From Eledone cirrhosa (lineage: Eukaryota): DNA of 64,000 bases. This document shows, piece by piece, positions 1 through 64,000 of this stretch (positions within the stretch are counted from its first letter, which is position 1; every line of letters starts with the position of its first letter). A model generated the notes under the pieces. That model was not told where the DNA came from and searched no databases. It was given only the letters and a program-made list of their open reading frames with translations. Where the stretch lies: assembly GCA_964016885.1 (NCBI GenBank), contig OZ024744.1, forward strand, positions 112,654,001-112,718,000, in the 5' to 3' direction. The position numbers were made by a program, and so were the translations under genes.

Positions 1-210
1 CGAACTATATTGTATTTCTCCTGTCTCTTGAACTCTACATTTACTAGACAACGACTATTGTTTGTTTATCTATATCTTCACATCTTTGTTTGCTGTATTA
101 ATGTCCTGATTTCTCCATCTTACTCCAACACCACTCTTGTTGGTTTATTTACATGTTTATACCTATATATTGATATGTTTATATATTTATACCTCTGCTG
201 TACTAATGTG

Positions 211-350
211 CTCTTCCACGTATTCCACTTCTATGTATCCATGTATTTCTACCCCTCACATTGGGACCTGTACCCATTAGCTCTTCCACGTATTCCACTT
301 CTATGTATCCATGTATTTCTACTCCTCACGTTGGGACCTGTACCCATTAG
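211..350. repeat. 70-bp tandem duplication
   Basis: 211-280 and 281-350 are near identical (ctcttccacgtattccactt...tacccattag). Confidence 0.9.
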
Positions 351-637
351 CACACGACACTAGAATGTCTCCTCCTGAGAACAAAAATTAAACATTACAC
401 GACTATATCCCGTTTCTCTACATCCCACTAGGATAAATTACAGATCTACATAATACAATTAACGTTTCTTCATAAAAGACTATTTAATTAAACCCCGCAA
501 CCCAAAACCTCATAGAAGTTATTTGAATGTCCAATCTTCAATTTTCTGTTTGTTCAATTCTCAATCCTCTTACTCCTTAGTTTCATAGTGTTATTCTGAA
601 TTCTTTCAACTTCATCCGATAGAGTTAAGCAAAATTC

Positions 638-1461
638 TAAAGTTCCAACTCTCTGTCGGACCGTTGGGTGGGTTTTAGCGGCGGCGCGACCAGCTCCCTG
701 GCGAACGGGCTCACCTGGAGTGCTTGGAAAAATAAATTCCCCTTCTTTCAGTAAATGAAAATACTCGGCGTGGCTTAATTAGCCATGGGGCCTGGGGCGC
801 GGCCGGTGTTTTAACCGCCAAATAGTACCTTTAAATTACAGAACAAATCGGAACTATTATATATATCAACCTGAAACTGTTGAGCTTTAAGTTTTCTAAC
901 CTCTTTAATATGGAATATTGATTATTAATTTATTAATTTTTTAACTTCATCCTATAAGTCTAAACATTGTAACACACTGACCCCCATTATATTCACCTCT
1001 GCTAAGATGCGAGTCCCTGTGAAAATTTTGTCGCGCCACTCCTGGCCCGACTGTGGTGTGACATTAATATCGACCTTCCTTCCTCTCTCTTTCTATCTTC
1101 CTTCTTGTAGCTATCAACCATTACTCTTTTACTTCTCTAAGCTAAATTTTAAAGTTCCAACTTTCTGTCGGACTGTTGGGTGGGTTTTAATGGCGGCACG
1201 ACCAGCTCCGTGGCGAACGAGCTCACCTAGAGTGCTTGGAAAAATAAATTTCCCCTTCTTTCAGTAAATGAAAATACTCGGCGTGGCTTAATTCGCCATG
1301 GGGCCCGGGGAGCGGCCGTTGTTTTAACCGCCAAATAGTACCCTTAAATTACAGAACAAATCGGAACTATTATATAATTAATTGTTAAACTGTTGAACTT
1401 TAAATTTTCTAACCTCTTTAATATTGAATATTGATTATTAAATTTTTTTAACTTCATCCTA
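638..1461. repeat. ~315-bp direct repeat (638-953 and ~1150-1461)
   Basis: Both copies run from taaagttccaact..tgtcgga to ttttttaacttcatccta with scattered substitutions. Confidence 0.85.
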
Positions 1462-1887
1462 TCCTTTCTATCTTCCTTCTTGTAGCCATCAACCCTTACT
1501 TTTCTACTTCTCTCTTCCCTTCCTTCTCTCCTCTCCTCCTCCCTGCAGACTTATATTCCTTCCCCCTCTTGCTTGCCTATATCTGACCAGTAGTAGTTAC
1601 CTTCCTCTTTTAGCTGACATTAACCCTGACTTCTCTTCTTCTTTCTTCCCCCTTCCTCTCCTTCCTTTCTTTCTTTCTTTTACCTTTGTGTCATGGGATC
1701 GACGTTAACCTATGCTCCCATCTCTTTCTGTTTTCGTTCATCTGACCGGTAGTAGCATACTATAAAATTTGGCCACGTCACTCCAGGGCGACCGGCTGAG
1801 GTTGAAGGAACAGAATAGCGGTCGCCCTCGGGTCTCGATTTTCAGCCCCATGGATTTTACCTATTACATTCACGTATTATATTTCGA

Positions 1888-1945
1888 ATACCTGATGATA
1901 TCACCGGATTCATACGGAACCCGGTCATTGAAATGATCATAGTAT
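1888..1945 (+). ncRNA. Type I hammerhead ribozyme motif, PLE-type
   Basis: atac-CTGATGA-stem II (accgg/ccggt)-GAAA-tgatca (palindromic stem III)-TA-gtat; element ends in (TA)n near 2143. Confidence 0.65.
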
Positions 1946-3203
1946 AATAAACCTTTCAAGGATTTACACAAATCCAGCCTCCTGTCATTTCATTATAATA
2001 TTTAACTCCGTAATAGCACCACCAACTACAAAAACAAAGACGGTTGAACTGCTTTACGTTGAGTACTCTCTATATTATTGCATTACGATTGACCATACGG
2101 AATAGACCAGCTCTATACAGTGGTGAACCTCAAACCTGAATAAATATATATATATATATATATTTTTTTTTTTTATTTTTACTTCACATCCACCATACCC
2201 CCCCCCCTTTTATTCTCCGATTTACTTACCTAATATCTTCACTTTCCATTTTTTACTTCCCTATTTCCTTCACTAACTGATTATACATGTCATTTGCGTT
2301 TTCCACTCCAGATATATTTTTTCATTTATATTTTAGCGCAGCCTATCTTACAATTTTATAATTTTATATTTGTACTTACTTATCCACAAGTTTTTTTACA
2401 CCCTGTATCAATGTGGCTGAACGCCTTAATGTGTGTATACTTTCTATATATGTACATGAGCGACTACGTATGTGCGCGCGCGTGTGTATATATATATATG
2501 TATGTGTAAGTGTATGTGTCTTTATATCCGTGTTTTTTACTTCTAGGTTTTATGTTTTGTTCCTTTTTTCTTCTCCCCCCTTCTTTTACATCCTCATTTT
2601 TATGCGTGTGCATGCAAACAGGTCAATATGCGTGAGTGTAAATATGTGTGTGTGTACGTATCGAACGTATGGATGTGTAAGTGTGCGTGTGTATATAAGC
2701 ATGTATATTTTTGCGTTTCTTTTGTGAGATATGCGTGTCTGTGTATGTATGTACCTTGTTTGTTTTCTTTTCTTTAATTTTTCTTTCTAAATTATTGTTC
2801 CATTTTTATAAATATATCGAGATTGATACTTTCCTTTAATTATTACACTCCCTTACCTCTTTTACTTCCGCATCTAAGTGTACGTGTGTGTAGGTGTGTT
2901 TATGCGCGTGCCTTCATATTCTTATGATGTATCTATTCTGTCTGTAGATTACAGACATACAGATACATTTGCCCTAAATTATATATTTACGCACACTTTT
3001 TCACTATACGTATACATATGTGCATACACATATATGCACATCTGTGAGCGTATATACATACATATACACGCACCTAACTATATTTCTTGAAAGATTATTA
3101 TATATTTCATATTCTAATTCATTTGTCTATATCTTTTTTGTTTTTTTGTTTTTTTGCTTTTCTTGATGAGACTTTCCAAGTATTTACCCATATTTTATAT
3201 TGC

Positions 3204-3271
3204 CTCGTCTGACGAACGAATGAAGACGTTTCTTTCGTATTCGCCTCATTCGGGAAACCTCTGGTAATGAG
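3204..3271 (+). ncRNA. Type I hammerhead ribozyme motif
   Basis: ctcgt-CTGACGA-cgaatga...tcattcg-GAAA-cctctgg-TA-atgag; stems I, II and III all pair; GUA cleavage triplet. Confidence 0.8.
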
Positions 3272-3315
3272 ATAATTATATTGTATTTACTTTTATACAT
3301 TATATATATATATAT

Positions 3316-3934
3316 AAACGGAAAAAAGAAACGAAATTTCATTTCCCACTCTTAGTACGGCTGTTACTTAAATATAAGTATGTACACGTACATACATATA
3401 TGTATACAGACGTACAGTAGTATGTATATATATATACATACATGAACACATATATATATGTATGGATTCACCGAACATTTATTATAATGCTCGGTGTGTT
3501 TGTATGTACGTGTACATACTTATATTTCAGTAACAGCCGTACTAAGAGTGGGAAATGATATTTCGTTTCATTTTTTCCATTTATCATTTTCGGCCGATTA
3601 ACCCACTCGATATGCAAATTGGGCTACTCACCCGTTAATATGCATAAGGTAAGTATATACGTTCAATAATCTGGCAGGAAGGTATACGTTGCTGACGATA
3701 GCTAATAAGCTTGAAACTAGTACAGCGTTCCTTTGTCAGTGTTGAACAAACGAGCAACGATGGTTGCTGGACACTACGGCTTAATACGGGATGTTTGTTT
3801 ACAAACACACCGAGCATTATAATAAATGTTCGGTGAATCCATACGTACATATATATATGTGTGCATGTATGTTATATATATACATACAACTGTACGTCTG
3901 TATACATATATGTATGTACGTGTACATACTTATA
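3316..3934. repeat. Overlapping inverted repeats (3316-3396 vs 3501-3583; 3375-3504 vs 3800-3934)
   Basis: Reverse-complement matches such as cccactcttagtacggctgttac / gtaacagccgtactaagagtggg and ggattcaccgaacattt / aaatgttcggtgaatcc. Confidence 0.8.
3686..3728 (+). ncRNA. Minimal type I hammerhead ribozyme motif
   Basis: acgttg-CTGACGA-t-agct aata agct-t-GAAA-ctag-TA-cagcgt; palindromic stem III typical of PLE minimal HHRs. Confidence 0.85.
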
Positions 3935-4399
3935 TATATATATAAGTTATAATCCTTTAGTAATATATTGATATTTGATTATCTCTATACAAATGCATAT
4001 GTGTGTATTAACATGCATAAAAAGTGTTATAGGTTTTTTTGTGTTTGTTATATATGTCTGTATGTATACATGAGTGATGCGGGAGGACGCATATGTATGT
4101 GTATATATGTATGTATGTATATCTATGTGGGTGTGAGGTATGTTGCAGATATGCATAATATTAAATACATGAATGGTAATCGTATATATGAGGACATGAA
4201 TATTAATCGTATATATTTATGTATATATACTGTGAACTTTTTATAACACAAGGAATGTATAGCAGTGATTAAGAGAAATCATTTACGTTTTGTATGGCTA
4301 TATTGTTGGCTTGAGTAAACATAATTTCTATTTTCAGGACGTGCGTATGTATATATATATACATATATATTTGTATGTCTTTGCATAAGATACTGATCT

Positions 4400-5104
4400 C
4401 TATAGCAAGGGTACATTTTGAACTCAGATTTTGGTATATTGATCTCAAGTTTTTAAACTAAACAATGTTTAATTTCTCATATTATATATCTATGTCCCAT
4501 TCATGAATATTGATACTTATATTTTTATTATTCATTTCATATAAATTGTTAACTCAACTTAATATGACATGACGTAAAGTTATCGTTGTCCCCCCTCTCT
4601 CTATATAGTATTTCTCTCTCTTGAGTTTTTTTCTATCTGTATGATGACTTGTAATCTTTCTGTTGCTTTCATTTGTTTTTCTTATTTCTTCCCTTTCTTT
4701 CTTTTTATTTTTTTTATTTTTTATTTCCTCCTATCTTTATTTATCTTTCTTTTCTCCATACATTTCTCTCTCTCTCCGATATTTCTCCAGGTTTTCTTTC
4801 TCTCTCTCCGTCTCTTTTTCTTTTTCTTTCTCTCCGCCTTTTTTCTTTTTCTTTCTCTCCGTCTTTTTCTAATTGTGCTTAACACTATGACTTATTAAAA
4901 TAATATAAACAAATCACTATCCAGACAGCCTCCAAAAGTAATGGTTGCATTTTAAAAGGGTACGTCAAAGCTATTTGTAAAACTGTTATATATTGTATTT
5001 TGTCTGATGAGGCATACCATAATTTAATGTGGTATCCCTGAAATATGTATAATGAAATAAATATGGTTTTATAAATATAGTTTCCATTTATTAATATCGT
5101 ATAT
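4400..5104 (+). mobile_element. PLE family B 3' UTR/pLTR fragment (no tail)
   Basis: Homologous to ~12610-13330; ends at aatatcgtatat followed by (TA)n. Confidence 0.7.
4996..5059 (+). ncRNA. Hammerhead ribozyme motif, PLE family B
   Basis: tattttgt-CTGATGA-gg..ataccat/gtggtat..cc-GAAA-tatgta-TA-atgaaata. Confidence 0.8.
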
Positions 5105-5267
5105 ATATATATCTATTGTTATACTTTGGGAGGGTCATGTTGCCAATAAGAAACACACGCACCAGTTGCTTTCACTTCAATTTATTATAATAAATTTATA
5201 AATTTAGGAATTTATAAATTTCTGGTTGGTTGGTTTGTTCCACAACCAGATTTGTTGTTTATATATT

Positions 5268-5310
5268 GTCAAAGTTCTTTCGTCACACATTCTGTGACCT
5301 CTTCAGTGAC
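5268..5310 (-). ncRNA. Hammerhead ribozyme motif, PLE family A (left arm)
   Basis: Reverse strand gtca-CTGAAGA-g-gtcac agaatgt gtgac-GAAA-gaac-TT-tgac. Confidence 0.75.
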
Positions 5311-5538
5311 TGGGGATTCTTTTCTTTGTTTTTGTGCCTCTCCTTTGTTCTGTCCTACGCCATTTTGTTTCTGTGTGTGTGTTGTATGCTCAGTCTGCGC
5401 ATGCGCCACATCCGGGTGTCTGTGTGTGTTTATATTCGTTTATTTATTTGTTTATTTACATGTTACCGGTTGGTTGTTTGTTCTATGTGCGTGTGTGTTT
5501 TCATTTTGTCCTTAATTGTAAGTTGTGATGTTGCTGTT

Positions 5539-6790
5539 TCACTCATATTTTCTATTTAATTTTGGTTGTAATTCTTTTATGTTTATTGCCTCTGTGATTT
5601 GTCTAAACATTGCGTCTTTTCTGTGTGTAGATTCTATTTTTATTTCTATGTTCTCTAATTTACCCTTATGTTCTATTTTAGCATGTTGGTAGAGTACAGA
5701 TGATTCTTTACTATCTTGAAGGTCTCGCCAGTGTTCATTTATCCGTTCCCCTACACTACGAGCTGTCTCACCTATGTACACTATATTTTTGTCTCTACAT
5801 TGTCCTTCAGTACATCTTATGCTATACACTACATTTCTAGTTTTACAGTTAATATGGGGGCTTATTTTACAGGTTATACATTTCTTATCTATACAGGGGG
5901 GTCTTTGAAAAGGGTAGGTGTTTTTACGGAGGTACCTGGTCTTTCTACTATCTTAATATTGAGTTTATGTTTATCTAGGGCCCTTCTAAATTTGTAAGCT
6001 AATTCACCTCTAGGGGTTGTATCGATGAACATTACACTCTGGTATTTATTGCTATCATACCATGAGTTTATTCTATTAGCCTTATTCCTAGTTCTTTCTA
6101 TTCTATTCCAAAATTTGCTCCTATACAAAGGGCAGGTCCCATTTGTGTCATTATTTACCATTTTTTCCCATTTGGTTCTGGCTCCTCTATATACTCTGAT
6201 TTTATCTCTCTGATTGTAACCAGAGAACTGCATATGGTGGATGAAGTGCTGTATGTGTCTCTCTAGTTCTTCGGGGTTGCAGATGCGGGACACATTTCTC
6301 ATCACCCGTACCAAATCCGCAATCAGTATGTTGATTTTGGTATGGTCCGAAACGGCCGAGTTTCGGTGGATCAGATGTTTGGAAGTCATGGGTTTGGCAT
6401 AATGGGAATGGAGGATTCGTTTTTTGTTATTAATGGTATCTAACCAGAGCTCTGTGTCTAGTACAGGTAATCGATGGTTGGGGTGTTTACTTGGGTAGTC
6501 TATAGTAACTCTAATACTCTGGTGGATGGAGTTAGCTATTTGCTGGATGCTTTCCATTGTGTTTTTCTCTAGTTCCTGACTGTTCTTTAGTGGGGATGTC
6601 TTAACTACGATGTTTATATCATCAACGTAGCGGGAGTACATTATCAGGGTTAAGGGGTCTTCTAATTGTTCTTTAAGTTTAAGTTTAAGTCTACTGTCCC
6701 ACCATACCATGAATAAGTTAGCTATGTCGCCTGCAATGCTAACACCAATGGCTGCTCCTTCCTCTTGGGCATATGTTTTTCCATTAAATA
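5539..6790 (-). pseudogene. PLE reverse transcriptase C-terminal half plus GIY-YIG endonuclease, frameshifted
   Basis: ORF 5889-6827 has G-A-A-I-G and SRYVDD motifs; ORF 5539-5829 has YSIRC..VYIGET..R..EH and E-A-I-N; Cys-rich linker in between. Confidence 0.9.
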
Positions 6791-7751
6791 GACTTAAACT
6801 TAAACTTAAAGAACAATTAGAAGACACCTTAACCCTGATAATGTACTCCCGCTACGTTGATGATATAAACATCGTAGTTAAGACACCTCCACTAGAGAAC
6901 AGTCAGAAACTAGAGAAAAACACAATGGAAAGCATCCAGCAAATAGCTAACTCCATCCACCAGAGTATTAGAGTTACTATAGACTACCCAAGTAAACACC
7001 CCAACCATCGATTACCTGTACTAGACACAGAGCTCTGGTTAGATACCATTAATAACAAAAAACAAATCCTCCATTCCCATTATGCCAAAGATGTGGAAGT
7101 CATGGTAAATAATGACACAAATGGGACCTGCCCCTTGTATAGGAGCTAATTTTGGAATAGAATAGAAAGAACTAGGAATAAGGCTAATAGAATAAACTCA
7201 TGGTATGATAGCAATAAATACCAGAGTGTAATGTTCATCGATACAACCCCTAGAGGTGAATTAGCTTACAAATTTGGAAGGGCCCTAGATAAACATAAAT
7301 TCAATATTAAGATAGTAGAAAGACCAGGTACCTCCGTAAAAACACTTACCCTTTTCAAAGACCCCCCTGTATAGATAAGAAATGTATAACCTGTAAAATA
7401 AGCCCCCATATTAACTGTAAAACTAGAAATGTAGTGTATAGCATAAGATGTACTGAAGTACAATGTAGAAACAAAAATATAGTGTACATAGGTGAGACAG
7501 CTCGTAGTGTAGGGGAACGGATAAATGAACACAGGCGAGACCTTCAAGATAGTAAAGAATCATCTGTACTCTACCAACATGCTAAAATAGAACATAAGGG
7601 TAAATTAGAGAACATAGAAATAAAAATAGAATCTACACACAGAAAAGACGCAATGTTTAGACAAATCACAGAGGCAATAAACATAAAAGGATTACAACCA
7701 AAGTTAAATAGAAAATATGAGTGGAACAGCAACATCACAACTTACAATTAA
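6789..7751 (+). pseudogene. Second (inverted) copy of PLE RT-GIY-YIG, with ~230-bp internal deletion
   Basis: ORFs 6709-7149 (YVDD) and 7434-7751 (YIGET) nearly identical to the minus-strand copy. Confidence 0.9.
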
Positions 7752-7947
7752 GGACAAAATGAAAACACACACATAGAACAAACAACCAACCAGTAACATG
7801 TAAATAAACAAATAAATAAACGAATATAAACACACACAGACACCCGGATGTGGCGCATGCGCAGACTGAGCACACAACACACACACAGAAACAAAATGGC
7901 GTAGGACAGAACAAAGGAGAGGCACAAAACAAAGAAAAGAATCCCCA

Positions 7948-7990
7948 GTCACTGAGGAGGTCACAGAATGTGTGACGAAAGAACTTTGAC
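7948..7990 (+). ncRNA. Hammerhead ribozyme motif, PLE family A (right arm)
   Basis: gtca-CTGAGGA-g-gtcac agaatgt gtgac-GAAA-gaac-TT-tgac. Confidence 0.75.
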
Positions 7991-8534
7991 AATATATAAA
8001 CAACTATCTGGTTGTGGAACCAACCAACCAACCAGAAATTTATAAATTCCTAAATTTATAAATTTATTATAATAAATTGAAGTGAAAGCAACTGGTGCGT
8101 GTGTTTCTTATTGGCAACATGACCCTCCCAAAGTATAACAATATCGGTTTCAACACACGATTTCAGATAAAGAATCTTGCTAAACAAATTCAGAAACGAA
8201 ATATATATATATATATATATATATATATCATACACCTACGGTAGTAGGTGTATAATATTCTTAAGGTCCCATTTCGGTCACTCGCGACACCTTCAAAGCT
8301 TTGTCACTAATTCAATTTTTGATAGAATTGGATGCGGTTTTTTGCACCTTATAGGACGACTGATAAGCTACTTTTTGACATAAAAATATTGAAATTTGGT
8401 TCAGTAGAAAAAAAGTTACATAAAAATAAGTGACGGCCAAAAGAGTGTAAGGAACTACATACATAAGTAACGCTTAGTTTGTTTCTAATTTCTAATACAT
8501 TAAAATAGTGATAGATTGTGCAATAGTGAATTGT

Positions 8535-8537
8535 GGT

Positions 8538-8568
<31 letters not shown>

Positions 8569-8607
8569 GCAATCCGAAGGTCGTGGGTTTGATTCCCACT
8601 CTGATTA
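8535..8607 (+). tRNA. tRNA-like cloverleaf, anticodon GGC, probably a pseudogene
   Basis: 73 nt; acceptor ggtcagg/tctgatt, D arm gctc/gagc, anticodon arm gcgga-ctGGCaa-tccga, T arm gtggg-tttgatt-cccac; C56>T and three G-U acceptor pairs. Confidence 0.6.
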
Positions 8608-8720
8608 CTCTTCCTATCTGCATTTCTTCCTATTCATTATTATTTATTTAACTTATTTGTTGATAAATATTTTTAATATTAATATAATATCCTTGCATTG
8701 CCTGGAAAAAAAGTGGATTA

Positions 8721-9989
8721 CAGGGAAAAATGCGGACACATGTAAAGAAATATTCTTAAATTAATAAACCTAGAAAAGTAAAGGACAAGTTATTACACCT
8801 GGAAAAGTAAAGGACAAGAAAACTTCTTAAAACTACTTAAAATATTGCAGCTAAAGTATAAACTTAAAAAAAAAATTTAGATTATAAAACTAAAAATAAA
8901 TAATTATAAGTTAATTGTTAAAAAAATATCACTTTAAAGGACTGGGAAAATGACTGTCTTATAGGGGGAGTTGACTACTGTATACTTAATTTTTTCTTGG
9001 TGTATACAAATTAATCTTTTTAAAATAAAATTTGTACAATAATTTGTACAATAATTAATTAATAATAATAATAATAATTAATATGTACAATTTATTAATT
9101 AATGTTATAAGATATTTAAAAATTTTCACTCTTAATCAAATTATATTTTTAAAAATTTAGTTATAAAATAATGCAGTAAAATAAGTCAAAAACAGTGCAT
9201 CATATAATTGCACTTTTTATGAGTATTACAGATTTTTTTTATAATATAGTAAAATTCAACATCTCAAGGGGCAAAATTAGGTAAAAGTCAATTCATCAAT
9301 TATTCATTTATAGTGAATCAATCAATTATAGTAAATTCATTAATTCATTAGATGAACTGTTGAATTAGACAATGTTTAATTTTTAATTGTAGTCTAATTT
9401 TACTCTACCTAAAAATGTAGATTGGTTATTTTGATCTTTGACAGGTCTTAAATTTCATTATTAAACAATTATAGTACCAGTAATACACTGGGTAATTGCT
9501 GGCCTTGTGCCTAAAGTAGAAACAATTATTAAACAATTATAATTTGTTATTATTTATCATTACAGTTGGCTCCCTAATTAATTATTAATTAATTGTTAGT
9601 GTCATTTACACGCCAAAATTTTGTTTTATTTGATGTTTATAATTGTCACTCATTTTTTCAGTCCCATTTAGTAAAGTAAAATAAAGTATATTTATTTAAT
9701 GACCCAACCACTATGGTGTAAATTAGGATCACAAAATTAAATAAATGATCATAAATTAGTATTATTATCAATTAGAGAGTCAACTGTATTATTAGAATTT
9801 ATCACTTTCTATGTATATTTAAATCAAATATTTTTTATTATTCAAATTTATACTATAGCTGCAATATTTTAAGAAGTTTTAAGAAGTTTTCTTTGTCCTT
9901 TACTTTTCCAGGTGTAATAACTTGTCCTTTACTTTTCTAGGTTTATTAATTTAAGAATATTTCTTTACATGCGCCCGCATTTTCCCCTG
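8721..9989. mobile_element. Non-autonomous Tc1/mariner-type MITE-like element
   Basis: ~135-bp TIRs (8721-8852 / 9856-9989) starting CAGGG, TA on both sides, no ORF. Confidence 0.8.
9474..9525 (+). mobile_element. SINE 3' fragment inserted in the MITE
   Basis: gtaccagtaatacactggg..gtgcctaaagtagaaacaa with 16-bp TSD ttattaaacaattata (9458-9473, 9526-9541). Confidence 0.85.
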
Positions 9990-10780
9990 TAATATATATA
10001 TATGTATTTATATATATGTATGTATATATATATATATGTATGTATATATGTATGTATATATATACATACATATATACATGTCTTTTCGTGGGGTATGTTT
10101 TTAATTAATTTTTGTATTCTGAAACATTTGTTGGTCACTGGACTCGGGAATGTCACGACAGAAGTTTGTGGAAGTTACACAAATATTTTAGTATATTTTA
10201 GCAGAGCAATCCTTATTTATATTTTACATTTTACATTTACTTACATCTCAATATAACATGGCTAAAATTCAAATTTTGCAAAGAGAAGAAAACGGTCAAA
10301 TGAACTAGATACATCTCACTGTCCCCCACCACCACAATAACGTCTACACTCCCTCCCCACCATCACATGTCATTACCCCATCTAGACTAAAGTCATCGAC
10401 CTGTTGTCAAACTCTCTACTCTCTGTTGAATGTGTATATATATATATATGTATGTATGTGTGTATATACATCACTCAGTCAAACGACCAGATTTCAACCC
10501 TAACATCTACAACAACAACAACACCGGCACTAATGATTACAGCAACAACAGCTTCAGAATGAACAGAAGTGAACATTTACAACAACAACAACAGAGGCAT
10601 CAAACGATAAGAAAAAAAAAGAAAAAAGAAAAAGAAGGGAAAAAATAACAAACAAAAAAACTCAAAATAACAAAACACACACACACACGCACACAACAGA
10701 ACAACAACATCAACTGCCACCACCACCACCACCACCACCACCGCCGCCGCCATCACCAGCGACCGGGCCTTAAGAAAACA

Positions 10781-10915
10781 ACTTTTGGCACGGATCCAGC
10801 GACTTGCCCAGCGCATCACTGGTACTCTCTTTTGTTGACTCCGTGGGTATGAAAGGCAAAGGTTGACCTCGGCGGGATTTGAGCTCAGAGCGTGGAGGGC
10901 CGTGACTCTATGCTG
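10781..10915 (-). mobile_element. Degenerate tRNA-derived SINE (same family as 43739)
   Basis: atgaaaggcaaaggttgacctcggcgggatttgagctcaga matches the reverse complement of the SINE core. Confidence 0.7.
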
Positions 10916-11045
10916 TAAAGCAATTATAATAATACTGGACTGTAGTACGATCGGCTTCAACTATACAAACTCTTGAAAGTCAACAGTTGACATAATCTTG
11001 TAATCTTGTATCAGTAATGACGGTAATATATATATATATATATAT

Positions 11046-11320
11046 ACATGGAAAGTTATATTTAAATTGTTGGGTTACAACGAGTAAATATTTATAACTG
11101 ATATAAAAGCACTCAACAAGTATTTGGAGTATATTTACGATATTAAATAAATGGAAACTATATTTATAAAACCATATTTATTTCATTATATATATTTCAG
11201 GGATATCATATTAACAATATGTTATGCCTTCTTCAGACAAAATACAATATAGACAGTTTTATAAATAAATAGATTTGACATACCTTTCAACATCGACTTG
11301 CATTTGAAAAGTTGATTTGG
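11046..11320 (-). mobile_element. PLE family B 3' end with tail; HHR at 11179-11244
   Basis: Reverse complement of ~13150-13415; core CTGAAGA..GAAA-tatata-TA. Confidence 0.75.
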
Positions 11321-11379
11321 CATATATATATATATATACGATATTAAACAAATGGAAACTATATTTATAAAACCATATT

Positions 11380-11445
11380 TATTTCATTATACATATTTCA
11401 GGGATACCATATTAAAAATATGGCATGCCTTCTTCAGATAAAATA
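11380..11445 (-). ncRNA. Hammerhead ribozyme motif, PLE family B inverted arm
   Basis: Reverse complement of 13219-13284. Confidence 0.75.
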
Positions 11446-11606
11446 CAATATATAAGCAGTTTTATAAATAAATTTGACGTACCATAAAATATTGAAACTT
11501 CCATTTAAAAAAGTTGGTTTGGTAGTGAAATGTTTGTAAATATTTAGTGTTAAGTACAGTTAGAAAGAAAGACCGAGAGAAGGAATAAATGTATGTAAAG
11601 AAAAAC

Positions 11607-11850
11607 AACTTCACTATCAGGCTTACTCTGGCAACTTAAACATGATAACGTTGGATATTCGTTGTTTTGGAATATAGTCTCAAGAGGGATTCCCTTTAAT
11701 TCCTCATCTGAGACATGTGACCTCTGCGTAGAGGAGATATTCTTTATATTAAAATCTAAAAATTCCCTTAATCTAAGGAGCAATTTATTCAGTTGCTGCA
11801 GACATAGATTGAACTCAACGTTTAAATATAAATATAAATTTAAAATGTAG
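11607..11850 (+). pseudogene. C-terminus of PLE GIY-YIG endonuclease
   Basis: Translates TSLSGLLWQLK..WNIV..CDLCVEE..LN.RS.L.S.CRHR, a typical PLE endonuclease tail. Confidence 0.75.
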
Positions 11851-13218
11851 TATATTTAGTTATGATATTTATTTAATTAATTATGAAACATGACGATAAA
11901 TCTTTTATTTATTTAATTAATTATGAAACATGACGATAAATCTTTCGATTCCTTCAACTTTTTCTTTTTTTAAACCTTCTTCATAATTATATACTAATGA
12001 TGTAATTAAACTACTCTAAAATGTAGATGCTCCCAATCTATTGAATAAATTTTACGCTAGATAAACTTCTATACTAAATATAAGAGCATCTGTAGAACAA
12101 CAGGGTCTCCTAAATCTTTTAAATGATTTCTGCGAGATAAGTCTTGTTGAATAATTTCGATTTTTTGTTTGCTCTTGATTCTGATTGCTTCTAATGAACT
12201 TGGCAATATATTGTCAGATAAATTGGAAGGGTTGATTTCTGTGGTTGATATGGGGGGCATACTGTGTTTTTTTAAGGCCCTAGACACTCTAGGGAGTGAT
12301 GAAAGTATTCTTAGCGTTTTGATATATTGATTTCTGTTGTCTATTCTATACATGAACGATAATCATGTATGTGAGGGCAGGAATATTAATATTAATATAT
12401 ATTTTATATTTTTTATGTATGTGTATGTATGTATATATATATATAGTAAAATCTTTTATAACGCAAAGGAAAATTTTTTCATGTGAAATAAGAAATTACA
12501 GAGCTGATCACGTATGTATATCTATAGTGTCAACTAGAACTTGAGATGACCTTCTCTTTTTCTCTTTCTTTCTTTTTCTGGAAAGTACATATATACTTAT
12601 GTATTTTGAGGTTTTACCTCAGGTTTTAATATATCGACCTAAAAATTTTTAAACTAAACATATGGTCATTATTTTTCACACATTATATATCTATGTCTCA
12701 TTCATGAATATTGATATTTACAGTATAATACCCAATTCATATGAATTGATAATTCAAATTGATAGGACATAACGTAAAGTTATAAATCTGTCATCCTTCT
12801 CTCTTGATATAACTCTTTCTTCTCCACCCTCTATACATGATGTAATTTTATGTATCGCTGTTTTCTCTTTAGTTATATATCTCCGTCTCCTTAACACTAT
12901 AACTAAATAAATAAATAAATAAATAATTACAGTACCCCCCCCACCCTAAATCTCTCAATTTGCATGTTGAATTATTATTATTCATCTGTTACCTCAGCTG
13001 CCTCTCATTTTTCACCTCCTCACTATTTCTCTCCCATATCTCTCTCTATCTCTCTCTGTTTTTCTTTACATACATTTATTCCTTCTCTCGGTCTTTCTTT
13101 CTAACTGTACTTAACACTAAATATTTACAAACATTTCACTACCAAACCAACTTTTTTAAATGGAAGTTTCAATATTTTATGGTACGTCAAATTTATTTAT
13201 AAAACTGCTTATATATTG

Positions 13219-13284
13219 TATTTTATCTGAAGAAGGCATGCCATATTTTTAATATGGTATCCCTGAAATATGTATAATGAAATA
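13219..13284 (+). ncRNA. Hammerhead ribozyme motif, PLE family B
   Basis: tattttat-CTGAAGA-agg..ccatatt/aatatgg..cct-GAAA-tatgta-TA-atgaaata. Confidence 0.8.
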
Positions 13285-13865
13285 AATATGGTTTTATAAA
13301 TATAGTTTCCATTTGTTTAATATCGTATATCTACTCCAAAACTTGTTGAGTGCTTTATATCAGTTATAAAATATTTAATCGTTGTAACCCAACAATTTTA
13401 AATAAAACTTTTGCATGTGTGTGTGTGTGTGTAAGTGAGTAGAGTAGCGTGTGTGTGTTTGTTTGTATGTATGAGTGTTGCTGTGTGCGCGCATATGTAT
13501 GCGCGTGTGTGTATGTCGTACGTATAAGTGTCAATAAGTGATTTTTTTTTTTTTTTCTTTTTGCGCTGCGACAGAAATAATCGGGCTGGATGCCCGATCG
13601 CGCAGTTAAACCACTGGGAGTGAAGAACCCCTGGTCCTTGTCAGGGCATTCTTCTAGGAGAAGGCATCTCAGGAAACTGGGTTTACTCCGACATAAAACC
13701 TTCGGCTCAGTAGTTACCGATGATGTTGATCTTTTCTTCTTTTCGGGTTATAGCTACTGTCGCTCAGAGAGTGGGATTGGCTCAGTGCACAGTCTTTCCT
13801 CACTTTAAAAATATTCGTCACGCACAGGCATTGCACGAGTGCATTAATAATTATTAATAGTGTAC

Positions 13866-13911
<46 letters not shown>

Positions 13912-14118
13912 GGCGACCTACGTAGTAAATCGTATCATCGTGAGCTCCGCAAAGGTTTGTTATTTCCGTTTGTTAAAAATTGCCATTTATGGAAAATTTT
14001 ATTGTTAACTGTTTATAAGCACACATACATTGTTTTCCGAAAAGGACACCCAAAAAGATTGGGGCCTTGTGCCCAAAATTTTAACTTTTATTATTATCCA
14101 AAAATTTCTTTGAAAAAA

Positions 14119-16095
14119 ATGGCTAATTCCCCTCTGCACGAAGCAGCTGAAAGCCTTCCTCACAAAATAACACCTCACACCGACACCACCATTGTAAATG
14201 TTACTACGTTTGCCAACACAAAAAAAAATATAAGCAGTAGCAATATTTTAAATTTGTCTCAGGCAGACATTCATTTCCCGCCATTACCAATGACTGCAGG
14301 TGTTAAAGCCTCCACCACCACCACCGCGACAACCCCCACCCCCACCCCCACCCCCACCCCCACCACCACCGCGACAACAGAAACAAAAGAAGAAAAAATA
14401 AATTAACTCGTGATGTCGAAATGAAATCAAGCAAAATGGACTCTTCCGCACCAAAGACGACTGACGTCACCACCACCACAACTGAAACTAAAATTAATAT
14501 TAACACAAATAACGATAGCAACAACAACAACAATGACATTATAAAACCGACCCTCAGTTTCGCCATAGTAGCAAAACAATTCGAAGCTTTCACGGTAACT
14601 CAAGAGGATTTAGAAAATGCCAAACAAATGGTAAAGAAAGATGGGTACAGGGTCAGCCTCACCCCCCCACCTAATAAAATGGAGCATCGGCGCCTATGCA
14701 CCGTGTCGTATAGAACAATGTAAAATCGCGCCGAGTGGAACGGGCATCCGAGTCCCAAATCCAAAAAGCTTTGGGACATGTGTGGGCAAGAAAAACCCAC
14801 ATCAGACGTGGGCAAAAGTATGGAACCGTGGATGTGTTCTTTGAAACACCAGAGGAGGCTAGAGAACACTCCATGGACCCATTAAAAAGTGACGACTTCA
14901 CACTCGTCCCAAGCTATTGTGGCCAGAGACTCGTAAAGATCAGGGTGACCCACGTTCCACCGGCCATCGAAATTCCCTGGCTAATAGCGGCTGTCCTCGC
15001 CGGCATCGAAGCCAACACGAAAATAATAGCAATAGCAAAAGAAAAGCAGGAAAACTGGTCCGAATCTGGGATGGAGCTCCTAATCCAAGCGGACCAAAAA
15101 AGCATTGAGGAGATCCCACAGGTAATAGACCTCACTGACGGCAGCCACCTCACGGTAATTGTCGAGGGCAGAAGGCTTAGGTGTGCCGTTTGTGGTGAAG
15201 GAACCCACCTAAGGGCTTTCTGCCCTCAGGCTAAAAGGTTGAGGCCACATCTCCTACCCACCCCAGTGACACAACCATCAACACCACCAGTAGCAGAGAT
15301 GGCAGCAACAACTGTAGCAGCAACAACAGAAGCAACTATAACAGCAACAACCCCAGCAACAGTAGCAAAACCAACACCACCACCACCCAACGCTTCAGAA
15401 CTAGCACCAGCGCCTACACCATCCACCACACCACAACCAAAACTAACGGCTGTGGACGATTTTCCACTCCCCGGCCTATCACAACTGGAGACAGATTGTG
15501 ACGACGAGGAGTGGGAAACGATATCCGGAAAAAAAAAAGAAACCAAAAAAGAAAAAATTCTCTTCCTTCCCCCTCCAAAAACAAAATACAGAGGGAAACA
15601 AATAAACTAAGAAACAAAAAAGTTAGGACAGATATGCCACCATCTACACCAGCATCACCAACCCCATCAACCCAAACACCAACACCATCACCATCATTAA
15701 CTCCAACACCACCATGACCTACACCACAAAAGTCACCAAAATGCGAAACAGAAACAAACCCACAACAAACGCAAACAAAACAAAACAACCAAAACGATAC
15801 ACACTACACAGCATTAAATTTGAACAACAAGCAATTATTGCACTACATCCAACACAACACCAGCATCACAGAAAAAGACTACACAACAACCCCAAAATTC
15901 ACACCACCTCCACACATACAAATCACTCGCATCACACAGAAAACGTACATGACACTAAAACAAAAATTCCCCAAAGACATCGGAGACTTCCGACAAGCAC
16001 TCTCCAGGAGGATTTATAAGGACATCCTTCCTGAGGAGGCCACAAGCAGTGAAAAGGATGAAAAAACCGTCCTTCCCCTACGAGAAGTAAGGTAA
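14119..16095 (+). pseudogene. Tx1 ORF1 (gag-like, CCHC knuckle), frameshifted
   Basis: Consecutive ORF pieces from MANSPL; CAVCGEGTHLRAFC knuckle; Pro/Thr-rich linkers; homologous to 23790-25323. Confidence 0.8.
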
Positions 16096-16129
16096 GTGGT
16101 CTTTCCCATCTTTTCCACTCCTTTTCAAC

Positions 16130-19100
16130 ATGACCTCACTCAGAATAGGCAGCATAAATGCGCGTGGCTTGGGGTCGTCATGGAAGCAGGGCCACCTGCT
16201 CAACGACCTCAGGTCACTAAACATAGATGTAGTGGCCATCAGCGAGACCAGAATCTCCGAAGCACAGGCTTTCGCACCGATCTTCGGCGGCTACGATGTG
16301 TACGCATCTCCCAGCCGTCCGGGATCGGGGGGAGGAGTTGCTGTGCTTTTTCGGAGAGGTTTGGATCTTGCCATACGGGCCATCTTCCTGGACCCAGAAG
16401 GTAAGTTGGTGGTGCTGGACGTGACCAGCGGAGACGGGCAAGCTTTCAGGTTAGTGGCCGTCTATGCCCCGACAGGAGCAGGGCGGCCTGATTTCTTCCG
16501 GCGTCTGGAGACCTTTCTTGGAACGTCTCGCTCTTTAGTGTTAGTGGGCGACTGGAACGGGATCTTAGATGCACGCTGGGATTGTGTGGGATTAGTGGAT
16601 AGGGAAGGAGGGTACAAGAGTCTCACCAACCTGCTCAGACGTTTTGAACTGTCTGACAGGTACCGAATGGATTTCCCAAATGTACCAATGTGGACTTGGA
16701 CAAATCGCATAAGGTCATCCAGATCATATCTAGATAGAGTATTTTGTAGGGAAATAGATAGGTCTAGCATAGGCTGTCCACAATTCAAGATAGTCAGCTA
16801 CACGGACCACAAATTCGTGATCTGTGTGCTTGACTTAGATAGGCTTCATAGACGAGGACCCGGCTACTGGAAGCTAAACGCGTCCTTACCAGCGCGCAAG
16901 GCCTACAGAGACCGGATTAGCGAACTAGTTAAGCGGGCGTTGACGGGGGCCATCGTCAACAACAAGTGGTGGTTTGCTCTGAAAAGAGCAATTAGAATAG
17001 AGTCCATTAGGTTTAGTAAGACTTTAGCAATAGAGAAAAATAGAGCAGAGGGAGAATTAGTTAGAAAATTAGAGGAGGCGCTTAGCAAAGGCATCGCGAC
17101 CGACGTACTTGCGGCGAAATTGGCCCTTGACCAATTCTTCAATGCAAAGCACGAAGGCTGCGTTGTCAGAGCTAGGGTGCGTGCTCTCAGACACGAGGGG
17201 ACGAAAGCCGTTCAATGGGCCCGAGTGGCGGAGGCGCGTCGTGACAACAAAGCCACGATCCGGTCTTTGGTGGACCACGACGGGCGCATGCTACTCGATC
17301 CCGGGCAAATGTGTGAAGCTTTTCAGCGACACTTCGCTCAACTGTTCGGGTGCAGTGGCGGGCCGGATCGAGGGATGGGCTTTAGTGTCTACCTCGACGG
17401 ACTGCCGCGGCTTTCGGCCACTGAGGCAGAGTGTTGCGAAAAGCCGATAACAACCGCTGAAGTACAGGATGCAATGACTAGTTGCACAAGGGGTAAATCG
17501 CCTGGTTTGGATGGTCTGCCCTATGAACTTTACGTACAAATGCCAAACTTATTCGGAGGCCTCTTGGCGGACGTCTACTGCAACTGGCAACAGAACGGGA
17601 GAATTCCCAGCTCTGTGAGCCGAGGAGCGGTGGCGCTGCTGAGAAAGGATCCGAACAAGGGGGATAACATAGATAATTTTAGGCCCATAACTCTGCTAAA
17701 CACAGAGTTCAAGATTTTGGCCAAGGTGCTAGCAAAGAGGTTGGCGCTTGTCGTTGGTGGTCTGGTGGGAGAGGCACAGACATGCGCCATTTCCGACAGA
17801 TCCATCCACGACAACCTCCACCTCATGCGATACATCGTAGAGAGGGTAGCTAGGGAACCTGGCACGGGTGGGTCTTTGATCAATTTAGATCAGTCGAAAG
17901 CCTTCGATAGGGTCGACCATCGTTACCTAGCGGCAGTCCTGAGGGCGGCTGGCTTTGGGCCCGTCTTCAGAGGCTGGATCGCTGCCATGCACAGCGACAT
18001 CTGCTCTGTAGTGAGAGTGAACGGTCACCTGTCGGAACCGTTCAACATCATGCGCTCGGTCCGCCAAGGATGTCCCCTCTCGTCCCTCTTGTACGTATTG
18101 ACTCTCGAGCCATTACTGCACAAACTGGAGACGTTGAGGGGGGTCCCGCGCGAACTAGGATGCGGAAGATCCGTGTCAGCATATGCCGACGATGTCACCG
18201 TAGTGGTGTCGAACGCCAAACACATCGAGGCGATCGGCACTACACTAAGAGAATACGAAGCGGTGACAGGAGCAATGATCAACCAGGAAAAGTCAGTGGG
18301 CCTGCAGCTCAGCACCTGGAGAGGCAGGTCCATGCCGTCCAACAGCGTCGTCGGGCGCTGGACGGACGGACCGGTTAAATTGCTAGGGGTCTGGTTCGGT
18401 CCAGACCTCCAGACGGACAAAAACTGGGACGAGGTGACGAGCAGGGTGGCTTCTCTCACCCAGAAATGGGCCGAGAGGAAGCTATCCCTGAAAAGTCGAG
18501 CGGAGGTGGCGAATGCGTACATCGCATCTGTCATCTACTACCGCCTGACCGTCGTACCTTGTCCTAAGCCCCGCCTGACTGCGCTGGAGCGTTTGCTCTT
18601 TCGCTTCTTGTGGAAGGGACGCGCTCCGATGGTCAGGCGGTCCATCTGCTGTCAACACCCGTTACGTGGAGGGCTGGGCATGCCGTGGCTGATGATGCGC
18701 AGACACGCGCTCAGGCTACGACATCTCCACCTCTTCCTCGACGGTGATCAGGTGTGGTCGCCGTTTGCGAGACACGTTTTTCCCCAGCTCGTCTCCTTGA
18801 CGGAGCTGCAGTCCTGGGTCAAGCGAAGACCGAGAGGGAGCGCTTGGAGACTGGAATGTCTTCAGGCGCTCACAGCCCTCGACCAATCGGGCAATGTGAT
18901 CGGTGGAAACTCCACCTTGGCGTTCTATAGGGGATTAGTGGAGGGGAAGAGCGACGACGTACTTGGGGAAACTCTAGGCGTCGACGAAAATCAACTAGCC
19001 AATCTCTTCGGAAGGACTTTCGGGCCGGGGCCTATGGACAACTTCCAGAAATCCCTGGCCTGGCAGTGCTACCGAGGAGCTTTGCCAGTTCGGGATAAAC

Positions 19101-19492
19101 TCTACAGGCATGGAGGTGCCGTCAGCCGGGCATGTCCGAGATGCGCGCAGGGCGACGAAACCGTCCTGCACGCACTCGTCCAGTGTCCGAGCATTGCTGA
19201 CTTGTGGGTTTATGTCGAACACCTGCTGTCACGTGTAGGACGGATCCAGCTATCAGCTGAGTCCATCGTGAGGATTGCCCCGCCCCCTTCCTTTAGCCGG
19301 GAAGGGCAGGCAGTTTTTATCTGTCTGGTGGCCATGGCGAAAGAGATAGTATGGTGGACACGTTTGAAAGGGCTGAAGACGAGCACTTACCTCTTCGGTG
19401 ATGCCCTGATTAACTTTTTCAAATTTCATTTGAAAAGGAAAATCAGGGTAGAGAGGGAAGTGCTCTCTTCCCAGCATTTTGTTGAAAGATGA
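16130..19492 (+). CDS. Tx1 ORF2: APE endonuclease, reverse transcriptase, C-terminal zinc motif (1120 aa)
   Basis: SINARG, GDWN, YLDR, TDH endonuclease motifs; PGLDG, RQGCPLS, YADD RT motifs; CPRC..ET..H...C; TGA at 19490 is TGG in family 2, so probably truncated by ~19 aa. Confidence 0.95.
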   Translation: MTSLRIGSINARGLGSSWKQGHLLNDLRSLNIDVVAISETRISEAQAFAPIFGGYDVYASPSRPGSGGGVAVLFRRGLDLAIRAIFLDPEGKLVVLDVTSGDGQAFRLVAVYAPTGAGRPDFFRRLETFLGTSRSLVLVGDWNGILDARWDCVGLVDREGGYKSLTNLLRRFELSDRYRMDFPNVPMWTWTNRIRSSRSYLDRVFCREIDRSSIGCPQFKIVSYTDHKFVICVLDLDRLHRRGPGYWKLNASLPARKAYRDRISELVKRALTGAIVNNKWWFALKRAIRIESIRFSKTLAIEKNRAEGELVRKLEEALSKGIATDVLAAKLALDQFFNAKHEGCVVRARVRALRHEGTKAVQWARVAEARRDNKATIRSLVDHDGRMLLDPGQMCEAFQRHFAQLFGCSGGPDRGMGFSVYLDGLPRLSATEAECCEKPITTAEVQDAMTSCTRGKSPGLDGLPYELYVQMPNLFGGLLADVYCNWQQNGRIPSSVSRGAVALLRKDPNKGDNIDNFRPITLLNTEFKILAKVLAKRLALVVGGLVGEAQTCAISDRSIHDNLHLMRYIVERVAREPGTGGSLINLDQSKAFDRVDHRYLAAVLRAAGFGPVFRGWIAAMHSDICSVVRVNGHLSEPFNIMRSVRQGCPLSSLLYVLTLEPLLHKLETLRGVPRELGCGRSVSAYADDVTVVVSNAKHIEAIGTTLREYEAVTGAMINQEKSVGLQLSTWRGRSMPSNSVVGRWTDGPVKLLGVWFGPDLQTDKNWDEVTSRVASLTQKWAERKLSLKSRAEVANAYIASVIYYRLTVVPCPKPRLTALERLLFRFLWKGRAPMVRRSICCQHPLRGGLGMPWLMMRRHALRLRHLHLFLDGDQVWSPFARHVFPQLVSLTELQSWVKRRPRGSAWRLECLQALTALDQSGNVIGGNSTLAFYRGLVEGKSDDVLGETLGVDENQLANLFGRTFGPGPMDNFQKSLAWQCYRGALPVRDKLYRHGGAVSRACPRCAQGDETVLHALVQCPSIADLWVYVEHLLSRVGRIQLSAESIVRIAPPPSFSREGQAVFICLVAMAKEIVWWTRLKGLKTSTYLFGDALINFFKFHLKRKIRVEREVLSSQHFVER

Positions 19493-19790
19493 GTGAGAGA
19501 AGCAAGTATGGTTCGAATGAATGGGCCTTCTCTGAGTATGTGTCTGTAAATTAAAGGTGGAAAACTGGGAGAGGGCACTTGCCCTGGTGGTCAGGGCCAC
19601 TATGGTCTTTTAATGGGCTTTCTCCACAAATGTCCCTCGGAAGTCTCCCCCCTATTGGGGAATTTTTCTTTGTTATTTTATTTCAACCTCCGTTTTTTAC
19701 ACGCAGAAATGCCCATTTGTACCGCCCTGTATTGTCCTGTACTGTCCTTAATGTCTACTTTATGTAAACCCTTGTGGTTAATAAAGAAAA

Positions 19791-19832
<42 letters not shown>

Positions 19833-19869
19833 TATTATTACTTTTTTTTTTTTTTTTTTTCTCAATTCA

Positions 19870-22800
19870 ATGATGTTCCAGAACAATATAAAAGAGATAA
19901 TTGGCAATTTAGGTTCTGGAACAAAAAAGATAATTGGCAATAAGGGCAGGGGCCCCAGGTTATCACAGCCTGGGTCCGCTCGTCATCGTGCCATTGTAAT
20001 AGAGCCAAACAAGGCATTTAGTCTTGGCTGCTGGAACGTACGGACGCTGCTTAACAGGGATTCCTTGGGGCGTCCTGAACGAAGGACCGCTCTTGTTGCA
20101 AAGGAACTTCGACGTTACGATCTCGACATCGTGGCTTTATCTGAGACGAGGATAGTGGAGATGGTCATCTTACAGAATTGTGTGGAGAATATACATTCTT
20201 CTGGAAAGGAAGAGATGAAGGAACCAGAAGAGAGACTGGGGTAGGATTTGCTGTTAAGACTGTGATTGTGAACAAATTAGAAGAATTCCCAGTAGGGATT
20301 AGTGAGCGTCTTATGTCCATGAGAGTTCCGCTGGACAAGGAAAGATATGCTACCCTGGTGAGTGTGTATGCTCCAACTATTAGTTCTGTCGATGAGGAAA
20401 AGGTGTCCTTTTACCATGCCTTGAAAGGTGTTTTAAGAAATATCCCTCAGGCAGACAAAGTCATCGTGCTTGGTGACTTTAATGCTAGAGTGGGTAGGGA
20501 TTTTAACACATAGAATGTAATCGGAAGGCATGGGGTGGGAACGTGTAACAGCAATAGTATGCTCCTGCTGCAGATGTGTGAGGAGCTGGATCTGTGTGTT
20601 ACCAACACCATGTTCCAACAAAAGAACAAATTCAAGACCACATGGATGCATCCTGCATCTAAGGAATGGCATCTTTTGGACTACGTCCTAGTCAGGATGC
20701 GTGACAGACAGGATGTGCAGTGTGTTCGTGTTCTTCGTGGAGCTGAGTGCTGGACGGACCACCGCCTGGTACGCGCAAAAGTGAAACTAATCACTAAACG
20801 TAAAATCCGGGCTCCTGGTGTTGCCCTGCCCAAAAGATTGAATGCTGCTCGTCTTAAGGATAAAAATGTGAAGAGGACATTGGAAGAAGAGATGCAGGCT
20901 GCAGATCTTGGTGAGAATTGGCCGACCCTTAAAAAGTCGGTTTATGATGTAGGCAGGCGTGTTCTGGGATTGGCGCAGAGGAAACATCAGGACTGGTTTG
21001 ATGAGAATGATGTACATATAGAAAACTTGTTGGCTGATAAGAGGCGTGCTCTGTCACGCTACTTGACGGCAAAACCACAGGAGAGGAATACGTTGCATGA
21101 GGAACTCAGGGATGTAAAATCACGTGTTAGGCGGAGTCTTTCTCAGATGAAGGATCAGTGGTGGAGTGAGAAGGCTGGTGAGATACAAACTGCGTCTGAT
21201 TCCAATAACACAAAGCTGTTGTACAGTCTCTTGCGTGAGGTTTATGGACCGTCTTCTTCTCTGGTGACACCGCTTCGCAGCAAGGATGGCAAAGAACTTC
21301 TTCGAGACTCACAAGGAATTCTACGAAGGTGGCGAGAGCACTTTGATGATCTTTTGAATCAGCCGTCTGTCGTCAGTGAAGATTTCCTCAATCTCATTCC
21401 AGAAAGTCCTGTGAAAGTAGCTCTCGCAGAACCTCCGACGCTTGTGGAGGTTGCAGTGGCTATTTCGAAGCTGAACAGTGGAAGATCTCCAGGTATGGAT
21501 GGCATACATGCTGAGCTCCTACAATATGGTGGTGAGAGACTCCTGCAACATCTTCACTCTTTGTTTGGCTGGATATGGGCTAATGAATCCGTACCTGAGG
21601 ACTGGAGAGATGCAGTAATGGTGGTCTTGTACAAGGGAAAGGGTAACAGGAACGATTGTGGGAACTACAGAGGTATATCATTGCTTTCTGTCGTAGGGAA
21701 AGTTTTATGTAGGGTGCTTCTGGACCGTCTGCTGACACACATTGAAGATTGTGTTCTTCCTGAAAGTCAATCTTGTTTTCGTGCTGGACGCGGCACTACT
21801 GATATGATCTTCTCAGCTAGACAGCTCCAGGAGAAGTGCATGGAACAAGGCTTGGATCTGTATCAGGTTTTTGTCGATCTGACAAAAGCTTTCGATACTG
21901 TTAACAGACATGCAGTATGGAAGGTTCTCCAGAAACTTGGTTGCCCTGATAAGTTCCTTGCTTTAGTTAGGTCTTTCCATGACGACATGAAGGCTTGGGT
22001 TAATGTCGGGGGTAACATGTCGGAGCCTATCTCAGTAAAAAATGGAGTGAAACAGGGGGATATTCCAGCACCGTCCCTGTTTGCCATATACTTTGCAATG
22101 GTTTTCTGTATTGCATTCAGGAATTGCGAGCATGGTGTTTACATCCGATATCGAACCTCAGGCAGCATATTTAACATCAGGCGCTTTGCTGCGAAGACAA
22201 AAGTATTTACATCAATCATAAGAGACGTCTTGTATGCAGATGATTGCGATCTTGTAGCGCACACAGAGAGTGATATGCAGCACATTTTGAATGCATTTTC
22301 TGACGCTTGCACTGCCCTAGGTCTGACTGTCAGTCTCAAGAAAACCGTCGTCATGTACCAACCTGCCCCTGGTAAGCAGTACACTGAACCAAACATCTAT
22401 GCGTATGGCAAACGACTTAGAGTGGTTGATCAGTTTGTCTACTTGGGAAGCACTGTCAATCGATACAGCAACCTTGACAGTGAAATCTCACTTAGGATTA
22501 GGAAAGCAAGTGATGCTTTCGGAAAGCTAGAAAGGCGACTCTAGGGTCGGCGAGACATATGCAGGAGGACAAAGGTAAAGGTGTACAGGGCATGTGTGCT
22601 CTCTTGTCTTCTTTATGCCTGCGAGACCTGGGTCACATATCGACACCACCTTAAGCAATTGGAGCGTTTCCATCAGATGTGTCTCAGACGGATCCATGGC
22701 GTTCACTGGAGGGACCACATCAATGATGTCGAGATTTTGGAAAGCTCTATGTGTGACAGTATAGAAGCTCTTGTGCTTAAGCAACGACTCCGTTGGAGTG

Positions 22801-23414
22801 GTCACCTTGCCAGGATGAAGGATTCTAGAATACCAAAACAACTCTTTTATGGAGAGTTGGTTAAAGGAAAACGACCGCCACATAAACCAAAAAAGAGGTA
22901 TAAGGATTCATTGAAAGCCTCTCTGAAAGACGCTAACATCTCTGCTGATACATGGGAGAATATTGCTGCAGATTGTAATAAATGGAGAAAGACTGTATAT
23001 GAGGGAAAAGTTGCCTTTGAGGCATCTCGAATCGCATACGAGAAAGTAAAGCGGGATGTGAGGAAGGGCATTGCTGTTACACTTCCAGACGGCGAGGGTC
23101 CTCCTATGGCGCTGACATGCAGCGTATGTGCGAGACTCTGCCTAAGCAAAGCTGGACTCGAAAATCATCTTCGCAGTCATAAAGTAAGACCAGTGGTTGA
23201 CTACCAGGCTGCTGTTGGAGATGCTACTCATCATGCTTGCCAAACATGTGGTAGAGAATGTAAATCAGCAGGAGGGCTCAAACGACATGCAAAAGTACAC
23301 GAACTCCAACCACAGCCGACTATTCCGAGTGAATGTTTTGGTTGCCGACTCTGTGCAAGACATTTTAGATCATTGGCTGGGCTAAAAAGCCACATTCGAT
23401 CGCAGCGCTGTTAG
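19870..23414 (+). pseudogene. RTE ORF: APE endonuclease, RT and three C-terminal C2H2-type fingers
   Basis: WNVRTL, GDFNAR, WTDH, QGDIPAP, YADD; frameshift near 20155, TAG stops at 20511 and 22542. Confidence 0.92.
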
Positions 23415-23789
23415 TTGCTACCGTGTGTGTGTGTGTGTGTGTGTGTGTATAGGTATGTTTATGTGTGTGCGTGTGTATGTGTGTATATATATGTATATGT
23501 ATATCATTATTGTTGTTGTTGTCGTTATTATTATTGTTGTTATTATTATTATTATTATTTTTTTTTTTTTCTTCTCGTGCAATGGCCATACTCGATAACG
23601 AGGGGGCAGCCATCATATGTGTGTATATACATCACTCAGTCAAACGACCAGATTTCAACCCCAACATCTACAACAACACCGGCACTGCCACCACCACCAT
23701 CACCACCACCGCCGCCATCATCATCACCAGCGTTCGGGCCTTAAGAAAACAACTTTAATAATAATAATTAATAGTGTATTATTATTATT

Positions 23790-25323
23790 ATAAAGACGAA
23801 CATTTGGCCAAAGCGTGGAGGCTAATTAAATGGGAGAATTCCTGGGCAAACCTGACCATCCCGGACGAGGCAATAGCGGCCATGCAAAGGAGGACGGTGT
23901 GCTTTCGATGCATTTCGGTGCAGGCACGAAAAGTGGAACTTGCGAGCCAAGCAGAGGTCGAGGCTGCTTTGGAGTACATTGGAAGTAACATAGAGTACAA
24001 AGCAAGAGGCAAACAGTTCGGTACCATCTCAGTACTGTTCAAAACCGAGGCCCTCGCTATTAAGCACTCGGTGACCCCCTGCAGAACGGAACGCATTATC
24101 ATGCATCCGTCCTACATGGGCAAAAGGACAGTAAAGGTCCGCATTCCCAGCATCCCACCAGGAATTGACATATGGTGGCTGGTGGGATGCGTAATCGAGG
24201 AGGGGACAGACACTACCCTCCTGGATATCAAAAGGACAGAGAGAGAGGACTGGTCCGGAATGGATTTGGAGATTCTTCTCCAAATGAAACCGGAGGACAT
24301 GAATAACATCTCGGATTTTGCTCGCCTGCAGGACGCGACAACAATCCAACTAATCATTGACGGAAGAAGGCCACGCTGCTTCGTCTGCGGGGAAACAACG
24401 CATCTGCAAGCCTTTTGCCCTCAGCGCAAGAATGCAGGGGGTCGCAAACCTCCTTTGTTGCCAACCCCCGTGTCAGCACGGAAAGCTGCACCACCACCAC
24501 CACCAAAAACAACACCAAAACACGGACACCAACATCAAAAACAGCCGGATCACCACCAACACCAAAAGCAATCCAAGGGGAAAACGAGGAAAGCTCCCCC
24601 CCCCCAATTATACACATAGACAAAACAATAAACGCACACACAGACACAGAGACACTCACAGCCACAGACCCTTTGTCTTCCAGCAGCGAAGATGAAGGAA
24701 AACCCAAAAGTGCAAAAAAAAACAGAGAAAACTCACAAAAAAAAAAGCCCCAACAAAACATAAAAACATACACAACAAAAAATACAGACATCACTAACGC
24801 AAACACTTCCCCAATAACATCAGCACCAACAGCAACATCGACACCACCCCCACAATCCCCGAAACGCAAACAACCTAAACAAACACAAGTACAAATAAAC
24901 ACACAAATACCTGAAATTGCAGACACCACACCTACAACAAACACAGACATACCTGAAACAACACCACTAAAACCATCACCACCACAGTCACCAAAACGAA
25001 AACAAATAAAACCAGACCAACAAAATGTTAAAAACTTCGTGCTTATCAGAAGAGCCAACGATAAACTAATGGCACTCTTAGCACGAAGCGAGGACATTCA
25101 AACAGAGGGGAAGATTTTTGAAATGAGTTAATTTTGCGTGCCAGAAGATTTGCTTCTGGTCCGAATGTCACTCAATTCCTTCAAAGAAATTCGAGAGCTT
25201 TCCTCAAAACGTGGGAACCCCGAATGTGAAACCCACATCAAGACTTTTAAAGGGGTTCCCAAAAGAAACCCCACCAACCATAGAGGTCGAACCACCCGAC
25301 CTTCACAAGACCCCGGGAGGTAA
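23790..25323 (+). pseudogene. Tx1 family 2 ORF1, frameshifted
   Basis: ORFs 23774-24619, 24415-25131 and 25138-25323; homologous to family 1 ORF1. Confidence 0.8.
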
Positions 25324-25356
25324 GTAAACCTTCCCTCTCTCTCTTAGCTTACCAAT

Positions 25357-28300
25357 ATGGCCATATTAAGAGTAGGAAGTTTAAATGTTCGCGGCCTGGG
25401 GTCACCCTGGAAGCAGGGTCGCCTGCTCAACGACCTCAGGTCGCTGGAAATGGATGTGATTGCCGTCAGCGAGACCAGAATTTCCGACACGCGCGCGCTA
25501 GCCCCCATTTTCGACAACTATCAGATCTTCGCATCTGTTAACAGGCTGGGAATGGGGGGTGGGATGGCAGTGATGTTTAGGAAAGGAGTGGATCTCGAGG
25601 TAAGGTCGATCTTCCGGGACCCGGACGGTAAGTTGGTGGTCTTGGATGTGAGCAGTAGCGAAGGTGGTGCCTTTAGACTGCTGGCCGTCTACGCCCCTAC
25701 AGGGGCCGGACCACCAGACTTCTTTAGGCGCCTGGAGACCTTTCTGGGTACGCTTCTCCCTTTAATGTTAGCGGGGGACTGGAATGGCATCTTAGACGCA
25801 CGCTGGGATTGTGTGGGCGTAGCCGATAGGAGCGGGGAGTGCAAAATCCTCAAGCACCTACTCAGCCAGTTCCAACTGTCTGACAGGTATCGACTAGATT
25901 TCCCCAATGTGCCAGTATGGACATGAACCAACCGAATGGGGTCATCTAGATCGTATATCTTCATTAGGAAAATAGATAGAAATAGTGTGGGCTGCCCACC
26001 TTTTAAAACGGTCGCCTATTCAGATCACAAATTTCTGATCTGTACGGTCGACCTAGATAAAACGCGTAGGTTAGACCGGGTTACTGGAAGCTGAACATGT
26101 CATTTCCGGCACGTAAGGCTTACAGGGACCGAGTCAACAATTTAGTTAAGCAAAAGTTGACAGGGGGGATCATCAACAACAGATGGTGGGGGTCTCTCAA
26201 AAGAGAGATTAGAGTAACTTCGATAGAGTTCAGCAAAGAACTAGCGTTAGAGAAAAATAGAAAGGAGGGGGAGCTGGTAGATAAGTTAGACGAGGCTATT
26301 TATAGTGGCATTGCAACTGACGTGCTAGCGGCGAGAATGGCATTAGACCATTTCTTCAATGCCAAACACGAAGGTTGCATTGTCAGAGCTAAGGTGCGTG
26401 CGCTGAGAAACGAGGGAACCAAAGCTGTTCGATGGGCCCGCGTGGCGGAGGCGCAGCGTGGTAATAAACCCACAATTCGGTCTTTGGCGGACCGAGACGG
26501 ACACGACATAAGCGATTCCAAGCGGATGTGTGAGGCCTTTCGCCAGCACTTTGTTCGGTTGTTCCGGGAGAGTGGCGAGTCAGAGAGAGTAGCGGATTTC
26601 AGTCCCTACCTTGACGGCTTGCCGCGCATCTCGACGGTCGACGCTGAGCGCTGCGAAAGGCCGATTACTTCAGCCGAAATTCAGGACGCCCTTGTCGGCT
26701 GCATGAGGCGCAAGTCACCCGGTTTGGATGGGCTGCCCTACGAGCTTTACGAAAATATGCCAGACTTGTTCTCAGAACTCCTCGAAGCACTCTACTGCAA
26801 CTGGCAACAAAACGGGAGTATTCCCAGTTCTGTGAGCCGGGGCGTAGTGACGCTGATAAGGAAAGACGAGAACAAGAGGGATACATTAGACAACTTCAGG
26901 CCCATAACTCTGCTCAACACAGAGTTTAAGATTTTGGCCAAGGTGTTAGCAAAGAGATTGGCGCTTGTCGTCGAGGATTTGGTTGGGGAGGCGCAAACTT
27001 GCGCAATCCCAGCCAGGTCCATACACGACAATCTCCACCTCATGCGATACATCATAGAGAGGGTAGGGTGTAAACCTGGCTTCGGTGGGGCACTGATCAA
27101 TTTAGATCAATCGAAAGCATTCGATAGGGTCGACCATCGGTATCTGGAGTTTGTCCTCAAAGCAGCTGGCTTCGGCCATGTCTTTAGAAGCTGGATCGCT
27201 GCAATGCACAGCGGCACACGCTCGGTGGTCAAGGTTAATGGCCACCTCTCGCAACCACTTCGGCTCTCCCGATCGGTCCGTCAAGGGTGCCCTCTCTCTT
27301 CCCTTCTGTACGTATTGACTCTCGAGCCTTTACTGCGGAAGCTGGAGCTGTTGCAGGGCATCCCGCTCGAACCGGGACGTGGAAAGGCGGTGTCGGCTTA
27401 TGCGGACGACATCACCGTGATGGTGTCGAACACCTCAGAAATCGAGGTGGTCGGCACCTTATTGAAGTAATATGAAAGGTTGACAGGAGCCAAACTTAAC
27501 CCGGAAAAGTCGGTGGGCTTGCAGCTCGGAACCTGGAGAGGCAAGCCCATGCCGTCCAACAGCGTCGTGGGGCGCTGGACGGACGGACCGGTAAAGTTTC
27601 TCGGGGTTTGGTTCGGACCAGACCTCCAGGTGGAAAATAATTGGGACGAGGTAACGAGCAGAGTAGCCAGTCTCACTAAAAAAATGGGCTGGGAGGAAGC
27701 TATCACTGAAAGGTCGCGCGGAGGTGGCGAATGCGTACATCGCGTCCGTCATCTACTACTGCCTGACCGTCGTGCCTTGCCCCCGTCCGCGCCTCGTCAA
27801 ATTGGAACGGCTCCTCTTCAAATTCTTGTGGAGAGGACAAGTTCCGTTGGTGAGGCGGTCCATCTGCTGCCAGCACCCTCTACGCGGAGGGCTGGGCATG
27901 CCGTGGTTAATGATGCGCAAACATGCGTTGAGGCTGCGACATCTCCAGATATTCTGCCTCAACGGTGAACAGGTGTGGTCGCCGTTTATCAGACGGGCCT
28001 TTCCGCAGCTCATTTCTTTGACTGAGCTGCAGTCCTGGGTCAAGAAGAGACCGAGACTGGGTGACTGGCACCTGGAATGTTGCCAGGCTCTCACTGCGGG
28101 CAATGCGATCAGTGGAACTTCCACTCTCGAGTTCTATAGAGAATTAGTGGTGGGCAAGTGCGATGACGCACTCGGAGAAGCTTTGGGCCTCGACGAAGTC
28201 GAACTGACCAGTCTGTACCGGAGGACCTTTGAGCCGGGGACGATGGAGAATTTCCAGAAATCCCTCGCTTGGCAGTGCTACCGGGGGGGGGGGGGGGGCA

Positions 28301-28767
28301 TTGCCGGTTCGAGATAAACTCTACAGGCACGGAAGTGCTGTCAGACGGACCTGCCCAAGATTCGCACAGTACGACGAAACCGTTCTGCACTCACTTGTCC
28401 AATGTCCGTGCATTACTGACTTGTGGAGTTATGTCGAACAGCTACTGTCGCGTGTGGAACGAATCCGGCTATGGGCCGAGTCCATAGTGAAGATCGATCC
28501 ACCGCCTCCCTTAGGTCAGGAAGGGCAGGAAAATTTCCTCTGTCTGGTGGCAGTTGCAAAAGAGGTTGTATGGTGGACCAGGTTGAAAGGACTGAAGACA
28601 GACACTTTTCTCTTTGGCTAATCCCTCATCAATTTCTTCAAGTTTCACCTGGAAAGGAAGGTGAGGGTGGAGAGAGAATGCTGCCCCCCAGTACATTTGC
28701 TAAAAGGTGGGTGAATGTGGCGAGAATGGCTCGTGTGAATGGGCCTACTCTGACCATGCGCCTATAG
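25357..28767 (+). pseudogene. Tx1 family 2 ORF2, multiple stops and frameshifts
   Basis: ORF pieces 25357, 26097, 27480, 27724 and 28229 align collinearly with 16130-19492. Confidence 0.92.
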
Positions 28768-29048
28768 GCTGGCTAACTTGAGGAGAGGGGTGCTCTCGCT
28801 GGGTGCTCTAGAAGCGCAGGGTGGTTCAGGATTGGTGGGGTACCCGAGTCACCCCAGGTTCGTCCACCCCCTATCGGGGAATTTATTTTGTTATATTTAT
28901 GCATAGTTTATTTTATATTTTTATATTTTCATTGTTAAATTAGTCTTGCCATTGTGCACTTTTACTCGACCTTATTGTAAACCCCCACTGTCCCTGTCTT
29001 TGTATTGTCCCCTACATGTCGGCCCTGGTGGCTAATAAATGAAATCAT

Positions 29049-29165
29049 CGGTGAGTTCAAATCCCGCAGAGGTTTACTTTGCCTTTCATCCTTATGGGGT
29101 CGATAAAATAAAGTACCAGTAATGTACTGGGTAATTGCTGGCCTTGTGCCTAAAGTAGAAACAAT
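29049..29165 (+). mobile_element. 5'-truncated SINE between Tx1-2 and RTE copy 2
   Basis: gagttcaaatcccgc..gcctttcatcc..gtgcctaaagtagaaacaattatt. Confidence 0.85.
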
Positions 29166-29218
29166 TATTATTATTATTCTTGTTACTATTATTATTACTT
29201 TTTTTTTTTCCCATTTCA

Positions 29219-30987
29219 ATGATGTTCCAGAACAATATAAAAGAGATAATTGGCAATTTAGGTTCTGGAACAAAAAAGATAATTGGCAATAAGGGCAGGG
29301 GCCCCAGGTTATCACAGCCTGGGCCCGCTCGTCATCGTGCCATTGTAATAGAGCCAAACAAGGCATTTAGTCTTGGCTGCTGAAAACGTACGGACGCTGC
29401 TTGACAGGGATTCCTTGGGGCGTCCTGAACGAAGGACCGCTCTTGTTGCAAAGGAGCTTCGACGTTACGATCTTGACATCGTAGCTTTATCTGAGACGAG
29501 GTTAGCTGGAGATGGTCATCTTACAGAATTTTGTGGAGAATATACATTCTTCTGGAAAGGAAGAGATGAAGGAACCAAAAGAGAGGCTGGGGTAGGATTT
29601 GCTGTTAAGACTGTGATTGTGAACAAATTAGAAGAATTCCCAGTAGGGATTAGTGAGCGTCTTATGTCCATGAGAGTTCCGCTGGACAAGGAAAGATATG
29701 CTACCCTGGTGAGTGTGTATGCCCCAACTATGAATTCTGTCGATGAAGAAAAAGTGTCCTTTTACCATGCCTTGAAAGGTGTTTTAAGAAATATCCCTCA
29801 GGCAGACAAAGTCATCGTGCTTGGTGACTTTAATGCTAGAGTGGGTAGGGATTTTAACACATGGAATGTAATCGGAAGGCATGGGGTGGGAAAGTGTAAC
29901 AGCAATAGTATGCTCCTGCTGCAGATGTGTGAGGAGCTGGATCTGTGTGTTACCAACACCATGTTCCAACAAAAGAACAAATTCAAGACCACATGGATGC
30001 ATTCTGCATCTAAGGAATGGCATCTTTTGGACTACGTCCTAGTCAGGATGCGTGACAGACAGGATGTGCAGTGTGTTCGTGCTCTTCGTGGAGCTGAGTG
30101 CTGGACGGACCACCGCCTGGTACGCGCAAAAGTGAAACTAATCTCTAAACGTAAAATCCGGGCTCCTGGTGTTGCCCTGCCCAAAAGATTGAATGCTGCT
30201 CGTCTTAAGGATAAAAATGTGAAGAGGACATTGGAAGAAGAGATGCAGGCTGCAGATCTTGGTGAGAATTGGCCGACCCTTAAAAAGTCGGTTTATGATG
30301 TAGGCAGGCGTGTTCTGGGATTGGTGCAGAGAAAACATCAGGACTGGTTTAATGAGAATGATGTACATATAGAAGACTTGTTGGCTGATAAGAGGCGTGC
30401 TCTGTCACGCTACTTGACGGCAAAACCACAGGAGAGGAATACGTTGCATGAGGAACTCAAGGATGTAAGATCACGTGTTAGGCGGAGTCTTTCTCAGATG
30501 AAGGATCAGTGGTGGAGTGAGAAGGCTGGTGAGATACAAACAGCGTCAGATTCCAATAACACAAAGCTGTTGTACAGTCTCTTGCGCGAGGTTTATGGAC
30601 CGTCTTCTTCTCTGGTGACACCACTTCGCAGCAAGGATGGCAAAGGACTTCTTCGTGACTCACAAAGAATTCTACGAAGGTGGCGAGAGCACTTTGATGA
30701 TCTTTTGAATCAGCCGTCTGTCGTCAGTGAAGATTTCCTCAATCTCATTCCAGAATGTCCTGTGAAAGTAGCCCTCGCAGAACCTCCGACGGTTGTGGAG
30801 GTTGCAGTGGCTATCTCGAAGCTGAACAGTGGAAGATCTCCAGGTATGGATGGCATACATGCTGAGCTCCTACAATATGGTGGTAAGAGACTCCTGCAAC
30901 ATCTTCACTCTGTTTGGCAGGATATGGGCTAATGAATCCGTACCTGAGGACTGGAGAGATGCAGTAATGGTGGTCTTGTACAAGAGA
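29219..30987 (+). pseudogene. RTE copy 2 ORF (endonuclease to start of RT)
   Basis: ORF 29373-30932 nearly identical to copy 1, with different lesions. Confidence 0.92.
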
Positions 30988-30988
30988 A

Positions 30989-31021
<33 letters not shown>

Positions 31022-31041
31022 AATGTATATATATATGTATG

Positions 31042-31077
<36 letters not shown>

Positions 31078-31083
<6 letters not shown>

Positions 31084-31250
31084 ATTAAATAAATGGAAAC
31101 TATATTTATAAAACCATATTTATTTCATTATATATATTTCAGGGATATCATATTAAAAATATGTTATGCCTTCCTCAGACAAAATACAATATAAACAGTC
31201 TTATAAATAGATAGATTCGACATACCTTTCAACTTCGACTTCTATTTGAA
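31078..31250 (-). mobile_element. PLE family B pLTR without tail; HHR at 31121-31186
   Basis: Matches 11140-11310; reverse-strand core CTGAGGA..GAAA-tatata-TA. Confidence 0.75.
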
Positions 31251-31251
31251 A

Positions 31252-31410
31252 GGAATCCCCAAGAAGATAGTAGACCTGATATCACTGCTCTACACCAACA
31301 CCAAAGCCCAAGTCATTACACCTGATGGGTTGACAGAGTTCTTAGAGATACTGGCTGGAGTGCTCCAGGGAGATACATTGGCTCAGTACCTTTTTATCAT
31401 CGTAGTGGAC

Positions 31411-31413
<3 letters not shown>
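31252..31413 (+). repeat. Inverted duplicate of RTE segment 32417-32578
   Basis: Appears identical, including the junction into (TA)n. Confidence 0.85.
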
Positions 31414-31450
<37 letters not shown>

Positions 31451-31456
31451 GATGAG

Positions 31457-31504
<48 letters not shown>

Positions 31505-31655
31505 ATACTTTGGGAGGGTCATGTTGCCAATAAGAAACACACGCACCAGTTGCTTTCACTTCAATTTAATTTAATATATATTTATAAATTTACAAATTTA
31601 TAAATTTCTGGTTGGTTGGTTGGTTCCACAACCAGATAGTTGTTTATATATATAT

Positions 31656-31700
31656 AGTCATAGTTCTTTCGTCACACACTCTGTGACCTCTTCAGTGACT
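31656..31700 (-). ncRNA. Hammerhead ribozyme motif, PLE family A
   Basis: Reverse complement of 31833-31877. Confidence 0.8.
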
Positions 31701-31832
31701 GGGGATTTCTTTCTTCGTTTCTGTGCCTTTCCTTTCTTCTATCCTACGCCATTTTGTTTGTGTAGGATAGAAGAAAGGAAATGGCGTAGGATAGAAGAAA
31801 GGAAAGGCACAGAAACGAAGAAAGAAATCCCC

Positions 31833-31877
31833 AGTCACTGAAGAGGTCACAGAGTGTGTGACGAAAGAACTATGACT
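31833..31877 (+). ncRNA. Hammerhead ribozyme motif, PLE family A
   Basis: agtca-CTGAAGA-g-gtcac agagtgt gtgac-GAAA-gaac-TA-tgact. Confidence 0.82.
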
Positions 31878-32090
31878 ATATATATATAAACAACTATCTG
31901 GTTGTGGAACCAACCAACCAACCAGAAATTTATAAATTTGTAAATTTATAAATATATATTAAATTAAATTGAAGTGAAAGCAACTGGTGCGTGTGCTTCT
32001 TATTGGCAACATGACCCTCCCAAAGTATAACAATATCGGTTTCAACACACGATTTCAGATAAAGAATCTTGCTAAACAAATTCAGAAACG

Positions 32091-32163
<73 letters not shown>

Positions 32164-32179
32164 CTGCTTCGTAGAATCG

Positions 32180-32276
32180 AGACGTATCTGAGGACCTAGC
32201 GATTTCAGAGTCAGGTTCGATTAGTACATCGATCGTGCCTCGAGCTGGTCGCCAGAGAAACGATTGTAATATGTCT
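32180..32276 (+). ncRNA. Hammerhead ribozyme motif with long stem II
   Basis: agacgtat-CTGAGGA-[~60-nt hairpin, gcga/tcgc, tcgat/atcga]-GAAA-cgattg-TA-atatgtct; 8-bp stem I. Confidence 0.78.
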
Positions 32277-32322
32277 AATACATTTTATTCATCGCAACAC
32301 TGATTCTCCGTTTCTTATGTGA

Positions 32323-32416
<94 letters not shown>

Positions 32417-32419
<3 letters not shown>

Positions 32420-33725
32420 GTCCACTACGATGATAAAAAGGTACTGAGCCAATGTATCTCCCTGGAGCACTCCAGCCAGTATCTCTAAGAACTCTGTCAA
32501 CCCATCAGGTGTAATGACTTGGGCTTTGGTGTTGGTGTAGAGCAGTGATATCAGGTCTACTATCTTCTTGGGGATTCCATAAGCCTGTAAGATCTTCATC
32601 AGGCAGTGACGGTCCACAGAATCAAAGGCCTTCCTAAAGTCAATGATGACCATGACCGCAGGAAGGCACTTTGCTCTAGCTCCCTCTAATATCCTCTTCA
32701 GCATCAGGATGTGACTGGTGGTTGATCTTCCCTCTCTGAAGCCATTTTGGTTATCCCTGAGCTTATTCTCCATCTCAGGCTGGATCCTGCTAAGAATCAC
32801 CTGTTGAGGGTCTTTGCCACAAGTGACCTCAGTGAGATCCCCCCTGTAGTTGTTGGTGTTAGAGAGATCTCCTTTCTTTGGCACTGGAGAAACACCAGGA
32901 ATCTGGCTTTACTGTAGTACCGGCTCAGAGCAGGAGAGTTAAGGCGAAAAAGATATCGGATGCTGAATTTGCCAACGACATAGTTTTGGTGACAAATACA
33001 GTGAAGGAGGCAGAGGATTTGATGCAGGAGGTTGAGACTGTGTCGATGAGTGTGGGGCTGAGAATGAATGAGACTAAAACAAAATATCTGGTAGAAAATG
33101 TTGAGAAGCCAGAGGGGATCACTAATGTAGGCGGGAAGCCGCTGGAATTGGTTGAGGACTTCCTGTATTTGGGAGCAAAGATTGGGAATACGGAAGATGA
33201 TGTGGTTGAGAGGAAGAGCAAGGCCTGGGTGGTGTGCCACAGTTTGAGATCGGTGTGGAAGTCGGACCTTCGTAAAGACCTGAAAATCCGCCCCTTCATT
33301 GCTGTAGTGGAGTTTGTGCTGCTGTATGGGTCTGAGACTTGGATACTGACCAAAAAACTCACTCAGATGGTGGATGGGTGCTACACGAGAATGCTAAGGA
33401 AGGCTCTGAACATTAATCAGTATACACTGAGGATGAAAAACTCAGAGCTGTATGGGAGCCTCCCAAAAGTCAGCTCAAAGGTGACACAGAGGAGACTGAG
33501 GTTAGTTGGACATGCTCACCGACATCCAGAGTTGACATTGCACTCAGTGCTCCTGTGGGAGCCCCTACATGGACACACTGGAAGAGGAAGACCAAGGTTA
33601 ACGTATGTTGATGCCCTAAGGACAGACACTGGTCTGTTGGAGACGCAGGACATGGCAGCGATAATGAGGGACAGAGACCGCTGGAGAGAACTCGTCCATG
33701 GATCTCGGGAATTTTACCCGCCCTA

Positions 33726-33726
<1 letters not shown>
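32417..33726 (+). mobile_element. RTE-clade LINE 3' half with inverted 5' segment
   Basis: Minus ORF 32315-32884 (PKKGDL..QGDTLA..VVDY) and plus ORF 32878-33726 (..EFAND..LYGSETW..GRGRP) are consecutive parts of one RT. Confidence 0.88.
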
Positions 33727-33779
<53 letters not shown>

Positions 33780-33842
33780 GCGTGTTTATGTTGGTTGTGT
33801 GGCAGTCGTTAAAGAGTGAGGTATTAATGTCTAATTATGTAT

Positions 33843-33881
<39 letters not shown>

Positions 33882-33944
33882 CGCAGGAAAAAATCTCGCA
33901 TACATACACATGTATTTTAGGAATGTGTATCTATTTACATTGGT

Positions 33945-33978
<34 letters not shown>

Positions 33979-34025
33979 GGGGAGGGCCATATTGTTGTCA
34001 TATTGTTATATATATATGTATATAT

Positions 34026-35320
<1,295 letters not shown>

Positions 35321-35392
35321 GTACATACATACATATACACACACATATATACACACACATATATATATACACACATACATACATATAGACAA

Positions 35393-35437
<45 letters not shown>

Positions 35438-35699
35438 TAGATATACAAAATATTATACACAAACACACACATATATACACACAAATGCATACTTACATAT
35501 ACGTACACACAAGCATACACACACATTTTCATACATACTAGTACGCTTATACAAGTAGAAAAAGCAAGTAGGTAAAGAGTACTTACATAAGCTCAGTACT
35601 ATAAGGTGTACCGAAAGACGGTGTAGGTTGAAGGTAGAGGGTGGGGTGGGATGGAGAGGGAGGGGATATTATGTTGAGTGAGGTGTTTCTTTTTTAAAC

Positions 35700-36200
35700 T
35701 ATCGTTCTGGGGGTAGAACAGGTTTGTATGCAGTTCGGGTACTGTACAGAGAGTTTGTTCAGTGTCGGGCCCTTGGCAAAATAGTATTTCATAGCTCTCC
35801 GAAATACAAAGGTCGCAACACTTATCTCCTCCTGTGTATGAACGCGCTCACTGGAGTAATTTCCATTTAAGCGTGAAGTGGGTGGACTTCCTCTTGAGGT
35901 TCCAGACATAGGCGGCTGGTGTTGTTTGGTTGGATTTGTCGGGTCCTCTGAATGAGTGGGTATGGGCATACCACCGAGTCTTAAATTTGCTGGATGTCAT
36001 TCTGATATATGTTTTTGTTGTTGTCATCAATGTCTGAAACGACATCGCATTTTTATATGATGTCATTCATCAGGCATTTGTTTTTGAATGGACACGCTTC
36101 CTTATTGTGGCAGTTGCACAAGGTACCCGTCCAGGGGTGAGTTTCGGAGGTAGTAGACTTATTTAATTTAGCAGTGTTGCGTTTGTCTATAGATACTTAG
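35700..36200 (-). pseudogene. Degenerate PLE GIY-YIG endonuclease fragment
   Basis: Reverse translation CNCHNKEACPFKNKC..FKTRWYAHTHSF..YVWNLK..LKWKLL..CDLC. Confidence 0.75.
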
Positions 36201-36445
36201 CGTGAATTTACTTTTGCTTTTGTACCACTATGTATTTTTTTCTCTAAATATATTTTTTTTTAAAGAATCCCCATTCTTTAACTCCATCTACCAATGACCT
36301 CCACCCATCCCAATCACCACCCTCTCCTACCAGCAGAAAATGTATAAATACCACCATATCACATTGACAGTCGGCTTTCCTGGTGATTTCGTTCGAATGA
36401 AACAGTTCTAGTCCAGTAGAAGCCATTTCTATATCAAACACACAC

Positions 36446-36478
<33 letters not shown>

Positions 36479-36524
36479 CAGAAATATATGATGGTGAAAA
36501 CAAGACTCTTATCAACATATTTTA

Positions 36525-36636
36525 TTCCTTACACAATATTTCATCTGAAAGGGTGGCAGTAGTATTCTCGTGGAAGAAATTAAATAAGATGTATATACAT
36601 CCATAGAATTGCACCCTTTCAGAGACTTCAGAGGAA
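36525..36636 (-). ncRNA. Degenerate hammerhead motif with very long stem II
   Basis: Reverse strand ttcct-CTGAAGt-tctgaaagggtg..caccctttcaga-GAAA-tattgtg-TA-aggaa; core A9 mutated. Confidence 0.5.
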
Positions 36637-37182
36637 AGTGATTTCGTCTATAATAATATCACAACATGGATAAGTATAGGCCGTACAAAGTGCAAAATAA
36701 CGAACCACAGATCCGGAAACAATGCAGTCTTTAAAAGGTGAAAGAGAAAAATATGAAAACGTCCGTCGTCATTTTGAAAATAGTGTTCATTGACTGTTGT
36801 ATGCAAAGGGAGGTAATAAGACAAGGAAAGATAAATCAGACAAATATATGTGAGGGTAATTAGGTATTTTATGTTAGTAGGTGTAGACTCACTATCCCAC
36901 ACTCATACACGTATCCACATCTAAAAGGGAATATTAATACATATACACATTTATACAAGTTATCATTAATAGCTCTAATTAATTCTTATTTATGTGGGTC
37001 GTATTTCTTTATCAATACAGACTGTTATCTAGATGGCAGCATCCAATTTATAGAGTATTATAGGTTGTTACAGTAATATTCAAGTATCAGGAAGATAGAA
37101 TTATATTATGAGTGAACAGATCAACTAAAGAAACAAATGTGTCTGTGATATAAAATAAAACTTATATTTACACAGACATGCA

Positions 37183-37257
<75 letters not shown>

Positions 37258-37314
37258 CAGTACAGTATATGGAAGGAATATATTAGGTTAACGCTTGAAA
37301 TAGCAGGAAAAGGG

Positions 37315-37350
37315 TCTTAACGTTTCGGACGCTAGTCCTTCATCAGAAGA
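37315..37350 (-). ncRNA. Minimal hammerhead ribozyme motif (family E)
   Basis: Reverse strand tctt-CTGATGA-a-ggac tagc gtcc-GAAA-cg-TT-aaga. Confidence 0.8.
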
Positions 37351-37647
37351 AAGAATAAGAAATAAAATAGATTGAGGGGACGGGCGAGTTGGAATTGGAA
37401 AAAATGTCTTTAAATAAAAATAACAGGTCCATTCATGTTGACATCTCTTCCCAAACTGTTGATGCTGGCGTTTTATGTATGATTTATTTTTTTAGAAAAG
37501 TGGATGATGGATATTGCCGATATGTACATATGCATATGTATATCTGTGTGTGTGTATATATATATATAGATAAGTGTGTGTGCATATGTATTCTTACATT
37601 TATGTATCAGTTGTGCTAGGGTGAGAAATAAAATTCTAATATATGTA

Positions 37648-38582
37648 TCATTATCTATAAAAGGCAGATTTTTGTGTCTGTATGTATGTTTCAATTTTAT
37701 ACATTTGCACAATTTCAAACCGATTCGACTCAATGTCTGTAAGATTGTTGTAAATGGTCTAACTTAGGTCAACGACTATTTATTTATTTCAAACTCACCC
37801 ACAATTACGGAAATAATCGATAAAACTAAATACATGACGCTTTACCCCTCTAATACAATCTGATAACCTCTCTCTACTCCCCTTAAAATTCGATAAAACT
37901 ACATACATGCTGCAACTTTCTCTTATATACGCTTAAACTTACAAACTTCCTTTAGGAACGCCGAAGAGAGAGAGAGAGAGAGAGCATTTGTTTTTGAGTG
38001 TGGAACGGTCAAACATTTATTTCCTTCAATGACAACAAAGATTATTACATTTCATACGAAACAACAATTATTCAAAAGCAACAGATAAATTTATTCAACA
38101 ACAAAAAAACAGCGATAAATATTTTTTAAAACATCTCTCAACGAACGTGGAAGAAAGAAGTATCAATTTATTAAATCTTTTTTAAAACATCTCTTAACGA
38201 ACGTGGAAGAAAGAAGTATCAAGAAACAGCAGCTAACTCTCCCCCATATCTCACCCCTCCCTACTGTTTTAAATTTAGAAAACACACATTAGACAACCAT
38301 GCAGAACAACTCCATCGCAGCTCTGTTGTTCGGCTGGCATCGTCTACGCGCGTGTTGCGCAAGTACTGTGAAACAATAAATTTCAACACTTCTTTGCACA
38401 GAGATAATATCCATAGGCGAAACTACAATTGTCACTGCTGGCGCAGCTCCTGCTTCGGCAGTCCAGGTCTGCAATTCATTCACCCAGTGCCTGGCAGACA
38501 AAAAAGTGCTGCCATAAAATGGGTGGTGCAACCTAACTTTGGTAACTTACTGACCCCGAGCAACGCCGGGCTTTAATGCTAG
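37648..38582 (+). mobile_element. Probable non-autonomous Helitron
   Basis: 3' hairpin cccgagcaacgccggg 8 nt before CTAG followed by T; 5' a|tc..tataaaaggcag..tgtgtctgtatg (5' end approximate). Confidence 0.6.
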
Positions 38583-38658
38583 TATATATATAAAAAAATC
38601 ATCACTCTACATGGCTGAATACAGTAAATGTAATTTGAGTTTTTCGAATATTAATAAT

Positions 38659-38839
38659 TGTTTCTACTTTTGGCACAAGGCCAGCAAATACTCAGTGCAT
38701 TACTGGTACTTTATTTTATCGACCCCAGAAGGATGAAAGGCAAAGTTAACCTCGGCGGGATTTGAACTCAGATCATAAAGGGAAGTAACTCTATGCTTCA
38801 AAGCGTCCGACCCTCTACCGATACTGCCAATCCACCGCC
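38659..38839 (-). mobile_element. tRNA-derived SINE, full length
   Basis: 16-bp TSD ttcgaatattaataat (38643-38658, 38840-38855). Confidence 0.88.
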
Positions 38840-39154
38840 TTCGAATATTAATAATAATATTCGATTTGTTTGCAATCATGCAAACAGCCTCTTAAGCCAT
38901 GTCAGTAGAATGACCTCGTCATTCTTGCTCTTGTGTTGGTATGTAAACAGAAATGCAGACACTAATGTTTCTGGGTGTCACCCTTCATCAGTACAGCTCA
39001 TTGTTCACCTGCCAACAGTCAGAGCTAGTGAAAATATATGATATTTTCTAAAATATGCAGAGACTGATCGACATGATTTGCATATTAGCAGATTGGCTGA
39101 TCAGTCAGATCTGCATATTAGCAGATCCACTGATCAGCCAGATTTGCATATCAA

Positions 39155-39590
39155 CAGCAGGAAGACCCAGAAAGATCTGGGATGAGGTGATAAAAGCTGA
39201 CCTTGCACAATTGAATCTCTCAAAGACAATGACACAAGATCGAGATCTTTGGCGCTCTGCAGTAATACAGAAGACTCGCCTTCCCTTGTGCACGGACTTA
39301 AACATATACTCAGTAGACCACCTTTTAATCCAATACACACTCCCACGAACATCACTACACCACGCTCCCACTTCTGCCCACACCACCCTTACTATGTAAA
39401 GTTATGTTGGTATCACAAAAAACATCCAGCCCACCCTGTGAAGTGGCTGACATTAGGAAGGCCACCCAGCCGTAGAAATCTAGCCAGAAACAGTCCTATA
39501 TGAGCAGGACAGGGTCACCTGACCCAACTTGCTTCCGATCGGACAACCCACATGTCTAATCCATGCTAGCCTGGAAAATAGATGTTAAAC
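39155..39590 (+). mobile_element. RTE 3' end and 3' UTR
   Basis: GRPRKIWDEVIKADL..DRDLWR..KTRL, then ttaggaaggccacccagccgtagaaa and a (GAT)n tail. Confidence 0.8.
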
Positions 39591-40780
39591 GATGATGGTG
39601 ATGGTGATGGTGATGGTGATGGTGATGGTGATGGTTATAGTGATGATGATGGTGATGGTGATGGTGATGGTGATGGTGATGATGATGGTGGTGATGATGG
39701 TGATGGTGATGGTGATGATGATGATGATGGTGATGATGGTGATGGTGGTGATGGTGATGGTGATGATGATGATGATGGTGGTGGTGATGGTGATGATGAT
39801 GATGATGGTGATGGTGATGATGATGGTGATGATGATGATGATGATGATGATGGTGATGATGGTGGTGATGATGATGGTGATGGTGATGATGATGATGATG
39901 ATGGTGATGGTGATGATGGTGATGGTGATGGTGATGGTGATGATGATGATGATGGTGATGGTGATGGTATATGATGATGATGGTGATGGTAGTGATGATG
40001 GTGATGATGGTGATGGTGATGGTGATGATGGTGATGGTGATGGTGGTGGTGGTGATAGTGGTGGTGATGGTGATGGTGGTGATGGTGATGATGGTGATGG
40101 TGATGGTGATGGTGATGGTGGTGATGGTAGTGATGGTGATGGTGATGGTGGTGATGGTGATGATGATGATGGTGATGGTAGTGATGATGGTGATGATGGT
40201 GATGGTGATGGTGATGATGGTGATGGTGATGGTGATGGTGATGATGATGTTGATGGTGATGGTGGTGGTGGTGGTGATGATGATGATGGTGATGGTGATG
40301 GTGGTGATGGTGATGATGATGATGGTGATGGTGATGGTGGTGATGGTGATGATGATGATGGTGATGGTGATGATGATGATGATGATGGTGGTGGTGATAG
40401 TGGTGGTGATGGTGATGATGATGGTATATGATGATGATGGTGATGGTAGTGATGATGGTGATGGTGGTGATGGTGATGGTGATGGTGATGCTGATGGTGA
40501 TGGTGGTGATGATGATGGTGATGGTGGTGATGATGGTGGTGATGATGGTGATGGTGATGATGATGGTGATGATGGTGGTGAAGGTGATGGTTATAGTGAT
40601 GATGATGATGATGTTGATGGTGATGGTGATGGTGGTGATGGTGATGGTGATGATGGTGATGGTGATGGTGATGGTGATGATGGTGATGGTGGTGATGATG
40701 GTGAAGGTGATGGTTATAGTGATGATGATGATGATGTTGATGGTGATGGTGATGATGGTGATAATGATGATGATGATGAC
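39591..40780. repeat. 1.2-kb compound (GAT/GGT)n microsatellite
   Basis: Direct reading; contiguous with the RTE tail. Confidence 0.97.
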
Positions 40781-40801
40781 GTGTAGACAAATGTATATAT
40801 A

Positions 40802-42094
40802 CAGGGTGCGGACGATAGTTGTTTTAGGAAAAAATAAGACAGTAGTTTTATTTTTTAAGATATATTTATCAAACTTGGGTCAGTTTGTCTTCATGACTTG
40901 TTCTTTCGACCTCACTCGATAAACCCGCCATTAGCTTTGATGACGGCCTCAAGGTGGCCTCGGAACTGGCTACAGGCCTTCGTCACTGTCCCCCGACTTA
41001 GGCTCCTAAAGGCACTTGTGATCCTGGCCTTCAGATCGTCTTTCGTATTGCAGCTAGATCTGTTGGTGTCTCGTTCCACTGTGCCCCACACAAAGAAGTC
41101 GAGGGGGTTGCAGTCAGGCGAGCTAGGAGGCCAGATGTCAGGTGAAGTGTGGTCGACGAAGTTCTCTGATAGCCAGGCTTGGGTCTTTCGGCTGGTATGG
41201 CAGGGCGCTGAGTCTTGCTGCCACACGTACGGCCTACCTGCAGCTACCTGGTCGATGCAGGGCTTTACTACCTTGCTCAGAACGCGGATGTAGCTATTGG
41301 TGTTCAGTTTGAGGCCCTCAGGGAAGAAGTGAGGTGGCATGACGTCACCTTGACTGCTGACGACACCTAAGACCAATGTTGTCGCTGGAAACTTTGTCTG
41401 CATGACTCTGGGCACGTCTTTGGATGAGACAGCGAGCCATCTGTTGTTCTGGGAATTGATCTTCTGGTCTTGGCAGAAGTTTTTCTCGTCGGAGAAAAAC
41501 CACAGCATGTCTGGCTCCAGTGGGTGTTTCAACTTGTTGATCAGCTTGTTTGTGTGCTTCAGTCGCTTTTCTTGCATCGCCTTTGACAGAAATTGTCCTT
41601 TCCTCATCGTGTATGAAACGTAGCGAATGTCTTCATGTACCACCAACCTAATGAGCTTTTCATCCACGCCTTTCTCCCTTGCAATGGCACGCATCGACTT
41701 GCTAGGTTCATTGTTGATGATATCCTGAACTTCAGCGACGAACTCGGGCGTTCTGAAGGCGTCAGATCATCGATCATGTGTTTTCCTCTCTGATATTGCT
41801 TCGTAGTCGAATCCTGAATCTTCCAATTCCTTTCTGACCTTTTCCACCATTCTCCTGTTGACGCTGAGAAAGTCTGAAATTTCCTTATTTGTCCTCCCGG
41901 CACAGATTCCAAGAAGAACTCCGTGTCTCTTCCACAAATTTGGAGGTTCAAAATTATTCATAATCAATTATTCTGAAAATAAATAATGGAAATATAGTCA
42001 CTGTTTTTATGAAGACAAGAGTGACAACGGAAGAAAAAAAACATTTGCATAAAATTAGCAGTTGAAAATTGCGACAAATATCGTCCACACCCTT
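40802..42094 (-). mobile_element. Tc1/mariner superfamily transposon, DD37D (maT) type
   Basis: TIRs cagggtgcggacgatagttgt / acaaatatcgtccacaccctt, TA on both sides. Confidence 0.92.
40912..41961 (-). pseudogene. DD37D transposase with one premature stop
   Basis: FSDEK, QQDSAPCH, SPDCNPLD with 37 residues between the last two Asp; in-frame TGA at 41767-41769 (likely CGA>TGA). Confidence 0.9.
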
Positions 42095-42281
42095 TATACA
42101 CACACACACACACACACACACATATGTGATGTGTATGTGTGTGGGATTTTACCCTATATTGATAATATATTAATGAAGTGATATTGTATTAACATATCTA
42201 GAATTTTTTATGTGTAAAATTTTAGTAGCTTAGCGAACCAGTTGTTGTCCTGATCATCACCATCATCATCATCATTGTAAA

Positions 42282-42298
42282 ATGGTGATGGTGATGAC

Positions 42299-42375
<77 letters not shown>

Positions 42376-42457
42376 CGATGACGATGATGGTGATGATGAT
42401 GGTGATGGTGATGATGATGATGATGATGGTGGTGGTGATGGTGGTGATGATGATGAC

Positions 42458-42518
<61 letters not shown>

Positions 42519-42530
42519 CCGATGATGATA
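42282..42530. repeat. (GAT)n microsatellite
   Basis: Direct reading. Confidence 0.95.
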
Positions 42531-43129
42531 TATAGTAGTGAGCAGCCAATAATTTTGAAATAAAAAAAAAAAAACATTTGCTCAGCTGCCAAAATTTTAA
42601 CAGCCAATTTATTAAGCTGCTACAATTTTAATCACAGTCTGGGTAGAACAAAAAATTAATTAATATATTACATTATTGATATATTTCTTTTTTGCTTATT
42701 TGTTTATAGGGTCAAACCTGGAATCGAAAGACACTGGTGATGCTCTGTGTTGGGTATAAACTTTATCATCATCATCATCATCTTTATCATCATCATCGTC
42801 TTAGTCAGAGAACAAAGTCTTTCATTTATGTTTCATTTTGTAGTATGGTTTTTACATTGGTTGCTCTACCTAACAAAAATCACTTTAGAATGTGTAGTGG
42901 GGCCATAGTTTCTATGACTTGAGGCCTTTCCTATCACCAACTCTTTTACAGTATGTAGTACTGTCAATATAAAGTTCTGAAAATAGGTAAATGTTATTGT
43001 CTGTTACAGAGGATTAAAATGTAGTTGGAAGATTGGTCTGGTGTGGAAAAAAATCACCAACAAAGATTGGTGGTGTGAAAATATGTGAAGCTAAGGAAGC
43101 AAGGTAACTAAAACAAAAGAAAGGTTAAA

Positions 43130-43375
43130 GTCTGTTCTCTGCCCAGAGGCTCATCAGACCAAAGATTATCCTGGTTTCATTGGTATTAAGTGACTGAGAG
43201 TACAAGACTCATGCCTGGACAAAACACCAGTTCATATTGGTGGTCATTTTCAGCTATGTAGTCTGGAGAAACATGAAATATCTTTGCTAAAGGACACATT
43301 TTTCTACCAAATCAAATAATCAAACACATGACGTTGCGATTGTGAAGCAAACACCCTAACCACTAGACTGCATAA
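43130..43375 (-). mobile_element. Old tRNA-derived SINE
   Basis: Reverse strand agtctagtggttagggtg..tgtgtcctttagcaaag head similar to 49041. Confidence 0.5.
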
Positions 43376-43544
43376 TTTCACAAAGTGACAAAGGAGAAGG
43401 GTAAAAAGGTTAAACAGAAAAGTAGATGGATACATCTCTTAAATAACCAAGAAATCAGATAGTCTAGATCTTCTCACCTGAAAAGCAAGATAGCATGAAA
43501 GTTGAGTTGCAAGAAACGAATTCAGTTGAAACCAACCATATGAT

Positions 43545-43613
<69 letters not shown>

Positions 43614-43738
43614 ATATATATCATCATTATCATCATCTAACACCACACTGTCCTTGCTAGCAAGTCAGTACTGAATTGGGGTCATTGACAGGCTGAGTAT
43701 GTCTTTATCTTACATACAGTCATTATTGAATACAAAGG

Positions 43739-43918
43739 TAGATTTGGCAGTATTGGTAGAGGGTCGGACGCCATGCTTTCCAGCATAGTTATGTCCCTTT
43801 ACAATCTGAGTTCAAATCCCGCCGAGGTTGACTTTACCTTTCATCCTTACGGGGTCAATAAAATAAAGTACCAGTAATACACTGGGTAATTGCTGGCCTT
43901 GTGCCTAAAGTAGAAACA
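43739..43918 (+). mobile_element. tRNA-derived SINE; core resembles the MetaSINE-type conserved domain
   Basis: A-box tggcagtattgg, B-box gagttcaaatc, core cctttcatccttacggggtc; 17-bp TSD attattgaatacaaagg. Confidence 0.88.
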
Positions 43919-44099
43919 ATTATTGAATACAAAGGAGAACTTGTCAAGTCTTTTGACACAAACTGAAGGGTCCTCCCAACCCCTTGTTTGGCAAGCTTTC
44001 TATGGCTGGATGCCAAATTACAGTGAGTACTAGGTGTGTTTATTGTGTAGATCAGCAACAATAGGGAGGTTGTTGTGTGTTTGAAACAGCTGGAGGGTC

Positions 44100-44790
44100 C
44101 TATCAATCCTTTTAGGCATGGTTTCTACAGCAAGGTGCCCATCCTGTCACCAACCATCCTACAGAGTGTATGGGGGTGCATTCTTGTGGCACCCTCACTA
44201 GAGAGGTTGTTGGTCATAGACCCAACTGTAAAGCCTTCTCAGCTCTGGGGAGGGGGACAATAGGTGATAAGTTACAGGTGTTTGTGAGAATGGTTAGGGG
44301 GCAGGATGGAGAGATAAGTAGGGAGAGATAAGATAGGTGTAAATGGGATGTAGTCGTGTGTGTGGGGGGATGGGATGTAGTGGTATGGGGGATGTGCTAC
44401 ATAGAGAGGAGTGTGGTCATGGTGGAAATATAGGAAAGGGGGTAGTGAGGGGGGTATTGGAGGTGAACAAGGGAGCAACTAGGGTGCAATGGTGAGCATA
44501 TCTAAGGTCCTTAGAGGGGTGTAGTAGTTAAGGAGTAGTTCTGGAGGGAACATAGGTGGTGGGTGCAGTAGTGGGAGTGAGAGGGAGTGGCTTATATTAT
44601 ATACTTCTGGCCGGGTCTTCATCATCACAACATAGTGCCAGCCATCTCAATCCTTTGTCATCTCAGTTGTGAGGCTTAGTTTCTTAAACTCTTCCTAACC
44701 TCATCCCATGTCTTCCTGGGTCTACCTCTCACATGAGTCACAGCTACTGGGATTGCTCTGCATTTCTTTATACAGCTGCTATCTTCCATA
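44100..44790 (-). mobile_element. Degenerate RTE 3' end
   Basis: MEDSSCIKKCRAI..RGRPRKTWDEV on minus strand, followed by RTE-type UTR. Confidence 0.7.
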
Positions 44791-44795
44791 CACAT

Positions 44796-44830
<35 letters not shown>

Positions 44831-44997
44831 GGACATACAGAATTAAAGACTCCAAAAATCCATGCTTCAATGTATACCAACTACCGTCACACAACTGACC
44901 AATAGGATGAAAGATAAAAGATAAATAAAAAATAAAATAATCTCCATATTTTATTTTTTATTTTTTATTTTTTATTTTTTATTTTTTATTTATTTAG

Positions 44998-47900
44998 TAT
45001 CATCATCATCATCATCATCATCATCGTTTAACGTCCGTGTTCCACGCTTGCATGGGTTTAGACGGAGGGTTTTCCCACTTGAGGCAAGAGTGGTTGTCTT
45101 GCTCGCATAGGACTGTCTGGCGGGTTTTCTACAGTTGGATGCCCTTCCTAACACCAACCACGTTTACAGTGTGGACTGGGAGGTTTTTACCGTGTTGCCT
45201 ACACGGCCACATTACAGCGTGGACTGTGTGTTTTTTTGTCGTGACACCTACACGATCTCATTTGTTTCGGCCTGGATGGTGTGGCACCAACATAACTTTA
45301 CATAGAAAGGGGGCGGTGTGGATGGGGTGGGGGTGGTGGGACGGGGGTGTATTTTGTTAGAGATGCCTACTGACTGTAGTAGGTTTTACTTTGTATTTAG
45401 GTAAGGCGGGTCTTCTCTATTACTGAGTACTGCCAAAGGTCTCGGTCCAGTGACATTGTCTTGGTGAGGTGTAAGTGTGTGAGGTCGGAATTTATCAGCT
45501 CGTCCCAGGTTTTTCTGGGTCTGCCTATTCCGTGGCTACCGTCTATCTTTATTGCCCTGCACTTTGTTATACAGCTATCGTCCTTCATGCGCATCACGTG
45601 ACAATACCAACGTAGCCTTCTCTCGAGTAAACAACATCTAATCCCTCTTATTTCTAATTTTTTCCTTAGTTCGTTTATGCTTTGCCGTTCACGTATATTA
45701 CTATTACACATCCAGTGGAGCATGCAAGCTTCGTTTCTCTCTAGTCTGCGTATATCCTCTGCACACAATGCCCAGGTCTCACTGCCATGCAACATTGCTG
45801 TTCGTATGCAGGCATCGTACAACCTGCCTTTCATTTTTAGGGAGAACCCTTTAGCGGCTAATAGTGGTATAAGCTCTCTGAACTTTTTCCACCCAGTTCT
45901 GACTCTAGCTACTGTACTTTCAGAGCACCCTCCCCCACTGCTGATTTTGTCACCCAGGTAACGGAAGCTGTCCACTATTTCTATAGAACCCTCTACGCAG
46001 TTGAAAGAGCTAGTATTTTGTGGGCACTTGCTGCTACTTATTGCACCAGAACACCGGCCACATGTAAAATCTATGTTCTTAGTTAGCTTACCTGTGATCC
46101 CACTACATCTTTTATGCACCCAAACTTTGCATTTGGGACACAAAATGGAGTTTCTACCTACGCCTTTCCTACACTCTGAGCATGGCCACTTCCCGGAGAG
46201 GACCGCCGCCTTATTTTCTTTCTTACAAACTAGAACTTTAGTCTTAGCTAGGTTAATTTTAAGGCCTTTTGATTCTAGGCCGTGCTTCCATGTTTGGAAT
46301 TTCTTCTCTAGCTCGGCCATTGATTCAGCAATGAGCGTTAGATCATCTGCGTATAGGAGTTCCCATGGGCAGCCGGTCTTGAACTCCACTGTTATAGCCT
46401 GGAGGGCAATAATAAATAGTAGGGGGCTGAGAACAGAGCCCTGATGAACACCAACTTTTACACTAAACTCTTCACTATATTCGTTGTTAATTCTAACCTT
46501 GCTGACTGTTTCTTTATACATGGCTTGTATAGCTCTCACAAGCCATTCATCAACACCTAGTTTTCTAAGAGCCCACCAGATAATGGAACGGGGGACTCTG
46601 TCGAAGGCTTTCTCCAAGTCGACGAAAGCTAAGTATAGGGGTTTACTTTTAGCCAGGTACTTCTCCTGTAGTTGTCGTACAATGAAAAGAGCGTCTGTGG
46701 TACTTTTTCCTGACACAAACCCGAACTGCATTTCATCTAGATCAATTCGCTCTCTGATTAGTTGCGCTATTACTTTTTCCGTGACCTTCATGACCTGGTC
46801 GATTAATTTAATGCCTCTATAGTTACTCCTATCTAGGGCGTCTCCTTTACCCTTATAACAGTTAACGATGATGCTGCTAAGCCAGTCCTTCGGAACAGCC
46901 CCATTCTGTATGACTTGGTTAACTATCCAGGTGACCATGGTGTGTCCCACCGTACCAGATGCCTTCAGCATCTCGGCAACTATTTCCGAAGGCCCAGCCG
47001 CCTTACCCGTCTTCATATCTTTGATTGCCTTACTTATTATACTACCATCGACTAACACTGCTGGTCCCTCTATTGGGTCGATGTGGGGGAGACTGTCTTT
47101 CTCCCATTTATTCTCCTCATTTAGTAGCCTTTCATAGTGACACTTCCAAGCTACCTTCTTATCAGCGTCGGTGATGGCAAGTACGCCGTCATCATTAAGT
47201 ACACACTTCTCCCCGACGATATCACTGTTTTCCTTGACACATTGCCTAGCAATCCTGAACACCTCACGTTTTTGGTCCTCGCGTTGTAGAACATGCTTGA
47301 ACTTTCTTTCCTCTGCTTCCCTTCTTGCGAAGTTCACTTGTCTCCTAGCTTCCCTCCTGGCCACTTGATAGTCTTCTCTACTTCCCCCATCCCGCCATAC
47401 TTTCCAAGCCTGCTTTTTGGCCTTAACTGACCCCTCCACCTTACTGTTCCACCACCATGTTACTCTCCTCCTGCCAACAGGCCTGCTCCAGCCACAGACT
47501 TCGTCTGTCGCCATCAGCAGGTTTGCTTTCAGAAATTCCCACTGTCCCTCTATATTGTCCGACTCTAAATGCTCTTCCTTACTGTCGAAAGCATCAAGTA
47601 ATATGCTTTGAAATTTATTTTTGGCTGTGGGGTCCTTTAGCTTCCATATTTTTCTCCTGGGGACAGTCCTCTTCTGTTGTCTAGTACGTCTCGTCCTGAC
47701 TATTAGGTCGCTAATTATCAGTCTATGTTGGGAGGTGCATTCTTCATGGGGGAGGGATTTAGTGTTTACAACAGTCACTCTGTCACGTCTTCTGGTAAGG
47801 ATATAATCTACCTGGCTGGTATGTTCCCCTGATCTGTAGGTGATCAAGTAATTGTCTCGTTTTTTGAAGTTAGTGTTGCAGATAGTTAGGTTATTTGCGT

Positions 47901-48100
47901 CACAGAATTCCAGGATTCTGGAGCCTTCCTCATTTCTAGTACCAAACCCATAGCCTCCATGGATTTCATCGTAGCCATCACAATGTTGTCCAACGTGACC
48001 GTTTAGGTCGCCTGCAATAATTATATAGTCACTGTCGGTTATTTGGGAGGTAGTGAGCATCAGTGTCTCATAGAATCTGTCTTTTATAGTGCTGGGCAGT
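44998..48100 (-). mobile_element. RTE LINE, 5'-truncated within the endonuclease, (GAT)n tail
   Basis: Uninterrupted ORF plus 3' UTR ending ggacgttaaacgatgatgat. Confidence 0.92.
45397..48060 (-). CDS. RTE polyprotein (partial APE, RT, PHD-like Cys finger), 887 aa open
   Basis: GDLNGH, DYIL, SQH; QGSVLSP, YADD; CSEC..CPKC..HKRC..CGRC insert. Confidence 0.92.
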   Translation of the reverse strand: MLTTSQITDSDYIIIAGDLNGHVGQHCDGYDEIHGGYGFGTRNEEGSRILEFCDANNLTICNTNFKKRDNYLITYRSGEHTSQVDYILTRRRDRVTVVNTKSLPHEECTSQHRLIISDLIVRTRRTRQQKRTVPRRKIWKLKDPTAKNKFQSILLDAFDSKEEHLESDNIEGQWEFLKANLLMATDEVCGWSRPVGRRRVTWWWNSKVEGSVKAKKQAWKVWRDGGSREDYQVARREARRQVNFARREAEERKFKHVLQREDQKREVFRIARQCVKENSDIVGEKCVLNDDGVLAITDADKKVAWKCHYERLLNEENKWEKDSLPHIDPIEGPAVLVDGSIISKAIKDMKTGKAAGPSEIVAEMLKASGTVGHTMVTWIVNQVIQNGAVPKDWLSSIIVNCYKGKGDALDRSNYRGIKLIDQVMKVTEKVIAQLIRERIDLDEMQFGFVSGKSTTDALFIVRQLQEKYLAKSKPLYLAFVDLEKAFDRVPRSIIWWALRKLGVDEWLVRAIQAMYKETVSKVRINNEYSEEFSVKVGVHQGSVLSPLLFIIALQAITVEFKTGCPWELLYADDLTLIAESMAELEKKFQTWKHGLESKGLKINLAKTKVLVCKKENKAAVLSGKWPCSECRKGVGRNSILCPKCKVWVHKRCSGITGKLTKNIDFTCGRCSGAISSSKCPQNTSSFNCVEGSIEIVDSFRYLGDKISSGGGCSESTVARVRTGWKKFRELIPLLAAKGFSLKMKGRLYDACIRTAMLHGSETWALCAEDIRRLERNEACMLHWMCNSNIRERQSINELRKKLEIRGIRCCLLERRLRWYCHVMRMKDDSCITKCRAIKIDGSHGIGRPRKTWDELINSDLTHLHLTKTMSLDRDLWQYSVIEKTRLT

Positions 48101-48318
48101 GTGTATATAAAAGGACCCTGGGACCTCTGTCAACAGTTTGGATGTGTCTTTGCTTATATAAACTCACATATCTAAGTTAGACATGCCCTGGGCCAATACT
48201 CGCCGAAACCTATCAAAGGTATCAACGTTTAAAGTTAAGATGTTGAAGAAGAGTCAGGTCCCGTCATTATGATTGTACCCTGAGTTGAAACTATTGTAAT
48301 ATGTCAATAAAGTTTCTA

Positions 48319-48481
48319 CATATGCTGCAACACTGACTTTGATTCTACTTACTATATTTACACTCTGTTGCCTTAACTCTGGAATACAACCCAATTTGAG
48401 GAGACGGATCTCGTAATGGCATTGAGTGCTTCGTATGGTGCACCACCTGTAACTGTAGTTACACATCTCACTAATACACAC

Positions 48482-48518
<37 letters not shown>

Positions 48519-48670
48519 CATATGCTGCAACACTGACTTTGATGCTACTTACTATATTTACACTCTGTTGCCTTAACTCTGGAATACAACCCAATTTGAG
48601 GAGACGGACCTCGTAATGGCATTGAGTGTTTTGAACTGCCGGTAACTGTAGTTACAAACCTAACTAACAT
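48319..48670. repeat. ~150-bp direct repeat with 200-bp spacing
   Basis: tatgctgcaacactgacttt..ggcattgagtg at 48321 and 48521, each followed by a microsatellite. Confidence 0.8.
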
Positions 48671-48775
48671 ATATATATACATATATATGTAAAAGGTAAA
48701 CAGAAATAACAACACAATCGGTACAGTATATGGAAGGAATATATTAGGTTAATGCTTGAAATGGCAGGAAGAGGG

Positions 48776-48799
48776 TCTTAACGTTTCTTCATCAGAAGA
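48776..48799 (-). other. Family E hammerhead with stem II deleted
   Basis: Same flanks as 37259-37390 but reads CTGATGA-a-GAAAcgtt. Confidence 0.7.
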
Positions 48800-49040
48800 A
48801 TACAATAGATTGAAGGGACGGGAGGGGTGGAATTTACACATATATATATACATGCCTGTGAGTGGAATCATATATATATACATGCATGTGTGTTTATGTC
48901 CCATACCTTAGCAGTTCAATGAAAGAGATCAATAAAAATAATTTCAAGACTTGAAAAGAAATAAGTATGATTGACTAAATTCCTTTGAGGCAGTGGCCTA
49001 ACAATGGTAATGATTGAAACAAGTAAAAATATATATATAT

Positions 49041-49390
49041 GGAGGCACATGGCTTAGTGGTTAGAGCATTGGCCTTGCAATCGAAAGGTTGTGAGTTCAA
49101 TTCTCAGACCGGGTGATGTGTTGTTTCCTTGAGCAAGACACTTTATTTCACATTGCTCCAGTTTACTCAGCTGTAGAAATGAGATGATAGGGACTGGGGT
49201 CCCTATCATTCCACTGCAAAGTGGTCGTGGAGGTGCCACGGCAAAAAAGCACCCAGCACTCATTGTAAATGAGGTTGGTGTGAGGAAGGGCATCCAGCTG
49301 TAGAAATCAAGCCAGAATCAGTTCCGGTCCCACCCTTGCAAGCAGGGAAAAAGCAGACGTAAAATGAACTGATGATGATGATGATGATAT
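49041..49390 (+). mobile_element. tRNA-derived SINE with V-SINE-like core and RTE-derived tail
   Basis: A-box tggcttagtgg, B-box gagttcaattc, ccttgagcaagacact core, tail cccacccttgcaagcagggaaaa shared with the RTE end near 59833. Confidence 0.85.
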
Positions 49391-49564
49391 ATGTGTGTTT
49401 TTATGTGCATATGTGTGTGTGTGTGCGATTTAATGTTTTTGTTAAATATTTCTAATAAAAAGTCACTGCTATGATTCAGTAATATACACTAACTTTCTCA
49501 TTAGTGAAACTTTTACATAGAGGAAATTACTCTTCAAGCCAATCAACCTCTCCATTACAAATCA

Positions 49565-49900
49565 CAAAGGTTGTTTGGAACATAACTAAACAAAAGTTCT
49601 TACATAAAAATTATGATGGAAGGTTTTTAAATAAATATAAACACTTGAAAATAAACAATTTTGTATTATAGAACCAGGGGTGTTTGGGACATAACTTAAC
49701 AAAGGTTCTTACATAAAAATTATGATGGAAGGTTTTTAAATAAATAAAAACACTTGAAAATAAACAATTTTGTATTATAGAACAAGGGGTGTTTGGAACA
49801 TAACTTAACAAAGGTTCTTACATAAAAATTATGATGGAAGGTTTTTAAATAAATATAAACACTTGAAAATAAACAGTTTTGCATTATAGAACTAAGGGTG
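49565..49900. repeat. 109-bp tandem repeat, ~3 copies
   Basis: cataact at 49581, 49690 and 49799. Confidence 0.9.
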
Positions 49901-50087
49901 GTTTCAGGTGGCTTGGTATGAATAGGGTCGAATTGCTATCATGGATTCACAAATGTAGCTATTTTGGGTGGGTGTAGATTTAAAACACAGGATCTCATAC
50001 CAAGTCACTTGCCAAACAAGTATAACTCAACTCTGAATTCATACAACCAGCTAATCAGCCAGTTATACATACATACATATTATATAC

Positions 50088-52145
50088 TGGGTGACTTAAC
50101 CTGTTCTTACAGGATCACTGTGCTACCAACAACATCATAACACCTGAGCAAGCTGGTGGAAAGAGGGAGGTGTGGGGTTGCATAGATCACCTACTAACTA
50201 ATAAAATGATTCAAGAAAAAACAACAAAGAATTGCAGAAACATGACTGTGGTGTAGCTGGACTATCAAAAAGAATTTGATAGTGTACTTCATGGGTGGAT
50301 TGTTAAGGCATTACAGTTAGCCAAAGTCCCACAACCACTGGTAGCTTCTGTTGAACGTCTGACCAAGAACTGGTACACCAATTTGATCCTTAGAGGTGAG
50401 AAGGAGCAAGTTAAGACTGATAAGATACATTACCAGAAGGGCATCTTTCAGGGTGATATCTTGTCAGTGCTACTCTTCGTTCTCTCGCTGAATCCACTAT
50501 CTTACCTACTCAGGAAACAAGGTGGACAAAGAAGTGGGTCCAGAAGTATCTCCCATCTTTTCTTTGTTGATGATCTGAAGTTGTATGGGCCAAATATCAA
50601 TGACATCAAGAAACAATTGGACCTCATTACACAATTTTCAACAGACATCAAAATGAAATTTGGTGAGTCCAAGTGTGCAGATTTGGCAGTAAAACATGGA
50701 AGAGCTGTGCCCTCCTCTAGAAATCTAGAGATGAATGGCCTGACAATACAACCTCTACAGTCAGGTGACAACTACAGAATTCTTGGACAGGATGAGAATG
50801 TCAGATATGATGGACCCATAAATAAGGAGAGAACCAGAACTGAATACCTCAGAAGAGTAAAGAAAATATGGTCATCAGAACTGACAGCGTACAACAAATA
50901 CATTGCCCACAATACTTATGCTGTGCCAATTCTAACGCCAACATTTGGCCTACTGAACTGGTCATTGCAAGAACTAAGTGAGATGGATGTTAGAACCCGC
51001 AAACTTCTCAGTGTTACTGGGAACTTTAACATCAATTGTGATGTGGATAGGCTATACTTCTCACGCAAGGAAGGTGCCCGGGGTCTAAAATCCATATTAA
51101 CATCATATGAGACCCGGATAGTAACACTGAAGCAACACCTTCAACAGAGAAAAAAGGTTGGCAACCATCTTGCCCAGGTTTATGAGCATGAAAAAATAAT
51201 ATCATTAGAATAGCGACTGATCTGGACGAGAGATATGGAATAAAGCCTGATATAAATCTCTCACCCAGAGAAATCGGAAGATCCTATTCAATGTTCAAAC
51301 AAGATGAAAAAATTGACCAATTTACAGAAAAAGTTGTGCATGGATACTTGAGACGTAAAACACTCAAAAGCCTGGCATGGAGTTCCAACAAGTTTATGAC
51401 ATCACACCTTGAGGGATATCTCTATGCAATACAGGAACAAGAACTCCCTACCAAATATCTGCTGCACAAAAGGGGAGGGCCATCAGCTGACAATAAATGT
51501 AGGCTATGTAAAACAAAGATCGAGGATGTAAGCCACATTGTTGCCAGCTGGGAAAGAATGTCATCTCGCTACTACCTCCCCATGAGACACAATGAGATAG
51601 CTAGAACTATCTGGAACGCACTTCGGAAAACAAATTAACAACAAACGAGGAAGAATATATTGAGACAGATGGCACTAAAGAATACTGGTGGAACCTGAAA
51701 ACAAAAACTGCCACCAAATTAAAGCACAACCAGCCTGATAATGTTGTTTGGGACCACACATTGAAAACGTGTTTTGTTGTGGAGATAAGCTGCCCACTTG
51801 ATGTAAATGTTGTCAGAAAAATACAGGAGAAGGAGGACATCTACAGACCATTGATGAGGAGTTTACAAATCCAGTATCCAAGATACACCTTTAGCTTCAT
51901 ACCCATCATTATTGGAGCTACGGGTTATATACCAACCCGCTTGGACCAAAGTATGACTGAACTTGGATTTGTGGACAAAAAGCGTAGCTCCCTAATTCAT
52001 AGTCTACAAATGGCTGCGATAGCTGGCACCTTCAAATTTGCAAAACATTCTTGCGATTCAAGGGATGACAATTTCTTTTCTTTTACAACCTTGCCACCAG
52101 GAAGGTGGCCGGTCAAAAAAAATATACTCAAAATTAAGAGAAAAA
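50088..52145 (+). mobile_element. R4/Dong-like LINE (RT, CCHC, restriction-like endonuclease), 5'-truncated pseudogene
   Basis: GIFQGD, FVDD, CRLC..E..SH, RHN, PD..D..VEISCP. Confidence 0.88.
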
Positions 52146-52258
52146 TCCATACATACATACATGATGGCCCCAAACTCGTGTTCAAGCATTGCCATCGCCC
52201 GATAAAATGCTTAAACATATGAGGCACAAATGTGACTCTTAAACCAGCCAAAGATTTG

Positions 52259-52532
52259 CATACATACATATAAACATAAATACATACATAAATACATATA
52301 CACACATACATACATATAAACATATATACATACATACATAAATAGATATACACACATACATACATATAAACATATATACATACATATATACATACACACA
52401 CACACACATACATACATATAAACATATGTACATTCATACATAAATACATATACACACATACATACATATAAACATATATACATACATACATAAATACATA
52501 TACACACATACATACATATAAACATATATACA

Positions 52533-52564
<32 letters not shown>

Positions 52565-53375
52565 TACATACATATAAACATATATACATACATGCATAAA
52601 TACATATACACACATACATACATATAAACATATATACATACACACATGCATACATATAAACATATATACATATATACATACACACATACATACATATAAA
52701 CATATATACATACATATATACATATACACACACACATATACATACATATAAACATATATACATACATACATTCATACATATATACACACACATGTACATA
52801 CATATAAACATATATACATACATATATACATACACACACACACACATACATACATATAAACATATATACATACATACATAAATACATATACACACATACA
52901 TACATATAAACATATATACATACATATATACATACACACACACACACATACATACATATAAACATATGTACATTCATACATATATGCATACACACACACA
53001 TACATATAAACATATATACATACATATATACATACACACACACATACATACATACATATAAACATATGTACATTCATACATATATACATACACACACACA
53101 TACATATAAACATATATACATACATATATACATACACACACACACACATACATACATATAAACATATGTACATTCATACATATATGCATACACACACACA
53201 CACACACATACATACATATAAACATATGTACATACATATATACATACACACACACATACATACATATAAACATATGTACATTCATACATATATACATACA
53301 CACACACATACATACATATAAACATATGTACATTCATACATATATACATACACACACACATACATACATACATAC
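52259..53375. repeat. (CATA/CACA)-based satellite with ~40-bp higher-order unit
   Basis: Recurrent tacatataaacatat anchors roughly every 40 bp. Confidence 0.85.
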
Positions 53376-53454
53376 AAAATCTTCCAGAGAGAAATTAATT
53401 CATGTATAAACAATTATCTTGCTGAACGTATTAAAATAACAATATTTAATAAAA

Positions 53455-53509
53455 TAAAGTACCAGTAATGCACTGGGTAATTGCTGGCCTTGTGCCTAAA
53501 GTAGAAACA
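53455..53509 (+). mobile_element. SINE 3' fragment
   Basis: TSD aatatttaataaaa (53441-53454, 53510-53523). Confidence 0.8.
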
Positions 53510-53649
53510 AATATTTAATAAAAAACAAAATAATGAAATATTATGTGCTATTGACAAAATAGGGGCTGAATATTTACGACGGATTAAAACCCCAACATTT
53601 TGGCAAATCAACAGCTGTTCATACGTCCTAGCAACGACAGTGAAGCATT

Positions 53650-56110
53650 ATCTTGGTGATAGCAGAGATATTAATAGGAACAAAACACCACCAAAAATAC
53701 CATCATATGTAAGTAAAACAAAAAAAAAAAAAGATTGCTGACCTACAAAAACCATAGATATGTGACAATGCTCCTTACATGCAAACAAACACAAAAAAAC
53801 TTCACTCCCCACCAACAAAGAGTAATAAATAAAATAGAAACGATGTTTGGTAACAGTAGAACCAGAACTCTTCAATATAAGATGATCATGCTCAAACAAG
53901 AATTGAGAGCTGTCAGCGAGAAATGTGTATATCAGAGAAAAGTACTTAACAAAAGATTCAGAGGAAACCAAACATCAGTCTATAGGGATATGAAGGGCAA
54001 AATAATAAGTGTCACTGAGACCCATTATACAAGCAATACTGATCCCCAAGGTACAAAGTCACCCACTTGGCAAAAAACTACCAACCCATTGCATGCCAGA
54101 ACCTGATGTATAAGATGTATACAGCTTGCCTGAACCTATTCCAGAAAGATCAGTGTGAAAATAATAACTTCATCACAGAAGAACAAGCAGCTAGAAATAA
54201 AAGGTATTATAAAATCCTAATCAACAAAACTGCAATCTCAGAGGTGCAGCAACTTAGGGGGAATATGGCTACAGTCTGGCTGGACTACAGGAAAGCTTTC
54301 AATTCTGTTCCCCACTCTTGGATGATAGAGGCTCTCTGACTTGCTAAAGTCCCAGACATTATTATCAGAGCTATAGGGAAGCTGTCTTGGGTTACTGTCC
54401 TAAAGTTAAAAACAGAGAAGGAGGACTCTATTTTCACTGATAAAATAAAATATCACAGAGGTATATTTCAAGGAGACAGTCTCTCTGTGATACTATTTAT
54501 CCTGTCATTAAACCCCTTGTCCTTTCTGCTGAAGAAATGTGAAGGATACATCATTGGTTCACAGGAGGACAGATATACGAACTTAACCCATAATTTCTTT
54601 GTGGATGCCAAGAACATAGATGGGATGAAGAAAAATTTGACCTGGTTATAACGTTCTTGAAAGATATAGGAATGGAGTTTGGCCAAGATAAATCTTCATA
54701 TATGACTGTAAAGTGGGGAAAAACTACAACCCAATCTAGCAACATTGTCATCAATGGCCTAACTGTTTCACCAATATCTGATGAGGACTGCTACAGATAC
54801 CTGGGGATAGATGAGAATATATCCTATAATGGTATCTGTAATAAGGAATGCGTAACCAGGGAATACTACACCCGATTAAGAAAAATGTGGTCATCGGAAC
54901 TCTCTGCACACAATAAAACAGTGGCTCACAATGTGTTTGCTGTGCCTGTCCTAACACCAACTTTTGGAATACTCGATTGGATGATAGACGAAATCCAAGC
55001 AATTGATGTTAGGACTCAAAATATACTAAACAACACCGGAAACTTCCACATCAACAGTGACATAGACCGCCTTTACTTGAAACGTAAGCAGGGAGCAGAA
55101 GCCTAACATCAGTCCAGACAGCATTTGAACTGCGAAGCGTAGGAGCCCGTCTCTCGAGCATTTCTATCTGCATGAGACAGATAAGATCATGAGAGTTGGG
55201 AAGGAACTCCTTGAAAGATATTCCCTGCGTGATAATCAAAATCTCACACCAAAGGAAGTTGCTCAGCAGTATCGCAGTGAATCCATGGATGAAAAACTGC
55301 ATGCTTATCAGCAAATAATCTTGCATGTATATGTTGCCAGGAAACTCCAGAGTGAGAGTAATATAGATAAGGAAAGTAGTCTATCTTGGACCAACAACCG
55401 CTATATTGGCTCACACTTTGAAGGATACGCTTTTGCAATCCAAGAACAGGAGATTAGCACGAAATACCTGATTCACAAAAGAGATAGGGATGCAGGCAAA
55501 ACACCTAGATGTGATAACAAGTGCAGACTCTGCAGAATTAACATCGAAGATGTCACCCATGTCATCAGCAGCTGTCCAAAGATGTCATCGCGGTACTATC
55601 TACCTATGAGGCATGATGTAGTGGCCAAAACACTGTACAATGCAATCCATAGAAAAGATAGCCCCGATAATAAACACATTAAAAGCTACAGCAATGTGGA
55701 AGACATCCATGTACATAATATAAAAGAGTACTGGTAGAATGTTCCAGTAAAAACCCCAATAAAATGCAGGCATAACAGACCAGATAATATGATATGGGAC
55801 AGGGAAAAGAAGGCATGCACAGTAGTGGAAGTTAGCTACCCAGCAGATGCCAATATAATATCAAAGATTAGTGAAAAGGAGAATATTTATGCAGAACTAA
55901 TGAGAAATCTGCAGATACTCCACCCTGACTATACCTTCAGATTTATACCTGTGATTATTGGGGCACTGAGATATGTCAGTAACTGCCTCAATACAAATCT
56001 TGAGAAGCTAGGCTCACAGGAACAGAAAGAACACAACTAGTTAGGAAATTACAAGTACAATCCATTAATGGAACAGTAAAAATATGTAAAACATTCCAAA
56101 AATGTTGCAT
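53650..56110 (+). mobile_element. Second R4/Dong-like LINE family, degraded
   Basis: NYQPIAC, WLDYRKAF, GIFQGD, CRLC..EDVTH...C, RHD, RPD..VEVS. Confidence 0.85.
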
Positions 56111-56252
56111 CTAATAACTGCATATACACATGTACAGATACAAAGCATATACACATGCACACATACAACTCAAAACATCCACATCCACACATACAATAAC
56201 ATCCATATCTACATATGTATACATGCATACATGCATACATATCTACCTAGAG

Positions 56253-57118
56253 CATTGGTTCCCAACCAGTGGGCCATAGCAAGTTATTGGGGGAGCCACA
56301 GGAATTAACTAAAAATCACAAAATTTCATACATAAAAAAGAAGAGTAGTTTCCTAACATAATTTTTTCTTTTTCTTGCTTCAAATTTTAATATTCAACTT
56401 TTTATCAACTCTCTACCTTTGCTAATTATGATTTTACTTCACTTGATAATTATTTAAATCTGAATATAACAATTTATGTTTTAGTAAATAAACTTAGTAA
56501 ATAAACTTATTTTTATAACAGGATATATATTATTTATTTTAGTAAATTTCTCATTGACAAAATTACTTTGACTATTTTGAAGTACTTTTCATTATTTATT
56601 TTAGTAAATTTATCATTTAAAACTGGATATAGAAACTCTTTTTTTATTTATTTTAGTGAATTTCAGAAAAACAGAAAAAAAGAAAGTATGATGATACATA
56701 TCTTCAAATGGGATTTGTTTGCATGCAAAAGAACAATATTGATTTGCCTCAATGTGTAACTTGTTTCAAGGTACTGGGAAATGACTCTATGAGGCCTTCT
56801 AAGCTCAAATTACATCTTTCAAAATGTCACCCTGAACTACTTGGAAAAGATGAATCTTTTTTTAAAAGGAAATCAGAAATCTCATTAATTTGTTTTTTGA
56901 AATTAAATAATATGTTCTTATTTTAATGTTTTTTGTCGAAAAAGGGTTTATAATAAATTTAAAATGGTTTGATTGAAATAAAAAGACATGCCGAAATTAT
57001 TTCTACATAAAAAAATTATATCAAAAATTTTTTTTTTTAGGGGGGGGGGGGGGGGGGGCACATACTGTTTTGCTATATCATTAAGGTGGAATTTATTATA
57101 AAAGGTTGGGAACCGCTG
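56253..57118 (+). mobile_element. hAT (Buster/Charlie-like) internal deletion derivative
   Basis: TIRs cattggttcccaacc / ggttgggaaccgctg; 8-bp TSD acctagag/acctagat; BED-finger remnant PQCVTC..MRPSKLKLHLSKCH at 56700-56880. Confidence 0.9.
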
Positions 57119-57244
57119 ACCTAGATGATGTGTAAATTCCAATGAGAGAGTCTTATGTCTATGTTAGACTCTCTCTCTAAAATTTGTGAAATTATAAAAC
57201 CAGAAGAACATACATATACACATACATACATGTAGACATACATA

Positions 57245-58270
57245 CATATTAACATCATATGAGACCCGGATAGTAATACTGAAGCAATATCTTCAACAGA
57301 GGAAAAAGGTTGGCAACCATCTTGCCCAGGTTTATGAGCATGAAGAAAAAAATATCATTAGGATAGCCACTGATCTGGAGGAGAGATATGGAATAAAGCC
57401 TGATATAAATCTCTCACCCACAGAAATCGGAAGATCCTATTCAATGTTCAAACAAGATAAAAAAATTGACCAATTTACAGAAAAAGTTGTGCATGGATAC
57501 TTGAGATGTAAAACACAGACCATAGAGGGGATAAACCACTCACAAAGCCTGGCATGGAGTTCCGACAAGTTTATGACATCACACCTTGAGGGATATCTCT
57601 GCACAGAAGAGGAGGGCCAGCAGCTGACAATAAATGTAGGCTATGTAAAACAAAGATTGAGGATGTAAGCCACATTGTTGCCAGCTGAGAAAGAATGTCA
57701 TCTCACTACTACCTCCCCATGAGACACGATGGGATAGCTAGAACCCTCTGGAACGCACTTCGGAAAACAAAATTCAAAACAAACGAGCAAGAATATATTG
57801 AGACAGATGGCACTAAGGAATACTGGTGGAACCTGAAAATAAAAACTGCCACCAAATTAAAGCACAACCGGCCTGATATTGTTGTTTGGGACCACACATT
57901 GAAAACGTGTTCTGTTGTGGAGATCAGCTGCCCACTTGATGTAAACATTGTCAGAAAAATACAGGAGAAGGAGGACATCTACGGACCATTGATGAGGAGT
58001 TTACAAATCCAGTATCCAAGATACACCTTTAGCTTCATACCCATCATTATTGGAGCTACATGTTATATACCAGCCCAGGACCAAAGTATAACTGAACTTG
58101 GATTTGCGGACAAAGAGCGTAGCTCCCTAATTCATAGTCTACAAATGGCTGCGAAAGCTGGCACCTTCAAAATTTGCAAATCATTCTTGCGATTACATGG
58201 ATGTCAATTTCTTTTCTTTTACAACCTTGCCACCAGGAAGGTGGCCGGTCAAAAATATACTCGAAATTAA
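57245..58270 (+). mobile_element. Second copy of R4/Dong family 1 3' end
   Basis: Highly similar to 51093-52140; (CATA)n flanks. Confidence 0.88.
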
Positions 58271-58799
58271 GAGAAAGAGATAAACATACATATATATATA
58301 GAGAGAGATAGATATATATATATACATGCACATATGCACACATTCATGCATACATATTTGCATACATTAATACATACATACGTACAAACATACATATATA
58401 CATATATACATGCATACATACATACAACATACATACATACAAACATACATATATATATACATACAGCATACATACATGCATACAACATACATACAAAATA
58501 CATGCATATATACATACATACAACATACATACATACAACATACATACATACATACATACATACAAACATACATATATATATATATACATACATACAACAT
58601 ACATACAACATACATACAACATATATACATACAACATATATATAAAGTCAGACAAAGCTAGTCATTGCACCCCAATTCTCCCACACATACACTCATATGT
58701 AGAGTTCATATTAAGAAACATTTACAGAAATGCCACACCCTAGATATCTAGGCCAGCATCAAACCTGATGAACAAAACATTGGAAGAGAAAATTCTCTT

Positions 58800-59880
58800 C
58801 AATAAATTAAAGCTCTTTATGATTAGCAATACAAAGGCATACCCTGGGGAAGAATGTACCCCCCCCCCCCCCCCCCCCCCGCCCAGCATAGGTTAGTCAT
58901 TAGAGACATTTCAATAAGCAAGAGAGAGAATGAGATACACAGGAAGGTGTGGAAAAGGAAGGTCTGGAAGCTAAAAGACCTTTTACTAAAATATAAATTT
59001 AGGAAAGCTCTTCAAGATGTGTATGACGAGAAAGAAGACGAATAAGAATTGTATGACATAGATGATAACTGGAAGTTCTTGCATGAGAATTTACTGCAAG
59101 CAACTAGAGAGACTTGTGGCTGGAGTTTTGCTCCAACCACAAGTCAAACAGAGGGTGACTTGGTGGTAGATAGAATCATTAAAGACAAAAGACAAGCATG
59201 GAAGGATTGGAAAAATGGTGAGAGTAGAGACCGATACACAGCCGCTAAAAGAGAGGCTAGATGTCAGGTGTACTTAGCACGCAGGGAGGCTGGGAGTAGG
59301 AGGTTTGCCAATGATCTGCAATGAGAGAGAGGATCAGAGACATGAGGTGTTCCGCATTGCAAGGTGTGTGTGAACCTAGCAAAGATTAAAGTGTTGATTA
59401 ATAGGAAAGAGGACAAAACTCTGATTCTATCAGGGAAATAGCCATGCTGCATGGTATGAGATATGGCCAGCAACTGCGGAGGATATGCAACGGTTGGAGA
59501 GAAATGAAGCAAGCATTCTCCGATGGATGTGCAATGTCAATGTGCGTGAATGACCAAGCATAGATAAGTTGAGAGAGAAACTTTGTATAAGAGGGGTAAG
59601 TTGTGGTGTGCAGGAGAGAAGGCTGAGATGGTATGGACATGTGATGCGCATGGAGGATGACTGCTGGGTAAAGAAGTGCCAAGAAATCCCAGTAGAAGTA
59701 AGACGCAGTAGAGGTAGACCACGAAAAACATGGGCGGAGGTGGTGAGAGCTGACCTCAGATCGCTGGAGCTCACGGTGGAGATAACAAAGGACTGTGACG
59801 ACTGGAGAGATGCTGTGCTGAATAGAACCCATCCCACCCTTGCAAGCAGGGAAAAGCGGATGTAAAATGGTGATGATGAA
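58800..59880 (+). mobile_element. Internally deleted RTE
   Basis: Pieces homologous to the 45397 ORF with the RT core missing; RRLRWYGHV..GRPRKTW; (GAT) tail. Confidence 0.8.
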
Positions 59881-60109
59881 CAGATGCAAACTGTATGAAA
59901 CTGATTGTCTATTATAACAATGCCAGTTTGTGTATAATACCACCTTTCTCTCTCCCTAAATTTCTGTACAAAAAAAAAAAAAAAAAATCCCAGCCAACCA
60001 CTACCATGTTCCATTTTCTTCAGGAAAAGGAATTTTAACCTTAAAATATAAAAATATAAAGTAAAAGTGTAAATTTTTTTGTTTAAACTGATATTAATTT
60101 AATATTAGT

Positions 60110-60272
60110 TAGGGCGGTGAATTGGCAGTATCGGTAGAGGGTCGGACGCCATGCTTTCCAGCATAGTTACGTCCCTTTACAGTCTGAGTTCAAATCCCGC
60201 TGAGGTTGACTTTGCCTTTCATCCTTACGGGGTCGATAAAATAAAGTACCAGTAATGCACTGGGTAATTGCA
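60110..60272 (+). mobile_element. tRNA-derived SINE lacking its normal 3' tail
   Basis: 15-bp TSD taatttaatattagt (60095-60109, 60273-60287). Confidence 0.85.
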
Positions 60273-60928
60273 TAATTTAATATTAGTAGTCTTATATACA
60301 AGATTATATGTTATGTATCATTCTTCTATCTTTTTTAGTTCTTTTTCTTGCCTATGGAGCATTGGGAGGCAAGAGGTCTCCTTTGCAAGCTTTGCCATGA
60401 GCTAGGCCCATGTCTGCCAGGTCTTTCTTTCTCCACAGATCAGGTTTTGATGGTTCTGCTTTCCTTCTTACACCTTTCTGGCTTCCATTTGAGGGAAACC
60501 TTGACAGGTGTCTTTGTGGACATACATAGCAGATGACCAAACATTGCCTGCCGATATACAGTGCTGATATTTTCACAGATTTCCCAATAGGACCCTTTCC
60601 ATGACATCCTCAACAGGACCCTTTCCCTATGATGTGTTCATGTCAAGAAATCTTAAATATAGTTCTAAGGTAATGTTCTTGGAAGACATCTGTAGATCTG
60701 TAGATACTACAGATCTTTTTCCATGTCTTACAGGCATAAGTCACCATTGACACAATGATTTACATATAGAAGAGAAGATTTGTGTCATGGCTAATCTTGC
60801 ATACAACAACTTATTTCATATACTTTATATTATATTTAACTGGCGTCACGCAGTAATACAGAAGACCCAACTTCCCATGGGAACAAGCCGAAGCTGAAGC
60901 ATATAGACAATATGCCACCACACCCTCC

Positions 60929-62010
60929 CACTGCAAAGTGGTCAGGGAGGTGTCACGACAAAAAAGCACCCAGCCCACACTGTAAAGTGGTCTTGGAGGT
61001 GTCACGACAAAAAAGCACCCAGCCCATACTGTAAAGTGGTCATGGAGGTGCCACGACAAAAAAGCACCCAGCCCACACTGTAAAGTGGTCATGGAAGTGC
61101 CACGACAAAAAAGCACCCAGCCCACGCTGTAAAGTGGTCTTGGAGGTGCCATGACAAAAAAGCACCCAGCCCACACTGTAAAGTGGTCTTGGAGGTGCCA
61201 CGACAAAAAAGCACCCAGCCCACACTGTAAAGTGGTCTTGGAGGTGCCACGACAAAAAAGCACCCAGCCCACACTGTAAAGTGGTTGTGGAGGTGCCATG
61301 ACAAAAAAAGCACCCAGCCCACACTGTAAAGTGGTCTTGGAGGTGCCACAACAAAAAAGCACCCAGCCCACACTGTAAAGTGGTCTTGGAGGTGCCATGA
61401 CAAAAAAGCACCCAGCCCACACTGTAAAGTTGTCTTGAAGGTGCCACGACAAAAAGCACCCAGCCCACACTGTAAAGTGGTCTTGGAGGTACCACAACAA
61501 AAAAGCACCCAGCCCACACTGTAAAGTGGTTGTGGAGGTGCCATGACAAAAAAGCACCCAACCCACACTGTAAAGTGGTCTTGGAGGTGCCACGACAAAA
61601 AAGCACCCAGCCCACACTGTAAAGTGGTTGTGGAGGTGCCATGACAAAAAAGCACCCAGCCCACACTGTAAAGTGGTCTTGGAGGTGCCACGACAAAAAA
61701 GCACCCAGCCCACACTGTAAAGTGGTCTTGAAGGTGCCACGACAAAAAAGCACCCAGCCCACACTGTAAAGTGGTCTTGGAGGTGCCACGACAAAAAAGC
61801 ACCCAGCCCACACTGTAAAGTGGTCTTGGAGGTGCCATGACAAAAAAACACCCAGCCCACACTGTAAAGTGGTTGTTGAGGTGCCACAACAAAAAAGCAC
61901 CCAGCCCACACTGTAAAGTGGTCTTGGAGGTGCCACGACAAAAAAGCACCCAGCCCACACTGTAAAGTGGTCTTGGAGGTGCCATGACAAAAAAACACCC
62001 AGCACTCACT
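60929..62010. repeat. 49-bp minisatellite, ~22 copies, inside an RTE/SINE-type 3' UTR that continues to 62180
   Basis: Unit cacactgtaaagtggtcttggaggtgccacgacaaaaaagcacccagcc; followed by ggaagggcatccagctgtag and (GAT)n. Confidence 0.95.
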
Positions 62011-62300
62011 GTAAATGAGGTTGGTGTTAGGAAGGGCATCCAGCTGTAGAATTGAAGCCAGAATCAGTTCCTGTATGAGCAAGACAAGGTCAGCCGACCA
62101 GACACTGCCCACAACAGGACAACCCGTCTAACCTATGCTAGCATGGAAGAAGGGACATAAAACGGTGATGATGATGATGATTAGTAGTAATCTTGTATGC
62201 TTATCATGCAAATTAGACTAACCATTTCAGCTATTTTATATACTAGCATATTTTTCAACACACTGATGCATATATGTATATGTGTGTGTGTGTGTGTGTG

Positions 62301-62335
<35 letters not shown>

Positions 62336-63260
62336 ATATGCATACATTTATATATATGAGTATATAAATATGAACACGCAAACACACACGCACATACCTT
62401 CACATAAACACACACATACATTCACACAAACACACACACATACATTTACACGCAGCGTAGCAAATGGAATGCTAGCTGCTGTTTTGCTATAGTTTTTTCA
62501 CCATCCTCTTTCTACCTTTTACACACACATACATTGTGTGACAGACGGACAGAATTTATATATAGATTCACTATGATATATAAAGCATTGTTATAGCTGT
62601 ATTTCCTGTATATAGAATCATAGGAGTAGTTATTCTCTGATGATCTGACAATGACATCTGAAATGTAGGCATTACAATATCTTCTGAAATTTTTGGAAGT
62701 GTTTACACTTCATCATTGTGTTTGCAGCTAACATTTCTTCTATGTAAAGAATGGTAGTTATATCTACCTTAAATTACCCTAAATCTTCATATATTCTTCT
62801 TCTTCTTCTTCTTCTTCTTCTTCTTCTTCTTCTTCTTCTTCTTCTTCTTCTTCTCCCCCTCCCCCTCCTCCTTCTCCACGCACATCCTACTCCACCCTAC
62901 CTCCTCCAGATGAGGGGGACTCCTACGCTACTGGCTTTGCTCATAAAATTTCTCATACAATTCTTTCTTTAGACAATCTAATCCCATGTCCATAGTACCG
63001 GAGTTGTGATCTCTCAATATGGAGAAGTAGTGGCTCTACCTGGAGTGACTCAGTGATCTCTGAGGTATACACTTTACCGAGTAACATTACTCCAGAATCC
63101 CTTTGGAGAAACCCCATTTCAGCTGCTTACATTTGTAATTATATTCTTTTGGTCATTAGCCAAGATTCATAACCATGAATACCAAATTGAAGATAGTAAC
63201 TTTGGCTTTTACACCTACCTCACTTTTTTTGGTGAATAAGTGCTGAAGCTGGTGCATTAT

Positions 63261-63517
63261 ATCTGTAAATTAAAGGTGGGAACTGGGAGAGGGCACTTGC
63301 CTTGGTGGTCAGGGTCATTGTGGCCTTTTACTGGGCTTTCTCCACAAATATCCCTCCGAAGTCTCCCCCCTATTGGGGAATTTTTCATTGTTATTTTTTG
63401 TTACATCCTCTGTTTTTGTTTTTTACACGCAGAAATGCCCATTTGTACCGTCCTGTATTGTCCTGCACTGTCCTTAATGTCTACTTTATGTAAACCCTTG
63501 TGGTTAATAAAGAAATC
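63261..63517 (+). mobile_element. Tx1 family 1 3' UTR fragment
   Basis: Matches 19543-19790; cattat on both sides. Confidence 0.85.
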
Positions 63518-64000
63518 ATTATTGCAGCAGTTCCTGCAATTCTTACATTTCATTCAGCCTTATGCTTTCGTCACTCATGAAAACGGCCACAAGCTACTTG
63601 AACTTCTCCAACTGCTTCAGTGTAACTCCAGTCACATGCACAGCTGACTATGCAGGCTTCCTTGATAAGACACGTGTCCTAGTCTTTGCAACACTGATTT
63701 TCATAACAGCCTAGCAACACTTGACAACAAAATCATCTAATGTAAGTTGGAGATCACCCACCGGTGAGTTAGTTATTGTCCTTAATTTCCCACTATCCCA
63801 TAGAGTAGAGAGTGTTCTTCATTTGAGTCAATAACTGACAACCTCTCTAGTACCTGTGCCATGATAAATGCACCTAGTACATCCTGTAAGATGGATGACA
63901 ACAGGAAAAGTATCTTGCTGTAGAAACCATACCAAAAAAGGGTTGGTTGAGATGACCCAACATTTGTGTTAAGAGCAAGACAACCTCTCTAGCGTCGGTG

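Follow-up and report, generated by a model that had tools for sequence, protein, structure and literature searches.

Two (ATT)n-inserting Tx1 LINE families probably landed independently in an RTE leader of Eledone cirrhosa

In a 64,000-nucleotide stretch of the Eledone cirrhosa genome (contig OZ024744.1, positions 112,654,001 to 112,718,000, forward strand; here called the window), two copies of one RTE retrotransposon are each split in the leader by a LINE of a different Tx1 family. Does this arrangement reflect a dedicated relation between both kinds of element, or ordinary nesting in a simple repeat? The original prediction had favoured the former and proposed that Tx1 is a special hyperparasite, a LINE living within another LINE.

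Results

The flanks that gave rise to this proposal were confirmed. Within the window, the common 5' flank of both Tx1 copies (TTAATAGTGTA) is confined to 13854 and 23768, and the common 3' flank leading to the RTE ORF (TTACTATTATTATTACT) to 19826 and 29183. The RTE copies are near-identical (97.5% over 1,780 bp) and the Tx1 copies represent diverged families (74.9% over 3,442 bp; ORF2 proteins 68-72% identical). The shared flank is the consensus leader of the RTE, which is uninterrupted in most of 30 ORF-anchored genomic copies.

All features with an assigned strand lie on the plus strand. The RTE unit starts about 1.5 kb 5' of the ATG, and in three RTE copies its 5' start is the same and follows a (TA)n/(TATG)n run. 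In RTE-1, the 5' extension (10080..11030) holds an inverted old SINE and microsatellites; four other RTE copies match it at 88-90% identity in their upstream part. Its (TA)n run is interrupted by one or more unrelated insertions (11031..13419, no strand assigned), visible as a gap in the alignment to L229-L232 and containing inverted repeats (11052-11561 versus 13103-13411). The remaining extension, a T-run and the RTE 5' UTR core follow (13420..13854, core from 13563), with 95-98% identity in other RTE copies and 851 exact 20-mer matches in the whole genome. The left half of the (ATT)n leader tract (13855..13911), which matches empty leaders elsewhere, borders full-length Tx1-1 (family Tx1a, 13912..19791), in which ORF1, with a CCHC knuckle, is broken and ORF2 (16130-19492, 1,120 aa) is open. 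The right half of the tract with a T-run, likewise read from the sequence (19792..19869), leads to the single RTE-1 ORF (19870..23414), for which Pfam gives APE, RT and C-terminal C2H2 fingers and which is broken by a frameshift and stops. The 3' UTR (23415..23616) consists of microsatellites including a second (ATT)n tract, a T-run and a terminal segment, a layout conserved in our trailer samples.

The 5' extension of RTE-2 (23617..23768, matching 10455-10785) is shortened and starts from the unit's internal (TA)/(TATG) run. Of its two internal deletions, one took out the UTR core: about 670 bp of the leader, including the entire core, are missing at a TTAATAAT microhomology, and this junction was absent from all other loci examined. 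Upstream of Tx1-2, the window offers no RTE UTR core to drive it. The left half of the tract, again read from the sequence (23769..23790), is followed by Tx1-2 (family Tx1b, 23791..29048), identified by Pfam, which has a broken ORF2 and, compared with full-length copies, is 5'-truncated by about 624 nt. Next come a 5'-truncated SINE with an (ATT)n run at its end (29049..29163), recognized from other copies in the window and in other RTE leaders and trailers, the right half of the tract with its T-run (29164..29218, by sequence), and the RTE-2 ORF (29219..30989), recognized by Pfam and its identity to RTE-1, which is broken and 3'-truncated, ending at 30989. Since the SINE abuts the end of Tx1-2 with no ATT run in between, it likely hit the Tx1 tail later. 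The predicted (TTA)n landing pad does belong to the RTE leader and received independent hits from two Tx1 families and a SINE. The layout as first drawn was correct overall, but needs amending for the missing start of Tx1-2, the lost leader core and 3' truncation of RTE-2, the damage to both RTE ORFs and the direct contact between the SINE and the Tx1-2 end.

With a single ORF encoding APE and RT, no ORF1 and a simple-repeat 3' end, the host element agrees with the RTE clade as described in PMC9115989 and PMC2887409. An Rfam scan of the leader yielded no ribozyme or other RNA at gathering score, and spliced retrocopies were absent among 119, 195 and 31 copies of three candidate splice sites, in a sampling that favoured unspliced copies. 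By description only, the element resembles RTE-2_OV of Octopus vulgaris, whose sequence, PMC13282606 states, was not reported: judged by PMC9115989, both have a single ORF encoding endonuclease, RT and a C2H2 finger, and a microsatellite 3' UTR beginning at the ORF end. They differ in the length of the ORF region (about 3,540 nt here versus 3,327 nt) and of the leader (about 1.5 kb versus about 600 nt; same paper).

The inserted elements encode an ORF2 with the Pfam domains Exo_endo_phos, RVT_1 and zf-RVT, that is, APE, RT and a C-terminal zinc-binding region. The best PDB match of Tx1-1 ORF2 is human L1 ORF2p (E=1e-50, versus 1e-21 for R2). Both ORF1s carry a CX2CX4HX4C knuckle, and a Pfam scan of the two ORF1 fragments gave no domain match and thus no Transposase_22; a type I ORF1 with a CCHC knuckle instead of Transposase_22 marks the Tx1 clade in PMC5203782. 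Judged by ORF2 domains and ORF1 type, both elements would accordingly fit the Tx1 clade (L1 group). The close homologues retrieved in homologue and Atlas searches carry no clade names.

Outside the window, 109 of 118 Tx1 copies have at least three ATT units in the 3' flank, and ATT units are present at 27 of 40 scorable 5' junctions, versus 11% in random sequence. The RTE leader adjoins only 3 of the 118 copies (Tx1b 3/59, Tx1a 0/59), or 2.5% of flanks, and Dong-type LINE tails adjoin about 30, as read by eye from the flanks. Hence one microsatellite, (ATT)n, occupies more than 20% of Tx1 flanks on both insertion sides, and the RTE leader as host transposon stays below that share. The most fitting reading of Tx1a and Tx1b is as relatives of Kibi and Koshi with specificity for (ATT)n microsatellites. 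Their 3' ends have 8,140 (Tx1a) and 1,462 (Tx1b) exact 20-mer matches in the genome; candidate numbers from DNA searches were discarded as copy numbers, since Tx1a had 851 candidates versus its 8,140 exact matches.

Tx1-clade APE/RT LINEs residing in microsatellites include Kibi in (TC)n and Koshi in (TTC)n of fish, and crocodilian families in (TTCC)n/(TTTC)n (PMC4494074 and PMC3812793). The families described here differ in main target, (TTA)n/(ATT)n, in their octopod host and in their thousands of copies; a few copies lie in (TTC)n, the Koshi-type target. We found no (ATT)n-targeting Tx1 in the published literature, Repbase entries and subscription papers being outside that search. Tx1L in Tx1D, and Tx1-9_AMi and Tx1-Mar in DNA transposons, are likewise Tx1 elements within another transposon, but are specific for the host element (more than 20% of flanks, the rule applied in PMC4494074), whereas here the target is a simple repeat.

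How often, then, are RTE leaders hit? Of 147 leader tracts, 11 (7.5%) held Tx1a or Tx1b, with 7/95 in the position-ordered subset; so did 8 of 59 tracts in the RTE 3' UTR, or trailer (Fisher p=0.19 versus leader), and 4 of 21 random (ATT)n tracts (p=0.10 versus leader, random being higher). The genome-wide expectation is about 7% (4.7-11.5%; binomial p=0.87 for the leader), calculated from corrected exact-match counts over about 157,000 tracts (97,000-241,000), a total that is extrapolated from 21 tracts counted in 400 kb and also covers tails that the elements themselves produced. Only contig C1 supplied the position-ordered samples; similarity-ranked samples are biased to young copies. Tx1 hits leaders about as frequently as other (ATT)n tracts, the outcome that the original prediction had named as its refutation, and a special LINE-in-LINE relation is not supported.

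Tx1b alone, however, was found in 6 of 147 leaders and 5 of 59 trailers, together 11 of 206 RTE tracts versus 1.1-1.8% expected (p=2e-5 to 1.4e-3 for both kinds combined, p=0.006-0.05 for the leader by itself). On soft denominators, this looks like an over-representation of about 2-5 times in RTE tracts of both kinds. A modest bias of this size towards (ATT)n tracts within young RTE copies, leader and trailer alike, might have arisen if these copies lay in open chromatin or if the two bursts overlapped in time and place. Such a bias would agree with the leader adjoining 3/59 Tx1b copies even though leaders make up about 1% of tracts, and with one RTE copy whose leader holds Tx1a and whose trailer holds Tx1b. 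Mean pairwise divergence is 7.2% in Tx1b versus 3.1% in the RTE, so only the younger part of Tx1b could have hit RTE copies. Still, we consider this bias unlikely: the position-ordered leaders gave no significant excess (2/95, p=0.28-0.51), Tx1a showed none (6/95 versus about 6% expected), and many present tracts originated later, from younger families (Dong-type, 1.5% pairwise), which inflates the denominator. Trailers, moreover, are struck no less often than leaders, so nothing points to the promoter end.

Genome-wide, at least 40 junctions between Tx1b and the RTE leader exist, and the Tx1 insertions are sense-oriented, as expected if Tx1 targeted the leader for the RTE promoter or for a ride in RTE transcripts. 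But it is the strand of the tract that dictates the orientation, leaders hold no excess of Tx1, and the RTE share of Tx1 flanks is well below the 20% rule (PMC4494074). The composites arose mostly by independent insertions: 42 loci have 32 distinct 5' breakpoints, in 22 of them the leader of the RTE is found no more than 50 bp upstream, at 21 different points, and both trees show composites mixed in among non-composites. No composites combined the same inner junctions and different outer flanks with clustering in both trees, and the suggested search for Tx1-in-RTE units mobilised as one came up empty. The pair L195/c002 has exactly the same Tx1b 5' breakpoint and different upstream flanks, but no rare Tx1b change and a single rare RTE change are common to the two, which is background level. 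The one clonal group, of eight copies with a common 5.5 kb non-RTE upstream flank and one RTE truncation, is a segmental duplication. In the leader-embedded Tx1a copies with full-length start that could be traced (L302, L488 and L493), RTE sequence is still present 3', so none left with the leader. Dedicated hyperparasitism is thus largely refuted, and we regard it as highly improbable. A Tx1a junction search scored 3 composites among 40 and missed the known L152, and was not used as a count.

The reverse order, RTE invading Tx1 tails, was rejected for most composites, given the leader directly upstream in 22/42. Some composites have no visible leader (for example L194, L224 and L227), and for a few the RTE-into-Tx1 order is possible.

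A single RTE copy that underwent tandem duplication locally, or gene conversion, could also have given the twin layout, and the two targets would then not be independent. In the tree, RTE-1 has RTE-2 as its sister (support 0.94), the RTE-2 unit begins right at the RTE-1 3' end, and the copies have four rare changes in common, two of them seen in 0 of about 100 other copies; just 8 of about 4,560 other true pairs reach four. Yet about 10 subfamily-diagnostic sites differ, so the copies are not simple duplicates and patchy conversion fits better. The head-to-tail joint is accounted for by RTE insertion into (TA)n/(TATG)n, which is present in 43 of 45 RTE 3' flanks. In either case the two Tx1 families arrived separately, and we give a copied target very little credence.

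Two Dong/R4-type families insert in RTE tracts on the opposite strand. In translations read by eye, two antisense inserts encode an RT and, after it, CCHC and PD..D restriction-like nuclease motifs, which we take to mark the Dong/R4 clade, and (TAA)n forms tail and target. Together, the Tx1 families, both Dong/R4-type LINEs and the SINE split 19 of 95 RTE leaders. Where Dong tails adjoin Tx1a (6/30), the insertion order is ambiguous, and these cases were kept outside the occupancy tests. Dong (R4 clade), including the snail DongBg, likewise targets TAA microsatellites (PMC3812793), but differs from the Tx1 elements here in its restriction-like endonuclease, its opposite orientation to the tract and its separate clade.

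Discussion

The tract belongs to the RTE consensus, Tx1 copies lie in (ATT)n runs in one orientation, and the leader hits are independent. Most likely, two genome-wide (ATT)n-inserting Tx1 families landed independently in the RTE leader tract, with the RTE as a bystander target. Insertion would likely proceed by ordinary target-primed reverse transcription, in which the Tx1 endonuclease may nick the (AAT)n strand, with the 3' end of the RNA priming there. Bringing along its own AATAAA signal, a sense-oriented Tx1 would separate the RTE ORF from its leader and so disable that RTE copy. The same tract takes in insertions of at least three Tx1 families, of two Dong/R4-type LINEs (on the opposite strand) and of a SINE. 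With the hyperparasite claim failing, the main result is ordinary nesting. The 20% of leaders lost in this way bear on the number of copies of an RTE-2_OV-like family that can be expressed.

A wider reading, possible but rather doubtful, sees at least six retroelement families (three Tx1, two Dong/R4, one SINE) as a guild of competitors for a single trinucleotide repeat, among which Tx1b would home in on RTE copies by preference. Carrying the repeat at both ends, the RTE would then have about one fifth of its leaders knocked out by other transposons. If true, this would be transposon-on-transposon suppression via a common microsatellite, acting on an RTE of a kind reported in octopus brain.

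The (ATT)n-specific Tx1 families with thousands of copies widen the known list of Tx1 targets, and the built-in RTE tracts provide a dated, multi-copy reporter for target sharing among transposon families.

Two Tx1 elements embedded in RTE leaders

The flanking motifs said to surround both Tx1 copies are present, each exactly twice within the window, which sits on contig C28 of the 3.0 Gb genome. The leader of the first RTE copy, RTE-1, and half of its (ATT)n tract are followed by Tx1-1, a Tx1a family copy (13912-19791), and then by the other half tract, the T-run and the RTE-1 ORF and 3' UTR, which ends at 23616. A shortened RTE-2 leader with a half tract comes next, then Tx1-2, a Tx1b family copy (23791-29048), a SINE, the second half tract, the T-run and the RTE-2 ORF, cut at 30989. 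About 670 bp of leader, core included, are missing from RTE-2, and Tx1-2 is without its first ~624 nt. The flank common to both insertions is indeed part of the RTE consensus, since leader core, (ATT)n run and T-run directly precede the ATG in most of 30 copies retrieved by ORF start.

RTE-1 and RTE-2 are 97.5% identical, the two Tx1 copies 74.9%. Although the RTEs have four rare changes in common, about ten subfamily sites separate them, a pattern suggestive of patchy gene conversion. Insertion of this RTE family into (TA)n/(TATG)n explains why the second copy, cut short at its own internal (TA)/(TATG) run, adjoins the RTE-1 end.

ORF2 of Tx1-1 is open over 1,120 aa and comprises APE, RT and zf-RVT; its nearest solved structure is L1 ORF2p. 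A CCHC knuckle in ORF1 of both copies fits the Tx1 type of PMC5203782. An Octopus sinensis protein contains a short piece 66% identical to Tx1 ORF2; together with the RTE layout, this points to an octopod cephalopod as the probable host.

Elsewhere in the window we observed a further RTE-like ORF whose RT domain is followed by a PHD finger (45400-48129, minus strand), two related fragments resembling another R4/Dong-type LINE with RT and a nuclease-like motif (50257-52219 and 57198-58267), large inverted-repeat (foldback) elements within (TA)n runs (5114-8143, 31497-32036 and 8717-9993), a DDE_3 transposase fragment (40915-41766), a 49-bp tandem array (60929-62026) and a further Tx1a copy reduced to a short 3' fragment, with 90% identity to Tx1-1 (63262-63515).

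Tx1a and Tx1b target (ATT)n microsatellites

For each Tx1 family, 59 non-window 3' ends were sampled (29 ranked by similarity, 30 ordered by position). At least three ATT units followed 109 of the 118 ends. Because a 3' tail could be the element's own product, 5' junctions were scored too, where visible within 1.5 kb and excluding internal deletions and inversions. ATT units were found at 27 of 40 scorable junctions versus 11% of random 22-mers, and (TTC)n at three further ones. Beyond the tract lay the RTE leader in 3 of 59 Tx1b copies and none of the 59 Tx1a copies, and the tail of a Dong-type LINE in roughly 30 of the 118; the remaining 3' flanks consisted of SINEs, the heads of other Tx1 elements or unique DNA. 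Under the 20% rule of PMC4494074 for calling target specificity from flanks, Tx1a and Tx1b are (ATT)n-specific, not RTE-specific. They work like Kibi and Koshi, but with a (TTA)n target, and differ in type from the transposon-specific Tx1L.

Head-to-tail Tx1 arrays are common, and a third family head, with an ORF1 homologous to Tx1a, likewise lies in ATT tracts (L037, L040, L333, L456).

Occupancy of RTE leaders is ordinary

In the original prediction Tx1 was a hyperparasite specially favouring the RTE leader, a preference that our counts do not bear out: leader tracts are occupied no more often than other (ATT)n tracts, the outcome named beforehand as refuting the idea. Tx1a or Tx1b occupied 11 of 147 non-window leaders (7.5%, CI 3.8-13%; samples of 29, 29, 30 and 60, one duplicate dropped), leaving out a single Tx1 of the third family and a Tx1b remnant of 12 nt, and 7 of the first 95 position-ordered leader matches on contig C1. 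The (ATT)n tract of the RTE 3' UTR (the trailer), equal to the leader tract in age and neighbourhood, held Tx1 in 8 of 59 cases (p=0.19). Within 40 arbitrarily placed 10-kb stretches, a Tx1a end adjoined 4 of 21 tracts of at least five units (p=0.10), though tails made by Tx1 itself push this figure up. The expected occupancy is 4.7-11.5%, given ~11,000 Tx1a and Tx1b copies (corrected from 8,140 and 1,462 exact matches) over 97,000-241,000 tracts; against 7.1%, p=0.87.

Tx1b taken alone runs counter to this: it occupied 6 of 147 leaders and, among trailers, 5 of 59, versus 1.1-1.8% expected (combined p=2e-5 to 1.4e-3), and in 2 of 95 position-ordered leaders, which is not significant. With a mean pairwise divergence of 7.2% versus 3.1% for RTE, Tx1b is on average older; this would sharpen the excess. 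Tracts made later inflate the denominator of the expectation. If real, the bias is ~2-5 fold and affects both RTE tracts alike, not the promoter end. Two trailers (L368, L380) carry ~30-bp Tx1b ends with an identical 5' point at microhomology, either independent or RTE-carried.

Tx1 is one of several occupants of the tract. Among the 95 position-ordered leader tracts 19 were split, nine by Tx1-type elements of three families (one a remnant), eight by antisense LINEs of two families and two by the SINE. In translations read by eye, both antisense families have RT together with a CCHC motif and a restriction-like nuclease, matching Dong/R4, which targets TAA repeats (PMC3812793). Several elements are stacked in one tract at L196/L515, L468 and L469.

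Independent insertion versus co-mobilisation

A junction query found 40 Tx1b-RTE loci and recovered five of six composites known independently from other anchors, so the total of direct junctions is probably near 50, an estimate biased low. Together with two added loci, the 42 composites have 32 distinct Tx1b 5' points; the RTE leader lies at most 50 bp upstream in 22 of them, at 21 points. Composites are interspersed with non-composites in both trees, and three other leader-embedded Tx1a copies with an intact Tx1a 5' end still have RTE sequence 3'. Eight loci on contigs C27 and C19 have one breakpoint and 5.5 kb of non-RTE upstream flank in common, and all five checked have the same RTE truncation; these are a segmental duplication of a dead Tx1b-RTE fragment. 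The sole co-mobilisation candidate is one composite pair with an exact Tx1b breakpoint in common and no excess of shared rare changes.

The duplication family (L202, L204, L207-L212; C27 13.0-15.0 Mb, C19 39.8 Mb) has at least eight copies, 96-98% identical over >6.5 kb, and L225 and L227 are perhaps further members.

Structure of the RTE family

The RTE unit starts ~1,500 bp upstream of the ATG. Exact 20-mers number 851 for the leader and 1,646 for the ORF end genome-wide, and exact-match rates of 19/25 and 12/21 give an estimated ~1,100-1,500 leaders. RTE is itself microsatellite-associated, with (TA)n/(TATG)n/(TG)n in 43 of 45 3' flanks (L164-L192, L363-L392). Its layout is similar to that of RTE-2_OV as described in PMC9115989.

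A ~1.1 kb 5' extension, seen in L229 (an intact copy's leader) and at 10080-13574 in the window, opens with a conserved donor-like GGG|GTAAGT in 28 of 31 copies and closes with a T-run plus AG, resembling a retained intron or a 5' transduction out of one master locus; no spliced copies lacking it were seen among the sampled copies, a biased sample. A short non-autonomous derivative (L240, L242 and L254 in random stretches; L008, L289) begins at the T-run boundary and joins the UTR core to the RTE 3' terminus; three copies per 400 kb make many thousands genome-wide likely. A very young subfamily (L279, L282, L284, L290, L294, L296, L301; 0.1-0.7% pairwise), several copies of which have a leader variant with AGTGTAGT, is possibly still active.

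Mechanism and consequences

For Tx1, the target repeat, its orientation, the independence of insertions and their ordinary frequency are established. From known Tx1 and L1 biology, the Tx1 endonuclease would nick the (AAT)n strand, which would then prime, with variable 5' truncation. The published literature searched, outside Repbase, subscription papers and supplements, yielded neither an (ATT)n-specific Tx1 nor a report of Tx1-in-RTE nesting in octopods (PMC4494074, PMC3812793, PMC4640811, PMC13282606, PMC9115989, PMC12988792, PMC6007223, PMC5203782 and the abstract of PMC2887409). Active L1-Tx1, RTE and Dong-R4 families are described in O. vulgaris in the available part of PMC13282606, where targets are not given. 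The Tx1-in-RTE arrangement is a real feature with an ordinary mechanism, and a small new detail. Leader-driven transcripts are predicted to end at Tx1's AATAAA signal, ahead of the RTE ORF, so that a Tx1 insertion would disable the RTE copy.
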